Below, piece after piece: positions 1-64,000 of a stretch of DNA of 64,000 nucleotides. How positions within the stretch are numbered: position 1 is the first letter of the stretch; every line of letters starts with the position of its first letter. Below the pieces are notes generated by a model. The model saw only the letters and a program-made list of their open reading frames with translations. It was not told the DNA's origin and did no database searches. The position numbers and the translations under genes were made by a program. Source of the DNA: an uncultured bacterium (GTDB taxonomy: Bacteria; Fidelibacterota; Marinisomatia; Marinisomatales; JACNKV01); assembly GCA_964422145.1 (NCBI GenBank), contig CAYQZV010000002.1, positions 150,817 through 214,816 on the forward strand, read 5' to 3'.

Positions 1-78
1 CTCAGATGTTTCATTCACGATAATGATCGGATCGCCGATGTGGTTTAAAAATCCTGCAATCTCTTTTAAATGACTCAT
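1..78 (-). CDS. 5' end of an unidentified CDS running off the window (MSHLKEIAGFLNHIGDPIIIVNETSE...)
   Basis: ATG at 76-78 on the minus strand is preceded by an AGGGAG Shine-Dalgarno (84-89). The frame is open to the window edge. It is too short to assign. Confidence 0.3.
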   Translation of the reverse strand, partial: MSHLKEIAGFLNHIGDPIIIVNETSE

Positions 79-195
79 GGGAACTCCCTATGATCGATGG
101 TTGGTGTTGACGGATCGTTCATTCGGGGAATGACCGCTGCCCGAACGAAATGGATTCCCGGTCGAAACCGTATGAAGAATATAAGCAAAATGTGA

Positions 196-228
196 AATGA
201 AAAACAGCCTGCGTGAACAGGCTGTTTC
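196..228 (-). terminator. intrinsic terminator downstream of greA
   Basis: 8-bp stem ACAGCCTG/CAGGCTGT (204-211 / 218-225), followed on the minus strand by TTTTT. Confidence 0.75.
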
Positions 229-285
229 GATATTTTAATCTACTGTGATCAATCCGCGCAGGGAATCCGTCCCTGATATTGACAA

Positions 286-765
286 TTATTCTGACGATAT
301 CTTTTCAATGGATTTGATGGTGAACTTGATCGGTTTCCCTTGGATGTCCAGCGTGAAATATTCACCGACTTTTTTCCCGATGACGGCTTGCCCGAACGGG
401 GAATGGTAGGTGACAATCATCGGATAGATATCCAGATCGAATTCAATGGGACCTAAAATCCAATAGTCTTCAGCCTTTTTATCGCCCTCTTCAAGAATGG
501 CAACCTTCGTTCCGAATTCGACACTGTCAGTATCAATTTCGGCGTTCTCAACGATCTTAAACGGCGCATGGGACTGCATCAATTGTTTCTTATACACGAT
601 AAGGCTCTGCTCTTCCCTCGCGGCATGGTATTCTGCATTTTCTTTCAGATCGCCGTGATCGGCTGCATCCCTGATCTTTTGTGCGGTTTCTCGCTTTAAT
701 TTATCGAGCGCTTCCATTTCTTCTATCATTGCGCTGTACGTATCCCGCAAAATCAATGTCGCCAT
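286..765 (-). CDS. greA: transcription elongation factor GreA
   Basis: 159 aa. Carries the GreA hallmark DLKENAEYHAAREEQ in the N-terminal coiled coil, and has a GreA-type C-terminal domain. Confidence 0.93.
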   Translation of the reverse strand: MATLILRDTYSAMIEEMEALDKLKRETAQKIRDAADHGDLKENAEYHAAREEQSLIVYKKQLMQSHAPFKIVENAEIDTDSVEFGTKVAILEEGDKKAEDYWILGPIEFDLDIYPMIVTYHSPFGQAVIGKKVGEYFTLDIQGKPIKFTIKSIEKISSE

Positions 766-1049
766 GTGTTCATTCCTTTTTTGTCATCCTAATGGTTTGC
801 CCGGTCTGCTTTTCGGTGAAAAATGGGATCAAAAAAAGTCCAATCAAGCGCCTGCTTCTCATCGTCTATCATGGACATTCTTCCTCCCGAATACCGTTGT
901 ATACCGGGATTTCTTTGTAAATCGTTCCCTTTAATTTACTCTATTCTTAGCCGAATCTAAAACCTGAATTTCGCTCTAAGCGGCTGTGTTATATATGATT
1001 AAAAATCTAATGATATTATGCTGGTTTGGTCAGGAGAGTTGAAATCAGG

Positions 1050-2417
1050 TCAAAAACTGTATGTTGCTCCTAAACTGACATGTGAAAAATCTTCCATATC
1101 GTAGAAATGGCTGCCTTCTTTTCCGGCGAATCGGCTGAGCCGGGCGGTGAGATTCATGTTCTCAACCGGTGAGTATGATACCTCTCCGCCGATCATCAAT
1201 CCGCTTTCTTCCAGATCGTAAAATCCGTTTGTGGTGAGGTCTAACCGTCCGTCAAACAAGGCTGCTTTGGCTGATAGCATCGCACCCAGATCGGAAAGCA
1301 TCGCAAACGGTGTGCCCATCCCGGGGTGGAAATTGTCTTCTAAATTAAACGGAACAAATATTCCTGCCCCTTCAATCATCATCCAATCCGCTTCCAGTGA
1401 TTCACTGTTATCGCTGACATTGACTGTGTGACTCCCAATCATTTGACCTGAAAACATCACATCGAATGAACTTGTCCATTCCGCTTGGAATACAAATTGA
1501 ATATAGTCAGCTGTCATTGAAATTGGTACATGATTAAGCAATGAACTGGTATAAAATGACTCTATGTCTTTTGCTTTTGCTTCAGTACTAAAATATGCTC
1601 CTTCTCCCCGTAGCGTGAAATCATTGATAAATGTCACAAAGTCTAAACCAAATACTTGTGTATTCCGATATCCAAACAGGGATGGGATTTCAAAGCCCAT
1701 TGAAAAATCAGGCGTTTCTGAACCGTCTAACACTGACTTAGGAACGACCCTTTTCTGAACAGGACTAAATCCGCGATCGTGTCCGTTGAAATATGAAACA
1801 GAAATATCGCTTTCAAAGATTGATGTTTGTGCTCTGAATCCAAACTCAACCTCGCGTGTCACCGGCTCGTAGGATTCGGGCTCCATCGGCATGTCAATTG
1901 GAAAGTCCGTTTCACCGAAGGGCAGCAGGTTCGGATGATGCTCCGGAATGACCACCGCTTCAACCTGCCAGTTTCGCCAATAGGTTTTCACCGAAGCGGA
2001 CAGAGTTCCGATCTTTCGATCAGCCCCGGCAAGGAACATGTAATAATAATTGTACGGGTTCAAATTGTCCGTCGGGTTATTCCCGTCTGCGGCACCCCAT
2101 GCATGGATCTGCTTCCCGACTTTCACTTCTCCCCAGCTCGGATACCACGCCAAATAAACTTCATGAAGATCAACTTCGAGCTCACCGGTATCCCATCGAT
2201 ATTCCGCTTCGGATTCTGTGATCAGATCGAAACTATGATACGTATAGCTGAGTCCAAATTCGCCCATCCGAAACGGCAGGTTGATCCCTGATTGATCTGA
2301 AATTCGAATCATTTTCTCCACATGAATATCTCCGGAATAGTGAATCTGCGCCGATATAATCAGCGGAAAAAGAAAACTGAATCCGGCAAACATCATGCTT
2401 TTCGTTGGTCTCTTCAT
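1050..2417 (-). CDS. outer-membrane beta-barrel protein (DUF1302-like by context)
   Basis: Signal peptide MKRPTKSMMFAGFSFLFPLIISAQ and an aromatic C-terminus ...GATYSF typical of OM barrels. It is the last gene of the MMPL/ABC operon. Confidence 0.55.
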   Translation of the reverse strand: MKRPTKSMMFAGFSFLFPLIISAQIHYSGDIHVEKMIRISDQSGINLPFRMGEFGLSYTYHSFDLITESEAEYRWDTGELEVDLHEVYLAWYPSWGEVKVGKQIHAWGAADGNNPTDNLNPYNYYYMFLAGADRKIGTLSASVKTYWRNWQVEAVVIPEHHPNLLPFGETDFPIDMPMEPESYEPVTREVEFGFRAQTSIFESDISVSYFNGHDRGFSPVQKRVVPKSVLDGSETPDFSMGFEIPSLFGYRNTQVFGLDFVTFINDFTLRGEGAYFSTEAKAKDIESFYTSSLLNHVPISMTADYIQFVFQAEWTSSFDVMFSGQMIGSHTVNVSDNSESLEADWMMIEGAGIFVPFNLEDNFHPGMGTPFAMLSDLGAMLSAKAALFDGRLDLTTNGFYDLEESGLMIGGEVSYSPVENMNLTARLSRFAGKEGSHFYDMEDFSHVSLGATYSF

Positions 2418-2428
2418 TTCGCCTTCCT

Positions 2429-3178
2429 TTACTTTCTCGGCAGTCGTTTTAAGCTTTTTTCATGGAATAAGTTCGAGTCAACACCGGTATCCAGCTCAAT
2501 GGATTCAAACGTCAGTTTTGTCGTGTGTTTCCGCTGAACGTCCTCCACAAATATTTCCGTCGGCACCACATACTCTTTGATCTCGGTGTACGCAAACGTC
2601 TTCGATTTTTTCAGTTTCCCGCTCACATCGTATGACTCTTCTTTCAGCGGAATGAGGTCGGTTTTCTCAACCCAGGCGATGTGTTTGCTGTAATTCGATT
2701 TGATCTCTTTTTTCGGTGTGATCTCAAGGACGTAGCACTCGGTTTCGCCCAATGCTTCATCCGCTAACCGCTCGTAACTATGGTCGGATAATTCACGGTT
2801 TGACATGTCTTCATAACTCATGTCCGAGCCCATAAATGAATCGCCTTTTTTCTTGGATGAAATCCGCCGAACTTTCTTAAACGCCGGAAGCCACATCCGC
2901 ATTTCATCGTCTTTCCCTTCATGTTCGATTTTGAGGAAAGCGACGCCTTTATCATCTGCGGGAGCTAAAAACCAGATGATCTGTTTCTCACCGCCGCCCA
3001 TTGTTACCGAGTGGATCTTCGACGTCCGGGTCTGCCCGCTTTTATTTCTTAAGACCATGGTCAAATCCGAGGACATGTCTTTTGGCGTTTTTCGTGTATT
3101 GATCTGTTCGGCAATTTCAAGACCGGTCTGCGAAAATATCACGGTCGTTAACATCATGAGTGATATGAATTTTTTCAT
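2429..3178 (-). CDS. LolA-like outer-membrane lipoprotein-sorting family protein
   Basis: The start is moved to MKKFISLMMLTTVIFSQ (ATG 3176-3178, GGAGAT SD upstream). It has a signal peptide. Its size and context next to an RND/MMPL exporter match LolA-like (PF17131-type) proteins. Confidence 0.5.
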   Translation of the reverse strand: MKKFISLMMLTTVIFSQTGLEIAEQINTRKTPKDMSSDLTMVLRNKSGQTRTSKIHSVTMGGGEKQIIWFLAPADDKGVAFLKIEHEGKDDEMRMWLPAFKKVRRISSKKKGDSFMGSDMSYEDMSNRELSDHSYERLADEALGETECYVLEITPKKEIKSNYSKHIAWVEKTDLIPLKEESYDVSGKLKKSKTFAYTEIKEYVVPTEIFVEDVQRKHTTKLTFESIELDTGVDSNLFHEKSLKRLPRK

Positions 3179-3195
3179 AGAAATCTCCAATTTTA

Positions 3196-4395
3196 TTATG
3201 TTCTAAAGATAACATTTTCATTATTAAACCATCGTCGGGCAAAGAGCATGCTTGCAGCCGCGATCGTAAACATCACGACATAAACCTCCGCCAACAACCA
3301 GCCGTTCACCGTTCCTGCAATGACATCTTTTGTCACCAGCGAAATGTTCAAAATCGGAACCATCGCCGTCAGGTAATTCAGCTCAATCCCAGGGATGAGC
3401 CCAAGGATGACCGGAACGATAAACACAATGTTCAGCGGCCCGATTATGCTTTGAGCTTCTTTGAAGGTTTTTGCATAGATGCTGAGGGACATCAGTACTG
3501 CCGAAAACAGCACAGCGATCGGGATGATGAGCGAGAAAACCAGAAAAACGGTTTGGGGTTGAACGATGTCAAAGATCACTCCCATCACTTTTGAGCTTCC
3601 ACCGGTCATCGGCAATTGCGTGACAGCAATAAAAATACCGAGTATCCCAAATGCGGCCGACGTCAATCCGGACAAGGTCACGAGACTGAATTTACCCAAA
3701 AGAATTTCCATCCGGTTCGCGGGAGACGCTAAGAGGGTTTCGAGTGTTCCCCGTTCTTTTTCACCGGCACCCAAGTCAATGGCAGGCATCATCGCCCCCA
3801 TAAAACAGGATAACACAAAAAAGTATGGAAGAAACCCGCCGGCTAATTTTCCGACCCGCTCTCTCATCGGTGCTAAGTTTTGATAACTGACGTCCAACGG
3901 CGATAACACCGCCTGCCGAATTTCAAAACGATCTAACCGCTGACCGATTACCATTTGATCATACTCATGAAAGACACCTTGCATTCGTCTTCGGAGCCAG
4001 TTCATATCTTCCGCTGATCGAAAGATCACAGACAGTTTTGCCGGTGTCATGGATTCAATATCCTGTGAAAATGTTTCGGGAATTTCCACAACCACATCAA
4101 TGGTTTCATCCTTTATTTTTCCGGTCAATCCTGTCGTATCGGCTTCGTTCGTCACTGTCAAATCTTCTTTGGTCTGCATAAACTGATATAAGTCCGCTGC
4201 AAACTCCGCTCCAACGACCGTTACTTTGAGTTGCTTGGTTCGCTCCTTTTGTTCAGCTTTGTGGAAAAAGCTCGGTATTCCTGTGATGAGAAGCGGGAAG
4301 ATCACCATCGGAAAAACGATCATGAAAAAGATGGAACGGCGGTCACGAAGCATATCTTTCAGTTCTTTGAGAAAAATGATCTTAATTTTTTTCAT
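3196..4395 (-). CDS. ABC-2 family transporter permease (NatB-like)
   Basis: 399 aa with one N-terminal TM, a large extracytoplasmic loop and a C-terminal TM bundle. It has an ATGA overlap with the upstream ATPase gene. Confidence 0.7.
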   Translation of the reverse strand: MKKIKIIFLKELKDMLRDRRSIFFMIVFPMVIFPLLITGIPSFFHKAEQKERTKQLKVTVVGAEFAADLYQFMQTKEDLTVTNEADTTGLTGKIKDETIDVVVEIPETFSQDIESMTPAKLSVIFRSAEDMNWLRRRMQGVFHEYDQMVIGQRLDRFEIRQAVLSPLDVSYQNLAPMRERVGKLAGGFLPYFFVLSCFMGAMMPAIDLGAGEKERGTLETLLASPANRMEILLGKFSLVTLSGLTSAAFGILGIFIAVTQLPMTGGSSKVMGVIFDIVQPQTVFLVFSLIIPIAVLFSAVLMSLSIYAKTFKEAQSIIGPLNIVFIVPVILGLIPGIELNYLTAMVPILNISLVTKDVIAGTVNGWLLAEVYVVMFTIAAASMLFARRWFNNENVIFRT

Positions 4396-5156
4396 GACGA
4401 TTCTCCGGTTAAACGAATGAATTCATCTTCGAAAAATTCCGATTCCATCTGGGCTTCGAAGGCTGACTTCGTTCCGTTATAAAACAATTTACTTTTGTGG
4501 ATGATTGCCAGATCGTCCATCAGGGATTGGGCTTCACCCATACGATGCGTTGAAAAAATGACGGTTTTGCCTTCATCCCGGCATGAGCGAATCAGCTGAA
4601 TGATGGTCCGGGATGTCATCACATCCAATCCTGTCGTCGGTTCATCAAACACCACCACCTGCGGGTCGTGGATGACCGTCCGAACGATTGACACTTTTTG
4701 CTTCATCCCAGAACTCAGTTTAGCGACCCTTCGCGATGTATAGTCATACATGTCCAGCCGGTCGTACAATTCGTTCTTTCGCCGATGAAATTTGTTTGGA
4801 TCCATCCCGTTCAAATCGGCATAATACTTCACCAATTCATCCACGGTCAGCCGGTCGTATAGCGCTGTATTGCTGGACATGAATCCCATCACGCCCCGCA
4901 CCTTATCCGGATCGGTTTGTGTGTCAAATCCGTTTACGAGAATCTGTCCTTCCGTCGGTTTGAGCATGGTGGCGATCATCCGTAAAAGGGTGGTTTTTCC
5001 GGCGCCGTTTGGTCCCAAAAGACCAAAGATTCGCCCGGGTTTACACTCTAAACTAACGCAATCCACCGCCGTGAGTTTTCGGGTCGGTAGTCTCAAATCT
5101 TTCTGCTGTTTTCGAGACACCTTAAACACTTTTGACACATTGGATATCTGAATCAT
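4392..5156 (-). CDS. ABC transporter ATP-binding protein (NatA-like)
   Basis: Walker [13 protein letters not shown] signature LSSGMKQK, Walker [13 protein letters not shown]. Confidence 0.95.
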
Positions 5157-5201
5157 TTTATTCCTCTTTTACAATGTTAAACATTTACATTGATACAGCA
5201 A

Positions 5202-7493
5202 TTAAACTTTGGACAAAGTCTTTTTATTTAGTTCGATGAGAGATGTCAAAACTGTCAAGGTTCCGATCGAACAGGAAACCATGGCCAGCACCATTAATCC
5301 GCCCATGAACTGTAACGGCAAAAATGTAGAAAATGCCAACGCGCCGAAGGACATATTTGCGAACGCATCCAGCATGATCGGATACCCGACATCATCGACC
5401 ACTTCCCGACTGATGATGGTGAGGTCCGTCCCTGCTTTTACATTATTCCGGAACTGCGCGATGTAGTGAATGGCAAAATCCACTCCCACACCGATAATGA
5501 TCGCGGATAAAATCGCCGTGATATGACTGAGATCAATCCCAATAAATCCCATTAAACCAAAGTTCAGGATCACGGCAGATGATAACGGAACAACCGCCAA
5601 AACACCCCATTTGAAAGATTTATAAAAGATCCATGCAATGGCAAAAATAGCAAAAATGGATACAACCATGCTGACCATAAACGACTGGATCAGCAGTTGT
5701 GTAAAATCATTCATGATCGCCATTAACCCGGTCACTCTCATTTTTATATTTTCTGGAACTTTCTCAGAAATGTAACTCTCCACTGAGCGGGTGAATTTTA
5801 CAATCTCGCTTGTCGGAACGGTTTTCATCATGGCCGTCATTACAGCATTCTCGTAATTGTAATCCACTAGGCTGCTGAAATCATCCGGGTCACCGGACAT
5901 TGAATACATTGTAAAAAGGTTATTTACTTTATCGCGTGTTTCCGGAATCGTTTCATACTCCGGATTGTCATCCTCTACCACACGGTGCATTTGCTTGACA
6001 ATATCGACAATCGATATCGTTGTATTGACCATTGGATAACCTTCAACATGATCCTGAATATTCTCAATAACTTCCAAAGTTTTTGGGTCTTTAATCTCCC
6101 CTTTGACATCGACGACCATGTTCATCGTTCCCGTCATTTCATTATCGATAAACTCAATGCTTTGCCGAATCGGGTTCCCCGGTTTAAAAAAGGATGTGAT
6201 ATTGACTTCCACTCGCAATTTTGATATCCCGATTGCGCTGATCAAAACGATGGTAATCCCTGCGATCAAAACCTTCTTTGGATGTCGTAAAATACGTTTT
6301 GCGAACCAATCGATCATGCGTTCAAAATAGCTGGCGCGTGAAAGTGCATTCGAGCTTAAATCCCATTTTTTCAACAGGATAACTGCAGGTAAATATGTCA
6401 CGGATAAAAACCATGCCCATACCACTCCGAATGCAATTGTAATCCCATAACCGACCATCGGACCGATCGGGGCTGTTACCAGCATTAAAAAGGCAACCGA
6501 TGTGGTTACGGATGTCAAAAAAACCGGAAGCATTAACGAACGCATGGTGATCTCCACCGATTTTTGGATATCACGATGCTTTCTCGCTTCTCTTAAAAAT
6601 TTGGTGAGAATATGAATACTGTCTTGGTTCGCAATGGTTAACAAGATGATGGGCATCGATGAATTCATTAAGGTCATATAAAACTTTGAAGAACCGGTCA
6701 AATGCACAACCCAACCCATAAATCCCATCATCGAAACCAGCGAAAGAACAATCAAAGACAACACCATCCCGACGGCAGGAACATTCCGGAAATTAACCAG
6801 CAAAACCAGGATCATGATAATTAATCCAACCCGCATCAAAAGGAACATATCCACACGAATTAAACTACTGATAATTCCGGTGACATAGGGAGCCCCGCCG
6901 TAATTCACTTCATAATCCGCCAGCAAACTGTCTCCAATCGCTTTTACTCCTTCGGCAAGACTGGGATAATCAATCGACGCTTTTGGTCGTAAAACCACAT
7001 TAATGAAATCTCCATGTTTGCTGACTAAACGATCTTTGATAGTAGGGTTCCGATCTAAATAACCGGCAATATCATCTATCTCACTTTGCGATAAATCACG
7101 ACTCGGCACCATATCGCTGATCTCCATGAATCCATCGATGTTTTCCATTCGATTGGTACTGACGATTGAGATCACTTCATCCACGGTTTCAATTTGTTCT
7201 AATGCTTCGGTTAAATCCCATGCAGTGGATAAAACCTTACTGTTTATCGCAGACTCTCCACGGTTTCCGAATGTAATAAGCATCATATCGATGGTTCCGA
7301 ATTTCTCCTGAACTTCATCCCACGCTTTGCGGGATTCAATATTATCCGGTAACATTTTCAACATATCATCATCAAATACAATCCAACGTATTCCGCTGGC
7401 AAAAAAGAGGGTGAATAATAGGGAGAGGAGCACAGTCAGTTTTGGGTGGCTTGTGACTCGATGAATAATTTTATCTCTAAATTGATGTACCAT
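5202..7493 (-). CDS. MMPL/RND-superfamily exporter
   Basis: 763 aa. It has two repeats of a large periplasmic domain followed by a 5-6 TM bundle, as in COG1033/MMPL-type exporters. Confidence 0.8.
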   Translation of the reverse strand: MVHQFRDKIIHRVTSHPKLTVLLSLLFTLFFASGIRWIVFDDDMLKMLPDNIESRKAWDEVQEKFGTIDMMLITFGNRGESAINSKVLSTAWDLTEALEQIETVDEVISIVSTNRMENIDGFMEISDMVPSRDLSQSEIDDIAGYLDRNPTIKDRLVSKHGDFINVVLRPKASIDYPSLAEGVKAIGDSLLADYEVNYGGAPYVTGIISSLIRVDMFLLMRVGLIIMILVLLVNFRNVPAVGMVLSLIVLSLVSMMGFMGWVVHLTGSSKFYMTLMNSSMPIILLTIANQDSIHILTKFLREARKHRDIQKSVEITMRSLMLPVFLTSVTTSVAFLMLVTAPIGPMVGYGITIAFGVVWAWFLSVTYLPAVILLKKWDLSSNALSRASYFERMIDWFAKRILRHPKKVLIAGITIVLISAIGISKLRVEVNITSFFKPGNPIRQSIEFIDNEMTGTMNMVVDVKGEIKDPKTLEVIENIQDHVEGYPMVNTTISIVDIVKQMHRVVEDDNPEYETIPETRDKVNNLFTMYSMSGDPDDFSSLVDYNYENAVMTAMMKTVPTSEIVKFTRSVESYISEKVPENIKMRVTGLMAIMNDFTQLLIQSFMVSMVVSIFAIFAIAWIFYKSFKWGVLAVVPLSSAVILNFGLMGFIGIDLSHITAILSAIIIGVGVDFAIHYIAQFRNNVKAGTDLTIISREVVDDVGYPIMLDAFANMSFGALAFSTFLPLQFMGGLMVLAMVSCSIGTLTVLTSLIELNKKTLSKV

Positions 7494-7495
7494 AT

Positions 7496-8104
7496 TTAGA
7501 TTTCTTTCTTAATGATGTTTATTCCTTTTTTCGTAAATAATCCGGAAGTGATGATATTCAAAAAAAGACGCATAGCTTCATCCGGAGCGAAATTGTTTCG
7601 AATAAAAAACTCCGGCTGGAAGGTTGAATTGATCAGGTTGATCAATAACGTAGCTGTTTTTTCCGGAGGAATGTCTTTACGGACAAATCCTTTATTCTGC
7701 CCGTCTAACAGCAAGGATTTGACATGATCCTGCTGATTCAAACGAAAGGTTTCTATTTTCATCCACGCTTTTGGATGTTGAATTTTTAAATCAGCCATCC
7801 GATCTGCAGAAATATGAGATATATGACTGAGTATAATTTGGGCCATATTAATAAATCGAATGACAGGATTTTCTTCCATTTGGATTGCCTGTTGAATCCT
7901 GGTGTTAATCCGGTTTACAAAATATTCAATGCTTTCTTCTAATAGAATCTCTTTGGTAGGAAAATATTTATAGATCGTTTTTTTACTGATCCGAAGCTGT
8001 TTTGAAAACGCATCAACAGTAAATGAACGGATTCCGCCTTCGAGTAAAGCTTGCGAACTCTGCAGTAAAATATGTTCTTTTTGAGTATGGTAATTATCTT
8101 CCAA
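7496..8104 (-). CDS. TetR/AcrR family transcriptional regulator
   Basis: N-terminal HTH FTVDAFSKQLRISKKTIYKYFPTKEILL. About 200 aa. It sits immediately upstream of the exporter operon. Confidence 0.85.
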   Translation of the reverse strand: MEDNYHTQKEHILLQSSQALLEGGIRSFTVDAFSKQLRISKKTIYKYFPTKEILLEESIEYFVNRINTRIQQAIQMEENPVIRFINMAQIILSHISHISADRMADLKIQHPKAWMKIETFRLNQQDHVKSLLLDGQNKGFVRKDIPPEKTATLLINLINSTFQPEFFIRNNFAPDEAMRLFLNIITSGLFTKKGINIIKKEI

Positions 8105-8221
8105 TGGAAACGATATTCGTATATTTCGTTTCCGATATTAAAACTATTCCTCGATTGTTTCAAAGAAAAATATTTCATAATTCCTCAAATATCATTTACC
8201 TGAACTTCAGTAAATTTTAAC

Positions 8222-9127
8222 ATGATTCCGGATATAAATGATCAACTTAAACCGCGCCCGCGCAAATATCGGAATATCGCAAAACATCTACTGCCTTATT
8301 TACGCACGGTTAATGAAGATACTGGTCCTCTCACAGGCGAGGATATTTTTCATGATCTGTCTACAAGCAAAGGAACCGATCGTTTTTTGGGTACATTCAC
8401 ACATAAAGGGATCACTTTTGTATTAGATAAATTCGGAGTTCTCCGACAGTTGAAACAAGCAGGCCTTCCCAACCCGACTTGCCAGTTAAACACGGAAGAT
8501 CCCTATATCCACCGAATTTCTCTCCATCATTCAATCAAATCAGAAAATTATCTGTCAGCTGAATTATCCATGCGAAAAACCACCATGGATTTCCCAAACG
8601 GTAAGAAACCGTTCACTCTTCTGCTGGTGGAATGGTTTATGTTGCAGCATCCGTTAAAAAAGTTTTCCCGTAGAAGGCCGCAGCTTCCCGGACAAAATTA
8701 TCCCGGGCTTGGGATAAGTGAATTGATCTTTGAATTATTCTATTGGACAGCTCGGAGAATGGGCTTAGATGGAGTTGTGCTCGTCCCAAACTATCTGCAC
8801 ACCGGATTATTTTACGGAAGACAATTCCTATTCATCGATCCGGTTCGGCAAGGAGAATTGTATTCATTAGATAAATTGAAAAACCATAGACATACACTCG
8901 ACCAGCTCTCATGGGCCTGCGCTGAAGGACAATTAATCCAAATCGGACAACAGGATCGATACGAATGGATCCCGTCACCGATGGTACTTCCCGTCTCCCG
9001 TATCCTGAAAGATTATTTCCATCAGCATAATTATGTTCACACGGTACGTCAAACCCGGAAAGATTTCCGAGTAAAAATCAACTCGGGATATTCAAAAAAG
9101 TATACATCAAACTGGACATCTTCATGA
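8222..9127 (+). CDS. hypothetical protein (first gene of the thiamine/phosphate operon)
   Basis: 301-aa ORF with coding-like composition. Its stop overlaps the next start (ATGA at 9124-9127). I recognise no family. Confidence 0.6.
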   Translation: MIPDINDQLKPRPRKYRNIAKHLLPYLRTVNEDTGPLTGEDIFHDLSTSKGTDRFLGTFTHKGITFVLDKFGVLRQLKQAGLPNPTCQLNTEDPYIHRISLHHSIKSENYLSAELSMRKTTMDFPNGKKPFTLLLVEWFMLQHPLKKFSRRRPQLPGQNYPGLGISELIFELFYWTARRMGLDGVVLVPNYLHTGLFYGRQFLFIDPVRQGELYSLDKLKNHRHTLDQLSWACAEGQLIQIGQQDRYEWIPSPMVLPVSRILKDYFHQHNYVHTVRQTRKDFRVKINSGYSKKYTSNWTSS

Positions 9128-9735
9128 CTGAATCTGTTGTGATCTTAGCCAACGGATGTTTTCCGACGCATGAGATTCCTTTATCACTTTTAACCTATGC
9201 AGGGACGATCATCTGTACCGACGGCAGTGCAGATAAATTGGTTTCGCACGGAAAATCGCCGGATGCGATCATTGGAGATATGGATTCAATTTCGTCTAAA
9301 CCGTCTCGTCAAATAAAGACTGTCGTTCAATCCAGTCAAGAAAACACCGATCTCGAAAAAGCTGTAATTTGGTGCTGTGACCAAAACGTAAAAAATATCG
9401 TGATTCTCGGAAGCCAAGGAGAGCGGGATGATCATGGGTTTGCATCCTTGTTTATCCAATCTGCGTACATAAGTAAAACAACGATCCGGCTGGTCACGGA
9501 TTATTACACCATCGATTGTGTCACAGGGGAAAAAACATTTTCATCCTTCCCGAATCAAACCATATCCATTTTACCCGTTCAGCCGGATGCGATTATCACC
9601 ACGAGCGGATTGCAGTATAATCTTGATCATCAAAAATTAACATATCCGAGTCAAGGCATCAGCAATCGGGCTGAGGATGACTCATTTACGCTGCACACAT
9701 CAAAACCCGTTTGGGTCTTTCGGTCGCACGAATGA
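9124..9735 (+). CDS. thiN: thiamine pyrophosphokinase
   Basis: 203 aa. Carries the TPK catalytic-domain motifs ICTDGSA, IIGDMDS and NTDLEKA, followed by a thiamine-binding C-domain. Confidence 0.8.
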   Translation: MTESVVILANGCFPTHEIPLSLLTYAGTIICTDGSADKLVSHGKSPDAIIGDMDSISSKPSRQIKTVVQSSQENTDLEKAVIWCCDQNVKNIVILGSQGERDDHGFASLFIQSAYISKTTIRLVTDYYTIDCVTGEKTFSSFPNQTISILPVQPDAIITTSGLQYNLDHQKLTYPSQGISNRAEDDSFTLHTSKPVWVFRSHE

Positions 9736-11105
9736 CAAACACACTTCACATCCTGGATTGGCTCGTGCTGATCGCTTATGTCATTGTCTTAATATTCATT
9801 GGGTTATTCCGTGCTAACCGCAAAGAAAAAGATCAGGAAGAATTCATCCTTGCCGGCAGACGAATCAGCCTTCCTGGTTTTGTTGCATCGTTGGTTGCCA
9901 CCTGGTACGGCGGGATTCTCGGAGTTGGAGAAAATACGTTTTTATATGGAATTCAAACTTGGGTGATTTTTGGGCTACCCTATTACATTTTTTCCGCTGC
10001 GTTTGCGTATTGGATCGCTCCGAAAATTCGTGAAAAAAACCTTCTTTCCATCCCGGACCATTTCCATCACACGTACGGTAAATTCCCCGGTGTGGTCAGC
10101 GGTATCTATCTGCTGTTCCTGTCAAGTCCGGCTCCGTATATTCTCAGCATCAGCATTCTGCTTCAGCATACGTTCGGGCTTCCATTTGGCTGGGCGCTGC
10201 TGTCGGCGACTATGATCAGCATGATCTACATTTGGTTCGGCGGATTCGGAGCCGTCGTCCGCACCGACATTCTTCAATTCATTCTGATGTTCTCCGGATT
10301 TATTCTTCTCATCGTTTTCGCATGGATGAAAGCCGGCTCACCCCTTTCCATTTTATCTCACCTTCCGGATTCACATCTCAATCCGACGGGCGGGCATTCT
10401 CTCCAATATATTTTTGTATGGTTTTTCATCGCTTTATGGACGTTTGTTGATCCCGGTTTTTATCAGCGATCGGCTGCGGCAAAAACGCCTGATATTGCAA
10501 AAAATGGAATCCTGATCTCGATCGGATTTTGGTTCGTTTTTGATTTGCTGACATTAACGGCAGGTCTCTACGCCAGAGTCCTTGTGCCGGGCTGCGAACC
10601 GTTATTCAGCTTCCCGGAATTGGGCCAGTTTTTACTGCCCCCCCTTTTTTATGGTATTTTTCTGGTTGGAATTCTTTCAACGATCATGTCCACCATAGAT
10701 TCGCTCGGCTTGATCAGTGCTGTCACATTCGGAAGAGACATCTTTTGGCCATTTCGAAAGAAAACCAATCCTGCTGACCTCACCCGATATGGTTTAATTA
10801 TCACTGCCGTTCTGTCCATTCTTCTGGCGGTAACTTTACCCTCTGTTGTAAGTCTTTGGTATACGATCGGATCGCTGATCATCCCCGGATTACTGCTCCC
10901 ATTCCTATTTACTTTTAAACAACGATTTACCATTTCACCCATTCCGGCATTGATGTGGCTTGTCCTTCCGGTCGCAGTCTCACTCGGATGGTATCTAACA
11001 AGTTTTATCATCCATGACTATCCATTCGGGCTTGAACCGTTTTATCCGGGGTTACTCGTTTCAATCATTTTCTATCAATTTGGTGCCCGCAGCCATGCAC
11101 ATTGA
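9732..11105 (+). CDS. sodium:solute symporter family transporter
   Basis: The start is moved to MTNTLHILDW (ATG 9732, ATGA overlap with the TPK stop). About 12-13 predicted TM helices and an SSS-like N-terminal region (WYGGILGVGE). Confidence 0.6.
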   Translation: MTNTLHILDWLVLIAYVIVLIFIGLFRANRKEKDQEEFILAGRRISLPGFVASLVATWYGGILGVGENTFLYGIQTWVIFGLPYYIFSAAFAYWIAPKIREKNLLSIPDHFHHTYGKFPGVVSGIYLLFLSSPAPYILSISILLQHTFGLPFGWALLSATMISMIYIWFGGFGAVVRTDILQFILMFSGFILLIVFAWMKAGSPLSILSHLPDSHLNPTGGHSLQYIFVWFFIALWTFVDPGFYQRSAAAKTPDIAKNGILISIGFWFVFDLLTLTAGLYARVLVPGCEPLFSFPELGQFLLPPLFYGIFLVGILSTIMSTIDSLGLISAVTFGRDIFWPFRKKTNPADLTRYGLIITAVLSILLAVTLPSVVSLWYTIGSLIIPGLLLPFLFTFKQRFTISPIPALMWLVLPVAVSLGWYLTSFIIHDYPFGLEPFYPGLLVSIIFYQFGARSHAH

Positions 11106-11562
11106 GATTGAACGGAAGTTCCTTGTTTCTCCTTCATGGATTTCATCCGGCAAAGGTGTTCTCATTCGTCAGGGATATATTTATTCGGATGAAAAAACAG
11201 CGATACGGATTCGCACAATGGATGAATCCGGAGTTTTCACCCTTAAATCATCGTTAACCACATTATCCAAACGGGAGTTTGAATACGATATTCCGTACGA
11301 CGATGCGTTAGCCGTCCTTGAGTCTCTATGCAAAAAACCGCCGATTGTCAAAACACGTTATTCGGAAACTGCCTCCGGACATGATTGGATCATTGATGTC
11401 TTTCATGAAAAAAACGAAGGGCTGATCCTTGCAGAAATTGAACTGATGACGGAAGATGAGACTTTTGATCTGCCTGACTGGATTAATAAAGAAGTTACAG
11501 ATGATCCAAAATATTTGAATTCAAGTCTTTATCATTTACCTTTTAATCAATGGAACGATTAA
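11095..11562 (+). CDS. CYTH-domain (triphosphate tunnel metalloenzyme) protein
   Basis: The start is moved to MHIEIERKFLV. EIERKF is the ExExK CYTH signature. About 155 aa. Confidence 0.8.
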   Translation: MHIEIERKFLVSPSWISSGKGVLIRQGYIYSDEKTAIRIRTMDESGVFTLKSSLTTLSKREFEYDIPYDDALAVLESLCKKPPIVKTRYSETASGHDWIIDVFHEKNEGLILAEIELMTEDETFDLPDWINKEVTDDPKYLNSSLYHLPFNQWND

Positions 11563-11563
11563 T

Positions 11564-13324
11564 ATGAAACGTATTGTTATTACCCTCAATTTAATTACTC
11601 CGATCTTTGCATCGGGATTGAAAGTTTCTCCCATCCATTGGGGGGTCTTAATTATGGGATTATTCGGCGGACTCGCCCTTTTCCTGTATGGCATGGAAAA
11701 AATGAGTGCCGGGATGAAAAAAGCCGCCGGAAACCGCATGCGAAATATTTTATCCATGCTCACTCATAACCGATTGATCGCCATGTTCGTCGGTGCGTTT
11801 GTAACGATGGTGATCCAAAGCAGCAGCGCCACCACCGTCATGCTGGTTAGTTTTGTCCAGGCGCAACTGATGACTTATGTGCAGTCCATCGGGATTATTC
11901 TCGGTGCCAATATCGGAACAACCATCACCGCTCAGCTCATCGCATTTAAATTAACCGATTATGCCCTGCTGATGATCACTGTCGGATTCGCACTAACCAT
12001 GTTCTCGAAAAAAGATTCCTACAAGTACCTTGGTGAAGCAATCCTCGGGTTTGGAATTCTGTTTTTCGGAATGAAACTCATGTCCGATGCGATGAGGCCG
12101 CTTCGCGAATTTCAGCCGTTTATTGACTCGATCAAAGGATTGGAGAACCCGTTCATCGGATTGCTGATCGGTGCAGGATTTACAGCGCTGATCCAAAGCA
12201 GTTCTGCACTGACAGGGATTGTCATCGTGTTGGCACAGCAGGGACTCCTGACCCTTGAAGCCGGGATTCCATTGATATTTGGTGCGAATGTCGGGACTTG
12301 TATCACAGCGTGGCTGGCAAGCATCGGGACGGCACGTGAAGCCAAACGAGTCGCATTAGCGCATATTCTCTTCAATTTAAGCGGTGTCATTCTATTCTTC
12401 TTTTTCATTCCCTACTTAGCGGATGTGGTGCGTATCATTTCCCCAACATCTCATGGAAGCGGATTAGAAAAACTCGCCGCAGAAACACCCAGACAAATTG
12501 CGAATGCCCATACTATCTTCAACGTTATTGTAGGATTGGTTTTTCTTCCATTTACACATATACTCGCAAAATATGTTATCCGGATCTTACCTGAAATAGA
12601 AATTGAAAAAGGCATTCAACCCGTCATTTGGCATTTGGATAAAAGCCAGATCCACCATCCTTCTATCGCAATCGGATTAGCGCAATCAGAAATTCTAACC
12701 ATGGTGAAATTGATCCGGAAAATGCTAAAGGCATCCATCAAACAGTTTTTCAGCAAGAATGTTTTACCGGACCATAAATATCCTGAGTTGACCCTTTCAG
12801 AAGGTATTCATATGCGAGAGAACAAAATTGATTTTCTGGAGGAAAAAGTGACTCAGTATTTATTCGAAATTGGACGGTCTGAGCTGAATGATAAACAAAC
12901 CAGTGAAATATACGCCATGACCTCGATCGTAAAAGATCTTGAAAGTATCGGGGATGTGATTGATAAAAATATTGTTCCTTTAATGAAGAAAAAAGAACAA
13001 ACCAAATTTGATTTTACATCCGAAGGGAAAAAAGAGTTAGTTGCCTTTCACACAAAAGTGATGAAACAAGTCAGCCGTTTGACCGATGCATTTTCAGAAC
13101 TCAATCTTGACATGGCAAATAAGATCGTCATGAAAGATCTGAAATACCGCGACTTAGAATCCGATTTCAGAAAACTGCATATGGAGCGGGTTCAGAAAGA
13201 ATTAACCAAATCCATTGCCACGCATGAGGTTCATCTTGAGCTCATGGACTTGTTCAAACAGATCAATGTCTATTTAGCAAATATTGCTAAGACCATATCA
13301 CGGATTGATCCGGATCATACCTAA
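11564..13324 (+). CDS. Na/Pi cotransporter family protein with C-terminal PhoU-like domain
   Basis: Duplicated QSSSATT / QSSSALT motifs of NptA/YjbB-type transporters, plus a helical PhoU-like tail. Confidence 0.85.
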   Translation: MKRIVITLNLITPIFASGLKVSPIHWGVLIMGLFGGLALFLYGMEKMSAGMKKAAGNRMRNILSMLTHNRLIAMFVGAFVTMVIQSSSATTVMLVSFVQAQLMTYVQSIGIILGANIGTTITAQLIAFKLTDYALLMITVGFALTMFSKKDSYKYLGEAILGFGILFFGMKLMSDAMRPLREFQPFIDSIKGLENPFIGLLIGAGFTALIQSSSALTGIVIVLAQQGLLTLEAGIPLIFGANVGTCITAWLASIGTAREAKRVALAHILFNLSGVILFFFFIPYLADVVRIISPTSHGSGLEKLAAETPRQIANAHTIFNVIVGLVFLPFTHILAKYVIRILPEIEIEKGIQPVIWHLDKSQIHHPSIAIGLAQSEILTMVKLIRKMLKASIKQFFSKNVLPDHKYPELTLSEGIHMRENKIDFLEEKVTQYLFEIGRSELNDKQTSEIYAMTSIVKDLESIGDVIDKNIVPLMKKKEQTKFDFTSEGKKELVAFHTKVMKQVSRLTDAFSELNLDMANKIVMKDLKYRDLESDFRKLHMERVQKELTKSIATHEVHLELMDLFKQINVYLANIAKTISRIDPDHT

Positions 13325-13325
13325 T

Positions 13326-13353
13326 AAAAAAGCCCCGATGTCGGGGCTTTTTT
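13326..13353. terminator. bidirectional intrinsic terminator between convergent genes
   Basis: AGCCCCGA/TCGGGGCT stem flanked by an A-run and a T-run. Confidence 0.85.
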
Positions 13354-13368
13354 CGATTGTAATTTCGA

Positions 13369-14364
13369 TTAATATCGATCGGCACTGCCCAAAACGTTCT
13401 TGATCTTGTGCTTGTATAATTCCTTCAGTGAATCTCGTGCCGGGCCTAAATATTTTCTCGGATCAAAAGCATCCGGTGAATCATTAAACACTTTACGGAT
13501 TGCCGCCGTCATCGCTAAACGTCCGTCTGAATCGATATTGATCTTACAAACAGCAGAGATTGCGGCTTGACGAAGCTGCTCTTCCGGGATGCCGATTGCT
13601 TCTTTCAACTCACCGCCATGCTGATTGATCGTATCTACCAAATTTTCCGGGACGGATGAAGATCCGTGCAATACAATTGGAAATCCGGGAAGTTTCTTCT
13701 CAATCTCTTCAAGAACATCAAATTTCAGCGGCGGAGGAATCATCTGTCCGTCTTCATTTCGGGTACATTGTTCAGCCGTGAACTTGAATGCGCCGTGTGA
13801 GGTCCCGATGGAAATTGCCAGAGAATCACAGCCTGTTCTTTCAACAAATTCGATCACTTCTTCCGGGCGGGTGTAGGTAGATTCTTCAGCAACAACATCA
13901 TCTTCGATTCCGGCTAAAATTCCCAATTCTCCCTCAACGGTTACATCAAATTGATGGGCATAATCCACTACTTTTTTTGTGAGAGCAATATTGTCTTCGA
14001 AGGAGTGATGAGAGGCATCGATCATTATAGATGAAAATCCCATGTCGATACATTCCTTGCAAAGCTCGAAGGTATCACCATGATCTAAATGAACTGCAAT
14101 CGGAAATTTTCCTCCCAGCTCTTTGGCATATTCAACCGCGCCTTGAGCCATGTACCTCAGCAGCGTTTGGTTCGCATATTTTCTCGCACCGGATGACACC
14201 TGTAAAATGACAGGGGAACCCGTTTCGGCGCAGGCTTGCATAATAGCTTGAAGCTGCTCCATATTATTAAAATTGTACGCAGGAACGGCATATTCGCCTT
14301 CCATCGCTTTTTTAAACATTTCTCTCGTGTTCACGAGCCCCAACTCTTTATAATGAATCGGCAT
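13369..14364 (-). CDS. fba: class II fructose-bisphosphate aldolase
   Basis: The start is moved to MPIHYKELGLVN. The longer ORF would overlap pfp. Motifs: AYNFNN, HLDHG, VLHGSS. Confidence 0.92.
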   Translation of the reverse strand: MPIHYKELGLVNTREMFKKAMEGEYAVPAYNFNNMEQLQAIMQACAETGSPVILQVSSGARKYANQTLLRYMAQGAVEYAKELGGKFPIAVHLDHGDTFELCKECIDMGFSSIMIDASHHSFEDNIALTKKVVDYAHQFDVTVEGELGILAGIEDDVVAEESTYTRPEEVIEFVERTGCDSLAISIGTSHGAFKFTAEQCTRNEDGQMIPPPLKFDVLEEIEKKLPGFPIVLHGSSSVPENLVDTINQHGGELKEAIGIPEEQLRQAAISAVCKINIDSDGRLAMTAAIRKVFNDSPDAFDPRKYLGPARDSLKELYKHKIKNVLGSADRY

Positions 14365-14378
14365 ACTATATTTCCTTT

Positions 14379-15575
14379 CTACTGTTGTTGACCAATGTCG
14401 GTTAATAACTGCTGAAACCAATCGAGGTCAAAATCGAACGGTTTTCCGCCTTTAATTCTTTTGAAGTCTATCAGGGATAATTCTCTCATCTTGTCATCAT
14501 CCATTCCAACAACTCCATTCTCTTTTTTAAGAGCAAATTTTGCTGCCAGGGATGCTGATTTTTTGATCAATTCCAAATCTTGACCATTTGCAGCGGCAGA
14601 CCTTGCAAAATATCCGCTTTTTTGCACAAGGGTTTTCCCGGCATCAAGTTGTTTCGCAAATTGTTTTGCAAACCACTGACCGGGGTTGATCTCATCCAGA
14701 CGAACATGTCCGAACGCATCCCGCGGTACGGTTTCACCATTTTCTTCCATTTCGCGAACGATAGCATCTACACCGGCTCCTTCACTCAGGAAAATGTTCA
14801 CACCATCTTTTTCATCCATCCGCTTGCGAAGACGTTCAATCTCGTCCTTCATATTAAAATCCATCTCCGGAATGTAGACTGCATCGATATCCCAACGTTT
14901 TTTATCCAATAACAACTCTGGGAAAAAACTGCGTTTTTCTAATCGTTCGCGATAAGATTTTGCTGTGGCTGCTGTCAGCCAGCCGCAATTTCTTCCCATC
15001 ACTTCATGAATAATGAGTTGGCGAGTGCTGGTTGTATTTTCATTGGCAATGTTTTCAAAAAAGACAGCCCCTTTTTCAGCCGCCGTCCATGCCCCCAAAG
15101 TTTGTGTGATGGGATACACATCATTATCCACTGTTTTAGGCATGCCCACAACGGTGAGATTATAATCATTCTCCTCAAGATAATGAGACAGCTCTGCGGC
15201 CATTGTATTTGTATCATCTCCGCCGATTGTATGCAGGATGTCCACTTGATCTTTTACTAATTGATCTGCGGCAACTTTTAACGGGGTTTCTCCTTCTTGA
15301 ATCAGTCCTCGTTTTAGACAATCTTCAATGTTGGTTAGTTTAACGCGACTGTTTCCAATTGGACTGCCCCCGAACGAGTATAAATCTTCCACGTGATCTT
15401 TTACATTTTTCGGGAATGGAATGGAATTGCCTAAAAGCAATCCTTGATACCCGTTTAAATATCCAATCATATCGGCTTCAGGAGCGATCTCAGAATATTT
15501 TTCGATCAGTCCTCCGATTGAGGCTGATAAGCAGGGAGCGATCCCGCCCGCGGTAAGAAAAGCTATTTTCATCAT
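14379..15575 (-). CDS. pfp: pyrophosphate-dependent 6-phosphofructokinase
   Basis: PFK fold, with GGDDT (Asp instead of the Gly of ATP-PFKs) and MPKTVDND (Lys instead of Gly). Confidence 0.85.
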   Translation of the reverse strand: MMKIAFLTAGGIAPCLSASIGGLIEKYSEIAPEADMIGYLNGYQGLLLGNSIPFPKNVKDHVEDLYSFGGSPIGNSRVKLTNIEDCLKRGLIQEGETPLKVAADQLVKDQVDILHTIGGDDTNTMAAELSHYLEENDYNLTVVGMPKTVDNDVYPITQTLGAWTAAEKGAVFFENIANENTTSTRQLIIHEVMGRNCGWLTAATAKSYRERLEKRSFFPELLLDKKRWDIDAVYIPEMDFNMKDEIERLRKRMDEKDGVNIFLSEGAGVDAIVREMEENGETVPRDAFGHVRLDEINPGQWFAKQFAKQLDAGKTLVQKSGYFARSAAANGQDLELIKKSASLAAKFALKKENGVVGMDDDKMRELSLIDFKRIKGGKPFDFDLDWFQQLLTDIGQQQ

Positions 15576-15723
15576 TTATTCTCCAAATAAAAGACTGAAA
15601 TTTACGCATTTTTCATTATTGATTTCCTATTTTAATCACCAATTAATTTTGATAATTCAAAATCATTTAAGGTTTTCAAATAATAAATGTTCTTAGTTTT
15701 CAATTACCGATTGTAGGTCTATT

Positions 15724-17670
15724 ATGATGAAACATCCGTTATGGAAACCGAATCCCGAAAAAGCTGAAAATAGTCAAATGGCTCAGTTTCTTGAATATAT
15801 CAATGACCGGCTTCATTTACACTTAACTCATTACCATGAATTGCATGAATGGTCCGTAAAAAATCCAACTGAATTCTGGGAATTCGCCTGGAGGTATTTT
15901 GATGTAATCTCATCCGAATCATACTCATCAATTGTCGATGATGTTCATAAGATGCCCGGCGCGAAATGGTTTGAAGGTGCTCAACTTAATTTTGCTGAAA
16001 ATCTTCTTCGTTTCCGAGACGATAAATACGCGGTGATATTCTGTTCAGAAAGCGGAGCGTCCTACTCCCTATCATATCGAGAGCTTTACCAAAAAGTTAC
16101 TGAAACAGCTTCTGCGTTAAAAAGTCTTGGAGTTCAAAAGGGAGATCGCGTTGCCGGATTCTTGCCGAATATCCCTGAAACGGTTATTATAATGCTGGCG
16201 GCAGCCTCTATCGGAGCGGTTTGGAGTTCTTCCTCCCCCGATTTTGGGATTAAGGGCGTACTGGATCGTTTTTCACAAATTAAACCTAAGGTGCTTTTTT
16301 CATCTTACGGGTGTTATTATAACGGGAAAAAACTCTCAACCATTGATAAACTGAAACAGATCGTTCGACAATTACCCGATCTAGAAAAAGTGGTCATTGT
16401 TCCGTATGGAGTGCCCGCAAATATCTCCGAAATTGATAATTGTATTATGTGGGAGGAATTCCTATCCAAAGGAGAATCGGAGGAAATTCATTTTGAACAG
16501 CTTCCTTTTGATCATCCGTTATATATCATGTATTCATCCGGGACGACCGGACTACCGAAATCCATTGTGCATTCTGCAGGCGGAACCCTGCTTCAGCATC
16601 TGAAAGAGCTTCGATTGCACACGGATTTGCGCAGGGACGACACGATCTTCTATTTTACAACCTGCGGCTGGATGATGTGGAATTGGCTCGTGACATCGTT
16701 GGCTGTCGGGGCTACCATTGTACTTTATGACGGATCTCCATTTTTTCCGGATGGGAACAAACTTTGGGAGATGGCTGAATCGCTCGGGGTAACAGTTTTT
16801 GGAACCAGTGCAAAGTATTTGGCGTCATGTGAATCCGCCGGAATTCAACCGAGAACCCGTTTTGATTTATCAGCCATGAGAGCGATTCTGTCTACAGGTT
16901 CACCATTACCAGAAGAAAGTTTCGATTATGTATATCGGGATATAAAAACCGATGTCATGCTGAGTTCGATTGCCGGAGGAACGGATATCATCTCATGCTT
17001 TGTTCTCGGGAATCCGACCTTACCGGTTTATCGCGGAGAGATCCAGTGTGCAGGACTCGGAATGGATGTCGATGCTTTTAACGAACTCGGGGATTCATTG
17101 ATCAATCAAAATGGGGAGCTCGTCTGTAAAACTGCCTTCCCCTCCATGCCTATCTACTTCTGGAATGACGAAAACAACAAAAAATATGAAAATGCATATT
17201 TCAACCAATATCCCGGTGTTTGGCATCATGGAGATTATATTACGATTACATCCAACGGCGGAATTAAAATGCATGGGCGGAGTGATGCGACACTCAATCC
17301 CGGCGGTGTGCGGATCGGAACGGCAGAAATCTATCGCAGTATCGAGACCTTGCCCGAAATCGTGGACAGCTTGGTGATCGGGCAGCCTTGGAATCACGAC
17401 GAACGAGTGATCCTGTTCCTCAAACTTGCGGCAGGATATCAGCTTTCAGATGATCTTATTCACAACGTCAGAACAGTTATAAAAACACAATGCTCACCGC
17501 GGCACGTCCCTCAAAAGATCATCAAAGTCAATGACATCCCTTATACGATCAACGGGAAAAAAGTGGAACTGGCGGTGAAAAATATCCTCTGCGGTAAAGA
17601 GGTAACAAATACAGATGCATTAAAAAATCCTGAAGCGTTGGATGAATATAAAAGTCTCTCTGAACTTTAA
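15724..17670 (+). CDS. acetoacetate-CoA ligase (acetoacetyl-CoA synthetase)
   Basis: 648 aa. AMP-binding motif YSSGTTGLPK. The N-terminal LWKP...MAQF... region and overall layout are typical of acetoacetyl-CoA synthetases. Confidence 0.85.
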   Translation: MMKHPLWKPNPEKAENSQMAQFLEYINDRLHLHLTHYHELHEWSVKNPTEFWEFAWRYFDVISSESYSSIVDDVHKMPGAKWFEGAQLNFAENLLRFRDDKYAVIFCSESGASYSLSYRELYQKVTETASALKSLGVQKGDRVAGFLPNIPETVIIMLAAASIGAVWSSSSPDFGIKGVLDRFSQIKPKVLFSSYGCYYNGKKLSTIDKLKQIVRQLPDLEKVVIVPYGVPANISEIDNCIMWEEFLSKGESEEIHFEQLPFDHPLYIMYSSGTTGLPKSIVHSAGGTLLQHLKELRLHTDLRRDDTIFYFTTCGWMMWNWLVTSLAVGATIVLYDGSPFFPDGNKLWEMAESLGVTVFGTSAKYLASCESAGIQPRTRFDLSAMRAILSTGSPLPEESFDYVYRDIKTDVMLSSIAGGTDIISCFVLGNPTLPVYRGEIQCAGLGMDVDAFNELGDSLINQNGELVCKTAFPSMPIYFWNDENNKKYENAYFNQYPGVWHHGDYITITSNGGIKMHGRSDATLNPGGVRIGTAEIYRSIETLPEIVDSLVIGQPWNHDERVILFLKLAAGYQLSDDLIHNVRTVIKTQCSPRHVPQKIIKVNDIPYTINGKKVELAVKNILCGKEVTNTDALKNPEALDEYKSLSEL

Positions 17671-17744
17671 TATTGATTGCTATGGGTTTTGCCGATCAAA
17701 TAACTTTCCGACCATACTTTTTGGTGTAAATCCCGATTAAGATC

Positions 17745-18950
17745 ATGACCACGACATTCAAAGCCGGACCTATAAGAAACAACCTTTGCAGCGACCTTCG
17801 TGTGTCCTACATCCCTTCTTCTGACGCGCTGACGATTGATATTCAAAACGAGACTGAGATTTCAAACTCTGCTTTGTTAAAAAACCATGCCAAGGCCGTT
17901 TGTAACGAATTGAGCGTAGAAACCGGGCACTTGATGTTAGAAGATTACAATGCTCCATCTTTTGTCATTTCTGCCCGCATTGAATCGGTTTTGAAAAAGG
18001 CGAATCCGAAATTAAACAAAGACGTGTTACCGGACATGACACCGGATTCACAATCCCCCACTTCCAGGGACAGGCTCCGCCGAAGCCGGCTTTACGTCCC
18101 GGGGAATCAAGTCAAACGTATGCTGAGCGCGGGCACATACAAACCTGACGGGGTCATTCTTGATCTGGAAGATTCCGTGTCTCCGGCTGAAAAAGAAGAT
18201 ACTCGGTATTTAATCCGAAACGCACTTCGAGCTCTGGACTTTCACGGTGCTGAGCAAATGATGCGAATTAATCATGGAGAGACGGGATTAAAAGATTTGA
18301 CGTTCGTCATTCCGCATCCGGTGCATCTGATTCTAATCCCGAAAGTTGAAAGTGCTGATCAACTCATTGCTGTCGATAATAAAATCGCAGAGATCAGTAA
18401 ATCCTGCGGACGAACAGAACCGGTGTTCCTCATGCCGATCATTGAATCCGCACGCGGCGTTTTGAATGCGTTGGAGATCGCTGAAGCGTCACCAAATAAT
18501 GTAGCATTGGCTATCGGATTGGAAGACTACACCGCCGATATCCGAACCCAGCGAACCGATAAAGACAGGGAATCACTCTTTGCCCGAAGCATGATCGTCA
18601 ATGCCGCTCGTGCTGCAGGTTTGCAGCCCATCGATGCAGTGTTCACGGATTTCGGAGACGAAAAAGGGCTGCGTGAATCCGTGCGGGAAGCCAAACAATT
18701 AGGCTTCGACGGAAAAGGATGTATCCATCCATACCAGATCAAACCCATCCATGAAGAATTTGCACCGCTTGAGTCAGAAGTAGAAAAAGCTAAAGAGATT
18801 GTTTTAGCCTTTGAACAAGCTGAAACAGAAAATTTGGGTGTCGTTTCCATCGGAACAAAGATGGTCGATCCGCCTGTTGTTAAACGCGCTCTCAACATCG
18901 TTCGACTTGCAATCGCGACCGGAATGCTGAATGAGGATTGGAATCATTAA
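17745..18950 (+). CDS. fusion of a CitD-like acyl-carrier domain and a CitE/HpcH-family (citryl-/malyl-CoA lyase beta-subunit) domain
   Basis: Residues ~1-90 align by eye to E. coli CitD (AG..SD.., IDIQN, LEDYNAPSFVISARIESVLKKA versus [22 protein letters not shown]). Residues ~110-401 carry CitE motifs (LDLEDSV, IPKVES, PIIES, GLEDY, GKGCIHP). Confidence 0.7.
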   Translation: MTTTFKAGPIRNNLCSDLRVSYIPSSDALTIDIQNETEISNSALLKNHAKAVCNELSVETGHLMLEDYNAPSFVISARIESVLKKANPKLNKDVLPDMTPDSQSPTSRDRLRRSRLYVPGNQVKRMLSAGTYKPDGVILDLEDSVSPAEKEDTRYLIRNALRALDFHGAEQMMRINHGETGLKDLTFVIPHPVHLILIPKVESADQLIAVDNKIAEISKSCGRTEPVFLMPIIESARGVLNALEIAEASPNNVALAIGLEDYTADIRTQRTDKDRESLFARSMIVNAARAAGLQPIDAVFTDFGDEKGLRESVREAKQLGFDGKGCIHPYQIKPIHEEFAPLESEVEKAKEIVLAFEQAETENLGVVSIGTKMVDPPVVKRALNIVRLAIATGMLNEDWNH

Positions 18951-18980
18951 AATGTTAATTAACCAAAATCATTATCCACT

Positions 18981-20402
18981 ATGCTAGATACAAGACGAGA
19001 AGTAAGACGACGAATCAGTCAATTAGAGTTTAACTCACAGAGGGCTTTAACCAAGATCTTTTTCAGCCTAGTTGCGGCGGCGGCGATCAGCTTAGTCCCT
19101 GATTATGCCGGGTTGTCTGAAGCCGGTCGATGGACATTTTTCATCATGTTATTCGGCGCAGGATTATGGATATCGGAAGCGATTCCTGCTTTTGCCACCG
19201 CATTGGTGATCATCGCATTGGAGATCGCTATTTTAGGGAATCCGAATGGTGTTTTTGCAACCGGTCCCAAAGATTGGGAAATGTTCATCCGGCCGTGGTC
19301 CAGTCCGTTGATTTGGCTGTTCTTCGGCGGATTCATCCTCGCAGCCGCGGCTTCCAAAACTCGATTAGACCGCTGGATTGCCCGGAATGTTCTGGGCTGG
19401 TTCGGCACGCGCCCGATCAATGTGCTGATGGGATTGATGATCATCACGTTCATCTTTTCGATGTTCATGTCCAACACAGCAACCACGGTGATGATGCTGG
19501 CGGTTTTAATGCCGGTGATCGCCAAACTTGATCCAAAAGATCCGTTCGCAAAATCCATGCTGCTTGGCGTTCCATTTGCAGCCAACTTAGGCGGTATGGG
19601 GACGATTATCGGCTCTCCTCCGAATGCGATCGCCGTCGGTTCGTTATCCGGAGTGTTCTCTATCAATTTTGCCGAATGGATGATGATCGGATTACCACCT
19701 GCCATCGTTTTGGTCATTTTAGCCTGGATCTATCTGATCAAACACTATCCTGCGAAAACGGATACCATTGACTTAAGTGATCTCTTGGACAGCTCGTATC
19801 AAAGTGCAATTCTGCCGCTTTGGAAAAAATTACTGGCCTTAGCCGTTCTCATTCTGACCATCGGATTATGGCTGACCAGTCCTCTCCACGGCATCCCAAC
19901 GCCGGTCGTGTCCTTTTTACCCATCGCTTTATTCGCTTCCGTCCGGATCATCGGTGTTGACGACCTTCGAAAACTACCGTGGGAAGTCTTGATCCTGTTG
20001 ACCGGGGGATTATCCTTGGGTGTAGCTGTGTTAAAAACCGGATTGGCCGAATGGTTGGTCGGCGGGTTGTCCCTGGAAAAGGGCGGCACGATCATTTTGA
20101 TCTTTCTGTTTGCCTATACAGCCACGATCATCTCCAATTTTATGAGCAATACAGCCGCGACTAATATTTTAGTTCCGATTGGATTAACCGCTGCCATCGG
20201 GTTTGAACCGCACATCGTGGTCGCTATTGCACTCGGTGCCTCTTCTGCCATGTGCATGCCGATCTCAACCCCGCCGAATGCGTTGGCATATTCATCCGAA
20301 AAACTGGACATGAAAGATTTTCTGACCGGCGGAATTTTGATCGGACTGCTTGCACCAGTTCTATCCGTATCATGGATCATCTGGATAATCGATAAAATTT
20401 AA
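18981..20402 (+). CDS. DASS (SLC13) family di/tricarboxylate or sulfate:sodium symporter
   Basis: Two hairpin SNT motifs (FMSNTATTVMM and FMSNTAATNILVP). 473 aa, polytopic. Confidence 0.88.
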   Translation: MLDTRREVRRRISQLEFNSQRALTKIFFSLVAAAAISLVPDYAGLSEAGRWTFFIMLFGAGLWISEAIPAFATALVIIALEIAILGNPNGVFATGPKDWEMFIRPWSSPLIWLFFGGFILAAAASKTRLDRWIARNVLGWFGTRPINVLMGLMIITFIFSMFMSNTATTVMMLAVLMPVIAKLDPKDPFAKSMLLGVPFAANLGGMGTIIGSPPNAIAVGSLSGVFSINFAEWMMIGLPPAIVLVILAWIYLIKHYPAKTDTIDLSDLLDSSYQSAILPLWKKLLALAVLILTIGLWLTSPLHGIPTPVVSFLPIALFASVRIIGVDDLRKLPWEVLILLTGGLSLGVAVLKTGLAEWLVGGLSLEKGGTIILIFLFAYTATIISNFMSNTAATNILVPIGLTAAIGFEPHIVVAIALGASSAMCMPISTPPNALAYSSEKLDMKDFLTGGILIGLLAPVLSVSWIIWIIDKI

Positions 20403-20463
20403 TCGGTTTATGATCATGAAGCCGCTTCTACTTAAACAGCATAATTACGGTGGTTAAATACAC

Positions 20464-21057
20464 ATGAAACATCCTGCATTCTTTTCAGACATTGAACCGA
20501 TCATTCTTCAAGACAAACTGGCGCATTTTCTCGGTGCGTTTGAAAATGGCATCATCGAATTTCACTACTTAGATGTGGTGAAATCCGCCGGACACAGCTG
20601 CCCGACCGTTGCCGGGGCTTTCTTAATGACACGTGAAGGACTGAAAGCTTTATATCCCCAGGGACTTCCACAGCGCGGTGAGATTTTAGTCTCATTTAAA
20701 GAAGATATCAATGACGGCGTGACGGGTGTTATTGCAAATATCGTCACTCAAATTACCGGGGCTACCGAACATCACGGATTCAAAGGCATCGGCGGTCAAT
20801 TTGCCCGATACGGACTGATGCAATTTCAAGATGATATCCCTTCCAACATTCGGTTTCAACGAAAAGACACCGGTGAAACGGTGGACGTTTATTATGATCC
20901 GACTCGTATCCCCGTTGATCCTCTTCAGCCGCAGCTTATGCAGAAAATCAAAATGGGAACCGCAACAACTGAGGATAAAATATCTTTTGCTGAACTTTGG
21001 CAAAAACGGGTAGAACAAATTTTTAATGATGTTGAAAGTGTCATAAAAGTAACTTGA
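20464..21057 (+). CDS. hypothetical protein, weakly FmdE-like (GHSCPTVAGA motif)
   Basis: 197-aa ORF. The only cue is a motif resembling the HxCPG of FmdE-domain proteins. Confidence 0.35.
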   Translation: MKHPAFFSDIEPIILQDKLAHFLGAFENGIIEFHYLDVVKSAGHSCPTVAGAFLMTREGLKALYPQGLPQRGEILVSFKEDINDGVTGVIANIVTQITGATEHHGFKGIGGQFARYGLMQFQDDIPSNIRFQRKDTGETVDVYYDPTRIPVDPLQPQLMQKIKMGTATTEDKISFAELWQKRVEQIFNDVESVIKVT

Positions 21058-21141
21058 TTGTGCCTATTCGTTAAACTCGAATTTCTCTTTCGGCGACATC
21101 TTAATATTCATACCAGTAATCAAAGAAAACATTGTTTAATG

Positions 21142-21160
21142 AATTAAATAATATTTAATT
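21142..21160. promoter_or_regulatory. 19-nt perfect palindrome AATTAAATA-A-TATTTAATT upstream of the XRE-cupin regulator
   Basis: Read directly from the sequence. It lies 28 nt upstream of the ATG at 21188. The context is AT-rich, so chance is possible. Confidence 0.3.
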
Positions 21161-21187
21161 TATAAAGTCAGATTTAAGTTGCTAGTT

Positions 21188-21745
21188 ATGCACAGAATGG
21201 GTCAAAGAATAAAAAAGCGAAGAGAAAGCCTGAATATTCAGACGGTTGATCTTGCCAACAGTATAAATGTTACCTCCAGTCTCATCTCACAGATAGAACG
21301 GGGGAAAGCCTTTCCATCTATCCTTACGTTGAAAAAGATAGCCGATGCACTGCAGACATCTGTGGGGATTTTGATCGGTGAAAAAGCAACCTTTATTAAA
21401 AATCCTGTGCTCAAAGCATCTGAACGCAAGTTTGCAAAACGCAACAAAAAAGGGGCTAGTTTATTCCTTTTATCTCACCATGATTCTTTAAAGCAAATGG
21501 ATCCGTTTATCGTTGAGTTTAAGAAAAACGGAGATTCAAGAGATATCATGACTACGAACAATCCCAGACAGGAATTCATTTATGTGTTGAAAGGGAGTTT
21601 CCAAGTAGAACTCCGTGAAAACACTTATACTATTCACGAGGGTGACAGTTTTTACTTTTATTCATCTCAGAAACATCTGTTTACAAATATTTCAGAAGGA
21701 ACGGCTCAGTTTATTTGGGTTGTAAACCAAGCTAACAATCATTAA
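21188..21745 (+). CDS. XRE-family HTH regulator with C-terminal cupin domain
   Basis: HTH region NIQTVDLANSINVTSSLISQIERGK..PSILTLKKIADAL, and a cupin-like C-terminus (GDSFYF...H). Confidence 0.85.
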   Translation: MHRMGQRIKKRRESLNIQTVDLANSINVTSSLISQIERGKAFPSILTLKKIADALQTSVGILIGEKATFIKNPVLKASERKFAKRNKKGASLFLLSHHDSLKQMDPFIVEFKKNGDSRDIMTTNNPRQEFIYVLKGSFQVELRENTYTIHEGDSFYFYSSQKHLFTNISEGTAQFIWVVNQANNH

Positions 21746-21764
21746 TCAAAACAAAGATTTCAAT

Positions 21765-23306
21765 ATGGATTTAACAATTAACAATATTATAGACCGAAGC
21801 AATTATTCCGACGAAACAAAAGAGATCATCGCAAAAGAAAACTTGCTCCCGATCGGTCTGTTGAAAAGATTACACAGCAGTTATCCAAATGCATCCGGGA
21901 TCATGGATACCTCTGCAAAAATGTTTACGGAAAAAGCACGATATTCCGGTTTAAACGGGTACAACGAAATTATCGACATACTGGAAAAAAATGGTATTAA
22001 CTTGGGTTATGCCGATGAAAGAGAACTTTTTATCCGAATATATCGCTTCATGGCAACCAAACATGTGCTGAATTCTATCAACTGGAAAGACTTTGAAAAA
22101 GATTCCCTCTTTCAATTGACATTCCCTCAGCCGAGAATGATCGCAGAAGAAACTGTCCGGGAGTTTACTGACGCTGGTTCTGAAGAAGAAAAACAGAATA
22201 TTGTAGATGAGTACATCAAAAGATTCACCAACCCGCATGACGGAAAACAGTTGCTGAACAAACCTTGGTTTACCAATGATGGTGGTGATTTGGAATTTCT
22301 GGAAGGAAGCCAGCATAAATATCCGCCGGTTCAACTGATCTTTGACAAATCGACACAGGAATGTTTCGCCTTCTGTACTTATTGCTTCAGACATGCACAG
22401 GTTAGAGGGGACGATGACATGTTTGTTCAAAACGAGATCACACCTGTTCATGATTATCTGAAACAGCATAAAGAAATCTCTGATATGCTTATTACCGGCG
22501 GAGATGCCGGGTATATCACCTACAAAAGATTGAAAGCCTATGCCTTGCCGGTGATTGAAGACCCTGATTTGCTTCATATCAAAACACTTCGACTGGGCAG
22601 CCGCGTGTTAACGTATCATCCTGAAATGATCCTGACAAAAAAATACGAAAAGATTCTGGAACTTTTCCGTCATCTTATTGAAAACGGCGTTCAAGTAATC
22701 TTTATGTCACACTTTTCAACACCAAGAGAATTACTTAATCCTGCAACGGTTGCGGCTATCAGAAGATTAAAATCCTATGGGGTTACTTTGAAAAGTCAAA
22801 GCCCGATTATGAATCATATCAGCTTGTTCACCTATGACAACGGTGAAATCGATGTTGACCGCTCAGCGCAAAACTGGATTGATCTTGGAAACATCCTTGC
22901 TATGTTGGGCATGGGATTTCATTCGATGTATTGTGCCAGACCCACTGGAGAGCACCATTACTTTACTTCGCCTTTGGCGGATATCAACAAAGTGTTCAAC
23001 AAAGTTTACAGAACCCTTGCCTCCGTGAACAGGCCTTCAAGATATATTACGATGACATCATCAGCCGGAAAGGTTTCGCTGATAGGAACAACAGAAATCA
23101 AGGGAGAAACCTTATTCGTTCTTAAATTTAATGAAGGACGTAATATGGAATGGATTGATAAAGTGTACTTGGCGAAATATGATGAAAAAGAGAATACAAT
23201 CGAAAAGCTTATCCCATACGAAGGAGATAAGCACTTTTATGAAGATGAGTTAATCGAGATTGAAAACACCCTCCAGGAAAGTCTGGAAGCTCGATTGAAT
23301 AAATAA
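21765..23306 (+). CDS. KamA-family radical SAM aminomutase (2,3-aminomutase-like), long form
   Basis: CxxxCxxC cluster CFAFCTYCFRH and a KamA-like layout. At 513 aa it is longer than canonical KamA. Confidence 0.7.
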   Translation: MDLTINNIIDRSNYSDETKEIIAKENLLPIGLLKRLHSSYPNASGIMDTSAKMFTEKARYSGLNGYNEIIDILEKNGINLGYADERELFIRIYRFMATKHVLNSINWKDFEKDSLFQLTFPQPRMIAEETVREFTDAGSEEEKQNIVDEYIKRFTNPHDGKQLLNKPWFTNDGGDLEFLEGSQHKYPPVQLIFDKSTQECFAFCTYCFRHAQVRGDDDMFVQNEITPVHDYLKQHKEISDMLITGGDAGYITYKRLKAYALPVIEDPDLLHIKTLRLGSRVLTYHPEMILTKKYEKILELFRHLIENGVQVIFMSHFSTPRELLNPATVAAIRRLKSYGVTLKSQSPIMNHISLFTYDNGEIDVDRSAQNWIDLGNILAMLGMGFHSMYCARPTGEHHYFTSPLADINKVFNKVYRTLASVNRPSRYITMTSSAGKVSLIGTTEIKGETLFVLKFNEGRNMEWIDKVYLAKYDEKENTIEKLIPYEGDKHFYEDELIEIENTLQESLEARLNK

Positions 23307-23336
23307 CGAATCCACAACCCATTAATTGGACCTATT

Positions 23337-24050
23337 ATGATCAATAAAATTAAACCATCCGCAGCCGAGGCAGTCGCTGATATCTTTGACGGTGCGACGG
23401 TCATGATCGGCGGATTTGGAGAAGCCGGCAGTCCCATTGAGTTGATCCATGCTCTGATTGATCAGGGCGCGAAAGACTTAACTGTCGTCAGCAACAACAC
23501 CGGCAGCGGCAACATCGGACTCGCAGCGTTGATCGAACAGCGACGCGTGCGTAAAATGATCTGCTCGTTCCCAAGGACGGCAAACTCAACCGTTTTCCCT
23601 GAATTGTACAATGCAGGAGAAATTGAATTGGAACTCGTTCCACAAGGCACATTGGCTGAGCGGATTCGATCTGCCGGAGCAGGAATCCCAGCTTTTTTCA
23701 CGCCCTCTTCTGTGGGAACGCCGTTAGAAGAAGGAAAAGAAACCCGCGATTTTGATGGAACGACTTACGTCATGGAACATGCGATCTATGCGGATTTTTC
23801 ATTGGTGAAAGCGCTAAAATCGGATCGATACGGAAATCTCGTTTACAATAAAACAGCCCGGAATTTCAGTCCCATCATGTGTATGGGTGCTAAAACAGCC
23901 ATCGTTCAAGTCAAAGAAATTGTTGAACTCGGCGACATTGATCCGGAATGCGTTGTAACGCCCGGTGTGTTTGTCCAGCGAGTCGTTGAGATTGCGAACC
24001 CGGAACATGAATCAAAGCTTGTTGCAGAAGGAAGGCGGTATCCATCATGA
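23337..24050 (+). CDS. 3-oxoacid CoA-transferase subunit A
   Basis: GGFGEAGSPIELI...KDLTVVSNN, as in ScoA/AtoD/PcaI. Confidence 0.9.
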   Translation: MINKIKPSAAEAVADIFDGATVMIGGFGEAGSPIELIHALIDQGAKDLTVVSNNTGSGNIGLAALIEQRRVRKMICSFPRTANSTVFPELYNAGEIELELVPQGTLAERIRSAGAGIPAFFTPSSVGTPLEEGKETRDFDGTTYVMEHAIYADFSLVKALKSDRYGNLVYNKTARNFSPIMCMGAKTAIVQVKEIVELGDIDPECVVTPGVFVQRVVEIANPEHESKLVAEGRRYPS

Positions 24051-24697
24051 TCGCATTTGAGAAAAAAGGCTGGAGCCGTGATGAAATGGCTCAGAGAGCG
24101 GCGCAAGATATCCCGGACGGTGTTTATGTCAATCTGGGAATCGGCATTCCTGAAAAAGTCGCCGGGCATGTTCCTGAAGGCCGCGAAGTGATCTATCATA
24201 CAGAAAATGGTTTACTTGGGATGGGTCCCACACCGGAAGCCGGACTGGAAGACCCGGAATTGATTAATGCAGGGAAAAAACCTGTGACGGCGGTTAAGGG
24301 AGCGTGTTACTTTCACCACAGCGACAGCTTTACCATGATCCGCGGCGGACACATTGATTACTCCGTGTTGGGGGCACTTCAAGTCTCCAAGGATGGCGAT
24401 CTTGCGAATTGGTCCACCGGAAAACCGGGTGCAATTCCTGCGGTTGGCGGAGCAATGGATTTGGTCGCCGGTGTGAAAAATGTCTGGGTGATCACGGATC
24501 ACAATACCAAAGACGGTCAATTTAAAATCGTCAATGAATGTTCATTCCCTCTCACAGGGAAAGGCGTTGTGGATACCATCTACACCAATCTTGCTGTCAT
24601 GGATGTTACGGAGAAAGGATTGGTCGTCAGAGAATTAGCTCCAGGCGTTACCTTTGACTATCTGCAAGAGCACACAGAACCGAAACTGCTTCGATAA
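24047..24697 (+). CDS. 3-oxoacid CoA-transferase subunit B
   Basis: Catalytic-Glu motif TENGLLGMGP. ATGA overlap with subunit A. Confidence 0.9.
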   Translation: MIAFEKKGWSRDEMAQRAAQDIPDGVYVNLGIGIPEKVAGHVPEGREVIYHTENGLLGMGPTPEAGLEDPELINAGKKPVTAVKGACYFHHSDSFTMIRGGHIDYSVLGALQVSKDGDLANWSTGKPGAIPAVGGAMDLVAGVKNVWVITDHNTKDGQFKIVNECSFPLTGKGVVDTIYTNLAVMDVTEKGLVVRELAPGVTFDYLQEHTEPKLLR

Positions 24698-24710
24698 GGA
24701 AAACTTGATA

Positions 24711-26087
24711 ATGTCACCTACAAAGCAAAAAACCAGTGCCGATATCTATGCGGATGCTGTGACTGTTCTTCCTGGCGGTGTAAGTCGAAACACCATCTTT
24801 CATAAACCTTATCCGCATTATGCTGCAGGCGCACAAGGATGTTATGTAACTGATATTGACGGAACAAAACGAATCGACTTCGCCAATAATATGGCATCCC
24901 TGATACACGGGCATGCATACCCGCCTGTTGTGAAAGCGGTCACCGAACAGCTTAAAAAAGGGTCTGCCTATACTCTTGCAACAGAAATAGAAGTTCGATA
25001 CGCCCAGCATTTGACCGGCCGTGCAGAAAGTCTTGAAAAGATCCGATTTGTCAACTCCGGGACAGAAGCGGTTATGTCCATGATTAAAACAGCCAGAGCT
25101 TTTACCGGAAAGTATAAGATAGCAAAAGCAGAAGGGTCCTATAACGGCTCGTATGACTTTGTTGAAGTGAGCCAGGTATCCGGTCCTGAGAACTGGGGTG
25201 ATGTGGCAAAACCCACTCGGAATCCCTTGGCATTTGGTACACCTCCGGGCGTGCTGGAAGATGTAATTGTGTATCCGTTCAATGACACAAGCAGGACCAT
25301 CAATCTCCTGAACGAATACGCCGATGAGATAGCCTGCGTATTAATTGATCCCATTCCGCACCGGATAGGATTATTTGAATCCACAAGTGAGTTTGTAGAA
25401 GCCATTTACAATTGGACCCGAGAAAATAATTCACTCATGGTGTTTGATGAAGTCATAACTTTTCGTACTAATTATGGAGGGGCTCAGGAGAATTATCCCC
25501 ATAAACCTGATCTGACAGCCTTAGGCAAAATGATTGGAGGCGGATTCCCCGTGGGGGCATTCGGCGGCCGTGCAGATGTGATGGATGTCATGAATCCTGA
25601 TAATTCCCCTCTCAAACTACCGCATTCAGGGACGTTTTCAGCCAACCCGATTACCACAACTGCCGGCTACGTGGCCATGAATGATTTTAACAAGGATGCT
25701 ATTTCAGCTCTTAATTCACTGACCCAAAAAGCCATCGATCAAATCTGGGAAGCTATCGAGCTGGCCGAAGTTCCTATGTCCATCTCAGGATCCGGCTCTA
25801 TGTTCAGGCTGCATCCGAGAAGACGTGTTCCGGAATCATACAGAGAAGCTTTCCAGTTTAAAGAAGAAAAGTCGATCATGACAAAAATCCTTGACCATTT
25901 ATTCTACAAGGAAAATATCATTATGGTTAATACAGGAACCGCTATGTTTTCTACAGCCATTACCCAGAAAGAAGTAGATAAGCTCTCTGAAGGATTGTAC
26001 AACGCCTTTATTGCCAATAAAGAAGAATTGACCGAAGTTTGGGAAAAGTATCACACAGAACATTTAGACGCCGACCCGAGGAAATAA
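24711..26087 (+). CDS. class-III (HemL/GSA-aminomutase-like) PLP aminotransferase
   Basis: The start is moved to MSPTKQK. PLP-lysine region LGKMIGGGFPVGAFGGR. FDEVITFR motif. Confidence 0.85.
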   Translation: MSPTKQKTSADIYADAVTVLPGGVSRNTIFHKPYPHYAAGAQGCYVTDIDGTKRIDFANNMASLIHGHAYPPVVKAVTEQLKKGSAYTLATEIEVRYAQHLTGRAESLEKIRFVNSGTEAVMSMIKTARAFTGKYKIAKAEGSYNGSYDFVEVSQVSGPENWGDVAKPTRNPLAFGTPPGVLEDVIVYPFNDTSRTINLLNEYADEIACVLIDPIPHRIGLFESTSEFVEAIYNWTRENNSLMVFDEVITFRTNYGGAQENYPHKPDLTALGKMIGGGFPVGAFGGRADVMDVMNPDNSPLKLPHSGTFSANPITTTAGYVAMNDFNKDAISALNSLTQKAIDQIWEAIELAEVPMSISGSGSMFRLHPRRRVPESYREAFQFKEEKSIMTKILDHLFYKENIIMVNTGTAMFSTAITQKEVDKLSEGLYNAFIANKEELTEVWEKYHTEHLDADPRK

Positions 26088-26089
26088 CT

Positions 26090-27292
26090 ATGAAACACGT
26101 TTATATTTGCGACGCAATCCGTACTCCTGTTGGAAAATTTGCAGGGACGTTATCATCCGTTCGACCCGATGACCTAGCTGCCATTCCGATGAAAGCATTA
26201 CGCGAAAGAAATCCTAATATCGATTGGGAAAATGTTGATGACGTCATCTACGGATGTGCAAACCAAGCCGGTGAAGATAACCGAAATGTAGCGAGAATGG
26301 GACTTCTGCTTGCCGGGTATCCAGTGAGTGTTCCCGGTGTTACCGTAAACCGTCTTTGCGGATCAGGAATGGAAGCTATTGGAGCAGCTGCACGAGCGAT
26401 CCGAATTGGTGAAGCTGATCTCATTGTGGCCGGCGGCGTGGAAAGCATGACCCGCGCTCCGTTTGTTGTAGGGAAATCCGACACAGCATTTGGTCGATCT
26501 CAGGAATTTTTTGATACAACCATCGGCTGGCGGTTCATTAACAAAAATCTGGATAAAATGTACGGCACGGAATCCATGATACAGACCGCAGAAAATATTG
26601 CCAAGGATTTTAATATCAGCCGTGAAGATCAAGATGCGTTTGCCCTTTGGAGTCAAACAAAAGCCAAAAAAGCTCAGGAAGAAGGACTCTTAGCTCGAGA
26701 AATCGTCCCTGTGGTGATCCCACAGCGAAAAAAAGATCCTGTCATTTTTGAACACGATGAACATCTAAGATTCTCTCCGCTTGAAAAACTGGCTTCTTTG
26801 AGACCGATTCTTGGAGAAGGGACATCCATCACAGCCGGGAATGCATCCGGTGTGAATGACGGTGCAGCGGCACTAATTATTGCATCGGAAATTGCGGTGA
26901 AAAAATACAATCTGTCTCCCATCGCAAAGATCAAGGGAATGATGTCAGCCGGTGTCGAGCCGAGAATTATGGGAATGGGACCCGTCCCCGCAACCCGGAA
27001 ATTATTGACGCATCTCGGAATGACGCTTGACCAAATGGATATCATTGAATTGAATGAGGCTTTTGCCGCTCAATCGCTGGGATGCACGCGGGGATTGGGT
27101 CTTGCTGATGATGATGAAAGAATTAACCGCCTGGGCGGAGCCATCGCATTGGGACATCCGCTTGGGATGAGCGGCGCAAGGCTGGTAACATCGGCGGCTT
27201 ATCAGATAAAACATTCTGATGCAAAAACAGCTCTCTGCACGATGTGTATCGGCGTTGGGCAGGGAATTGCGATGGTCATCGAAAAAGTCTGA
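26090..27292 (+). CDS. acetyl-CoA C-acyltransferase, PaaJ/PcaF (3-oxoadipyl-CoA thiolase)-like
   Basis: The start is moved to MKHVYICDAIRTPVGKF. Motifs CANQAGEDNRNVARM, NRLCGSG, FDTTIGWRFIN, NEAFAAQ and CTMCIGVGQGIAM align almost residue for residue with E. coli PaaJ as I remember it. Confidence 0.9.
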   Translation: MKHVYICDAIRTPVGKFAGTLSSVRPDDLAAIPMKALRERNPNIDWENVDDVIYGCANQAGEDNRNVARMGLLLAGYPVSVPGVTVNRLCGSGMEAIGAAARAIRIGEADLIVAGGVESMTRAPFVVGKSDTAFGRSQEFFDTTIGWRFINKNLDKMYGTESMIQTAENIAKDFNISREDQDAFALWSQTKAKKAQEEGLLAREIVPVVIPQRKKDPVIFEHDEHLRFSPLEKLASLRPILGEGTSITAGNASGVNDGAAALIIASEIAVKKYNLSPIAKIKGMMSAGVEPRIMGMGPVPATRKLLTHLGMTLDQMDIIELNEAFAAQSLGCTRGLGLADDDERINRLGGAIALGHPLGMSGARLVTSAAYQIKHSDAKTALCTMCIGVGQGIAMVIEKV

Positions 27293-27682
27293 TCTTGGCT
27301 CTTCACCTTCCCGGGGATGCTTTAAGTTTATATTTTAGTCTGTATTTAAACAAAGATTCTCTCGAAATAAATCACATTAATCTATTCCTAAGATTTTGAA
27401 CCCTTACAACAACATTATTTCTAAAGTATTTATGTATTCATGACCAAAATAGAAGAAACCAGTGACTGAATCAGATTATGGTAAAAGGGCATATGTTTGC
27501 CCATTATCATCTTATCGTTCATTGAAAAGACAGCTTCTAAAAACAGAACTCAATTACTTTGGACCAATTTTTAGCCAGAATTTATAGCAATAAATATATT
27601 TGGGTCTTAGCGTTACAACAGATGGGTTAAGCAGCAAAAATTCTTGTGAAATAGTCCACTTAAGTGATTTGCTAGTTTTTCA

Positions 27683-28261
27683 TTATTCCATTAACCTAAA
27701 CCAGTCTCTTACGGTTAATTTTAGCCTGACGATTTCGTCCTCCGCTAATGGACTACAATGGGCAATTGGGCCCCTTAAAAGATTTAGACTATTCATCACT
27801 CTATTGAAACCTTTCTGGCTATTAAATAAGTCACCAAATTTATCCCAATTTTTTCTAACTATTTCTCCTAGTTCACCAAAGGTTGTGTAATCAAGCTCGT
27901 CATCTGATCTTTGTGTAAAGGCTGAATCTACTTCCCTTTTTATATTGTCTATTACGTTTTTTCTAATATGGCTTGGTATATCAACAATATCCCACCAGTT
28001 GTCACTAATTTCAGATTTTAATTTTTCATTTATTATGTTTCTTATTGACACTTCTAAACAATAGAAAAGTTCATAGTGAACTGCCATTTCTCTGGCTTCT
28101 GCTCGTATAGCATGTTGGAACTGTGGGTAATAGTCCTCATCTTTATCTTTTTCTGGATCATAATCACGACCTAATTCAATCTTAAGATTCTCCTCTATAT
28201 TATCTAAAGCTCGTTCAGCCATTTGGTTAGACATTGCAAATAGTTTTATTTTATCTTCCAT
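27683..28261 (-). CDS. Swt1-like HEPN domain protein (putative RNase)
   Basis: 192 aa. Rx4H motif R163-GPIA-H168 within LNLLRGPIAHCSPL. Upstream landmarks LEVSIRNIINEKL, DNWW and DYTTFGELGEIVRKNWDKF match my memory of PF18731. Confidence 0.75.
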   Translation of the reverse strand: MEDKIKLFAMSNQMAERALDNIEENLKIELGRDYDPEKDKDEDYYPQFQHAIRAEAREMAVHYELFYCLEVSIRNIINEKLKSEISDNWWDIVDIPSHIRKNVIDNIKREVDSAFTQRSDDELDYTTFGELGEIVRKNWDKFGDLFNSQKGFNRVMNSLNLLRGPIAHCSPLAEDEIVRLKLTVRDWFRLME

Positions 28262-28263
28262 GA

Positions 28264-28893
28264 TTATTTCTTCAGTAGATTTTCACGGAGACTTTTAAAA
28301 ATAGCACTAAATACAGCCACATCATCAGTTTTGGGTAAAACTAAATTGATTGTGTATGAAAGATTTAATTTCAACTCACCCTCTTGACCAGTATTCCCTG
28401 AAACCTCGGGTTGATTGGGTGTTGCCGGAGTCTTTAATTCCCCTTCAACTGGTTTTGTTTTGAAATCGGCAAATGATTTTAAAGCTTTAAAGGTCCCGTA
28501 GATTGCCCGTATAGTTTTATTACCTTTTTCAAGACCAGTCATTTCAACAATAAGACCTTCAAGGTCGCTTTTTTTTAAGCTATGTGCATACTCATTTCTT
28601 GAATATATATCAGCATATGCATTTTTTATTGCACATGCCATAGCAGCCTTGGATACTTTTTCATTTGTGTTTCTAAACTGTTTATAGAGTTCAGTTGGTG
28701 TTCCATCTGTACCTAACAAACCTAACTTTTTGGCTAATGGAATAAATGCTTTTGCACCTCCACCTGGAAAGCCTAATTCCGTAGCTATATAATCTTGAGT
28801 AAACCTATCTGGGGTAGCAGCAACCTTAATCTTGTCTAATATCTTCGATATTACGCCAGTTGCATTCATAAATGCGGGATAATTCTTTGCCAT
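28264..28893 (-). CDS. DUF5343-like protein (partner of the HEPN protein)
   Basis: 209 aa. The N-terminus NATGVISKILDKIKVAATPDRFTQDYIATELGFPGGGAKAFIPLAKKLGLLGTDGTPTELYKQFRN resembles the DUF5343 consensus as I recall it. There is a 2-nt gap to the HEPN gene. Confidence 0.55.
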   Translation of the reverse strand: MAKNYPAFMNATGVISKILDKIKVAATPDRFTQDYIATELGFPGGGAKAFIPLAKKLGLLGTDGTPTELYKQFRNTNEKVSKAAMACAIKNAYADIYSRNEYAHSLKKSDLEGLIVEMTGLEKGNKTIRAIYGTFKALKSFADFKTKPVEGELKTPATPNQPEVSGNTGQEGELKLNLSYTINLVLPKTDDVAVFSAIFKSLRENLLKK

Positions 28894-28936
28894 GCCTATC
28901 TCCTATATTCTTTGTAATTATTTTTGCCAACCAACA

Positions 28937-28962
28937 GCAGGGGATGTATATACACCCCCTGC
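28937..28962 (-). terminator. hairpin downstream of the T9SS-cargo gene (weak terminator candidate)
   Basis: GCAGGGG/CCCCTGC stem 14 nt past the stop. The T-run on the minus strand is poor. Confidence 0.3.
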
Positions 28963-28975
28963 CTTGATTCTTCTA

Positions 28976-31900
28976 TTATTTCAGCAGTACCAGTTTCTTG
29001 GTTTCAACAAAGCCACCTGACTTCATTCGGAATAAGTACATTCCGGATGGAACACGGTCACCGTTTTGATTCGTTCCGTTCCACATCAGTTTATATCTGC
29101 CTGCCGGAGTGAACCCGCTAACCAATTCAGCTACGACACGCCCGGATAAATCATATATCGTAAGTGTTATGTAACTATCTGCCGGTACGTCATACTCAAT
29201 CGTTGTTGTCGGGTTGAACGGGTTCGGGTAATTTTGACGTAATGCAAATTCAGTAGGGAGAGCAGTAGTTTCATCTGATTCTTTCCAAATCGCTCCAGGA
29301 ATATGTCTATATGTATGTACTTGGTTTGAATATTCGAAAGGCTGATTACTTAGATTCACCGCTCTGACCTGATAATTAACACGTTGATGTTCGCCAGTGC
29401 CCGGATCAACTTTTGTCACCTTGTATGTTAATCTTCCGTCCGGTTCTTCATCAATCTGCGAAATAGTAAAATCACCATCTTCATATGACCCGGTATTTTC
29501 GGTATCTATTATCACATTTTCAGAATTTGGACCCACAAACTCTCTCCATATCTCATGATGCTGATAATGATCAAAAGGATCAAACTCCCATGATAATGTC
29601 GGATGAGTACCAACTTCACCTGAAATGGACAGTAGTGTCGGCACCATTAATTGATCATAATAATATGCACCAATATCTGCTCTTGTAAGATCGGGATCTA
29701 AAGGAGAAGCTGGGTTTCCGGCATTAATACAGGGGCTGCTGGGTTGAAGGTGAAAATCATAGGTGCTCGGGTCTACAAAAAGCGGATCATCTGTTTGATT
29801 TCCAACCAAATTTATAGAATCAAAGTACTCCTCACTTAAATCGCCGCAGTAATATAGATTTGAATAACTGAGGTCTAATATAAAATCGGTATGATGATCT
29901 AAGCCAGTAATCAAATTATCGACATCCAATATTGTATTTACAATATTTAGATGAATATCCGACGAGTGATATATACTGGAACTAACAAAATTACCAGTAT
30001 TCACCAAGGTATTGTTTGTACTGTTTATTGTTAAATCAACATTAATAAGATCAGGATAACAATAACTAACCATACCTTCAGAGATATTATTAAACACGCA
30101 ATGATCAATATTAATATTAACATTTCCCTCATGACCCATTGAAAGTCCTTTTTCAGTATTTGAAATTGTGGAGTTACTAACATTAACGTTGCGGTCAACC
30201 TTTAACGTGGAGTTGACAAACTCAGAACCATCCATCGAGATTAAATGATCAACGGTGATTTTGAATCCGGTTGTATTTACTATCTCAGTAGGACCGCTGA
30301 ACCTTATGGTGATATCCCTGGGGACATTAAGATAAGTTCGTTCTGTATTATCACCTATTGTGAAGCTGGCTCCAGTGAATAAAAGATCATTTAAAAACCC
30401 GCCCATTATAGTACCGCCCGGGATAGTGACATCATAAACATCCCAGAACTCAATCGTGCCGCCGGCGCTGATATCTACCTCACTCAAAACGCCTTCAAGA
30501 TGAGCATTGTCTCCGGTAATAGCCACTTGATGGTAATATTCAAAATCTTGGTACCCTTCGCCCGGATCATATGTCAGATACAAATCATCAACTAAATAAT
30601 CAACATTCGGATCACTTACAACATCGCCTACAATTGTCATCGTATTATTGTTGATCGAAAAATACGGTTCAAAATCAACATGAAATTCATTGTATTCATA
30701 CCGAAGGCTGCCGTTTGCAACCGTAATGTTTTGGTAATAATCCGCTGCTATTACAACATCAGATGAAATTGATGATATATATGTATCAGGCTGATTTATA
30801 TTTGCGATTGTGCATATCCCACTGACAACCTGCCATCTTTTGAAAACTTGGTAAGTACCATCTCCGTTTTCAATAAATGGAGGTGAACTCATTCCAAGAT
30901 ATTCATCATTCTCAGACAAGGTAACATTGGGATCACCCGTTGAAACATTATAATACGCCGCTTCAACACCGGCACTACCAGATAAAAATACTACGTCAGT
31001 TTCTCTTGCTGTTGTTGTGGTATTACCGCCACCAAAATCGACTTGATCACCTACCCACTCTGCGAATACATTAAACCCTTCTGTATCAGTATTAAGAATT
31101 GTAGAGGTACGCAAAGAGTATATAAGATAACCTGGGTTAAAATTTACATTCTGATTCAAGAAAATGTTATAGAATTCAACGATTGATATCCAGTCCTCAC
31201 CTGTTTGACTCCCATCATCACGAACATACCAAGGGTCTTGAATTTCAGGACTGATTTCTGCTCCTATTGCTGTAATAGAAATTTCATGTTGTTCTTCAAA
31301 CCAAGCTGATAAACCGTCATTAAAATACATCTGTTCCATTTGAAACTGTTCAGTCGTTAATCGAAAATCAAGATCATTTGTCCAAGTAATCTGTTTTTCA
31401 TTATCTATTACTTCACTATGTGTTGTTGCAATATAGCTGTCATTTAGCCTTGCAAATAGTATAGAGGGAGATGGTTGATTAAGGTGAGTCAATTCTGGTG
31501 TGTCAATATTATATAACGAAAGTGTACCTGAAAGAAATCCATCCGGATCGGATGTTGATTTGTTTGATAATACAATTTCTTCATTTAGATTAACAGTAAT
31601 AAACAAAGCATCATCCGTTATGTTTAATTCAGGAATATCATCTCGGAAAAAATACGGATTCAGTTGAGGGTAAAACTCAACTAAATTAACTAATAATAAT
31701 TCTGAATAATGCTCTCCAAGGTTAAACGTGACCGTACTCTCTATTGGTAACCAATTAGGCCAAACATTAACAGTTAAACCAACTGTTATATTATCAAGGA
31801 CAATAAATGCATCGCCGGATTCAATGTCCTTTTCAATGGATGGCTCTCCCGATATATCAATCATTAAGTCCTTTGAGTGTGAAAACCCAAAATTATTATA

Positions 31901-32191
31901 GGCAATATTGAATTCTGCATATGCCGTAGCATCTAAACTCAAATTAATTGTATTAGTTGCTCCGATCAAATCAACAGTGCCAGAGTTAATTTTTATCTGG
32001 TAATTTATATCACTAATTGTCGGGTCTGGATGCCATTCACCGTAATTCAACGATTTAGTGTTTACCATAACATTTAATAACTCTTGCAAGGTTTGAGTTT
32101 CGTCCAATCGAAATGAAAATGAATTTTGAGCTTTTAGCGGGAACAATATGAGTAATATTGTAATAAATATTGTGTTTAATGTGTTTTTCAT
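28976..32191 (-). CDS. large secreted protein with T9SS C-terminal sorting domain and beta-helix-like region
   Basis: Signal peptide MKNTLNTIFITILLILFPLKAQ. The C-terminus NYPNPFNPTTTIEYDV...LTIYDLSGRVVAELV...GMYLFRMKSGGFVETKKLVLLK is the Por_Secre_tail type. DPLFVDPSTYDFHLQPSSPCINAG is typical of the end of right-handed beta-helix proteins. Confidence 0.85.
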   Translation of the reverse strand: MKNTLNTIFITILLILFPLKAQNSFSFRLDETQTLQELLNVMVNTKSLNYGEWHPDPTISDINYQIKINSGTVDLIGATNTINLSLDATAYAEFNIAYNNFGFSHSKDLMIDISGEPSIEKDIESGDAFIVLDNITVGLTVNVWPNWLPIESTVTFNLGEHYSELLLVNLVEFYPQLNPYFFRDDIPELNITDDALFITVNLNEEIVLSNKSTSDPDGFLSGTLSLYNIDTPELTHLNQPSPSILFARLNDSYIATTHSEVIDNEKQITWTNDLDFRLTTEQFQMEQMYFNDGLSAWFEEQHEISITAIGAEISPEIQDPWYVRDDGSQTGEDWISIVEFYNIFLNQNVNFNPGYLIYSLRTSTILNTDTEGFNVFAEWVGDQVDFGGGNTTTTARETDVVFLSGSAGVEAAYYNVSTGDPNVTLSENDEYLGMSSPPFIENGDGTYQVFKRWQVVSGICTIANINQPDTYISSISSDVVIAADYYQNITVANGSLRYEYNEFHVDFEPYFSINNNTMTIVGDVVSDPNVDYLVDDLYLTYDPGEGYQDFEYYHQVAITGDNAHLEGVLSEVDISAGGTIEFWDVYDVTIPGGTIMGGFLNDLLFTGASFTIGDNTERTYLNVPRDITIRFSGPTEIVNTTGFKITVDHLISMDGSEFVNSTLKVDRNVNVSNSTISNTEKGLSMGHEGNVNINIDHCVFNNISEGMVSYCYPDLINVDLTINSTNNTLVNTGNFVSSSIYHSSDIHLNIVNTILDVDNLITGLDHHTDFILDLSYSNLYYCGDLSEEYFDSINLVGNQTDDPLFVDPSTYDFHLQPSSPCINAGNPASPLDPDLTRADIGAYYYDQLMVPTLLSISGEVGTHPTLSWEFDPFDHYQHHEIWREFVGPNSENVIIDTENTGSYEDGDFTISQIDEEPDGRLTYKVTKVDPGTGEHQRVNYQVRAVNLSNQPFEYSNQVHTYRHIPGAIWKESDETTALPTEFALRQNYPNPFNPTTTIEYDVPADSYITLTIYDLSGRVVAELVSGFTPAGRYKLMWNGTNQNGDRVPSGMYLFRMKSGGFVETKKLVLLK

Positions 32192-32209
32192 TATATTCTC
32201 TCTTTCTGA

Positions 32210-33118
32210 CTACATAGTTTGGGTAACGACCATTGGGTTCCACCCCGAATCGCCTAGGTTATTAAAAACATAGTAAACGGCAAACCAACCATATTCAGAT
32301 CCAAATAACACTTTACATCTATATTGACCGCTTGGAATATTATTGCCCCATGCCATACCAATTCCATTTGACCATTCATCAGGGGACAATGATATATTAA
32401 CATTCTCATTTTCACTGCTTTGTCCCCATACATTATATATACCTATATACAATACATCAGTTGAAACATTTGAATTAAAACGAAGTGAATAATTCCCGTT
32501 AGATTCATACCACTGACCATCTATATCGGGTGGATTCCCCTCAATGTCAACAATTAATGAAAATTGTAGTAAATCAGTAAGGGCTTCCCATGTGAATGTA
32601 ATATTATTAACCGTTAAATCCACGAAATCAGGTATTGATGCATTACAACCTTCCAACAATGAATTGGGATATACTGTTAATTCCAGTCCTTCATACTCTG
32701 CTATGATAATATCTTTTATCCATTGAGGTCCATCCATGGAATCTATTTGTGCAGGGATACCTTCTAGATAACTTATAATACCACTTATAGATAATTCCCC
32801 CTCGGGAATATTTAGAGGTAAAATAAAAGGGTAATCAAACTGAATTGGGGTTCCCCCTATTACCGCGTTTGCATATACGGTGAAGCTGATGTTTACAACA
32901 TTTGACTCAATATCTATATTAGGATTCCACACATATATATCATAATCATTGCCATCATGATTACCTATTGGGTGTGGCAGCACTTCTGTTCTAAGTAAAG
33001 TATTGAGTGCTTCTTCCGGTTGTTCAAAATAGATGCTAATTGAATAATTATCTGCAAAACTCATGGAAATTAGAATTATTCCAATAGCTATCAATTTTGT
33101 CTTAATAAACTGTATCAT
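32210..33118 (-). CDS. secreted hypothetical protein
   Basis: 302 aa. N-terminal signal-like segment MIQFIKTKLIAIGIILISMSFA. 18-nt gap to the T9SS-cargo gene. Confidence 0.6.
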   Translation of the reverse strand: MIQFIKTKLIAIGIILISMSFADNYSISIYFEQPEEALNTLLRTEVLPHPIGNHDGNDYDIYVWNPNIDIESNVVNISFTVYANAVIGGTPIQFDYPFILPLNIPEGELSISGIISYLEGIPAQIDSMDGPQWIKDIIIAEYEGLELTVYPNSLLEGCNASIPDFVDLTVNNITFTWEALTDLLQFSLIVDIEGNPPDIDGQWYESNGNYSLRFNSNVSTDVLYIGIYNVWGQSSENENVNISLSPDEWSNGIGMAWGNNIPSGQYRCKVLFGSEYGWFAVYYVFNNLGDSGWNPMVVTQTM

Positions 33119-33216
33119 TAATATCTCCTGTTTTTTTCTGTTTGTATTGATTATAACCCGATACAGGAAGTATATTTCACTAGGAATACTTCTTGATATC
33201 AGGTTGTATTCATATC

Positions 33217-33256
33217 CAGCCCCAATAATTGTTCTAAAGCTAATTTATTGGGGCTG
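33217..33256 (-). terminator. 12-bp perfect hairpin downstream of the beta-propeller lipoprotein gene
   Basis: CAGCCCCAATAA / TTATTGGGGCTG, 36 nt past the stop at 33292. There is no clear T-run. Confidence 0.45.
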
Positions 33257-33291
33257 CTCTTATATGAATTCTTTCTTAATTATCCAAAACC

Positions 33292-34620
33292 CTACCTTCT
33301 TCCAATCGCTATCATCCCTCCTGGGATAGTGTTAAAATGTCCTGTGCTCACAATCATATCTCCTTTGTAATGTGCCCTTGTAAATAATGTATTTAATGTT
33401 CCATCGTATAATTCCTCATTAAAATCCCAAGTAGCTCCATTATAATGCACATACATTCCACCACCGCCCTTCATAAAAATATCATTCAAACCCTTTATGC
33501 ATAATGAGTTGTATTCATAATTGTTTATTACGCGGTCTATCGACGATTCACGGGTTAAGTAATTATATTTCCAAAGCCCTTGTCTCGTTACAAAATATGC
33601 TGTATCACTATAGACATATACGGATGAAAAAGCACCCAAGTCTGTATCGTTAGTGGGATATGTCTTTTCACAATAATAAAGTGTTTCAACAACCCCGTCA
33701 TGAATTTGATAAGCTACAGAGTAAGCTGGATCGAAGAAATCTCTTCCTATAGCAAAAACATATTCTCCATCAGGCGTACCGTGCATCTCTAACATTCTTA
33801 CTTCATGCTCAGTCTCCATCAATGTGAATTCATTGCCGTTATAATGTACCATACCCCCATCAATCCCTGTGAAATACATATTATCTGAAGAAGATCCCCA
33901 CAGTGTTAAAGCACTCACATCTAATCCCATGTTATGTAAATGATAAAGTGTCCACTCATTTCCATCCCAGTGAACAGGATAACCGCTTTGCACAAACCAA
34001 ATATCATTTTCAGCAAAGTACTGTATCTCTTGTACGCGGGCTACGTTCCTTATCCTTAGTATCTCCCACTCATTTCCGTTCCAATGGGCTGCATTAAAAT
34101 CTTCTTTTCCTGTCCCATTAAAACTTGAATCTGGGTCGTCCATAACTATCTTCCCCACAACCCAAATGTCGTTCTCATTCACAATTTCGGCGTCGGTAAA
34201 AAAACTACCATAAAGTCCTATTGTATCTATCTCCCATACAAAATTGTGGCTGGTTGTATCATTGGTAAATACTGTCAATAAATTACTTGTGTCTTTTCGT
34301 GTTGCTCCATCCATCCAAAATGCCTGATAATTGTATAGTGTGTTTGGACTTAATCCACCATCATGAATTATTGTGTCTCGCTGAAATACAGTACTTGTCA
34401 TAATCAGGGAGTCATTACGTATAAGGTCAAAGGTCCATTCACCGATTGTATCTTCGACGGCTATTTTTAGATCCGTTCCAACACAGCTGGTATTAAACCC
34501 CTCAAGCGATATGGTTGTAATTCGGGGGATTTCATCGTCAATCGGCGGGTCGGGGCAGGCGAAAAAGGTAAGACTACAAAGGATAAAAACCGCAATAAGG
34601 TAAAGAAACTTTTTGAACAT
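33292..34620 (-). CDS. lipoprotein with repeated HWxGNEW blades (beta-propeller-like)
   Basis: The start is moved to MFKKFLYLIAVFILCSLTFFAC (lipobox-like). Recurring motifs HWNGNEW, HWDGNEW, HYNGNEF and HYNGATW occur at roughly 45-60 aa spacing. Confidence 0.6.
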   Translation of the reverse strand: MFKKFLYLIAVFILCSLTFFACPDPPIDDEIPRITTISLEGFNTSCVGTDLKIAVEDTIGEWTFDLIRNDSLIMTSTVFQRDTIIHDGGLSPNTLYNYQAFWMDGATRKDTSNLLTVFTNDTTSHNFVWEIDTIGLYGSFFTDAEIVNENDIWVVGKIVMDDPDSSFNGTGKEDFNAAHWNGNEWEILRIRNVARVQEIQYFAENDIWFVQSGYPVHWDGNEWTLYHLHNMGLDVSALTLWGSSSDNMYFTGIDGGMVHYNGNEFTLMETEHEVRMLEMHGTPDGEYVFAIGRDFFDPAYSVAYQIHDGVVETLYYCEKTYPTNDTDLGAFSSVYVYSDTAYFVTRQGLWKYNYLTRESSIDRVINNYEYNSLCIKGLNDIFMKGGGGMYVHYNGATWDFNEELYDGTLNTLFTRAHYKGDMIVSTGHFNTIPGGMIAIGRR

Positions 34621-34742
34621 CAAGTTTAGTTTAAAATACATGATCAGCCTTTTTGTTTTGGAGAATCTACTCAAAAAATTCCTTTATAATGTTAAGTAAT
34701 TTGGGGTTCATTGGTTTTGATAGTAGTTTTTAATTTTAGTAT

Positions 34743-35150
34743 TTACTTCTTATTTCGTTTTTTATAAATATGTGTTTCTATAAGCCAAGGTTCAATACCC
34801 GTATTAGTACACCACTTGATTTGGCCTTTTATAATCTGGAAATGACTATAACAACCCTTCTTTTGCCATACTGAGGGAGATAAAGTAGGAACGCCTTTTG
34901 ATGATAGCTCTAATTTCCAATGGGGTCCATTATTTTTTTTCAATGGTAGCGATATCACACTATTACACCCGCAAGGGCAAATAAAAACAGACCAATATGA
35001 TTGATCGTTATAAATAACTATTACAAAATTTCTTTTCTTCAGTGTTTCAGTATCGGGTAACTTATCCACAATAACTGAATTGAAGTAATACTTTCTCTTA
35101 ACTGCAAAGAATCCTTTTCCAATTAGAAATGGTCTTTTAATAAATGTCAT
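34743..35150 (-). CDS. small Cys/Ser/His-rich protein of the Ubl operon (DUF6527-like)
   Basis: 135 aa from MTFIKRPF (146 aa from the upstream ATG at 35183, which would overlap the E1 gene). Motifs CPCGC, PTLSPSVW, GCYSHF and KWC. I recall that DUF6527 has a conserved SPS motif. Confidence 0.55.
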   Translation of the reverse strand: MTFIKRPFLIGKGFFAVKRKYYFNSVIVDKLPDTETLKKRNFVIVIYNDQSYWSVFICPCGCNSVISLPLKKNNGPHWKLELSSKGVPTLSPSVWQKKGCYSHFQIIKGQIKWCTNTGIEPWLIETHIYKKRNKK

Positions 35151-35157
35151 AAATATT

Positions 35158-36618
35158 TTAAATATCTGTCGGTATCTTACCATATTGTGGGGTACTTAAT
35201 CGATACTCCCCCTCCCCTAGTTTAAAAATACTATTCTCTTTACAATAAATACAATCAGAAACCTCTAACGGATTGTTACTATGTATATTTAAATGGATAA
35301 AATCAATCCAGATATTATCCTGCCTTAGATCAGTTGGAATAACTCTATAATTAGAAATTAAATTCATAAAAGTTGCTACTGCAATATTAGCTGTACATCT
35401 AGTAAAAGCTCCAATTCCAGGTGATTGAACATTCGCTCCAATAATATAATAATCTTTTTTTAAGATTGAGGGATCTAGATCAGCCAATTCAGGTCTATCT
35501 TTTAATTTTTGTTCATCAGATATTTTTTGATCATTAATAACATTCTGACATCGTAAACAGGAACCAAATTCAGGTAGAATACAACTGATGCGACCTTTTT
35601 GAGTTTTTAAGTATGGGGTGCCTTCTTGATCTTCCTCAACATTTCCCGACAGTCCAACGTCAATATATACTTGTGAATAATAATATAATGCTTGATTTAA
35701 TAAATCTCTTCCAGCTACGTCATCAGTGCATCCAAAAATAACATCAGCGCTGGATAGTGCATCTATTGCTTTTTCTGATTCATGTATATAATTTGGGATT
35801 GCTACAACCTTATTTTGTAGTCCTAAACTAAGTATATGTTTCTCCATAACTGTAGCTTTATTGTTACCTATATCTTCTTTTGTAAAACCACTCACTCTAT
35901 TCATGTTGGTTTCATCCAATTTATCCCCATCTATTAATATTAATTCACCAACCCCAGTTCTTGCGAGTAAATCAGCAATTGGAGACCCTGTCCCACCAAG
36001 GCCAACAATAGCAACTCTTAATGATTGAATCTTTATATTAAACGGTTTACCAAAGGCAATTTCTTGTCTATTTAGGTTTATTGTTGAAGTGTCGGGAACT
36101 TGACACCCATAAAGATCAAGCTTTTCTTTTAGAATAGATATGTGTCTAACATTTATTGCTTTTTCGGGATTATATCCCTGCCTAATCCTACCTATCCATT
36201 GATTATTAGAAAGAATTAGTGTAATTAAAAAAGAAGATGGTGTATTACAACCTACTAATCCCTGAAGTATATTTCTTTCATTTATATTGTCCATTTCAGA
36301 AAAAAACAATTGTTTTTTTGGATGGTTATGAACAAATCCTAACTCTAATTGTTCTTGTTCACAACGTAAATAAATTTCTGGAAAGTTTTTCATATTGATG
36401 GTAAACTGATTTTCAAAGCAACCAATTACCCAATCCCCATCCATCCTAATTACTTCGACTGATAAAAACCGATCTGAAATGGGAAGTCCATTGATTTCTC
36501 GTGCTAATCTTCTAAATAAAACAATAGCACCTCTTTCATAACCCTTCGGATGCATTGTGAGCCAAGTTTTCAGCTCTTGTTCATGAGTACCTAGTATTGT
36601 TATTCTATGTCCATTCAT
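35158..36618 (-). CDS. JAB/JAMM peptidase - E1 (ThiF/MoeB-like adenylyltransferase) fusion
   Basis: E28 plus H97-N-H99-x7-S107-x2-D110 is a full JAMM motif. GLGGTG (206-211), DGDKLDETNMNR (230-241), GCTDD (297-300) and CxxC pairs C354/C357 and C456/C459 indicate an E1-like Rossmann/zinc fold. Confidence 0.88.
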   Translation of the reverse strand: MNGHRITILGTHEQELKTWLTMHPKGYERGAIVLFRRLAREINGLPISDRFLSVEVIRMDGDWVIGCFENQFTINMKNFPEIYLRCEQEQLELGFVHNHPKKQLFFSEMDNINERNILQGLVGCNTPSSFLITLILSNNQWIGRIRQGYNPEKAINVRHISILKEKLDLYGCQVPDTSTINLNRQEIAFGKPFNIKIQSLRVAIVGLGGTGSPIADLLARTGVGELILIDGDKLDETNMNRVSGFTKEDIGNNKATVMEKHILSLGLQNKVVAIPNYIHESEKAIDALSSADVIFGCTDDVAGRDLLNQALYYYSQVYIDVGLSGNVEEDQEGTPYLKTQKGRISCILPEFGSCLRCQNVINDQKISDEQKLKDRPELADLDPSILKKDYYIIGANVQSPGIGAFTRCTANIAVATFMNLISNYRVIPTDLRQDNIWIDFIHLNIHSNNPLEVSDCIYCKENSIFKLGEGEYRLSTPQYGKIPTDI

Positions 36619-37031
36619 TTTTGTGCATCAGGTTTTTTTAAAGCCCATTCAATTCGGCATAATATTTTTTCAATATTATCAATCTTTGGGTTCCATGTTT
36701 GATGTTTAAAATGTCTTGACCAACGGCAAAACTCTCTTCCATTATATATCCTAGAATCCCCCTGTCCAATATTAAAAGCAGAAGGTATTTGTTTTTTATC
36801 AGCTCTTGAAAGTGGGGGGTGAACCCAAAACATGTCATTCCCGCTTGTATTATAGTTGGTAGGGATAACTACTAGCACATCAACGTAATCAATGGGTTCA
36901 TTTGCATATTCGTAGAGACCGGATTTTAATGGATAATCCTTTATTACCAAGAACCTATTTTTGACATCCTCTTCGTACTCAAGTCCAGACGCAGCAAGGA
37001 TTTCGTAATCTTCATCAAATAATAACGCCAT
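36615..37031 (-). CDS. prokaryotic E2/UBC-like protein (Prok-E2_E-like)
   Basis: 138 aa. DMFWVHPP (an HPN-like flap), followed ~30 aa later by FCRWSRH. ATGA overlap with the E1 gene and TAATG overlap with the Ubl gene. Confidence 0.7.
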   Translation of the reverse strand: MALLFDEDYEILAASGLEYEEDVKNRFLVIKDYPLKSGLYEYANEPIDYVDVLVVIPTNYNTSGNDMFWVHPPLSRADKKQIPSAFNIGQGDSRIYNGREFCRWSRHFKHQTWNPKIDNIEKILCRIEWALKKPDAQK

Positions 37032-37276
37032 TATTGCCCAGGAGTTGAATCAGCTACTTGATAGTAAAATTTTTCTATTCCTGATGGGTTTAAATCAATT
37101 TGATGATCATTTTCAACAAGCTCACCCGGTTTCCCGGGTCGTTTTACAAACAAATCCATATTATCCGGAATTCCAGGGGGTATTTGTCTAACTTCAGCAC
37201 CAGTAATAAACTGATTACTCCAGACATGAACAGTTTCCTCAATTTTGAATTTATATGTTTTAGTTTTATCTTTCAT
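37031..37276 (-). CDS. single-domain ubiquitin-like beta-grasp protein (Multi_ubiq-type)
   Basis: 81 aa. YKFKIEETVHVWSNQFITGAEVRQI...LFVKRPGKPGELVENDHQIDL resembles the multiubiquitin domain pattern. The C-terminus ...STPGQ has a penultimate Gly. Confidence 0.65.
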   Translation of the reverse strand: MKDKTKTYKFKIEETVHVWSNQFITGAEVRQIPPGIPDNMDLFVKRPGKPGELVENDHQIDLNPSGIEKFYYQVADSTPGQ

Positions 37277-37323
37277 TTTATTTTCCTTTTGTATTGATTT
37301 ATTTGAACATTCTTCATTTCATT

Positions 37324-37411
37324 CATTTTTTTCCGTAAATTAAAAAAGCGATTAAACCTCGGCTACCGGGGTATCATAACAATAAATCTCTTCTTCAACC
37401 CTATTCTTTTT
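37324..37411. repeat. copy A of an ~80-nt intergenic repeated element
   Basis: Shares an identical 20-mer GTAAATTAAAAAAGCGATTA (37335-37354) with copy B. This is followed by a GC hairpin, ATCATAACAATAAATC, a ..CAACCC tail and a T-run. Confidence 0.8.
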
Positions 37412-37627
37412 TTATTTCAATAACAATTTCAGAATATCTTTCACTTCATCGAGTGTTAATACTTTATCTTCAAATGCTTCCAGAATTTCATCCATGATTT
37501 CGTCAACTTTATCCGGTGTAAACTCTTTTAAAACATCGACGACTTCTTGCTTTGTGATTTCTCCGTCTAAAGAAATACCAATTATTTTATAGGCAGTTCT
37601 AAGTAATGTGAGTGGGTTCATCTCCAT
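37412..37627 (-). CDS. small acidic helical protein with degenerate EF-hand-like loop
   Basis: 71 aa. SLDGEITKQEV resembles the second half of an EF-hand loop. Very acidic. Confidence 0.45.
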   Translation of the reverse strand: MEMNPLTLLRTAYKIIGISLDGEITKQEVVDVLKEFTPDKVDEIMDEILEAFEDKVLTLDEVKDILKLLLK

Positions 37628-37636
37628 TCTCCTTTT

Positions 37637-38014
37637 CTAGTGTATGTTATTCATAATGGCGTAAACGCTGAGTGTGATCACACCGGTTATAAATCCGATT
37701 ACTGACCCAAATGGAATAAGTAATAGAATATTTGACAACCATGAACTTTGGTCATGATTTTGATCACTATCAAAATCATTGAATGATAAGTAGTACCATA
37801 TCACCGAAGTAATGATTGAAATGATAAAAGCTATTAACGACCAAATAATCAAATAGCTGTAAACAGGATCGGGATACAATTTCTCAACATAAACGACAAT
37901 GATGAGAATCGCGCCGGTGCTGAGCGATGTAATATACCGTAGGAATGACTGCTCCTGTTCGTATGAAGCGATATCGCGTTGAACGGATTCAGATTTATGA
38001 CACATGGCAATCAT
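37637..38014 (-). CDS. small 3-TM membrane protein
   Basis: Start uncertain (M at 38014 or 38005; the ORF is open to 38080). Three hydrophobic helices. Overlaps the stop of the upstream 68-aa gene. Confidence 0.5.
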   Translation of the reverse strand: MIAMCHKSESVQRDIASYEQEQSFLRYITSLSTGAILIIVVYVEKLYPDPVYSYLIIWSLIAFIISIITSVIWYYLSFNDFDSDQNHDQSSWLSNILLLIPFGSVIGFITGVITLSVYAIMNNIH

Positions 38015-38201
38015 TTGAACAATAAAAACAACCGTTCGATTGTGTATAATATTCTTTGGCTTTCTTAACTGCATCCTCACAGTTTGTGAAGTAACCTAAT
38101 AATATTCTGTTTTCTAACTTGGGGAGGTAATCACAATCTCCAGTGTGAACTTCATGATCACCATTTGACTGAGCATTCGTATTAACATAATATAATGTCA
38201 T
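37995..38201 (-). CDS. small Cys/His-rich protein (YVNxNAQSNGDHEVH family, function unknown)
   Basis: 68 aa. MTLYYVNTNAQSNGDHEVHTGDCDYLP...NGCFYCSNDCH matches a widespread hypothetical family that I recognise but cannot name. Confidence 0.6.
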   Translation of the reverse strand: MTLYYVNTNAQSNGDHEVHTGDCDYLPKLENRILLGYFTNCEDAVKKAKEYYTQSNGCFYCSNDCHVS

Positions 38202-38330
38202 CTCATTCTCCTTTTATTTGAATTTGGGAGAGGTCATGACAAAGATTAAAAGTCAGGTGTAGTTCATTCGTATACAAGGTCATGGCCTCCCCCAATGGTT
38301 TTGTCGTTTCTGAACGCTGTGTATTTCGAT

Positions 38331-38456
38331 CATATTTTTTTTGTAAATTAAAAAAGCGATTAGCCCCGGTTTAGGGGCATCATAACAGTAAATCGCTGCT
38401 ACAACCCCTTACTTTCTGCTGCTAATCTTGAGAGTAAGGGGTTTCCTATTTTTTTT
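38331..38456. repeat. copy B of the intergenic repeated element, with an extra 11-bp hairpin
   Basis: Identical 20-mer at 38343-38362, GCCCC..GGGGC hairpin (38363-38378), and ATCATAACAGTAAATC. An added AACCCCTTACT/AGTAAGGGGTT hairpin (38403-38443) is followed by T8. Confidence 0.8.
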
Positions 38457-38468
38457 AAAGATCCTTAT

Positions 38469-39965
38469 CTAATACGGACCCTCCAGTTTTTTTAACTTCA
38501 TCCAGACACTCGGATAACTGAGCTGCAAAATATCCTCAAGACGTTTTTTCTGAAAGCCGTAATGCTGGTACAAAAATCGGAACATATCCTTTTCAAACCG
38601 CTGATTAGCGTCTTTCCATCCCAACTCAGTGAGATTGGTTTCAATGTAAGATATCAGTGATTCTAATTTGTATTCCGGCTGGTACGGCTTGGATGAATCC
38701 TTAATATTCGGGATCACAAAGCCTTGTTTGGATAATCTCGTCCTCATGGCAAAATATGTGGATTCTTTCATCTTCATGGCGGTTAAAAACGCCTTGAGAT
38801 CATTCGACTTCCGGATATTCACCATGACGTAATTATACTGAAAAAGGGTGTGGATATCCCGCCATGTCTTCCCCAACGCAAACTGGAACATGTTCTCTTT
38901 AGGTTGTTCTTTGATCTTATTAAAAGCGATTTGTTCAACATATTTTGTATAAGTCTCCATCGCTTTTTTCCGGTCAGCGGAATAAGAAAAACCCATTTTT
39001 AATTGTTCTTGAGAATGGTCATACCCGAGTTTGTAATACGACAACGCCTGCCGGTGCTGATCCAGTTTTTCATGGCATTTTCCAAGATAATAGCATTGAA
39101 TAGGGAGTTGTTGGATAACACCATTGATCTTTGCTGTATTATACGCTTCTAAAAACTCCTCTGCCGCTGTGGCGTAATCAGACATCAGATAATAGGCATA
39201 GGCAATATTCTCGATCATTAGCGTTCGGGTTGTATGGCTTTCTGTATCATCCTTGTATTTTCGTAAATAATCAATTCCTTGTGATAATTGTCCTTGTCGT
39301 ATAAAGAGATACCCCATAGAGTTATGGATGTTAAATTCGGTATGTTTCATTCCAAGTTTTTGGGACTCTTTTAGAGATAACTGAAAATAATACTTAGCAT
39401 TTTTAAAATCATTTTTTTCCCTAAAAATAATTCCTACTCTAAAAAGACCTATAACATATATTGAGTATTTATCTACACTTTTTAGTTTATCTACATAAGT
39501 GATCATATCTAACAAATCATTATCATCTCTATTCGAAACATTAAGATATTGTTTATACTTAACAAGTGATATCATTTTTTTTGATTTTGCATATTGTAAA
39601 GCCCTTCTTACACAGAAAACCATGTTGTCATTATCACCAAATACTGAAAATAATTGATTATATTCAGAATAATAAAAAGCTATTACATCAGGATGTAAGA
39701 ATTTTCCCTTTGTATCAATTATAGATTTTGCTTGGTTGAAATAACTAAAAGATCGTTTCATATTTCCTTCCAGCAAAAATCGTTTCCCCAACCCTGTTAA
39801 TATCAGTACACGAGTGTCTATGTCATCAATATCATCTAATTGAAACTTACCGCTTAGAGCTCTCAATCCATCAAGATCATATAAACCCGCTTCATTAAAA
39901 TAATCTACGTAGTTATTATAATCAGGTATTCTTAATGATGAAATACGTGTAATATTTTTATCCAT
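38469..39965 (-). CDS. TPR-repeat protein with C-terminal HTH-like segments (putative regulator)
   Basis: The start is moved to MDKNITR (GGGGGAG SD upstream). There are multiple TPR-like A/Y/F-patterned helices. C-terminal KESTYFAMRTRLSKQG and LSYPSVWMKLKKL resemble Fis-type HTHs. Confidence 0.5.
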   Translation of the reverse strand: MDKNITRISSLRIPDYNNYVDYFNEAGLYDLDGLRALSGKFQLDDIDDIDTRVLILTGLGKRFLLEGNMKRSFSYFNQAKSIIDTKGKFLHPDVIAFYYSEYNQLFSVFGDNDNMVFCVRRALQYAKSKKMISLVKYKQYLNVSNRDDNDLLDMITYVDKLKSVDKYSIYVIGLFRVGIIFREKNDFKNAKYYFQLSLKESQKLGMKHTEFNIHNSMGYLFIRQGQLSQGIDYLRKYKDDTESHTTRTLMIENIAYAYYLMSDYATAAEEFLEAYNTAKINGVIQQLPIQCYYLGKCHEKLDQHRQALSYYKLGYDHSQEQLKMGFSYSADRKKAMETYTKYVEQIAFNKIKEQPKENMFQFALGKTWRDIHTLFQYNYVMVNIRKSNDLKAFLTAMKMKESTYFAMRTRLSKQGFVIPNIKDSSKPYQPEYKLESLISYIETNLTELGWKDANQRFEKDMFRFLYQHYGFQKKRLEDILQLSYPSVWMKLKKLEGPY

Positions 39966-40494
39966 TTTCTCCCCCATCACCTGGGAAAGTGCATTTCACA
40001 TCCGATTCAATCGTACACGTTCCGTTCAAACCGGTTTTTATGGCTGTCGTTTCAACGGTTGTGTCTGATGTGACTTCAACCCACACTCCGCTTGCATTCA
40101 GGTAATAACAATCTACCGGGTCGGTGATCGTTACAGTAGTCGGTGCGTCAAAAGTAGCTTTTGTATTGGCATATAACGTGGTTTTATAGGTTTCGTCATA
40201 GACTTGATCCGTCCAAGAACCGCTGGGTAATACTTCACTCCCGGAGGATAAATACACATTATCCGGGTCGGTTTCATGTCCGTACACTGTTCCGTAAGGC
40301 GGGTCTTCTTCGATCTGGGCTGCGGATTCATCCGTCGTTTTTGCCAGAACAGAAGGTTGGATAAACTCAGGAACTGATTCGCTTACCGTGATTCCGTTGT
40401 ACGTGAGTTCTTGAGGGGGCTGGGTGAGGTTGGATTCACATCCTGCAAGGATAAAGATGATCGTTAAAATGATGAGAGAAACTCTGAATTTCAT
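39958..40494 (-). CDS. lipoprotein, function unknown
   Basis: The start is moved to MKFRVSLIILTIIFILAGC (lipobox LAGC). Thr/Asp-rich mature part. Confidence 0.65.
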   Translation of the reverse strand: MKFRVSLIILTIIFILAGCESNLTQPPQELTYNGITVSESVPEFIQPSVLAKTTDESAAQIEEDPPYGTVYGHETDPDNVYLSSGSEVLPSGSWTDQVYDETYKTTLYANTKATFDAPTTVTITDPVDCYYLNASGVWVEVTSDTTVETTAIKTGLNGTCTIESDVKCTFPGDGGENG

Positions 40495-40685
40495 AAGAAC
40501 TCCTGATCGTAATATTGTGAATAAACTTATTTTAACCTGCCATAGTTTAAACACCCATATTTCTTAATGTCAAGTATTAATATATAATAATATTAAATAT
40601 TTTATTCATTTATTTTAATATATTTCTAATTCTATGATTATATAATGGAAAGTGCGGGTAAGTTCATATTCTAAAGAAAAAAAAC

Positions 40686-40716
40686 AAAAACCCTCGTCGT
40701 GAAACGAGGGTTTTTA
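40686..40716. terminator. orphan bidirectional terminator-like hairpin
   Basis: CCCTCGT/ACGAGGG stem flanked by A10 and T5. No annotated gene ends here on either strand. Confidence 0.5.
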
Positions 40717-40995
40717 GGGTTGGGTTTATTTTGTGTGGTGTTTGCGTTACCGTAACCATAACTCCCTTTTTTGCATATTTGATAACTCTTTTGCTTTATC
40801 TAAATTGGCCAAAATACTCTCATCCTAAATTACCCTATTCTGTCCATCAGGCTCTGAACCGGTACACGTTTTTTTATGTTGATAATTCCTTGAAATTCAT
40901 CTGAAATAACACGAATTTATTACCCGTTGTATTCTCTCTAAAACTGAGAGAAATATGACCAAGATCAGAAATAGTGAATTACCCATTGAAAGGTA

Positions 40996-41559
40996 TTGAT
41001 TGCCTTGAACGACACAACCAAAGAACAAATCTTAAATATCTGGCCTGAAATCAACTGGATAAACGATAAAGATATCCGGGAGAAAACTCTGAATGCGTGG
41101 GTGTGGGCAGTGAGTCAATCCACTCTTACGATCGATGACCTTGAAACCATCCCGTTTTCGCTGCTCATCAAAGACTGCAGTATTTCTTTTTTAAATCATA
41201 AAAGAACCTGCATACATCTAGCCGTAGATATTGCCAAGCGGATGAAAACAAATTTCGGTGATGAAATCCATATTGACATGGACGTGCTGATTTCCGGGGC
41301 AATTTTGATTGATATCGGAAAACTGCTCGAGTACGAAATTGTTGATAGAGAGCTCAGAACCAGCGAATACGGTAAAACCGTTCGGCATCCGTTTAGCGGA
41401 GCAGCAATCGCTGCCCGGTTTGATCTCCCCCCTGAAATTCAGCATATCATCGCTACCCATTCCAAAGAAGGCGACTTGGAGAAACGGACAACGGAATCTA
41501 TCATTGTGCACCATGCCGATTTTGTATCGTTTGAACCGTTTAAATCATCAAAAATTTGA
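40996..41559 (+). CDS. HD-superfamily domain protein (degenerate HD motif)
   Basis: TTG start. H..., ILIDIGK (Ile where HD proteins have His), HPFSGA, THSKEGD and HHAD. Confidence 0.6.
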   Translation: MIALNDTTKEQILNIWPEINWINDKDIREKTLNAWVWAVSQSTLTIDDLETIPFSLLIKDCSISFLNHKRTCIHLAVDIAKRMKTNFGDEIHIDMDVLISGAILIDIGKLLEYEIVDRELRTSEYGKTVRHPFSGAAIAARFDLPPEIQHIIATHSKEGDLEKRTTESIIVHHADFVSFEPFKSSKI

Positions 41560-41568
41560 GGAGTCATT

Positions 41569-41787
41569 TTGAATAAATTAAAGCCATATAAATTATCAGG
41601 GTATCAAAGGTTCTTTTTCTTCATATCCGGTTCTATTATAACCTTAGGAATCTATCTCACCGGATGGACAGACGTTCATTGGTTTTTGTATATCCCTCCA
41701 ATTTTCTTTATAGGTGCTTCTTTAAATGGATATTGCACAGGATTAATTTTTTCAAAAATATTATTCGATAAACTGAAGAAGAAATAA
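41569..41787 (+). CDS. small 2-TM membrane protein (DUF2892/YgaP-like)
   Basis: 72 aa, TTG start, two TM helices, and a GYCTG motif near the end. Confidence 0.45.
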   Translation: MNKLKPYKLSGYQRFFFFISGSIITLGIYLTGWTDVHWFLYIPPIFFIGASLNGYCTGLIFSKILFDKLKKK

Positions 41788-43220
41788 TGGATAAATCCAT
41801 CGCTCGGCAGATGTCTGAATTTGCCGTAAACCTGAAATATGAGGATCTTCCAAAAGAAGTCGTTTATGAAGTAAAGCGATTTTTATACGATTCTCTTGGC
41901 TGTGCTTTCGGAAGCATGAACACCCAAGATGTTCAGATCATACTGGATATTTACCGTGAAATGGGCGGAGCTGAAGAATCCACCGTTATCGGATTTGGTG
42001 ACAAAATGCCCACCGTTCATACGGCGCTGATCAATTCGCTGATGATCCGTGCTTTGGATTTTAATGACATTTATTGGAAAGAAGATCCATGCCATCCCAG
42101 TGATCTCATTCCTGCCGCACTGAGTACCGCGGAAAAAATGAATGCATCCATGAAAGACGTCATCGTGGCGATCGTTTTAGCGTACGAATTTGAACAAAGA
42201 CTTTGTCTTTTTGCCAAGCCCGGGATTCGAGAACGAAAATGGCATCATGCAACCTTAACCCAATTTGTCTCTCCCATCGTTGCGGGAAAAATACTTGGGC
42301 TGACCGTTGATGAAATGGTACATGCGATCGGGATTGGCGGATGTCATAATTACACCATCGGCTGCCCGACGGCAGGGAAGTTAACCATGATGAAAAATAC
42401 GGTCGATCCGATGGCCGTCCAAAGCGGTGTGTTTGCAGCCTTAATGGCTCAGAAAGGATTTACCGGAACCGAAAAAGTCTTCGAAGGGAAAGAAGGATTC
42501 ATGGATACCTTAATCGGCTGGGATGCTAAAACAAAAGCGTTAAAACCAACCGAAATGGAAGGACGCGACGGTGCGTCTCCTTGGTCATGGGATATAAATG
42601 CATTGTTGAGCGGACTTGGTGAAAATTACAAAATTCTCGAATGCAGTATGAAAGCCTTCCCGACCGAAGCATTAACCCATACACATATTTCGTGTGTTTT
42701 GAAGGCGATGAAAAACAATAATCTGAATTACTCTGATATCAAAGAAGTTAAAGTTACAACATTCGCTCAGGCGTACGATATCTTATTTGATCCGGTGAAA
42801 TACCGACCGAAATCACGGGAAACCGCAGACCACTCTCTTCCTTATTGTCTGGCGGCGGCGATTGTGGATAAAAAAATCACACCGGATTCATTTACAGATA
42901 AAAAACTCAACGATCCCCGCATCCTTGAAGTAATCGACAAAATCAAAGGTGAGCCATCGCTTGAATTTGAAAAAATGTTTCCTGAAAAACAGCCGGCAAA
43001 AGTCGTCATCATTACAAACGGCAGTGATACGTACTCAGAGTATTTGGAATATCCAAAAGGCGATCCAAGAGAACCTATGAGCATTGAAGAATTAAGTGAT
43101 AAATTCAACGCACTTTCTAAGGATCATTTTACTGAAAACAGGTTAAAACAACTGAAAAAACTGATATTTCAATGTGAGAATGTGACCGCACGAGAATTCA
43201 TGAATCATTTCGATAAATAA
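41787..43220 (+). CDS. MmgE/PrpD family protein (2-methylcitrate dehydratase family)
   Basis: 477 aa. N-terminus FAVNLKYEDLPKEVVYEVKRFLYDSLGCAFG and the overall layout are typical of PrpD-family proteins. Confidence 0.85.
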   Translation: MDKSIARQMSEFAVNLKYEDLPKEVVYEVKRFLYDSLGCAFGSMNTQDVQIILDIYREMGGAEESTVIGFGDKMPTVHTALINSLMIRALDFNDIYWKEDPCHPSDLIPAALSTAEKMNASMKDVIVAIVLAYEFEQRLCLFAKPGIRERKWHHATLTQFVSPIVAGKILGLTVDEMVHAIGIGGCHNYTIGCPTAGKLTMMKNTVDPMAVQSGVFAALMAQKGFTGTEKVFEGKEGFMDTLIGWDAKTKALKPTEMEGRDGASPWSWDINALLSGLGENYKILECSMKAFPTEALTHTHISCVLKAMKNNNLNYSDIKEVKVTTFAQAYDILFDPVKYRPKSRETADHSLPYCLAAAIVDKKITPDSFTDKKLNDPRILEVIDKIKGEPSLEFEKMFPEKQPAKVVIITNGSDTYSEYLEYPKGDPREPMSIEELSDKFNALSKDHFTENRLKQLKKLIFQCENVTAREFMNHFDK

Positions 43221-43239
43221 CAGAATTAATATCCATACT

Positions 43240-44406
43240 ATGTTTAAAACAATCACAGATAAAATTATTCCGCACACAAACGAATCGTCCCAAAATTACA
43301 GATCCCGTATCGGTAAATTTCAGGGATGGACATCCGTATTTGTTAATGTAATACTCTTTATTATTAAGTTGGTCATTGGGCTGATCACCCGTTCAGTAAG
43401 TGTCATTGCCGATGCGGTTCACACCTTATCTGACGTGATTTCTTCCGGAGTGGTAATCTGGGGATTTCATCAAGCTGAGAAACCCGCAGATGTAGATCAT
43501 CCTTACGGACATGGACGGATTGAATATATCGCCACATTGATCATTGCCATTTTACTCATTGTTGCCGGTGTGGAGTTTATCGAATCCTCCATCCATCGGA
43601 TTCTGAACCCCGAACCTGTTTATCCGGCATGGTGGATGATCTTCCTTATTTTCTTGACCATCATCATCAAAGAAGTGACAGCAAGATACGCTGAATTTCT
43701 TTCTTCATTGATCGCTTCCGGAACGCTTCATGCCGATGCATGGCATCATCGCATTGATGCCATTTCCTCGTTTTTAGTTGTGATTGCTATGGTAGCAGGA
43801 AAATTTGGATTCTATGCGTTAGACGGATGGATGGGGCTCGGCGTATCCCTCTTTATCATTTGGACCGGGTTTGAGATCGCGAAAGAATCTGTGGATGATC
43901 TGATCGGACAACCTCCTACGAGCGAAGAGATAGAAGAAATACGGGAAATTACTCAGCAAATTGATGGCGTTTTAGGCGTCCATGATATTATCGTACACAG
44001 TTACGGACATGATAAGTTCATTAGTTTACACATAGAACTGGATGCAAGTGAATCCCAAGGAAGAGCCCATGATATTGCCGAAGATGCAGAATGTATACTG
44101 AAGAAAAAAACCGGTGCAGAACCAACCGTTCATATTGATCCAATCCAGCCGAACAATCCTATGGTAAAGCAAGTAAAAACCTTCTTGGATACGCGTTGGG
44201 CCGATGATGATCAGATCATCGGATTCCATGATATCAGGATCGTAGATACAGAAAAACACCATCTGATTTTATTTGGGATGAATACGAAAAAAGATATGAC
44301 GAAACGCGATCAAGTCTCTTATTGCGGAAAAATTCGGGATTCATTGACGAAGGAATTTCCGGAATTTGACGTCAACATTAAAATTTCATCTCTTTCTAAA
44401 TTTTAA
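43240..44406 (+). CDS. cation diffusion facilitator family transporter
   Basis: ADAVHTLSDV and DHPYGHGRIEY motifs, 6 TM helices and a cytoplasmic C-domain. Confidence 0.85.
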   Translation: MFKTITDKIIPHTNESSQNYRSRIGKFQGWTSVFVNVILFIIKLVIGLITRSVSVIADAVHTLSDVISSGVVIWGFHQAEKPADVDHPYGHGRIEYIATLIIAILLIVAGVEFIESSIHRILNPEPVYPAWWMIFLIFLTIIIKEVTARYAEFLSSLIASGTLHADAWHHRIDAISSFLVVIAMVAGKFGFYALDGWMGLGVSLFIIWTGFEIAKESVDDLIGQPPTSEEIEEIREITQQIDGVLGVHDIIVHSYGHDKFISLHIELDASESQGRAHDIAEDAECILKKKTGAEPTVHIDPIQPNNPMVKQVKTFLDTRWADDDQIIGFHDIRIVDTEKHHLILFGMNTKKDMTKRDQVSYCGKIRDSLTKEFPEFDVNIKISSLSKF

Positions 44407-44422
44407 CGAAACATGGTTAAAC

Positions 44423-44452
44423 AAAAAAAGCCACCGTTTGGTGGCTTTTTTA
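44423..44452. terminator. bidirectional intrinsic terminator
   Basis: GCCACC-GTTT-GGTGGC flanked by A7 and T6, between convergent genes. Confidence 0.85.
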
Positions 44453-44469
44453 TTTGTGTCAAACTATAG

Positions 44470-45333
44470 TTATGAACTTGGATCCAACTTCGTCCTGAGT
44501 TTTAAGACCATCCCCGGATAGATCACTCCGTCATTTTTCTCTAATTCTTCTTCATTATCCCAATAAACGATGATCCAGGATTTTTCATCTCCGTATGTTT
44601 TCCCGGCGATGGTCCAAAGATTATCTCCCTCTTGAACACTGTACTCATTGAACGTAGGGCTGGTTTTCTTAATCTCATCAGCAGGTTTTTTCATATCCAG
44701 AAAATGGTACGGATAGATCAGGTTTGGGTTTTCTCCGATCTTTTCTCGATTCCATTGGTAGATATCTTTCCATCGTTTCCAGTCTCCGTATTCTTTTTTG
44801 GCAATACGGAACAGATAATCTCCTGGAAGAATCATGTATTCATCCCATCCGAAACTTGGCACAACCGGGACCGGCTCGCTAATTTCAGCAACTTCGGTAA
44901 CCACCTCCGCGGATGTAAATAGATCTGAATCTTTCGCTGTAACAGTTTCAACGTGAGTCTTTGTTACAGTATTGTTTGATTCAATTTCTTCAACCAATGC
45001 GGGGGTTGCTTTTTCAACAAGAGAAACTGAAACAGGGTTCGTTACTTTTGCTTCAAGCGTTTTTGATTCAACCGAAATGGGTTTTGGAATCTCAGTTTCT
45101 TTGTTAAGAACAGGCGTTGGTTCAATCACATCTTCGGTTTTGACTGAAATGGTGTTCATCTTCGGTTCAGAACCGGAAGTCAAATCCAGTCGCTGAGAAT
45201 TGGAATCAAGTAATGATGTTGAAAGTGGTTTGGGGGATTCGACATTGATATCCGGTGCGGTCTGAGTCCCGCAGGATGTGAATAACATCGCAGCAGATAT
45301 CAGCATCACTAAAATTAAATTGGTACGGCGCAT
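44470..45333 (-). CDS. lipoprotein with two C-terminal LysM domains
   Basis: Signal/lipobox MLFTSC. LysM-like YMILPGDYLFRIAKKEYG... and YSVQEGDNLWTIAGKTYG.... Confidence 0.8.
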   Translation of the reverse strand: MRRTNLILVMLISAAMLFTSCGTQTAPDINVESPKPLSTSLLDSNSQRLDLTSGSEPKMNTISVKTEDVIEPTPVLNKETEIPKPISVESKTLEAKVTNPVSVSLVEKATPALVEEIESNNTVTKTHVETVTAKDSDLFTSAEVVTEVAEISEPVPVVPSFGWDEYMILPGDYLFRIAKKEYGDWKRWKDIYQWNREKIGENPNLIYPYHFLDMKKPADEIKKTSPTFNEYSVQEGDNLWTIAGKTYGDEKSWIIVYWDNEEELEKNDGVIYPGMVLKLRTKLDPSS

Positions 45334-45431
45334 GATTTAATTCCTTATGATTATTAAGATTTTTTTATGTTTTGTGAGGGAAGAAGTTCCAAAGATTTTA
45401 TTTTATCTCACAAACGGAAAAAATAGAATAA

Positions 45432-46016
45432 TCAAATATAAATGAAAAACCGAGTCAGTTGAAAATAGGTTAACAAAACACCGAGGATATTTCCGACCAG
45501 AATCTGATGAAACGAATGTGCATTCAGGTGGATCCGGGCAGCTGAAACAGCAAAGATCGCAACCACCATAAGGGCAGGCATATGAATCCCGTAAAGCCAT
45601 AATGCGGTCATCAATCCTGCAGTACTCATTGCATGGATGGATATTTTCCAATACCGTGTGATGATCAAGATCACGCCGGTGTTCGTCACAAATACAAATG
45701 TCAACCCCCGGATAATGGGTTCGGCTTGGACATAACTCAGAATAACGAACGCAATCAATGCGAAAATCACAGCGAATCTCAGTGGGATCAGGCGTTCGGT
45801 TTTATCCGAAACTACCATGTCTGAAACCCAGTTGTATTTTAATAATATGAGCAAGGTTGCGATCGGCAGAATACTTAAAAACAGAATGACCGTGAGAAAA
45901 TTCCATGACGCCGCTGGATGGATCACATCCTGTGAAAAGATGAGAAACCCAAAAATACCGATACAAAACAGCATCGGATGAAATATAAATGAAATCAGAT
46001 GAGACAGTTTCGTCAA
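45432..46016 (-). CDS. polytopic membrane protein, PAP2-like C-terminal motif
   Basis: Six hydrophobic helices. SIHAMS and AARIHLNAHSFHQILVG resemble PAP2 motifs 2 and 3. Confidence 0.4.
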   Translation of the reverse strand: MTKLSHLISFIFHPMLFCIGIFGFLIFSQDVIHPAASWNFLTVILFLSILPIATLLILLKYNWVSDMVVSDKTERLIPLRFAVIFALIAFVILSYVQAEPIIRGLTFVFVTNTGVILIITRYWKISIHAMSTAGLMTALWLYGIHMPALMVVAIFAVSAARIHLNAHSFHQILVGNILGVLLTYFQLTRFFIYI

Positions 46017-46042
46017 TTTAATTACATCCTGATTTGGGTGGG

Positions 46043-47542
46043 TTAAACTGAATGAAATTCACCGAATATCTCTCTCAGTGATTGAGATATTTCTCCCACG
46101 GTGCAGTTTGCTCGAACACAATCCAGAATGAACGGCATCAGATTATCATTGATGGATGCGGCATGTTTCAATGCATCTAATGCGGAAGCTGCCGAATGAT
46201 TATCGCGGTTTTTCTTAAATCTATTTAATTGATTCAAATGATTTTCAACCATGTTTTGGTCAATCTTCAACAGTGACGGTTCCACATTGTCTTCATCATC
46301 CTGAAACTGATTCACACCTACCACCACTTGTTTTTTTGAATCCACATTCTGCTGATATTGGTAAGCACTTTGAGCGATTTCATTTTGAATCCAACCGGAT
46401 TCAATCGCTTTCACGGCTCCGCCCATTTGATCAATTTCTTCGATGAGCGTCATCGCCTCGGACTCCAGCTCGTCGGTTAATTGTTCGATCACATAACTTC
46501 CCGCCAGCGGATCCGGATAATCAGTCACACCGGATTCATGTGCGATGATTTGCTGGGTGCGCAAGGCTAATTTTGCCGCGTCTTCCGTCGGCAGAGATAA
46601 TGCTTCGTCCCGACTGTTTGTATGCAGGGATTGCGTCCCGCCGAGGACGGCAGACATCGCCTGAATCGTTGTTCGAACCACATTGTTATCAATTTGTTGA
46701 GCCGTCAGAGTCGAACCGCCTGTTTGTGTGTGGAAGCGGCAAATCATCGCTTTTTCATTTGTAGCGTGAAAACGATGTTTCATGGTTTTCGCCCAAATTC
46801 GCCGTGCCGCTCTGAATTTTGCGATTTCAGTCAACAGATCATTATGCGCATTGAAAAAGAATGAAAGGCGTGTACCAAACCGATCAACATCAAGCCCGGC
46901 TTCTATGGCATTCTGCACGTAGGCAATTCCATTAGCGATCGTAAAGGCTAACTCCTGAGCGGCAGTACTCCCTGCTTCACGAATATGATACCCTGAGATG
47001 GAAATTGTATTCCATTTTGGTACGTGTGTGTCGCAAAATTCGAAAATGTTACGGATCAACCTCATTGACGGTTCCGGAGGATAGATATAGGTTCCTCTGG
47101 CAACATATTCTTTCAAAATATCATTTTGGATCGTACCCCGCAATTGATCCGGTGAAACATTCGTTCGTTCTGCCAGCACAATGTACATTGCCAATAGAAT
47201 CGGTGCAGTGGAGTTGATCGTCATTGAGGTTGACACCTGATCCAGTGGGATATCCTTGAACAAGGTTTCCATATTTTCAATCGAAGATATAGGGACACCG
47301 ACTTTGCCGACTTCACCCGCTGCCATTGGATCATCGGAATCATATCCGATTTGAGTGGGCAGATCAAAGGCGACGGAAAGTCCGCTTACGCCCTGTTCTA
47401 ATAAGTAGCGATATCGTTTATTGGTTTCTTCTGCTGAAGTGAAACCGGCGTATTGACGCATCGTCCAAAGACGTTTTTTATACATCTCTGCATAGACGCC
47501 TCGCGTAAACGGGAATTGACCGGGTTTTTCAATGGGTGTCAT
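46043..47542 (-). CDS. methylmalonyl-CoA mutase family, large (catalytic) subunit without B12-binding domain
   Basis: [11 protein letters not shown]...[19 protein letters not shown] and SMTIN motifs. At 499 aa it ends before the cobalamin-binding domain. Confidence 0.88.
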
Positions 47543-47569
47543 AACTATAATATCTCACATGAAGAAAGA

Positions 47570-48313
47570 TTAAATCGCCCTTTCTTTTTTGATGTTTTGA
47601 TAGGCTTCATTGACTGCTTTGAATTTTTCTTCGGCAAATAAACGGAATTCCTCACCGAGATGAGTAACTTTATCCGGATGATATTTACTCGCCATATGCC
47701 GATAGGCTTTTTTAATCTCTGTGTCCGATGCGCTTGATTCAATTTCTAAAATCTTATAATCTGCGTTGGTGTCTTTCACGAACATGGATTTGATGGATGT
47801 AAAATCCTGTTCATTCACGTTTAGGTATCGTGCAATGGTATGAATCACTTTGATCTCATCCGGGTGTATATGTCCGTCAGCCTGTGACAATCCAAACAGG
47901 ATGTGAATGAGTTCCAAACGACTTGGGTGATCCATAGACTGCTGGATTTGTCTACAGACATCTTTCAAAGGATAATCCTGTTTCAGCACATCTTTGAACA
48001 GGGTCATAAAATCCTGGACATCCTGCGGGGCAAATTGTTTTCGCAAAAACTGTTTCACATAATCTAATTCCGATCGCAACAGCTGCCGATCGGCTTTCAT
48101 TACTGCTGCAAAAAGTACAAGGACAGAAACCATGAAATCCCCGCCTTTTGTTTGTGTACGTCTTTGGTTTGAAGCAGGTCCCGTTTGATATCCCGATGTA
48201 TACGGATTGTTTTGATCAAACATCCCTGCTAAAGAATATCCTATAATCGCACCAATGGGACCGCCGAATGCCCATCCAAGACCGCTCCATAATAAACGTT
48301 TTCCTATGCTCAT
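47570..48313 (-). CDS. DjlA-like co-chaperone (TM + TerB-like + J domain)
   Basis: N-terminal TM helix. C-terminal J domain DYKILEIESSASDTEIKKAYRHMASKYHPDK. Confidence 0.8.
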   Translation of the reverse strand: MSIGKRLLWSGLGWAFGGPIGAIIGYSLAGMFDQNNPYTSGYQTGPASNQRRTQTKGGDFMVSVLVLFAAVMKADRQLLRSELDYVKQFLRKQFAPQDVQDFMTLFKDVLKQDYPLKDVCRQIQQSMDHPSRLELIHILFGLSQADGHIHPDEIKVIHTIARYLNVNEQDFTSIKSMFVKDTNADYKILEIESSASDTEIKKAYRHMASKYHPDKVTHLGEEFRLFAEEKFKAVNEAYQNIKKERAI

Positions 48314-48449
48314 TTCCCTGCTCTATTCCTTTTCTGTTTCAACCTATGGCAATTTGATAAAATCATTGGGGTGAATTTACATCATTCGCTGAAAGAGAAA
48401 ACGGGTGGATTTACAGTTTTCTTTTCGAAGATTCAGAGTAAATTCCCGC

Positions 48450-48980
48450 ATGAAAATTCCATGGAAGACACAATTTGGCCTGTGGTTAGATCGATTCTCA
48501 TCTAAAAAAATGCTTGAAGCAAAAGGCGGAGTAGTTTCATCTACCGGCCAAGGAGTAAGGTCTGTCTTATTCATTTTACCTGAAGAAGAAGATTATTTCC
48601 GTGTAGCAGAACATTTTCTTAAATCCATTTCGAACCCCAATATTTCGTTAGCGATCCTTGGGAGACAGCACTTGGAGACTTCCGCTTCACCTTGGTTAAG
48701 AGATTACCTGGTTACTTATTCTGAGTCCGATTTGAATCGATGGGGGCTCCCAACCGCAGAGTTCTCGGATACAATTACCGATGAATTTGATGCTGTCGTG
48801 GATATGTCACCAAGGTTTCACCCTGTGTCATCGGTGCTCACACGAAATTCGAATGCGCCGCTGCAGATTGGGCTGAGTCATTCATATTCAGATAGCTATT
48901 TTAATATCATTATTAAAAAAAATCGAACTGATTCCCTTGAAAAAACGTATAAAAATATTCAACAATTACTGGGCTTATGA
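48450..48980 (+). CDS. hypothetical protein
   Basis: The start is moved to MKIPWKTQ. ATGA overlap with the next gene. No family recognised. Confidence 0.5.
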   Translation: MKIPWKTQFGLWLDRFSSKKMLEAKGGVVSSTGQGVRSVLFILPEEEDYFRVAEHFLKSISNPNISLAILGRQHLETSASPWLRDYLVTYSESDLNRWGLPTAEFSDTITDEFDAVVDMSPRFHPVSSVLTRNSNAPLQIGLSHSYSDSYFNIIIKKNRTDSLEKTYKNIQQLLGL

Positions 48981-50176
48981 AAAAACTATACATCTTTGAA
49001 AATCACTTAGCGCTTGACCTGTCTCCGCTCACACTCAACCGCCCAGCGTTTGACTTACGCTGTGGAGCATTTACGATGCTCGATCGGGTTCAAAGAATGA
49101 AACATACACATGATGTATCACTCATCGTACGACGTGAGATTGAGGGCGTAACCCGAGAAAATTATCCGGACTTAAATGTGAATCCCGATGCAGTGGATGA
49201 TGGAATTTGGCTTCTGGGAAATGTGTTGTGGACAGAAGAAGATTTATTTGAAATTGAGACATCCGTTAATACTTTGTTTTATGATCGCGACAAAACACTT
49301 ATTGCTGCAAATCTTGCTGCTGAATCCGGAAATAAATGGCTGGCAGCCGGAGGGCCGATATCCGGGGGAACTCCTGAGGCAGGAACTGTCAAAGAATTAC
49401 AAGTGAAAGAATTACGTTTTCTGTGGGATTTTATTCATGCGATCCCGGACGTCATGCAGCATGACACGGCTTATTTTCAACACCATAGCATAACCGATCG
49501 TCAGCATTGGGTCCATCCCGAACAAATCTACATTACCAGTCCGGAGCATGTGTCTCCTGGGGCAGTTATCGACGCATCCGGCGGTCCGGTGATCATTGAC
49601 AAAGATGCAAAAATATCTGCTTTTTCGTATTTAAAGGGACCTTTGTATGTTGGGAAAAATACGGAGGTTCATCCGCATTCACACATCAAAGAAAGTGTCC
49701 TCGGTCCCCAAAGCCGGGTTGCCGGTGAGCTCAGCAATGTGATTATCTTGGGATATTCAAATAAAGCGCATGACGGTTTTTTAGGAAATGCCTATCTTGG
49801 AGAATGGGTCAATCTGGGTGCCGGGACGACGAATAGCAATTTAAAGAATAATTATGAATCGGTTGTTGTGAGAGTAAACGATCAAAATGTTGATACAAAT
49901 TCATTGTTCATCGGTTCTTTTATCGGTGATCATACAAAAACAGCGATTGGGACCCTTTTAAATACGGGAACGGTAATCGGGCTCGGGTGCAATATCGTTT
50001 CAAGCGGGTTTCCCCGCAGGGATATCCCGTCATTCCATTGGTGTATTAACGGAAAAATGAAAAAAACATCCCTGGATCAGTTTTTAAAAACAGCTGCTGC
50101 AGTTAAGCAAAGGCGAGGGAAGAATCTTTCAAATGCCGAAAAACAATTATTGACAGCAATTCAAGAGAAATTGTAA
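48977..50176 (+). CDS. putative sugar nucleotidyltransferase with left-handed beta-helix (hexapeptide) domain
   Basis: C-terminal hexapeptide repeats (VLGPQSRVAGELSNVIILGYSNKAHDGFLGNAYLGEWVNLGAGT), GlmU-like. Confidence 0.6.
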   Translation: MKKLYIFENHLALDLSPLTLNRPAFDLRCGAFTMLDRVQRMKHTHDVSLIVRREIEGVTRENYPDLNVNPDAVDDGIWLLGNVLWTEEDLFEIETSVNTLFYDRDKTLIAANLAAESGNKWLAAGGPISGGTPEAGTVKELQVKELRFLWDFIHAIPDVMQHDTAYFQHHSITDRQHWVHPEQIYITSPEHVSPGAVIDASGGPVIIDKDAKISAFSYLKGPLYVGKNTEVHPHSHIKESVLGPQSRVAGELSNVIILGYSNKAHDGFLGNAYLGEWVNLGAGTTNSNLKNNYESVVVRVNDQNVDTNSLFIGSFIGDHTKTAIGTLLNTGTVIGLGCNIVSSGFPRRDIPSFHWCINGKMKKTSLDQFLKTAAAVKQRRGKNLSNAEKQLLTAIQEKL

Positions 50177-50248
50177 TTCGGCCAACAAAGTATTGACGAA
50201 GGCGATTGCTTCGTGTATATTTCCCTCCCATTTTAAAGGAGTTTACGA

Positions 50249-50641
50249 ATGTTAGAAGGTATTATTTGCCCTGTTTGCGAATCTACATTAGAGGAAATAG
50301 ACCTTAAAGAATCGTTGGTTTGTCTTCATTGCAAGGTAGACCTTCGCGATAGAAAATTTTTAGATTTTTTAGAATATCTAATGGCGAATGGTATTGTTGA
50401 AAATCTTGATTTCTTTGATACTGAAGTCTATCAAGAAGATATTGAACGGCTGGATCCCGAAGACGAAGAAGAAGTCGATCCTTCTGAGTATGAAAAACGG
50501 AAGGAGACATTCAGTCTGTACGAAAATGAGATGGTTCAGCAGCAATCCAAAGAAGAGGAAGAAGATATCTCCTACGAAGAATTCAAAGGTATTGAAGAAG
50601 ATTGGGAAGAATTCAACGAGCAAGAAAGTACAAGAAAGTAA
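50249..50641 (+). CDS. zinc-ribbon protein with highly acidic tail
   Basis: CPVC...CLHC, followed by a Glu/Asp-rich C-terminus. Confidence 0.55.
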   Translation: MLEGIICPVCESTLEEIDLKESLVCLHCKVDLRDRKFLDFLEYLMANGIVENLDFFDTEVYQEDIERLDPEDEEEVDPSEYEKRKETFSLYENEMVQQQSKEEEEDISYEEFKGIEEDWEEFNEQESTRK

Positions 50642-50676
50642 CTGATCATTTAACACGTATCACTTAAGAGGTCATC

Positions 50677-50997
50677 ATGGACAACCCAAAACAAAAACCG
50701 CAAATTAAAATTGAGTTGGACGAATCTGTCGGATCAGGTGAATATTCTAACTTCGTTGTCGTTACGCATTCACCGGCGGAATTCGTTATGGACTTTACTC
50801 GGCTTTTACCGGGCGTCCCTAAAGCGAAAGTTCATTCCAGAATTGTTATGGCCCCTCCACATGTAAAATCCTTTTTAAACGCTTTAGCGGATAATATTCG
50901 TAAGTATGAAAGCAAGCATGGTGAGATTAAGTCTCCCGGGCAGGACTCATTTTCCGCATTCGGTATGAAACCGCCAAAGGATACATTACCGAATTAA
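50677..50997 (+). CDS. DUF3467 family protein
   Basis: YSNFVVVTHSPAEFVMDF...VMAPPHVKSFLNAL matches the DUF3467 pattern. Confidence 0.7.
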   Translation: MDNPKQKPQIKIELDESVGSGEYSNFVVVTHSPAEFVMDFTRLLPGVPKAKVHSRIVMAPPHVKSFLNALADNIRKYESKHGEIKSPGQDSFSAFGMKPPKDTLPN

Positions 50998-51600
50998 AGA
51001 ATCCGGGTGCGGAGATTCATCATACCACACCCAATAACGCCCCCGTTTTAATTCCCTCATCTTGAGGATAACCCATAAGGTTAATACTCCCCAAGCGATC
51101 ATATACCCGAATAGTGCGCCGAAAAGCACATCCCCGGGATAATGTACGCCGACATAAACACGACTAAACGCAATAAGAACAGATAATGAAATCAGCCACG
51201 GTTTCCATGGCCGGTAAAAGTAACCGATCACGACGGTCATTGCAAACATATTTGCCGAATGGTTAGAAACAAAACTGTACTTTCCTCCTTTTGGAACTAA
51301 CAAATTAATCAAATCTGTCAGCGTATGAGACGGCCGTATTCTGCCGATCCAGGGTTTGATGATTTGAGCTGCGATACTATCGGTCAACCCAATGACGACC
51401 AGTAAAATGACGACGGTAATTCTTCCGCGTTTTCTTCCAAAGATCAGCAACCATAACAGGAGCAGGCTGCCGGGAATAATCCAATGATCTGAATCTGTGA
51501 TGAGCGGCATTAACCAGTCAAAAAGTGTGTTTGACAGAGTGTTGTTGATCCACAGTAAAATAGATGTATCCAGCTCTGACAGGTGTTGAATGATGCTCAT
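50986..51600 (-). CDS. PAP2 family phosphatase (undecaprenyl-diphosphatase-like)
   Basis: KPWIGRIRP, SNHS and SRVYVGVHYPGD are the three PAP2 motifs. Confidence 0.88.
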   Translation of the reverse strand: MSIIQHLSELDTSILLWINNTLSNTLFDWLMPLITDSDHWIIPGSLLLLWLLIFGRKRGRITVVILLVVIGLTDSIAAQIIKPWIGRIRPSHTLTDLINLLVPKGGKYSFVSNHSANMFAMTVVIGYFYRPWKPWLISLSVLIAFSRVYVGVHYPGDVLFGALFGYMIAWGVLTLWVILKMRELKRGRYWVWYDESPHPDSLIR

Positions 51601-51663
51601 AACGGAGGAAAATTAATCAGGATTGCAGATTAAGAGAAACGGTTTCTCTTTTTGAGAGAAATA

Positions 51664-51692
51664 AAAAAGGCACCCAAAAGGATGCCCTTTTT
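51664..51692 (-). terminator. intrinsic terminator of the 51709-52167 gene
   Basis: On the minus strand, GGGCATCC-TTTT-GGGTGCC (one G-U pair) is followed by TTTTTTATTT. Confidence 0.7.
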
Positions 51693-51708
51693 ATCGATTT
51701 TATTTCCT

Positions 51709-52167
51709 TTATTCTGAAACTATCACATCAGAGAACTCATCTTCCGAAACCTCTGTTTCATTGTTTATCGCAAGTGAGTCGATCGTTTCATCACTCGCGA
51801 GTTCGTCTGTTGGTTCCTCTTCCAGATAATTGGTTCGATATTCTTGTCCATTCCAGTAAAAAGTCTGTCCGGGACCTAGCAATGATCTTGCCTCGGCAAA
51901 CGCTTCATCAAATGACGGGATGATCGGTTCAGCGGCTTTTTCAAATTTGTCCGCAACCGGTTCTTCTAGCGTGAACTCTTCAAAAACAGGGGGTTCAAAC
52001 TCCACAGGTTTTTCAACGGTCGTTTCAACAGAGTACACCTCAACCGGATCATCGACTGTCAGCACTGTTTCTTCATTCGGGGTTAATACGTTATAAAGGA
52101 TGCTGCCGACAACGACAACACCTAAGAATAAGGTAATACCTAATACATTATTCTCTGTTTTTTTCAT
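51709..52167 (-). CDS. membrane-anchored acidic protein, function unknown
   Basis: One N-terminal TM helix, then a Glu/Pro/Val-rich region. AAGGAG SD. Confidence 0.6.
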   Translation of the reverse strand: MKKTENNVLGITLFLGVVVVGSILYNVLTPNEETVLTVDDPVEVYSVETTVEKPVEFEPPVFEEFTLEEPVADKFEKAAEPIIPSFDEAFAEARSLLGPGQTFYWNGQEYRTNYLEEEPTDELASDETIDSLAINNETEVSEDEFSDVIVSE

Positions 52168-52172
52168 GGATT

Positions 52173-52288
52173 ATCTCCTTCTTTAAGGGGTTTAAGTGAT
52201 CAACATCTCTCTTACGGATTGGCAAAAGTGAAAGTTCCAAAAAAAATGGCGACACGGATTGTTGATCACTAACCCCAAAGAAGGAGAT
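52173..52288 (-). promoter_or_regulatory. 29-bp imperfect inverted repeat in the 5' leader that pairs with the Shine-Dalgarno of the 51709-52167 gene
   Basis: Arm 52173-52205 pairs with arm 52260-52288 as 12 + 6 + 11 bp with two 2-nt bulges. The SD AAGGAG (52175-52180) lies in the perfect 12-bp segment. Confidence 0.6.
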
Positions 52289-52349
52289 TTAGCGGGTTCC
52301 GTGCCGCCCTTTGATAGAAATTACAATAATCTAAGCAATTTTCCGAGAA

Positions 52350-53027
52350 CTACAGTAGCTGATTATCAGCAAAGGAGTAGTAATCATTTCCAGCAATAAT
52401 AATATGATCGTGAACGGAGATATCGATCGCCCGTAATGCATCTTTCAATTTAGTAGTGATGGCAAGATCATCTTTGCTCGGGTTCAGAGACCCACTGGGA
52501 TGATTATGGACAAAAATCAACGCAGCCGCATTTTCTGCCAGTGCTTTTTTCACCACTTCACGCGGATAAACTGCCGATGTGGATAATGTTCCTTCAAACA
52601 ATTCTTCCATTTTTAATATTTGGTTTTTACCGTTCAAATAGATGACCATAAAGATTTCACGATTTTTATCCCGAAGGTTGTGGATTAAAAACGTCACCAC
52701 ATCTTCTGCATGTTTGATAAAATCTTTTCCGATAACGCGGTCGGATAAATATCGTCTAGCGACGGCCTGAGTAATTTTCAATCCGAATATATTATTTTCA
52801 CCCACGCCTTTTATTGCCTGAAGCAATTTAGGTTCTGCTTCTAATACCGCTTGCAATGAACCAAATTTTTTCACCAACGCTTTTGCCGACGGCTTACAGT
52901 CTTTTCTGGGGGTGCCGAGTGTTAATAATAATTCAACGATCTCATACTCATGAAATCCATCCAACCCATTTTCAAGAAATCTCTTCCGTAATCGCTGACG
53001 ATGACCTGAATGATCTGATTCGGGCAT
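52350..53027 (-). CDS. radC: RadC-family JAB-domain protein
   Basis: HNHPSGSLNPSKDD JAMM-like motif and an N-terminal HhH-like region. Confidence 0.9.
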   Translation of the reverse strand: MPESDHSGHRQRLRKRFLENGLDGFHEYEIVELLLTLGTPRKDCKPSAKALVKKFGSLQAVLEAEPKLLQAIKGVGENNIFGLKITQAVARRYLSDRVIGKDFIKHAEDVVTFLIHNLRDKNREIFMVIYLNGKNQILKMEELFEGTLSTSAVYPREVVKKALAENAAALIFVHNHPSGSLNPSKDDLAITTKLKDALRAIDISVHDHIIIAGNDYYSFADNQLL

Positions 53028-53039
53028 AGGGTTTACATT

Positions 53040-54020
53040 TCAATTATTATTTAAAAATACACTCTCAAATTTAGTTTTAAACTCTTGAAGTTCAAAGACG
53101 TTACCAGTCTCAATTTCCCCGGCATTCCATTTAATCTGAAAATCTTCTTGCGAATCCTTTCCGCCATTTGTTTGGTAGACGTGGAATAACTCATCTTCAG
53201 ACTGCGGTTTGATTTTATGCATACTGGCAACAATTCTGTAAACAATATCTTCATACATCTCTGCTGCGATCGACGGCGAAATATTTTTTGATAAGACGTT
53301 TTTCTCAAGATCAGATAAAAACATTCCGTTCAATCCGTAATCCTCAAAGGCTTCGTAAGCAATCGGAGCAACCTTTTTCACAAATTCTGCCATTGCATCG
53401 GCAAAAACCCTGATTTCATACTGGGCATGCGAATCCATTCTCAATCTTAAGAAGTGAAGCGTGTTATGAAGATCATTCTTCCAATACCATTCCGTATACA
53501 AATTGACCGGCAGGATTGACCGCGCCAGCTCTCGTGCAATCCCTGCATCATTGAGTTCCTGATAAATTTGAAACGTCCGATCTGATATTTCTTCAAAATA
53601 CTGAACGACTTTTTCTTTCAGTTCATTTGGGACAGTTTCCGAATCCCTGCCCTGTTTATTAAACTTACTTTGAAAATGAATATCTTTTAGCTCAGGGATG
53701 TAAAAATCTTCTCTCGCCTCTGAGTATCGAAGGCTGTATTCATTGATATTTGCTGTTCGGTGGCGAACCCACTGTCTTGCAACAAAAATGGGCATTTTAG
53801 CATGGAATTTCAATTCGACCATCTCAAACGGTGTCGAATGACGGTGGCGGAGTAAATAACGGATCAATCCTTTATCGCGACTGACTTTTGTTGTCCCTTT
53901 TCCGTAGCTGACTCGAGCAGCCTGAACGATCGCATCGTCACTGCCCATATAATCTACAAGCCTGATAAATCCTTTGTCTAAGCAGCGAATTGCGCCTTCC
54001 GGATAATGTATTTTATTCAT
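53040..54020 (-). CDS. thyX: flavin-dependent thymidylate synthase ThyX with ~90-aa C-terminal extension
   Basis: RHRTANINEYSLRY matches the ThyX motif RHRx7SxRY. The start is chosen at MNKIHYPEG (an alternative ATG is at 54032). Confidence 0.9.
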   Translation of the reverse strand: MNKIHYPEGAIRCLDKGFIRLVDYMGSDDAIVQAARVSYGKGTTKVSRDKGLIRYLLRHRHSTPFEMVELKFHAKMPIFVARQWVRHRTANINEYSLRYSEAREDFYIPELKDIHFQSKFNKQGRDSETVPNELKEKVVQYFEEISDRTFQIYQELNDAGIARELARSILPVNLYTEWYWKNDLHNTLHFLRLRMDSHAQYEIRVFADAMAEFVKKVAPIAYEAFEDYGLNGMFLSDLEKNVLSKNISPSIAAEMYEDIVYRIVASMHKIKPQSEDELFHVYQTNGGKDSQEDFQIKWNAGEIETGNVFELQEFKTKFESVFLNNN

Positions 54021-54804
54021 GATTATTCTCAATGGTTAAATAGTTAATTGTTTTTTCCACAGCACTGGGATTCCCGGCCACCAAACCCGGTGTGATCAGC
54101 GTGTCTTTTTGATTATATCGGATATCCTGTCCGTTTAAATTGATCAGTACACCGCCGGCTTCGGTGATGATACAGTGCCCTGCAGCGATATCCCATTCAT
54201 TTTTCGGGCGCAGGGATGCAAAAATATCCGCTTTCCCTGCGGCCGTCAGTCCCAGCTTATACGCAACACTTCCGACCGGTCGTAATTCCTTAAATTGATC
54301 TGTATGCCTATCCCAGAGGCCTCGTCTCGTTTCACTGCGACTGTTCAGGATGATCATTCTTTTTGTCTGTTGTTCCTCGGAGCACCATATTTTTTTGTCA
54401 TTTAAAAAAGCGCCTTGTCCCTTTTCGGCATAAAAAAGTTCTTTTGTAACGGGATTGTATAATACCCCCATAACCGGTGTGTGGTCTTTTACAAGTGCAA
54501 TGCTGACAACAAAATTGGGGATGCCTTCAATAAATTCTTTTGTCCCGTCTAATGGATCAACGATCCACACATATTCTTTATCCAATCGATCCGGTGAATC
54601 GGTTGTCTCTTCTGAAAACCATCCATAATCAGGGCAGGCTTTCGTCAAATTTTCTATCAAAGATTCATTGGCTTTAAAATCGGCTGTTGTGACAGGATTA
54701 TGATAACTCTTATCACGAACATCATAATCTGTTTTATAGTAAGATAAGATGATATCTCCAGCTTTTTTTGCAGCGTTCACCGCCAAATTTAAGTGCCTAT
54801 TCAT
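54013..54804 (-). CDS. inositol monophosphatase family protein (CysQ/SuhB-like)
   Basis: The start is moved to MNRHLNLAVNAAKKAG. Motifs WIVDPLDGTKEF and WDIAAG. Confidence 0.85.
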   Translation of the reverse strand: MNRHLNLAVNAAKKAGDIILSYYKTDYDVRDKSYHNPVTTADFKANESLIENLTKACPDYGWFSEETTDSPDRLDKEYVWIVDPLDGTKEFIEGIPNFVVSIALVKDHTPVMGVLYNPVTKELFYAEKGQGAFLNDKKIWCSEEQQTKRMIILNSRSETRRGLWDRHTDQFKELRPVGSVAYKLGLTAAGKADIFASLRPKNEWDIAAGHCIITEAGGVLINLNGQDIRYNQKDTLITPGLVAGNPSAVEKTINYLTIENNHE

Positions 54805-55153
54805 GAGGGCAAAGTTACACGTTGAAATCGAAATATTAAAACGTGAAAATAATAAGATAATAATTCTTTGAAGGCTCAAGAATATTCTCTTACTTTCTTT
54901 TACGATGAAAAGGGCTTGAAGGCTCAATTTGACCGCGTTAAGCGTTTTATTAGGAAAATATTATTAATCCTTTGAAGATTTTGAGACCACAGATGTCTCA
55001 CATTTTATACCCCTCCTTCCTGACCTTCTCATCAAACAAGTTGTACGCATAAGACCCTGTTCGGATTACTCGCCGTGAAATGATCAGCAGAACTATGCGG
55101 CGGTATCACATTTGTTCGTGATACTGAATAATTTCTAATGTGGAAGATGAGAG

Positions 55154-56701
55154 ATGAAAAAAGAAATTTATATTAATGAAAGTATGGGAGAATCCAGAAT
55201 TGCGATTCTCGAAGACGACAAGCTGGTTGAGGTATATGTCGAAAAGCAGGGTCAGCATCGTATGGTGGGAAACATTTATAACGGTAAAGTTGAAAATGTC
55301 ATTCCGGGGATGCAGGCTGCCTTTGTCGATATTGGATATGAAATCAATGCATTCCTTCCTTTCTCCGAGATTCAAAACGCGAATTACCTCTTAGAAGAGA
55401 ACGAGGAATTCAACGACAATAAACAAACTAACGGAAAAAATCATAAAGATTCCGGTAATATTAGTGTTGATCTTCACACCGGGCAAGAGATCTATGTTCA
55501 AATTATTAAGGAACCGTTTGCAAGCAAAGGTCCGCGTGTCACCACAGAAGTTGCCATCCCGGGTAGACTGCTTGTACTTGTTCCCGGCGCAAATTACATT
55601 GGGATATCCAAGAAAATCTGGGATAAATACGAACGCCGCAGACTGAAGAAAATTGCCACATCCCTGCGCGGTAAAGGAATGGGATTGATCATTCGTACCG
55701 TTGCCGAAGGAAAAAGCGAAGAGACCATCCGGAATGATTATGATATGATCATTAATCACTGGAACCGTTTGGAGAAAAAAGCGAAGAAACATAAAGCCCC
55801 GACGCTGCTTTATGAAGACCTTGAAACAGCCTCCAGTATTATCCGAGATCTATTAACAGCCGACGTCAGCAAGATCATTATTGACTCCAAAAGTTTATTT
55901 AAAAAACTTCAGAATTATTTGAGTGATGTCAGTCCGAATCTGACGAACCGTTTGGAACGGTACAGTATTAAATCTCCTATTTTCGAGAGCATGGGGATTG
56001 AGACCGAAATCGAAAAGTTGATGCGCCCAAAAGTTTGGCTGAAAAGCGGAGCTTACCTTATCATTGAAAAAACTGAAGCGATGGTAGTCGTGGATGTGAA
56101 CAGCGGACGGTTTATCGGGAAGAAGCAGCACGAAACGAACTCATTAAAGATCAATCTTGAAGCAGCCAGAGAAGTTGCGCGTCAGCTTCGGCTCAGGGAT
56201 TTATCGGGATTAATTGTGATCGATTTCATTGATATGCGCGAAGATGACAATAAACGCAAGGTATATTATGAACTTCGCAAGGAGTTGAAAAAAGACCGGG
56301 CTAAAGTTGCCGTGTCGCCCATTTCAGATTTTGGTTTGTTGGAGATGACCCGCCAGCGAATCCGTTTGAGCCTGGTGGATTCGATGAGTGAGGAATGTCC
56401 GGTTTGCCACGGGTCAGGACATATCATTTCAAAGGATACATTGATCACACGAATCGATCATTGGCTCCGTCGGTATAAAACAAAATACAGAAATATTCGA
56501 TTAAAACTGTTGGTTCACCCGGAGAACTCCGACTACATTCACAGTCATAAGAAAAAAATTCTGCGGGGATTGATGTGGCAAAATCTTGTCCACATTAAAA
56601 TTGTTCCTGATCCCGAAATTGCGTTAGATGATTTTCATTTCATCCGGGTTAAAGACAATAAGGATATTACCGACAAACTATATCTTGATAAACAACATTA
56701 A
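55154..56701 (+). CDS. rng: ribonuclease E/G family protein
   Basis: S1 domain GNIYNGKVENVIPGMQAAFVDIG, catalytic region VVDVNSG, and Zn-link CPVCHGSG. Confidence 0.9.
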   Translation: MKKEIYINESMGESRIAILEDDKLVEVYVEKQGQHRMVGNIYNGKVENVIPGMQAAFVDIGYEINAFLPFSEIQNANYLLEENEEFNDNKQTNGKNHKDSGNISVDLHTGQEIYVQIIKEPFASKGPRVTTEVAIPGRLLVLVPGANYIGISKKIWDKYERRRLKKIATSLRGKGMGLIIRTVAEGKSEETIRNDYDMIINHWNRLEKKAKKHKAPTLLYEDLETASSIIRDLLTADVSKIIIDSKSLFKKLQNYLSDVSPNLTNRLERYSIKSPIFESMGIETEIEKLMRPKVWLKSGAYLIIEKTEAMVVVDVNSGRFIGKKQHETNSLKINLEAAREVARQLRLRDLSGLIVIDFIDMREDDNKRKVYYELRKELKKDRAKVAVSPISDFGLLEMTRQRIRLSLVDSMSEECPVCHGSGHIISKDTLITRIDHWLRRYKTKYRNIRLKLLVHPENSDYIHSHKKKILRGLMWQNLVHIKIVPDPEIALDDFHFIRVKDNKDITDKLYLDKQH

Positions 56702-56741
56702 TGCGTGTAATTTTCTAGGCTATTCTGGAGGAATAAAATAA

Positions 56742-57125
56742 ATGTACGTTATTGTAAACATAGCAGGAAAACAATATAATGTCTCAGAAGGACAGAACGT
56801 CCGCGTGGCCAGTCTCGACGCCAAAGTCGGTGATACAGTTACGTTTGATGATGTCTTATTATTGGATGACGGCAAAAACATTAAAGTTGGTAATCCAACC
56901 ATTAAAAACGCCAGTGTAAAAGCAAAAGTTGCTGAACACGGACGTCATAGCAAAGTATTAGTCTATAAGAAAAAAAGACGTAAGGGATATCAAAAGAAAA
57001 ACGGTCATCGTCAAGGGTATACACTGTTAACCGTTGACAAAATCGCTACATCGGCTCCCAAGAAGAAAGCTGTTGCCAAACCAACCGCAAGCAAAAGCAC
57101 AAATAAAAAAGCAGGAGATAAATAA
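56742..57125 (+). CDS. rplU: 50S ribosomal protein L21 with Lys/Ala-rich C-terminal tail
   Basis: [18 protein letters not shown]... is the canonical L21 sequence. There are about 25 extra basic residues at the C-terminus. Confidence 0.95.
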
Positions 57126-57126
57126 T

Positions 57127-57381
57127 ATGGCACATAAGAAAGGTCAGGGAAGTTCCCGAAATGGTCGCGACTCTAATTCCAAAAGACTTGGCGTCAAAGT
57201 TTCTGACGGTCAATCTATCTTAGCCGGCGGTATTATTATCAAACAGCGCGGGACGAAAGTTCTCCCCGGTGAAAATGTAAAACGCAGCAGTGATGACACC
57301 TTGTTTGCTACTGCAGACGGTGTCGTCAAATTCGGACGAAAAGGACGTGATCGAAAAATCGTCAGTGTGGTTTCGGCCTAA
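57127..57381 (+). CDS. rpmA: 50S ribosomal protein L27
   Basis: [24 protein letters not shown] is the canonical N-terminus. The longer ORF from 57034 is rejected. Confidence 0.95.
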
Positions 57382-57401
57382 CACCGGTAAATAAAATGTT
57401 T

Positions 57402-57430
57402 AAAACCCCGTTAAGAAACGGGGTTTTTTA
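57402..57430 (+). terminator. intrinsic terminator after rpmA
   Basis: CCCCGTT-AAGA-AACGGGG followed by TTTTTT. Confidence 0.9.
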
Positions 57431-57536
57431 TTTCCTATATATCTAGTAGTTTCTGTTATATCACGATAATTGATCATCAAGCGTTTTCCTCCTTGAGTAT
57501 GCAAACCAATTTGATGACAACCTTTTTTCATCACGG

Positions 57537-58118
57537 GTGTCTAACTTTATGAAACCAGTCGATATTGTGAACGACAGAATAAAACAACTCATTCTTTTGG
57601 CGCAAAATGGAGACACAGAAGCGTTCCATGAACTGGTCATATTACACGATGAAAAAATTATGACACTTGCATACCAACTAACTCAAAACACTCAAGACGC
57701 GGAAGACCTTTATCAGGATGTATTTCTGAAAGCTTACCGCAAAATAAAAACATACAAATTTAAAAGCCGTTTTTATACGTGGCTATATCGGATCACTGTT
57801 AATACCGCTATTAATACCGGCCGAAAATCCTCAAATCTTCCCATTGATGATGAAAGCCGACTTGAAAAACATCAATCTACTGAATGGTATGCAGACAAAG
57901 ACAACCTTCCTTCTGAAGATATCATGAACGACATCACAAAAGCTGTAAATACGTTACCCGCAAAACAAAAGACCGTTTTTGTGTTAAAACATTTCCAAGG
58001 ATTAAAGATCAGAGAAATATCCAATATTATCGGCAGTACCGAAGGAACCGTCAAAAAATATTTATTCCGCGCCGCGGGAACACTCAGAACGTCTTTAAAA
58101 GGACTGAACCATGTCTGA
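57537..58118 (+). CDS. ECF (sigma-70 family group 4) sigma factor
   Basis: Region 2 DLYQDVFLKAYR...YTWLYRITVN. Region 4 LKIREISNIIGSTEGTVKKYLFRA. GTG start, or ATG at 57549. Confidence 0.9.
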   Translation: MSNFMKPVDIVNDRIKQLILLAQNGDTEAFHELVILHDEKIMTLAYQLTQNTQDAEDLYQDVFLKAYRKIKTYKFKSRFYTWLYRITVNTAINTGRKSSNLPIDDESRLEKHQSTEWYADKDNLPSEDIMNDITKAVNTLPAKQKTVFVLKHFQGLKIREISNIIGSTEGTVKKYLFRAAGTLRTSLKGLNHV

Positions 58119-59097
58119 TAAACTATCAAACACATTAAAAGAACAAGCCATTCTCTATGCATTAAATGAACTGGAAGATGCACAAGTCTCTTCATTCCAG
58201 CGCCAAATGGATCAGAATCCGAGGTTGTTAAACTATGTTGAAGAGATCAAAGCAACGTTTTCGTTAACTTCTCCTCTGGCTGAAATCAAACCCACAGAAG
58301 AACTTCTGCAGGGCCAACGGAATATTCTACGTAGTCAAATCGAGAAGATCAATCAGGCAGAAGCTTCCTGGTATGCTCAACCCTTAAAATTGATTCAGAC
58401 GGTGTTTTCTTCGCTAAACAGTTATCGACAGCCTGCGTGGGCTATTGCTGCCTACATGGCCCTTGCTTTCTTTATCGGAAGTTACTTTTCTACAAATACG
58501 ATACAACAACCCGAACTCACTCCCACAAATTATCCTACTGTTCAAGAATTAATCCAATCCGGAGCAATTCACACTGCTGATATTCATATCGGTAAGAACG
58601 ATGATCCGGTTCAATTTGCTTTACAGGCAAGTAATGAAGTCAATATAGCTGGAAATGTGGAGGATAAGTTGATTCGTGACTTATTATTTTATCTGTTGCT
58701 GAATGACAACAATCCCGGGAACAGACTTAAAGCCGTAAAATTAATGGAGCAAATTGAACCCGTAAACGAATCTATGATGGTCATTTTATCTTCTGCCCTT
58801 ACCGATCCAAATCCGGGTGTTCGATTAAAATCCGTACGGCTTCTTCATCAATTTAACACCAATCCTACGATGGTCGATGCTTGTTTGAAAATTTTATTGG
58901 AAGAGAAGAATGAAGCAATCAGAATGGAAGCGTTATCTATATTGTCTTCTTCTCCGTCTCAAGAGATTGTCTCTACGCTGCGTGTTGTCAGTCTTGTCGA
59001 TGAAAATGACTATATCCGCGAACAAACGGCTCGTGTTCTTGCTGATATGAACGAAATGTATCCATCCGAAAGCATTAAATCCATTCAGGAAAATTAA
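58111..59097 (+). CDS. putative anti-sigma factor with one TM helix and HEAT-like repeats
   Basis: Overlaps the sigma gene by 8 nt. TM helix WAIAAYMALAFFIGSYF. Repeated NRLKAVKLM / GVRLKSVRLL / IRMEALSIL helices. Confidence 0.55.
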   Translation: MSDKLSNTLKEQAILYALNELEDAQVSSFQRQMDQNPRLLNYVEEIKATFSLTSPLAEIKPTEELLQGQRNILRSQIEKINQAEASWYAQPLKLIQTVFSSLNSYRQPAWAIAAYMALAFFIGSYFSTNTIQQPELTPTNYPTVQELIQSGAIHTADIHIGKNDDPVQFALQASNEVNIAGNVEDKLIRDLLFYLLLNDNNPGNRLKAVKLMEQIEPVNESMMVILSSALTDPNPGVRLKSVRLLHQFNTNPTMVDACLKILLEEKNEAIRMEALSILSSSPSQEIVSTLRVVSLVDENDYIREQTARVLADMNEMYPSESIKSIQEN

Positions 59098-59109
59098 GGA
59101 TCCAACACT

Positions 59110-60378
59110 ATGAACCTCACAATGAACAAACAAAAAATAATGTTAAATACGGTTTCTTTCATTTTGATTGTTTTCAATATTTTACCCGCACAAAAAATAT
59201 TTGAAACATTTGATCATGATCGTAAACATAAGTATTCTTTAAATACCACATATGAATTTGACATCAATGCGGCAAAACCAGTTTATCTTGTTATGGAAAA
59301 TGTCCAGGGAGATATTTATATCCAAGGGACAAACAGTATGACCGTGCAAATTGAAGAAAAGGTCAGCATCAAATCACGATCTATGAAAAAAGCTGAAAGT
59401 ATCTTTAAAGAGTATCGGGCCCGTGTAGATCACCATTCGGATGATAATGCCGTTAAGGTCATTGGAAAAGGCAATTGGATACCTAGAATGACATACTCTT
59501 ATATCGTGAACGTGCCTACTAATGTAAGTATTATAGCCTATACAAGCGGCGGGGATATCGAACTTTCTTTACTGACAGGAGAAATGGATATTCAAACTAG
59601 CGGCGGGGACATCGAATTGAAACATATTGAAGGAAAACTAACCGGGAAAACTTCCGGTGGCGATATTGAACTGAGTCATAATATCGGCAATGTTTATCTC
59701 GCAACTTCCGGTGGCGACATCGAAGTGAAGAATGCAGAAGGAAAACTAAACCTACACACTTCCGGCGGGGATATCGAAGTTTCTGATACACGCGGGAATG
59801 TCGATGTCTCAACCAGTGGCGGGGATATCAGTTTAGATAATATCTCCGGGGAGAAAATTGACGGCCGCACGTCCGGAGGAAGCATTGAAGCAAATGACAT
59901 TACAGGCGATTTAGTCATGATCACCTCGGGTGGAGATCTTATTGCAGAAGATATCCGAGGAACAATACGGGGAAATACTTCCGGTGGAGATATCAATTTA
60001 GATAATGTCTCCGGATATATTCAGGCCACAACCAGTGCCGGGACTATCCACTGTGAGCGGATTCAAAGCGGAATTTCAGCCACAACTTCATCCGGTGACA
60101 TCTCTATAGAAAAAACAAGAAGTGGACCGGATGAAGACCAGTCGATCAACTTAAATACTTCTTACGGCGATATCTATCTGTCACTTCCTGAAGATATTTC
60201 GGCTACCATCGATGCCCTCGTGAAACAAAGCAACAGCCAATACGCCATTGGCACGGAGTTCCCTTTGTCTGTCACGGTTGAATCGGGTGATGTAGAAGCC
60301 TACGGTAAACTGAAAGAAGGAAAACATTCTATTAAACTGCGAAACTCACATGGTCAAATAACCATTGAAAGGAATTAA
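59110..60378 (+). CDS. DUF4097-type beta-helical (putative adhesin) protein
   Basis: Signal peptide, and 11-12 tandem 18-aa TSGGDIE-type repeats. Confidence 0.75.
   Translation: MNLTMNKQKIMLNTVSFILIVFNILPAQKIFETFDHDRKHKYSLNTTYEFDINAAKPVYLVMENVQGDIYIQGTNSMTVQIEEKVSIKSRSMKKAESIFKEYRARVDHHSDDNAVKVIGKGNWIPRMTYSYIVNVPTNVSIIAYTSGGDIELSLLTGEMDIQTSGGDIELKHIEGKLTGKTSGGDIELSHNIGNVYLATSGGDIEVKNAEGKLNLHTSGGDIEVSDTRGNVDVSTSGGDISLDNISGEKIDGRTSGGSIEANDITGDLVMITSGGDLIAEDIRGTIRGNTSGGDINLDNVSGYIQATTSAGTIHCERIQSGISATTSSGDISIEKTRSGPDEDQSINLNTSYGDIYLSLPEDISATIDALVKQSNSQYAIGTEFPLSVTVESGDVEAYGKLKEGKHSIKLRNSHGQITIERN
59542..60186 (+). repeat. in-frame tandem 54-nt (18-aa) coding repeats TSGGDIExxxxxGxxxxx
   Basis: Repeats were counted directly: TSGGDIELSLLTGEMDIQ, TSGGDIELKHIEGKLTGK, TSGGDIELSHNIGNVYLA, and so on. 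Confidence 0.9.
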
Positions 60379-60382
60379 TCTT

Positions 60383-61831
60383 ATGAAATTTGTGCATACC
60401 ATTTTTATTATTTTATTACCGGTTTTTATTCTCGCTTCGAATACAACTTTGACTCCGCCGGTATCCGATGAAATTCGCCTATTTAATGATTACACGGTGG
60501 ATACTACTGATGTCATTCATGAAAATATTCGTCTCGCAGGCGGAGATCTTACCGTCAACGGTACTGTCAAAGGACGAATAACCGTTTACGGAGGAGCGAT
60601 TTATATCAATTCAACTGCCGTTGTTGACGGAGAAATAATTGCTATCGGCGGTACAGTTCACGAAGATCCGGATGCTCTTATCAATGGAAAAGTGATTGAA
60701 GCGAATTTAAAAGAAGGTATTGTGTATCGAGATAAGAGTGATGAAGATACATCTATTGACGGCGATTCAAAACTACATCTCGATGAATGCTGCTCGCCGG
60801 ACAGTTGGATCCATCCGGAAAAAGATCCATTTGTCTACAACCGAAACGAAGGATTAGTTCTTTCATTTAATTCATCATGGGATCGACACGGCAAATCCAG
60901 TTTAAGATTAAATGTAACCGGAGGATGGCGTTTCGAACAGAAAACCTATGCCGGAAGAATCACTCTAGAACAGTCGATTTTCCCAAACAAAAATTTGATC
61001 ATCTTCGGAAGCGGATTCCGCGAAACAAATTCTGATGACACCTGGCGAATGAAAGACTGGGAGAATTCTGTTGCGACAATCCTTGCCAAACAAGATTTTC
61101 TTGATCGTTGGGATGAAACAGGATACGAATACGGAATCGGAGCCGATTTAAGATGGTTCAAACTTCTTGCGACTCGTGTCTCTGTAAAACAAGAGGAGAT
61201 CCCTGTCGCATCAGTTTGGTCGTTGTTTCATAAAGAACGACTTCTGCGCCCAAACATGATTCATGATACTTACCATCAAGAGCTGTATCGCGGAGTTCTT
61301 GCATTTAAACCCATTGAATTTGACTATTTTGATTCCGGATTAGCCTTTTTTGTCAAAGGAGAACAAGCCGTTGATAATACATATGCCCGATACTGGGGAT
61401 TATTAAAAACACAACTTCGGGTGCATGAAGATTATGTCATTCGGACACGTGTCATGGCCGGAACTTCCACAGGAGAACTTCCAGACTTTCGTCAGTTCGG
61501 TGTTGGCGGAATGGGATCCGTTGCGGCTCACCCATACAAAGAACAGATTGGAAATCAATTTACGCAGGTGAATCTTGAGCTTTCATTTACTCCCGAATTT
61601 TTTGATGATGATTTCTCACTGGTCTTGTTCGCAGATGCCGGGAATGCATGGAACCGAGATGATTATGATTTTTCGAGTACTGACAAAATAATTGAAAACA
61701 GTATTACCTCTGCAGGAATTGGAGTATCCTTCTTCGATGATGAAGACCTAGTCCCTCGAGTAAATTTTGCCAGGTCGTTAAGCGCAGACAGCCCCTGGGA
61801 AACTACGATCAGACTTGATCTCAACTTTTAA
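60383..61831 (+). CDS. outer-membrane protein: bactofilin-like beta-helix N-domain plus Omp85/surface-antigen-like barrel
   Basis: The start is moved to MKFVHTIFIILLPVFILA. GGDLTVNGTVKGRITVYGGAIYINSTAVVDGEIIAIGG repeats. C-terminal FGVGGMGSV...LFADAGNAW...RLDLNF. Confidence 0.45.
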   Translation: MKFVHTIFIILLPVFILASNTTLTPPVSDEIRLFNDYTVDTTDVIHENIRLAGGDLTVNGTVKGRITVYGGAIYINSTAVVDGEIIAIGGTVHEDPDALINGKVIEANLKEGIVYRDKSDEDTSIDGDSKLHLDECCSPDSWIHPEKDPFVYNRNEGLVLSFNSSWDRHGKSSLRLNVTGGWRFEQKTYAGRITLEQSIFPNKNLIIFGSGFRETNSDDTWRMKDWENSVATILAKQDFLDRWDETGYEYGIGADLRWFKLLATRVSVKQEEIPVASVWSLFHKERLLRPNMIHDTYHQELYRGVLAFKPIEFDYFDSGLAFFVKGEQAVDNTYARYWGLLKTQLRVHEDYVIRTRVMAGTSTGELPDFRQFGVGGMGSVAAHPYKEQIGNQFTQVNLELSFTPEFFDDDFSLVLFADAGNAWNRDDYDFSSTDKIIENSITSAGIGVSFFDDEDLVPRVNFARSLSADSPWETTIRLDLNF

Positions 61832-61876
61832 ACTTAATTAGCAGCCCCGCCCATAAAATGGAAAGGATAATATCCC

Positions 61877-62773
61877 ATGAATATTAAAACTGTACTTATC
61901 GCTGTTCTGCTTATGATCGGGCTTGCGATGGCGGACAATCAAGATGAAATGAAGACCGAAACGTATCACTTCTCCACGTATCAAATTGAGCATTTGGATG
62001 CATATTTTTCCTTTGGACTTGGTGATTTTTACATAGAGCCAAATGCAGATGAAAAATCCATCGATGCTACAGTTACGTACCATCCGGAAAAAACCATCCC
62101 GGATATTCGGTACTCTCATAATGAAAACACCGGCGTGCTAAAAGTAGATATGGATTCTTTTGATGATGATTATCGTAACGATGAAGATCGACATAAGATC
62201 GAATTTGACTTTAAGGGGAAATTTAATGATTATAATAACATATTGAATTTTCAGCTTCCCACTCTAATCACCACCGACTTAGAACTTGATTTTGGATTAG
62301 GCTCTGCAAGTTTAAATCTGACTGATATTGACCTCTCTCACCTCGATATTGATTGCGGTTTGAGTGATGTGTTTATTGAGGTCAACAAACCTAATCCCGT
62401 TGTCTGTTCTCAAGTGAAATTAAGCGCAGGTCTTGGAGACTTGGACGTTCACAGTCTTGGGAATTTAAATGCGAAAAATTTTGATATCGAGGTTGGGCTT
62501 GGATCCGCTACTATCGATCTGCGCGGGTCTTCTTATCATGACACAGAAATAGATATTGAAATTGGCTTGGGAGATATGGATGTTACCTTACCTGAGGATG
62601 CTAATATTAAAATACGTGTTAATCACAGTTTTCTGTCCTCCGTGGAGATTCGCGATCTTGTGAAAAAGGACGAAAGAACTTGGGTGAGCACAGACTGGAA
62701 AGCTGGCCGTCAAAGTATTATAGTGAATGTCGATATCGGTTTAGGGGCTATAGATATCGACCTAAAAGACTGA
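61877..62773 (+). CDS. toast-rack (DUF2154/DUF4097-like) beta-helical protein
   Basis: Signal peptide. Repeated GLGSASLNL / GLGDLDV / GLGSATIDL / GLGDMDV / GLGAIDIDL units. Confidence 0.6.
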   Translation: MNIKTVLIAVLLMIGLAMADNQDEMKTETYHFSTYQIEHLDAYFSFGLGDFYIEPNADEKSIDATVTYHPEKTIPDIRYSHNENTGVLKVDMDSFDDDYRNDEDRHKIEFDFKGKFNDYNNILNFQLPTLITTDLELDFGLGSASLNLTDIDLSHLDIDCGLSDVFIEVNKPNPVVCSQVKLSAGLGDLDVHSLGNLNAKNFDIEVGLGSATIDLRGSSYHDTEIDIEIGLGDMDVTLPEDANIKIRVNHSFLSSVEIRDLVKKDERTWVSTDWKAGRQSIIVNVDIGLGAIDIDLKD

Positions 62774-62798
62774 GAAGGGTTTCCTTCTCAGTCTTTTC
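62769..62798. terminator. intrinsic terminator between convergent genes
   Basis: 10-bp stem ACTGAGAAGG / CCTTCTCAGT followed by CTTTTC. The stop codon lies in the stem. Confidence 0.7.
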
Positions 62799-62802
62799 TA
62801 AA

Positions 62803-63468
62803 TTATTCTTCGATCAGGGACAGAACATCTTCTACCAGTTGTTCTATTCCGGCAGCCGCTTCACTGACCTTTCCGGCTAACATGTACGCCGGTGTAGAAA
62901 CAATTTTCTTCTCTTTATCTACAACCGTTTTTTCGACCGCACATGCAACGTGGTTTGCTCCCATCGCATTAATATCGTTTGCTGTTTGCTCGTCACCCCC
63001 AATGGTCAGGTCTGCGGTGGTCCCTTGTTCCCCGATGATCTTTGCCATCATTGCAGGGGCGATACAAATGACTCCTATCGGTTTTTTCAGCAGATGCACT
63101 TCCACGGCTAAACGATAGATATCCGGGTTTACGGTACACTCAGCTCCTGTCATGGCATAATCACAAAGGTTTTTTGCCACACCAAACCCGCCCGGAAAAA
63201 TCAAGGCATCCAGATCTTTTCCTGAAACTTCAACGATGTCTTTGATATTCCCTCGCGTAATTCGAGCAGATTCGATTAATACGTTTCTGCTTTCTTCCAT
63301 CTCTTCACCGGTGATATGATTTACGACATGTAATTGATCGATATTCGGTGCCATGAAAACCATATCTGCTCCTGCGCGGTCTAGAGCTAACATCGTGATA
63401 ACAGATTCATGAATCTCCGCTCCGTCAAATACTCCGCACCCTGATAATACAACTCCGACTTTTGGCAT
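62803..63468 (-). CDS. elbB: DJ-1/PfpI-family isoprenoid biosynthesis glyoxalase ElbB
   Basis: MPKVGVVLSGCGVFDGAEIHESV...NVLIESARITRG...PGGFG.AKNL...CIAPAM...TPAYML is near-colinear with E. coli ElbB. Confidence 0.93.
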   Translation of the reverse strand: MPKVGVVLSGCGVFDGAEIHESVITMLALDRAGADMVFMAPNIDQLHVVNHITGEEMEESRNVLIESARITRGNIKDIVEVSGKDLDALIFPGGFGVAKNLCDYAMTGAECTVNPDIYRLAVEVHLLKKPIGVICIAPAMMAKIIGEQGTTADLTIGGDEQTANDINAMGANHVACAVEKTVVDKEKKIVSTPAYMLAGKVSEAAAGIEQLVEDVLSLIEE

Positions 63469-63481
63469 AATTCTCTCCTGA

Positions 63482-64000
63482 TTAATATTGTTCGTTTATT
63501 TGTTTTCCGGTATCTGGATTAACAAATTGGATATTTCTTTTCAAACCGCTGAATTTTGTTCTTTTGATTGCAGAACCCTTGAATAATTTACGAAAATCCT
63601 CTTCATTCATTGCATCCCAATCATCCTTGGACCAATTCGTAAACGGTTCCCGCGGATAAAAAAGTACCTCATCGGTTTGCTGTTGTGATTTATGATTCCA
63701 AGGACAAACATCCTGACAAATGTCACACCCGTAAATCCAGTCTTTAAATTGATGTTTCATATCCTCGGGTAATTCCTTTTTGTGTTCGATGGTCCAAAAT
63801 GAGATACATTTTTCCGCATTAAGCTGTCCATCGACTAATGCGTTTGTCGGGCAGACGTCCAAACATGCGGTGCACGTCCCGCAGAGATCGTCTTCAAAAG
63901 ACGGATCGGGTGTCAGATCAATATCCAAGATCAACTCCCCGAGAAACACCCAGCTTCCGTACTCTCTGGTAATCAAATTGGTGTGTTTACCCATCCAGCC
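63482..64000 (-). CDS. queG: epoxyqueuosine reductase QueG (C-terminal part; 5' end outside the window)
   Basis: GWMGKHTNLI..GSWVFLGE, two ferredoxin-type clusters CGTCTACLDVCP and CDICQDVCPWN. The frame is open to the window edge. Confidence 0.88.
   Translation of the reverse strand, partial: GWMGKHTNLITREYGSWVFLGELILDIDLTPDPSFEDDLCGTCTACLDVCPTNALVDGQLNAEKCISFWTIEHKKELPEDMKHQFKDWIYGCDICQDVCPWNHKSQQQTDEVLFYPREPFTNWSKDDWDAMNEEDFRKLFKGSAIKRTKFSGLKRNIQFVNPDTGKQINEQY

Follow-up and report, generated by a model that had tools for sequence, protein, structure and literature searches.

Gene organization of the locus

Which amino acid would be degraded by an operon that joins a KamA-like radical-SAM gene to genes for a CoA-transferase, an aminotransferase and a thiolase? 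We investigated this question for a locus in a 64,000-nucleotide stretch of DNA from an uncultured bacterium (the window). Six co-directional ORFs were found at 21188-27292 on the + strand, nowhere more than 30 nt apart (successive gaps 19, 30, -4, 13 and 2 nt), as a previous sequence-only reading had claimed, and public gene calls on contigs encoding an identical protein agreed. The motifs quoted in that reading (CFAFCTYCFRH, CANQAGEDNRNVARM, FDTTIGWRFIN and CTMCIGVGQGIAM) were all present, and its family assignments were borne out by Pfam and NCBIfam, albeit with weak KamA membership (67.9 bits, below the KamA subfamily cutoff of 199.2). It had also noted that the cluster lacks kamDE, kdd and kce; this is correct, and none of them was found among the window's larger ORFs that were annotated. 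Longer ORFs starting from TTG at 24654 (aminotransferase) and at 26039 (thiolase) were rejected as upstream-start artefacts.

The first gene (21188-21745, 185 aa, as in the public gene call) encodes an XRE-family regulator of PuuR-like architecture, with Pfam HTH_3 and Cupin_2 domains and weak similarity to PuuR, and it is a probable local regulator of the operon in this window. An acetoacetate-CoA ligase is encoded upstream of the operon in the window.

The five enzyme genes form a conserved operon

The KamA-like protein is encoded in 459 species genomes, and we surveyed the neighbourhoods of 80 genome loci drawn from these and then of 80 further loci from metagenomes. In each locus examined that was of sufficient length, the five enzyme genes formed an invariant operon. 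The order KamA-like enzyme, CoA-transferase subunit A, CoA-transferase subunit B, aminotransferase, thiolase was complete in 59 of the 80 genome loci, the others being cut by a contig end (19/80) or only fragmentary (2/80), and no inserted gene was found within the five-gene core in the 80 genome loci. The 80 metagenome loci, with GC contents of 0.30-0.68, showed the identical order, and the KamA-like gene was always first in both sets. This arrangement is far beyond chance. The host range of the genome loci comprised Bacteroidota, Ignavibacteriota, Balneolota and Cloacimonadota, plus Ancylomarina isolates, and the operon was also detected in MAGs labelled Chlorobiota, Elusimicrobia and Edwardsbacteria.

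Of the six genes originally described, only the five enzyme genes make up the conserved unit. The XRE-cupin regulator is usually absent elsewhere, lying immediately 5' of the core in 17/80 genome loci and 19/80 metagenome loci, and in other lineages a divergent LysR/GcvA-type regulator takes its place. Genes upstream of the core were not conserved with the operon. In 8 Bacteroidales/Lentimicrobiaceae loci the operon is followed by a beta-carbonic-anhydrase-like gene; like the acetoacetate-CoA ligase (AACS) gene, this neighbour is restricted to particular lineages.

The CoA-transferase and thiolase resemble PcaIJF

The 3-oxoacid (3-oxoadipate):succinyl-CoA CoA-transferase is encoded by a PcaI-like subunit A gene (23337-24050) and a PcaJ-like subunit B gene (24047-24697), which are translationally coupled via an ATGA overlap. 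Subunit A scored 357 bits with TIGR02429 (PcaI/ScoA subfamily; cutoff 128.5), matched Bacillus subtilis ScoA (3cdk) at E 4e-66 and shared 61% identity along its entire length with PcaI from the pcaR-pcaIJF/pcaDCHG cluster of Sinorhizobium meliloti Rm41. Subunit B scored 302.7 bits with TIGR02428 (PcaJ/ScoB subfamily; cutoff 243.55), was 55% identical to S. meliloti PcaJ and contained the catalytic-Glu motif TENG within YHTENGLLGMGP.

The thiolase (26090-27292, 400 aa), which is of the PcaF/PaaJ type, passed the pcaF equivalog TIGR02430 (667.3 bits; cutoff 597) and scored 682.4 with PRK09050 (cutoff 605). Its matches to the Pseudomonas putida beta-ketoadipyl-CoA thiolase structures (6pca-6pcd) reached about 1e-160, those to acetoacetyl-CoA thiolases about 1e-95, and it was 61.5% identical to S. 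meliloti PcaF over 400 aa. The catalytic motifs NRLCGSG, GHPLG and CIGVGQG were present. Judged by similarity at the ortholog level, the lower pathway of the operon is PcaIJF. PcaF-type thiolases reportedly take 3-oxoglutaryl-CoA too.

The KamA-like enzyme has lost the lysine-binding aspartates

The second gene (21765-23306, 513 aa) encodes a divergent KamA-family radical-SAM/PLP enzyme, the proposed 2-aminoadipate 2,3-aminomutase. The models for Lys, Glu and Arg aminomutases and EpmB scored as weakly as the KamA subfamily model, all KamA-family scores being 49-68 bits against cutoffs of 199-650: 61 bits for the glutamate 2,3-aminomutase equivalog (cutoff 650), 61 bits for the lysine 2,3-aminomutase (LAM) equivalog (cutoff 525) and 49 bits for the EpmB equivalog (cutoff 369). 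Membership of EpmB or of another characterised KamA clade was rejected on these scores. LAM of Clostridium subterminale (2A5H) was the sole PDB match by sequence and also the sole significant fold match (Foldseek E 5e-12; TM 0.60 normalised to target; 431 columns).

Residues were mapped to LAM through a bridging MAFFT alignment and the secondary structure of an AF2 model of moderate quality (pLDDT 71, with low values at the Fe-S loop and for residues 391-401). The Fe-S cysteines are Cys200/204/207, the SAM motif GGD is retained (T244-G-G-D247), and Arg209 and Lys436 are equivalent to LAM Arg134 and to its PLP lysine, Lys337. Since these elements and the LAM fold are kept, a PLP/SAM-dependent 1,2-amino shift is expected. 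An invariant arginine, Arg392, occupies the LAM Asp293 position and a threonine the Asp330 position, and the zinc-site cysteines are missing. We take Asp293 and Asp330 to hold the epsilon-ammonium group of lysine in LAM and Arg134 to bind the carboxylate; glutamate 2,3-aminomutase reportedly has Lys/Asn replacements. With both aspartates replaced, a cationic side chain cannot be bound in the LAM manner, and the enzyme is well suited to a distal carboxylate. However, Arg alone is no proof of an acidic substrate, because 67 of about 91 aligned distant relatives, from heterogeneous and non-catabolic-looking contexts, also carry Arg at this position.

The aminotransferase is related to beta-amino-acid transaminases

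The class-III (GSAM-fold) aminotransferase (24711-26087, 458 aa), a putative 3-aminoadipate:2-oxoacid (beta-)transaminase, belongs to Aminotran_3 and contains the PLP-lysine motif LGKMIGGG. It is HemL-like yet below all HemL cutoffs (319.5 vs. 527.3; 316.5 vs. 398). Its best PDB match was 6K8H (E 9e-106), a Sphaerobacter omega-TA that acts on beta/gamma-amino acids in their free form, and a HemL identity was rejected on both grounds. The second-best match was ForI, the enzyme that adds an amino group to a pyrazole dicarboxylate at its central carbon; beta-Phe and beta-transaminases (4ao9/2yku/6iz9) came next, at about 1e-48. No Kat-type model was present among its 25 best NCBIfam matches.

The sequence-only reading would have been refuted by a KamA homologue in the EpmB or another non-catabolic clade, by a bona fide HemL, or by genes that are not co-conserved. 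None of these was the case: every KamA-family score was far below its cutoff, the HemL cutoffs were failed with 6K8H as the closest PDB match, and the genome and metagenome surveys revealed strict co-conservation.

The operon is linked to genes for 2-aminoadipate formation

At least four divergent architectures join the core to enzymes of the lysine-to-2-aminoadipate conversion, and between the three deep branches the KamA-like proteins of these architectures share only about 60% identity. The linked enzymes are LKR and saccharopine dehydrogenase (SDH), P6C/AASA dehydrogenase (P6CDH) and the product of a pipecolate-oxidase-like gene. Cloacimonadota loci contained SDH, LKR, the core and an amino-acid permease in this order with gaps of 12-39 nt; this LKR matched the LKR domain of human AASS at 1e-77 and the SDH matched saccharopine reductase at 1e-92, and no P6CDH was found in these operons within the sequence stretch covered. 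In a second lineage, SDH(-) lay before the core and P6CDH (795-803 bits; equivalog cutoff 730) and SDH followed it. Two loci (L090/L091) had a Sacchrp_dh-family gene, P6CDH (798 bits) and LysR beside the core, and another (L093) had a LIV-type ABC transporter, P6CDH (808 bits), an AmaA-like pipecolate oxidase and LysR. Such genes adjoined the core in 15/163 loci overall, or 15 of about 108 with adequate flanks; most genomes have no locally visible source of 2-aminoadipate, and none of these genes was found near the operon in this window. This linkage is the decisive evidence for the aminoadipate series, the substrate itself being inferred from context and homology.

Proposed pathway and alternatives

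We conclude that the operon probably encodes a self-contained route for the catabolism of L-2-aminoadipate, a C6 amino dicarboxylate derived from lysine, via 3-aminoadipate, 3-oxoadipate and 3-oxoadipyl-CoA. In the absence of assays on any member of the enzyme family, the substrate is assigned from context and homology. The KamA-like enzyme would shift the amino group from C2 to C3, converting 2-aminoadipate to 3-aminoadipate, a new specificity; the aminotransferase would then produce 3-oxoadipate with a 2-oxoacid (2-oxoglutarate or pyruvate, by inference) as amino acceptor. The PcaIJ-type transferase would convert 3-oxoadipate and succinyl-CoA to 3-oxoadipyl-CoA and succinate, and the PcaF-type thiolase would cleave 3-oxoadipyl-CoA to acetyl-CoA and succinyl-CoA. 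As the thiolase step regenerates the CoA donor, the pathway would close on itself, and its net reaction, in the inferred direction of flux, would be 2-aminoadipate + 2-oxoacid + CoA to succinate + acetyl-CoA + amino acid. Such a route would be redox-neutral and O2-independent, fitting anaerobic FCB-group hosts, and with the co-encoded upstream genes (LKR and SDH, lysine-dehydrogenase-like, pipecolate-oxidase-like, P6C/AASA dehydrogenase) it may take lysine or pipecolate to succinate and acetyl-CoA. The general scheme of the sequence-only reading (an alpha-amino acid converted through the beta-amino acid and the beta-keto acid to a beta-ketoacyl-CoA, which undergoes thiolysis) is supported but remains an inference, and the aminoadipate series that it favoured gains support from the 61/55/61.5% identities and the linked architectures. 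No publication on 3-aminoadipate metabolism or on this operon was found; the route is likely new, and probably operates in anaerobic bacteria.

CoA activation might instead come first, with 3-aminoadipate converted to 3-aminoadipyl-CoA and a Kat-like transamination yielding 3-oxoadipyl-CoA for the thiolase. The gene order (aminomutase, CoA-transferase A/B, aminotransferase, thiolase) fits this, a free, decarboxylation-prone beta-keto acid would be avoided, and there is a precedent in Kat, the class-III acyl-CoA beta-transaminase acting on 3-aminobutyryl-CoA in the alternative lysine fermentation (Perret et al. 2011, PMC3149608). We consider it unlikely: the transferase shares 55-61% identity with true PcaIJ, which acts on free 3-oxoadipate, the closest characterised aminotransferase relatives (6K8H, 4ao9, 2yku) use free beta-amino acids, and the 25 best NCBIfam matches included no Kat-type model, although no direct comparison with a Kat sequence was made. 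A glutamate route, which had been offered as an alternative, would run through beta-glutamate and 3-oxoglutarate to 3-oxoglutaryl-CoA and then malonyl-CoA and acetyl-CoA, or from 3-oxoglutarate through acetoacetate to two acetyl-CoA. The KamA family includes glutamate 2,3-aminomutases, Arg at the Asp293 position would fit the glutamate carboxylate too, and ForI, the carbonic-anhydrase-like gene of the 8 loci and the acetoacetate-CoA ligase of this window speak for it, as does the lack of any description of beta-glutamate catabolism in the literature found. It is nevertheless very unlikely, given the failed glutamate 2,3-aminomutase equivalog, the ortholog-level match of transferase and thiolase to 3-oxoadipate enzymes, and the confinement of the carbonic-anhydrase and AACS neighbours to particular lineages; in the loci surveyed, malonyl-CoA- or malonate-handling genes were never linked to the core, and the recurrent metabolic neighbours all make 2-aminoadipate, none glutamate derivatives.

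Were the KamA-like enzyme a lysine 2,3-aminomutase, beta-lysine could be converted by LKR/SDH (or LysDH) and an aldehyde dehydrogenase to 3-aminoadipate, which would enter the transaminase and PcaIJF steps. This is highly improbable: the linked lysine-epsilon-deaminating enzymes are equally compatible with it and lysine is the substrate of most characterised KamA-family enzymes, but both presumed epsilon-ammonium-holding aspartates are gone, one of them in favour of an invariant Arg, the cutoffs of the LAM and EpmB equivalogs are not reached, the aldehyde dehydrogenase passes the canonical P6C dehydrogenase cutoff, the LKR/SDH is close to canonical AASS domains, and most genomes have the core without any of these genes nearby. 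PcaIJF similarity and linkage single out aminoadipate and make both alternatives less likely than they had seemed. Barely credible is a neutral substrate, as in Poston's orphan beta-leucine route (reportedly leucine to beta-leucine, beta-ketoisocaproate, and isobutyryl-CoA plus acetyl-CoA), or biosynthesis of 2-aminoadipate from succinyl-CoA and acetyl-CoA. The aminomutase/transaminase/CoA-transferase/thiolase logic holds for any beta-keto acid, 6K8H-type transaminases accept beta-leucine, and each of the four steps could in principle run backwards; against this stand the PcaF/PcaIJ orthologs, the Arg in the side-chain pocket, the uphill thiolase condensation and the catabolic neighbours (permease, LIV-type ABC transporter, LysR or XRE-cupin regulators, lysine-degrading dehydrogenases).

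Comparison with known systems

The KamA-like enzyme shares with LAM (2A5H) and the KamA family the fold, CxxxCxxC, GGD and the Arg134 and Lys337 equivalents, but is only ~17-26% identical, fails all curated family cutoffs, and differs from LAM in ~90 additional N-terminal residues, the missing zinc-site cysteines and the Arg and Thr at the aspartate positions. Known family members occur with kamDE/kdd/kce, ablB or efp/epmA, whereas this gene lies in a PcaIJF operon, and none is known to use the proposed substrate, 2-aminoadipate. The closest characterised relatives of the aminotransferase are the GSAM-fold (omega-)transaminases StoTA (6K8H), Mesorhizobium MesAT (2yku) and the Variovorax enzyme (4ao9), which convert free beta-amino acids to beta-keto acids. 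These were characterised with aromatic or aliphatic substrates and have no defined physiological pathway, whereas the operon enzyme belongs to a dedicated operon and likely acts on a beta-amino dicarboxylate.

The operon shares its design with the fermentation of lysine, including the Kat variant (kamA-kamDE-kdd-kce plus kal or Kat): a beta-amino compound is made by a radical aminomutase and converted to a beta-keto compound by a class-III transaminase or dehydrogenase, and C-C cleavage then gives acetyl units. It lacks kamDE, kdd, kce and kal, its aminomutase lacks the lysine-binding residues, its transaminase is related to free beta-amino-acid transaminases and was not identified as Kat, and the proposed products are succinate and acetyl-CoA instead of butyrate and acetate. 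The lower half corresponds to that of the beta-ketoadipate pathway (S. meliloti pcaIJF; P. putida PcaF 6pca) in identity, I-J-F order and chemistry, 3-oxoadipate giving succinyl-CoA and acetyl-CoA with succinyl-CoA recycled as CoA donor. That pathway obtains 3-oxoadipate by oxygenolytic cleavage of protocatechuate or catechol, whereas here it would come from an amino acid by an O2-independent beta-transaminase reaction. Unlike pca clusters, the operon lacks pcaBCDGH/catABC, has the aminotransferase gene between pcaJ and pcaF, and occurs mostly in anaerobic FCB-group bacteria.

Known 2-aminoadipate routes share the upstream half, from lysine through saccharopine or pipecolate/P6C, and homologues of its LKR, SDH, AmaA-like and AmaB/P6CDH enzymes adjoin the core. 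In those routes 2-aminoadipate is transaminated to 2-oxoadipate, which is converted to glutaryl-CoA by 2-oxoadipate dehydrogenase or to D-2-hydroxyglutarate by HglS/DUF1338 in P. putida. In the proposed route, moving the amino group to C3 and entering at 3-oxoadipate would replace the oxidative decarboxylation or the O2-dependent HglS step, and 2-aminoadipate would be degraded without 2-oxoadipate, glutaryl-CoA or crotonyl-CoA as intermediates.

Organization of the KamA-like gene cluster

Six genes lie on the forward strand between positions 21188 and 27292. They encode a regulator combining an XRE-type HTH and a cupin domain (21188-21745), a 513-aa KamA-like radical-SAM protein (21765-23306), subunit A (23337-24050) and subunit B (24047-24697) of a family-I CoA-transferase, a 458-aa class-III aminotransferase (24711-26087), and a 400-aa thiolase (26090-27292); the last five genes are referred to as the core operon. 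The intergenic gaps are 19, 30, -4 (the ATGA overlap between the two transferase subunits), 13, and 2 nt, and the six-gene structure agrees with the public gene calls for contigs encoding the identical protein. The co-directional, tightly spaced layout described in the sequence-only reading was thus borne out, and every motif quoted there was found in the window proteins, but the starts of the aminotransferase and the thiolase had to be corrected, because the ORF listing had run to upstream TTG codons. Promoter and terminator scans yielded only chance-level output, the scan method being ill-suited to FCB-group promoters.

The KamA-like protein and its active-site residues

The KamA-like protein had no Pfam match at E ≤ 1e-3 and scored only 49-68 bits against the NCBIfam models for the KamA subfamily, the lysine, glutamate, and arginine 2,3-aminomutases, and EpmB, whose cutoffs are 199-650. 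It reached 67.9 bits with the KamA family model TIGR00238 (cutoff 199.2), 61.5 bits with the lysine 2,3-aminomutase equivalog TIGR03820 (525.4), 61.2 bits with the glutamate 2,3-aminomutase model TIGR04368 (650), and 49.1 bits with the EpmB equivalog TIGR03821 (369.3). With every equivalog score far under its cutoff, the protein is neither EpmB nor a member of another characterised clade, and on these scores it is placed in a remote branch beyond the curated KamA family boundary. In the PDB, lysine 2,3-aminomutase of Clostridium subterminale (LAM; 2A5H) was the sole sequence match. An AlphaFold2 model of only moderate quality (pLDDT 71, pTM 0.75) was compared with the PDB by Foldseek, and 2A5H was again the sole significant match (E 5e-12, TM 0.60 normalised to the target), with 431 aligned columns spanning the whole LAM chain.

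Residues were mapped with a MAFFT alignment in which 24-40%-identical intermediates, obtained by an exhaustive representative search, bridge the family and a LAM reference sequence checked against the PDB; the predicted secondary structure supports the mapping. This alignment was used because aligning the family to LAM globally with hhalign was unreliable, the register of the C-terminal half being implausible. The CxxxCxxC cysteines C200, C204, and C207 align with LAM C125, C129, and C132 and are invariant in 18 of 18 family members. R209 and K436, both invariant in the family, align with LAM Arg134 and with the PLP-lysine Lys337, respectively; the P403-K436 spacing equals that of P304-K337 in LAM, and the model has the same beta-helix-beta layout as LAM. 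T244-G-G-D247 forms the GGD motif, and no counterparts of the LAM zinc cysteines were found in the MAFFT alignment. The earlier assignment to the KamA family therefore stands as regards the motifs, the PLP-lysine, the Arg134 equivalent, and the fold, but it fails the curated family cutoff.

In LAM, Lys337 reportedly binds PLP and Arg134 contacts the substrate alpha-carboxylate, and Asp293 and Asp330 are said to hold the epsilon-ammonium group of lysine; glutamate 2,3-aminomutase reportedly has Lys and Asn in place of these two aspartates. The Asp293 position is occupied here by the family-invariant Arg392, within ARPTGEHH[YH]F, and the Asp330 position, in an ungapped register, by Thr429. As aligned, Arg392 would rule out LAM-style binding of a cationic side chain and would suit a distal carboxylate. 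This evidence is supportive rather than decisive, because Arg is also common in distant relatives with heterogeneous neighbourhoods. That the enzyme catalyses a 2,3-amino shift is inferred from family chemistry, active-site residues, and gene context.

Arg at the Asp293 position marks an unannotated KamA-like branch that comprises over 1,200 clusters (50% identity), other members of which may make further unknown beta-amino acids. One 28%-identical relative with this Arg (P0159; GCA_015232395.1, locus L087, 6001-13305) is followed by genes for a SAM methyltransferase of 471 aa, a DMSP-lyase-like cupin, and a large channel of the MscS type. The arrangement is suggestive of an osmolyte-type module, which might serve a methylated beta-amino acid. 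The neighbourhoods of the distant relatives (P0124, P0127, P0129, P0133, P0136, and P0159) were too heterogeneous to serve as a guide to the substrate and were set aside.

The CoA-transferase, thiolase, and aminotransferase

The thiolase scored 667.3 bits against the 3-oxoadipyl-CoA thiolase equivalog TIGR02430, above the cutoff of 597. Its best solved relatives are beta-ketoadipyl-CoA thiolases (6pca, ~1e-160), versus ~1e-95 for acetoacetyl-CoA thiolases; it is 61.5% identical to Sinorhizobium meliloti PcaF over 400 aa, and the catalytic Cys/His/Cys motifs NRLCGSG, GHPLG, and CIGVGQG are all found. Its proposed PaaJ/PcaF type was thereby upheld. The transferase subunits exceeded the cutoffs of TIGR02429 (PcaI/ScoA) and TIGR02428 (PcaJ/ScoB), with full-length identities of 61% between subunit A and S. 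meliloti PcaI and 55% between subunit B and PcaJ; subunit B carries a TENG motif with the ENG catalytic Glu. By sequence similarity, the transferase and thiolase appear to be of the PcaIJF type at the ortholog level. Their substrate specificity is inferred, for the transferase because PcaIJ and ScoAB fall under the same HMMs.

The aminotransferase is HemL-like, but it scored below the cutoffs of both HemL models (319.5 bits against 527.3 for TIGR00713, and 316.5 against 398 for PRK00062). Its closest solved relative is 6K8H (E 9e-106), an omega-transaminase of Sphaerobacter thermophilus that deaminates free beta- and gamma-amino acids, followed by ForI and then by beta-phenylalanine and beta-transaminases. 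Since it falls under all HemL cutoffs and matches 6K8H and ForI better, it is not a bona fide HemL.

Conservation of the core operon

Among the scored candidates, 1,394 proteins belong to the KamA-like family at E ≤ 1e-5, most of them unnamed or automatically named "L-lysine 2,3-aminomutase", and the protein is encoded in 459 species-representative genomes. Of the best 80 genome loci, 59 had the full order KamA-like protein, transferase A, transferase B, aminotransferase, thiolase; 19 were truncated by the end of a contig, and two were fragmentary. No gene was inserted within the core in any of these 80, wider-spaced loci included, and the core order was kept across genome and metagenome loci, so that the genes are co-conserved as anticipated. 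Ancylomarina isolates are among the carriers of the operon. The MAG labels include Bacteroidales, Lentimicrobiaceae, Marinilabiliales, Ignavibacteriae/Melioribacteraceae, Balneolales/Cyclonatronaceae, Rhodothermaceae, Cloacimonadota, Chlorobiaceae, Elusimicrobia, and Edwardsbacteria. The XRE-cupin regulator adjoins the core in 17 of the best 80 genome loci, and clustering of the flanking ORFs of these 80 detected no other recurrent partner genes. The absence of kamDE, kdd, and kce from the cluster, noted in the sequence-only reading, was confirmed; neither these genes nor kal/kat were found beside kamA, either here or at any of the 160 related loci inspected.

Four co-directional genes (15724-21057, forward strand) lie directly 5' of the operon. 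They encode an acetoacetate-CoA ligase that passes the equivalog model TIGR01217 (935 bits) and a DASS-family anion symporter, together with an FmdE-like protein and a CitE-like lyase. The lyase has a CitD/MdcD-like acyl-carrier domain at its N terminus but lacks a CitF partner. Kept only in contigs encoding the identical KamA-like protein and missing from all 160 related loci, the four genes were rejected as parts of the system. They could make up an oxo-acid/dicarboxylate module of their own, or the DASS protein could be the importer of the dicarboxylic substrate.

A beta-carbonic-anhydrase-like gene is present on the same strand ~70-250 nt 3' of the thiolase in eight loci (L017, L050, L051, L053, L065, L068, L079, and L080), all from Bacteroidales/Lentimicrobiaceae, and lies upstream in L006. 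It was considered as a clue to a decarboxylation step and dismissed, as a gene limited to these eight loci is a weak, lineage-restricted indication.

Downstream of the operon, reverse-strand genes occupy a stretch (~27600-40600) of low GC content (0.34-0.38, against ~0.42-0.48 for most of the remaining window). It contains paired HEPN_Swt1 (27683-28261) and DUF5343 (28264-28893) genes, genes for a 1071-aa protein with a T9SS Por_Secre_tail domain (28976-32191) and a 486-aa ThiF/E1-like protein (35158-36618), all on the reverse strand, as well as a TPR protein and several ORFs without a Pfam match. This stretch looks like an acquired island, possibly defence-related.

Linkage to genes forming 2-aminoadipate

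The most divergent family representative (P0121, 60% identity) is the first gene of the same five-gene operon. At its locus the genes preceding the operon encode a divergent regulator of the LysR type, a Sacchrp_dh-family protein, and an aldehyde dehydrogenase of 510 aa, which scored 798 against 730 for the equivalog of L-piperidine-6-carboxylate (alpha-aminoadipate-semialdehyde; P6C) dehydrogenase, the enzyme forming 2-aminoadipate. A metagenome scan seeded with P0121 yielded 80 further loci, with GC contents of 0.30-0.68 and an unchanged core order. In four of them (L117, L120, L135, and L139), a P6C dehydrogenase gene (795-803 bits) follows the thiolase by 21-141 nt on the same strand, and saccharopine-dehydrogenase-family genes flank the cluster on both sides. 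Locus L093 carries, divergent from the operon and across a LysR regulator, genes for an AmaA-like L-pipecolate oxidase and a P6C dehydrogenase (808 bits) together with those for a LIV-type ABC transporter. Four Cloacimonadota genome loci have a saccharopine dehydrogenase (SDH) gene and a lysine-ketoglutarate-reductase-type (LKR) gene before the core and an amino-acid permease gene after it, with gaps of 12-39 nt. The LKR product aligns end to end with the corresponding domain of human alpha-aminoadipic semialdehyde synthase (AASS; 1e-77), and the SDH product is matched by saccharopine reductase/Lys9 and by the SDH domain of AASS (1e-92).

Linkage to 2-aminoadipate-forming genes was found at 15 of 163 loci, 108 of which had usable flanks. 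The KamA-like proteins of the linked loci are ~60% identical between three deep branches, and the gene orders differ; therefore, the linkage recurs across the diversity of the family. No LKR, SDH, or P6C dehydrogenase gene was found within the 64-kb window, so the 2-aminoadipate used here has to be taken up or formed by genes located elsewhere.

Further genes were observed at some of these loci and on a plasmid. In the P0121 lineage, a co-directional gene ~380 nt 3' of the thiolase (L090, 13913-15268; L091, 10909-12264) encodes a 451-aa B12-binding radical-SAM protein with weak PhpK-family similarity. At 1065-3475 of L090, upstream of the Sacchrp_dh-family and P6C-dehydrogenase genes, lie a gene resembling opine dehydrogenases (Pfam Octopine_DH) and one for an ornithine-oxo-acid transaminase that passes TIGR01885; with them the cluster may also cover opines or additional basic amino acids. 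The closest plasmid gene to transferase A (70% identity) is on Tistrella mobilis plasmid pTM2 (L089; NC_017966.1, 337828-350532), where genes for a DUF1338 protein, an aminotransferase, and an aldehyde dehydrogenase 58% identical to the L090 P6C dehydrogenase lie a few kb away. DUF1338 is the HglS family; genes of the aerobic 2-aminoadipate route there adjoin a PcaIJ/ScoAB-type transferase.

Proposed pathway and alternative readings

We propose that a radical-SAM/PLP aminomutase would convert 2-aminoadipate to 3-aminoadipate, which would be transaminated to 3-oxoadipate; CoA would then be transferred from succinyl-CoA to 3-oxoadipate, and thiolysis of 3-oxoadipyl-CoA would give acetyl-CoA and succinyl-CoA. 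The last two steps rest on ortholog-level similarity; the first two are inferred from gene context, the chemistry of the family, and the residues of the active site. As the CoA donor would be regenerated by thiolysis, the five genes would be sufficient and self-contained, which fits the occurrence of the operon as a solitary unit in most genomes, the window included. We consider it probable, though by no means certain, that the operon constitutes an undescribed O2-independent branch of lysine degradation (lysine to 2-aminoadipate, 3-aminoadipate, 3-oxoadipate, and finally succinate and acetyl-CoA), led by a new radical-SAM activity, 2-aminoadipate 2,3-aminomutase, as the first characterised member of the large KamA-like branch. 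Elsewhere in the window are genes for an MmgE/PrpD-family protein (41787-43220, forward) and a methylmalonyl-CoA mutase catalytic subunit (46043-47542, reverse; 737 bits). These point to succinate/propionate metabolism in the host, which could consume succinate or succinyl-CoA from the pathway.

The same substrates might instead be processed in a Kat-like order, with transamination at the CoA level, to which we give only a slim chance; no Kat-type (EC 2.6.1.111) model was among the 25 best NCBIfam matches of the aminotransferase. The PcaIJF orthology and the lack of any glutamate- or malonyl-specific neighbour speak against a route through glutamate and beta-glutamate, and the loss of both lysine-binding aspartates speaks against an order in which beta-lysine is formed first. 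The PcaF/PcaIJ identity of the thiolase and transferase also disfavours neutral substrates such as leucine, as well as a biosynthetic direction, and so do the catabolic neighbours, namely the permease, the ABC transporter, and the LysR or XRE regulators.

If the 2-aminoadipate route is correct, it would explain how lysine carbon can reach succinate and acetyl-CoA in many anaerobic Bacteroidota, Ignavibacteriota, Cloacimonadota, and their relatives. Radical-SAM aminomutases would gain a new substrate class, and the large KamA-like clade, now unannotated or mis-annotated ("hypothetical", "L-lysine 2,3-aminomutase"), would gain its first functional anchor; for the aminotransferase encoded alongside, the top-scoring models are those of HemL. 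The enzymes would link lysine directly to 3-oxoadipate, a key intermediate of engineered adipic-acid pathways, and would be biocatalysts for beta-amino dicarboxylic acids.

Comparison with known systems

Full-text searches uncovered no description of 3-aminoadipate metabolism, an aminoadipate aminomutase, or the operon; all papers retrieved on these and related routes dealt with metabolomics or with unrelated subjects. Two fates of 2-aminoadipate are known, conversion through 2-oxoadipate to glutaryl-CoA and the HglS route, which also goes through 2-oxoadipate; the proposed pathway would be a third, without oxygen or oxidative decarboxylation. The canonical lysine fermentation cluster differs in having kamDE, kdd, kce, and kal or kat, all missing from the window operon and related loci, and the KamA-like protein differs from LAM and EpmB in lacking both epsilon-ammonium ligands, Asp293 and Asp330 of LAM. 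A parallel for the lower part came from a tblastn search of plasmids, which recovered the protocatechuate cluster of S. meliloti Rm41, where pcaR-pcaI-pcaJ-pcaF adjoins pcaDCHG; the order of pcaIJF is that of their window counterparts. With the proposed route, the beta-ketoadipate lower pathway would gain a non-aromatic, amino-acid entry. Since every component comes from a known enzyme family, what is new would be the specificity of the aminomutase and the assembly of the pathway, rather than a categorically new system.

Follow-up and report, generated by a model that had tools for sequence, protein, structure and literature searches.

A very probable Type I Bub operon with separate Ubl and E2 genes in an uncultured bacterium

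The closest described relatives of the operon reported here are the Bub systems. Type I Bub, earlier called "6E.1/DUF6527", was described by Ye, Gong, Chambers and Corbett (bioRxiv 10.1101/2024.11.21.623953). The Type I system of Citrobacter sp. RHBSTW-00271 consists of BubAB, BubCD and BubE, and its structures are available as PDB 9ea4, 9ea5, 9ea8, 9eae and 9eav (bioRxiv 10.1101/2024.11.21.623953). The Bub catalytic residues were tested by mutation in the same work.

In the text of that preprint, the ubiquitin-like protein (Ubl) of Type I is fused to the E2, which gives BubAB. Table S1 of Ye et al. also classes at least 31 operons with unfused Ubl and E2 as Type I Bub ('DUB+E1 fusion' only). 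Examples are found in Mucilaginibacter sp. OK098, Bacteroidetes bacterium GWF2_33_16, Bradyrhizobium spp. and Rhizobium phaseoli. This means that the Ubl-E2 fusion is not a true defining feature of the type. A CapW, CapH+CapP or CapK+CapS regulator upstream of Type I Bub is frequent but not universal (bioRxiv 10.1101/2024.11.21.623953).

Other systems share parts of this logic. Type II Bub (6E.2), for example in E. coli ZDHYS365, is made up of BubA, BubBD and BubE; its E2 and E1 are fused, and a JAB domain is usually absent. Bil has separate E1, E2, JAB and Ubl proteins and works through cysteine thioesters. In Type II CBASS, with Cap2/Cap3, an E2-E1 fusion acts on a CD-NTase. Neither Bil nor CBASS has DUF6527.

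The window, which is the whole stretch of 64,000 nucleotides that was analysed, carries four translationally coupled genes at 34743-37276 on the minus strand, in the order Ubl, E2, JAB-E1, DUF6527. We consider this locus very probably a Type I Bub operon in which Ubl and E2 are separate genes, complete and apparently functional. Its features are:

37276-37031, minus strand: bubA, Ubl, 81 aa, C-terminus ...STPGQ
37033-37029, minus strand: TAATG stop/start overlap that couples bubA and bubB
37031-36615, minus strand: bubB, E2, 138 aa, with WVHPP and FCRWSRH
36618-36615, minus strand: ATGA start/stop overlap that couples bubB and bubCD, read from the sequence
36618-35158, minus strand: bubCD, JAB-E1 fusion, 486 aa
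36109..36618, minus strand: bubC part of bubCD, N-terminal JAB/JAMM metallopeptidase domain, residues 1 to ~170
35158..36108, minus strand: bubD part of bubCD, E1 adenylation domain with the ThiF fold
35183-34743, minus strand: bubE, DUF6527 protein, 146 aa, or 135 aa from the ATG at 35150

The ORFs, junctions and motifs had been named in an earlier, sequence-only reading of this stretch. They were re-read in the sequence and all were found, which confirms the coupled four-ORF operon that it described. A 7-nt gap separates bubCD from bubE; with the longer bubE start, the two overlap by 26 nt. The stop/start overlap between bubA and bubB occurs in 12 out of 12 loci examined, as TAATG in 8, TGATG in 3 and ATGA in 1. 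Through these overlaps Ubl and E2 are probably made in step, which would stand in for the fusion of other Type I operons.

Pfam recognises Prok-E2_E (PF14462) in the E2 at 3.5e-31, ThiF in the E1 domain at 9e-37 and DUF6527 (PF20137) in the last protein at 4.2e-20. Judged by these scores and by the recurrence of the gene order, the four-gene set is far beyond chance. A promoter scan, which lacks Bacteroidota promoters, found sigma-70-type sites to be no commoner than in shuffled sequence. A terminator scan gave a single weak terminator-like site, on the wrong strand.

The largest protein, BubCD, is the most informative. Its N-terminal domain has the JAB motif residues E28, H97, H99, S107 and D110, of which HxH...S..D aligns to Citrobacter H91/H93/S101/D104; the JAMM residues are kept in at least 119 of 120 homologues. 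By profile this domain is hard to see. Prok-JAB scores only 0.031, and a family profile of the JAB domain alone has no significant match in the PDB (best 0.38), so structure prediction is needed for the assignment. The full-length AF2 model (pLDDT 88.6, pTM 0.90) superimposes on Citrobacter BubCD (9ea4) over both domains, with E 2e-37 and TM 0.82/0.89. The crossover loop 387-399 is the sole segment of low confidence.

The E1 domain has a GLGGTG nucleotide loop, DGDx5NxNR, GCTDD and two CxxC pairs. Against the PDB, BubCD finds Citrobacter BubCD at 4.7e-19, which places Arg241 on R227 and the crossover-loop Tyr391 (35448-35446) on Y370; Asp299 is the other predicted active-site residue. All 120 homologues have Tyr391, and all lack cysteine at crossover-region positions 359-402. 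The cysteines of the CxxC pairs, Cys354/357 and Cys456/459, are likewise in 120/120, and form a probable structural zinc site.

BubB is a stand-alone Prok-E2_E protein. It matches Citrobacter BubB in the PDB at 5e-9, with RWSRH on RWSRH and DMF(W/Y)V aligned. This puts the predicted catalytic Ser105 (36719-36717) and His107 (36713-36711) on S333 and H335, and Asp66 on D299. Among 120 homologues, Ser105 and His107 are found in all, Asp66 in 117 and Cys102 in 101. The sequence-only reading had offered Cys102 as a candidate catalytic residue next to Ser105, and this count rules it out as the nucleophile. Stand-alone BubB homologues of 134-140 aa fill more than 120 clusters, and their taxa include Bradyrhizobium, Rhizobium and Bacteroidota.

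BubE is recognised by its DUF6527 domain, and its Pfam family carries the label 'BubE' in the sequence collection that was searched. The protein has a hydrophobic/basic N-terminal extension and the motifs CPCGC, LSPS and CYSH. By motif, Cys69, 71, 73 and 111 make up a C4 zinc site, and Ser104 (34874-34872) and His114 (34844-34842) a dyad. The spacing C-x-C-x-C, 31 residues to S, then S-x6-C-x2-H, equals that of Citrobacter C57/59/61, S92, C99 and H102. The Cys, Ser and His residues are invariant (n = 13 sequences).

BubA is a single beta-grasp domain of 81 aa, in which a single residue, Gln81, comes after Gly80 (codon 37039-37037). With phmmer it matches 9d59 at 4e-9; the family profile finds 9d59 (3.5e-15), 9cd2 (1e-11), BilA (5e-6) and BubA (5e-3). 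Multi_ubiq is matched by 10/10 family members. The AF2 model (pLDDT 81.7) has as its top folds the multi-ubiquitin proteins of Citrobacter and E. coli, BilA and BubA, with TM 0.76-0.78 against multi-ubiquitin/BubA. All of the beta-grasp, UBC-like E2, JAB, E1 and DUF6527 assignments of the sequence-only reading were thus recovered by profile and structure searches.

Gly80 is invariant across BubA homologues. Stand-alone Ubls of 77-97 aa form 120 clusters, and in 115 of the 120 representatives 1-8 variable residues, usually 1-2, follow the invariant Gly. The Ubl of this unfused subtype therefore still needs trimming. The other 5 end exactly at the Gly, including the one at a Rhodothermia MAG locus (L005). 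The JAMM residues are conserved family-wide, also at that locus, a hint at a role of the JAB domain beyond trimming.

Taken by sequence, the closest solved structures are Citrobacter BubCD, BubB and multi-ubiquitin/BubA; taken by fold, they are BubCD for the 486-aa protein and multi-ubiquitin/BubA for the Ubl. With Citrobacter Type I the locus shares the two-domain JAB-E1 fold, the JAMM residues, the adenylation Arg and an invariant Tyr in a Cys-free crossover loop. It also shares the E2 family with an identical RWSRH Ser/His motif and the DMF(W/Y) Asp, the identical BubE spacing with a hydrophobic N-terminal extension, and a Multi_ubiq beta-grasp Ubl with a Gly at or near its C-terminus. In alignments, the predicted catalytic residues of BubB, BubCD and BubE map one-to-one onto those mutated by Ye et al.

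The differences are also clear. Here the Ubl is a separate, single-domain protein with a 1-residue tail, whereas in Citrobacter it has three domains and is fused to the E2; in 12/12 loci the two are separate ORFs. Identity to Citrobacter BubCD is only ~20%. The two invariant CxxC pairs are absent from the aligned Citrobacter sequence, so details may differ. Unlike many Type I operons, this one has no adjacent CapW, CapH+CapP or CapK+CapS.

The unfused operons of Table S1 also have four separate genes for Ubl, E2, JAB-E1 and DUF6527, and they share taxa with the E2 homologues of the locus (Bradyrhizobium, Rhizobium and Bacteroidota). Going by architecture and taxonomy, these operons and the locus would belong to one sequence clade. 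With Type II Bub the locus has in common DUF6527/BubE, a Multi_ubiq Ubl (9cd2, 1e-11) and, as read from residues alone, Ser E2 and Tyr E1 chemistry; it differs in having a free E2 and a JAB domain fused to the E1.

The same four-gene order was found in 11 genomes from several phyla, with E1 identities of 49-77%. These relatives are from Bacteroidota, Rhodothermia, Geobacterales and Alphaproteobacteria, and the closest are Gaoshiqia and a Porphyromonadaceae MAG. A protein with a type IX secretion sorting domain is encoded next to the operon. Both observations make the FCB-type host proposed by the sequence-only reading plausible. A scan of viral contigs with the E1 alignment returned distant matches only, confined to the ThiF domain, and thus no evidence for a phage-borne cassette.

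The surroundings are less uniform. The window's neighbouring genes were searched against 12 related loci and none matched, so there are no conserved accessory genes. A WYL regulator of the CapW/BrxR type is upstream in 5 of 11 relatives; others adjoin a type I restriction enzyme and a SIR2-like gene, or a MazF toxin. Searches of the upstream genes with Pfam, NCBIfam and PADLOC found no CapW, CapH/P or CapK/S within the window. The co-oriented upstream genes, one for a TPR protein and ORFs of 68, 125 and 71 aa, received no functional assignment from these searches.

A candidate defence pair, PDC-M34, is 6 kb from the operon in the same low-GC island, and a tRNA scan found none flanking that island. 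The operon had been described as embedded in a defence-like island. This description holds only in part: PDC-M34 is one candidate system, secreted-protein genes stand in between, and no known Bub regulator is present. By context, the most likely role of the operon is anti-phage or stress defence. No report of phage protection by any Bub operon was found in the literature.

For the mechanism, the Ubl-processing step comes from the sequences examined, and everything from adenylation through lysine transfer is modelled by homology to Citrobacter. The 81-aa BubA precursor would lose Gln81, most likely to the JAB domain of BubCD, with BubE as the other candidate peptidase, and this would expose Gly80. 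The E1 domain of BubCD would adenylate Gly80 with ATP, using Arg241 and Asp299. Tyr391, on its flexible Cys-free crossover loop, would then attack the adenylate to form a Ubl~Tyr oxyester. From there the Ubl may move to Ser105 of BubB, with His107 and Asp66 helping to form a Ubl~Ser oxyester, and would be passed on to lysines of target proteins. BubE, as a putative zinc-stabilised Ser104/His114 peptidase, may strip the Ubl off these targets and so restrain the pathway. From the conserved residues alone, we infer ATP-dependent Ubl conjugation via oxyesters.

A different reading of the same operon is that the unfused form is a functionally distinct third Bub subtype, marked by its short-tailed, single-domain Ubl, its ~20% identity to the characterised BubCD, the zinc site kept in its E1 and the stop/start coupling of Ubl and E2. 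Its JAB domain would act in C-terminal trimming and/or as an editing deubiquitinase, and not as a splitter of a pre-protein. The operon here could then be under the upstream TPR protein and the three small ORFs instead of DNA-damage regulators, with a role other than phage defence. We regard this as improbable, and retain Type I Bub as the class of the locus.

That the locus might be another Ubl system, Bil or a Type II CBASS-like Cap2/Cap3, is far less probable still. It does share with them the conjugation logic of E1, E2, JAB and Ubl as well as a defence context. The PADLOC 'E1-E2' (Cap2) models match the E1 domain at up to 4e-18, the Ubl profile also finds BilA (at the 5e-6 given above), and Ubl, E2 and E1 are separate polypeptides, as in Bil. 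However, the PADLOC matches span only E1 residues ~180 to 320. The E2 and E1 are not fused, and the neighbours include no CD-NTase. The E1 is a single adenylation domain without a Cys domain and without a crossover-loop Cys, and the Prok-E2_E has an invariant Ser and His but a non-conserved Cys. The JAB-E1 fusion and the DUF6527 gene are hallmarks of Bub.

A sulfur-carrier system of ThiS/MoaD with ThiF/MoeB, for thiamine or molybdopterin biosynthesis, is effectively refuted. The E1 domain does match ThiF and MoeB models and structures and retains paired CxxC zinc ligands as in MoeB/ThiF. Public annotations call the 486-aa protein 'thiamine biosynthesis protein ThiF' or 'molybdopterin-synthase adenylyltransferase', and its homologues are entered in databases as ThiF or MoeB. 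But the NCBIfam ThiF/MoeB scores are far under their cut-offs (for example 79 vs 275 and 62 vs 266), and ThiF/MoeB cover only the C-terminal half of the 486-aa model, with a TMq of ~0.4. In addition, the E2, JAB domain and BubE peptidase of the operon have no sulfur-transfer role, and there are no thiazole or molybdopterin genes among the adjacent genes.

In a last reading, Ubl and E2 would be the broken halves of a BubAB fusion, split by decay or a frameshift in a pseudogene or by a mistake in the assembly, and the operon would be non-functional as written. The two ORFs do lie one frame apart at a 1-nt overlap, but the comparative data refute this reading: 12/12 loci from different phyla are equally split with a stop/start overlap, the stand-alone E2s (~138 aa) and Ubls fill the many clusters noted above, independent metagenome assemblies contain identical copies, at least 31 such Type I operons are in Table S1 of Ye et al., and every catalytic residue is intact.

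The separate-gene Type I Bub operon, then, is a further example of a system that already has a name, solved structures and a biochemical dissection, and adds little that is conceptually new. For that reason the novelty claimed for it in the sequence-only reading was overstated. Otherwise that reading was right in its essentials, and its mention of a recently examined 'Bub' class agrees with the literature.

Public annotation systematically gives BubCD-type E1s the wrong names, those of biosynthetic ThiF/MoeB enzymes. The Bub system is not recognised by any PADLOC 2023 model; across PADLOC and NCBIfam, no model was found for the Ubl, E2 or BubE, and there were generic E1 matches only. Both the mislabelling of Bub E1s and the PADLOC 2023 blind spot are flagged here.

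To our knowledge, Bub pathways are the sole known ubiquitin-like conjugation systems without catalytic cysteines. The present comparison shows the unfused subtype to be large and highly conserved, with members in several phyla. Its Ubl is nearly always a precursor with a tail of 1-2 residues. The residues of the oxyester chemistry are all invariant, despite an identity of ~20% to the enzyme that has been studied.

The four minus-strand genes at 34743-37276 form a real and intact operon of the Type I Bub class, in a layout where the Ubl is not fused to the E2. On re-reading the sequence, the four open reading frames and their coupled junctions match the sequence-only reading exactly:

37276-37031, minus, Ubl (bubA), 81 aa, C-terminus ...ADSTPGQ
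37031-36615, minus, E2 (bubB), 138 aa
36618-35158, minus, JAB-E1 (bubCD), 486 aa
35183-34743, minus, DUF6527 protein (bubE), 146 aa, or 135 aa with the ATG at 35150 as start

The Ubl and E2 genes sit in different frames and meet in a TAATG stop/start overlap. The E2/JAB-E1 junction is an ATGA overlap, and at the last one the genes are 7 nt apart or overlap by 26 nt, according to which DUF6527 start is used. Gene callers picked the 135-aa start on two independent metagenome contigs with identical proteins, and in the two closest relatives the start corresponds to residue 7, which leaves the true start uncertain. A hydrophobic/basic N-terminal extension is present whichever start is used.

Bub is the name that Ye, Gong, Chambers and Corbett gave to the former "6E/DUF6527" group (bioRxiv 10.1101/2024.11.21.623953). 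Type I operons consist of BubA (Ubl), BubB (E2), BubCD (JAB-E1 fusion) and BubE (DUF6527). In that preprint, conjugation is shown to be ATP-dependent, and to need the E1 crossover-loop tyrosine Y370, the adenylation arginine R227, and in the E2 a serine (S333) and a histidine (H335), together with D299. The JAMM site (E28, H91, H93, D104) splits the BubAB pre-protein, cutting behind the final Gly of BubA. Conjugates are removed by BubE, a Ser/His peptidase (S92/H102 plus C57/59/61/99) whose activity is weak and depends on zinc. The main text and its own Table S1 disagree on fusion. The text has all Type I operons encoding a BubAB fusion, and in the table at least 31 operons classed as "Type I Bub" have distinct gene identifiers for Ubl and E2, among them those of Mucilaginibacter, three Bacteroidetes MAGs, Bradyrhizobium and Rhizobium.

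The same four genes are found in 11 genomic relatives: Gaoshiqia, a Porphyromonadaceae MAG, a MAG binned as Tepidanaerobacteraceae, Fodinibius, a Rhodothermia MAG, Geomonas, Geobacter, Geomobilimonas, a Deltaproteobacteria MAG, Lacibacter and Phenylobacterium. Together with Table S1 this means that the unfused layout is already catalogued. Stand-alone Ubls of 77-97 aa form at least 120 clusters (120 listed). That the split is an error can be rejected: Ubl and E2 are separate, with a stop/start overlap, in 12/12 loci (TAATG in 8, TGATG in 3, ATGA in 1), stand-alone E2s of 134-140 aa form more than 120 clusters, and the Table S1 operons are split as well.

Some relatives are unusual. The locus binned as Tepidanaerobacteraceae lies on a 4.8-kb contig assigned to a Firmicutes MAG, and its cassette is 75-80% identical to the Bacteroidota ones (Gaoshiqia, Porphyromonadaceae). 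This likeness points to a recent horizontal transfer, or else to mis-binning of the contig. In Fodinibius sediminis, bubE (about 7451-7852) has an in-frame stop at a Trp kept in all other sequences; downstream the frame is intact, Ser/Cys/His motif included. Possible explanations are recent pseudogene formation, an error in sequencing and read-through. Finally, a 613-aa database homologue from a Bacteroidota MAG (P0213) has ThiF and PF20137 (BubE) domains in one protein, which looks like a triple fusion of JAB, E1 and BubE, unless two genes were merged in gene calling.

In Pfam, the E2 matches Prok-E2_E (3.5e-31), the JAB-E1 ThiF (9e-37) and the fourth protein DUF6527 (4e-20). The matches of the Ubl to Multi_ubiq (1.3e-3) and of the JAB domain to Prok-JAB (0.031) are weak, and under the gathering score. 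Among sequences with solved structures, the best matches are all Bub components: Citrobacter BubCD for the JAB-E1 (4.7e-19), BubB for the E2 (5e-9) and a Citrobacter multi-ubiquitin protein for the Ubl (4e-9). The sequence-only reading had proposed PADLOC as a check. PADLOC (2023; PADLOC-DB 2.0.0) and NCBIfam lack models for the Ubl, E2 and DUF6527; the generic E1 domain alone was detected, and the system itself was not recognised. For BubE-like proteins, a cut-off of E 1e-3 gives 1,299 representatives at 50% identity, and one of 1e-10 gives 303. Public databases almost uniformly name JAB-E1 homologues 'ThiF family adenylyltransferase', 'thiamine biosynthesis protein ThiF' or 'molybdopterin-synthase adenylyltransferase', which is misleading.

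A profile of the JAB domain only did not significantly match the PDB (0.38), so the structure of the full 486 aa was predicted, built from 51 homologues (mean pLDDT 88.6, pTM 0.90). Its sole disordered segment, 387-399, is the crossover loop bearing Y391. Foldseek ranks all eight Citrobacter BubCD chains first (best E 2e-37, TM 0.82/0.89 over 487 columns, 20% identity); ThiF, UBA5, MccB and MoeB cover the E1 half alone (TMq about 0.4). The Ubl family profile finds the multi-ubiquitin proteins of Citrobacter (3.5e-15) and E. coli (1e-11), BilA (5e-6) and Citrobacter BubA(155-229) (5e-3), and 10/10 family members tested match Multi_ubiq. An AF2 model of the Ubl (pLDDT 81.7) retrieves the same multi-ubiquitin/BilA/BubA structures at TM 0.72-0.78 and rmsd 1.7-2.3 A, with generic ubiquitin-fold domains ranking lower. 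The beta-grasp, UBC, JAB and E1 folds named from sequence were all recovered.

Alignment to the Citrobacter chains places JAB H97, H99, S107 and D110 at H91, H93, S101 and D104, E1 R241 and Y391 at R227 and Y370, and E2 D66, S105 and H107 at D299, S333 and H335. Y391 is present in 120/120 database homologues, none of which has a cysteine at E1 positions 359-402. The JAMM residues are kept in at least 119/120. E2 C102, earlier considered a possible nucleophile, is kept in just 101/120 homologues, versus 120/120 for S105 and H107 (D66: 117/120), and loses that role. The BubE motif, C69-x-C71-x-C73 followed by S104-x6-C111-x2-H114, has the spacing of the published Citrobacter numbering, and its residues are invariant in 13 sequences. 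The proposed mechanism is carried over by homology, and its chemistry is predicted with high confidence.

Two E1 CxxC pairs, C354/C357 and C456/C459, are both invariant. They would make up a putative zinc site, like the structural one in MoeB/ThiF-type enzymes. The aligned Citrobacter BubCD sequence lacks the first pair, whereas the window E1 has both.

Among 120 Ubl representatives, the invariant Gly is followed by no residues in 5, one in 46, two in 53, three in 1 and 6-8 in 15. This means that 96% are precursors needing C-terminal trimming, which leaves a job for the JAB domain even without a Ubl-E2 fusion. The tail sequence is highly variable; in the window it is a single Gln. In one relative (L005) the Ubl already ends at Gly and the JAMM residues are still conserved, which suggests that the JAB domain may have an additional role, or that BubE may share the trimming.

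GC is low around the operon: the stretch 27000-41000 (GC 0.32-0.40, versus 0.44-0.48 in the flanks) lies between housekeeping genes:

26039-27292, thiolase gene, bounding the stretch
27683-28261, minus, HEPN_Swt1 protein, PADLOC PDC-M34 B (1.2e-37)
28264-28893, minus, DUF5343 protein, PADLOC PDC-M34 A (3.5e-48)
28976-32191, type IX secretion sorting-domain protein, 1071 aa
37412-38201, minus, three small co-oriented ORFs directly upstream of bubA
38469-39980, minus, TPR protein, 503 aa, upstream of the small ORFs, with a possible C-terminal helix-turn-helix and no family assignment
41787-43220, PrpD gene, bounding the stretch

Two unassigned proteins and a lipoprotein are also encoded here. 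There is no tRNA flanking or within the stretch, and the ORFs scanned include no integrase. The stretch has the look of variable DNA gained by horizontal transfer. The small ORFs encode 68 aa (Cys/His-rich), 125-147 aa (membrane-like) and 71 aa (acidic), none with a family match. Two metagenome contigs (L013, L014) carry them and the TPR gene together with the operon; all other relatives lack them.

The "defence-like island" of the sequence-only reading holds in so far as the adjacent DUF5343 and HEPN_Swt1 genes (27683-28893) match the candidate defence system PDC-M34 within the same stretch. It does not extend to CapW, CapH+CapP or CapK+CapS, none of which is present around the operon, and no neighbour accompanies the cassette in the relatives. 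Five of the 11 have a WYL regulator directly upstream; in others the cassette adjoins a type I restriction subunit and a DUF4917/SIR2-like gene, or has a MazF toxin for a neighbour. For the window the support for a defence context is partial; it is better for the subfamily taken as a whole. Viral contigs yielded no close relative.

What the window copy adds are small new observations: the absence of the usual regulators, the retained putative zinc site and the quantified precursor tails.
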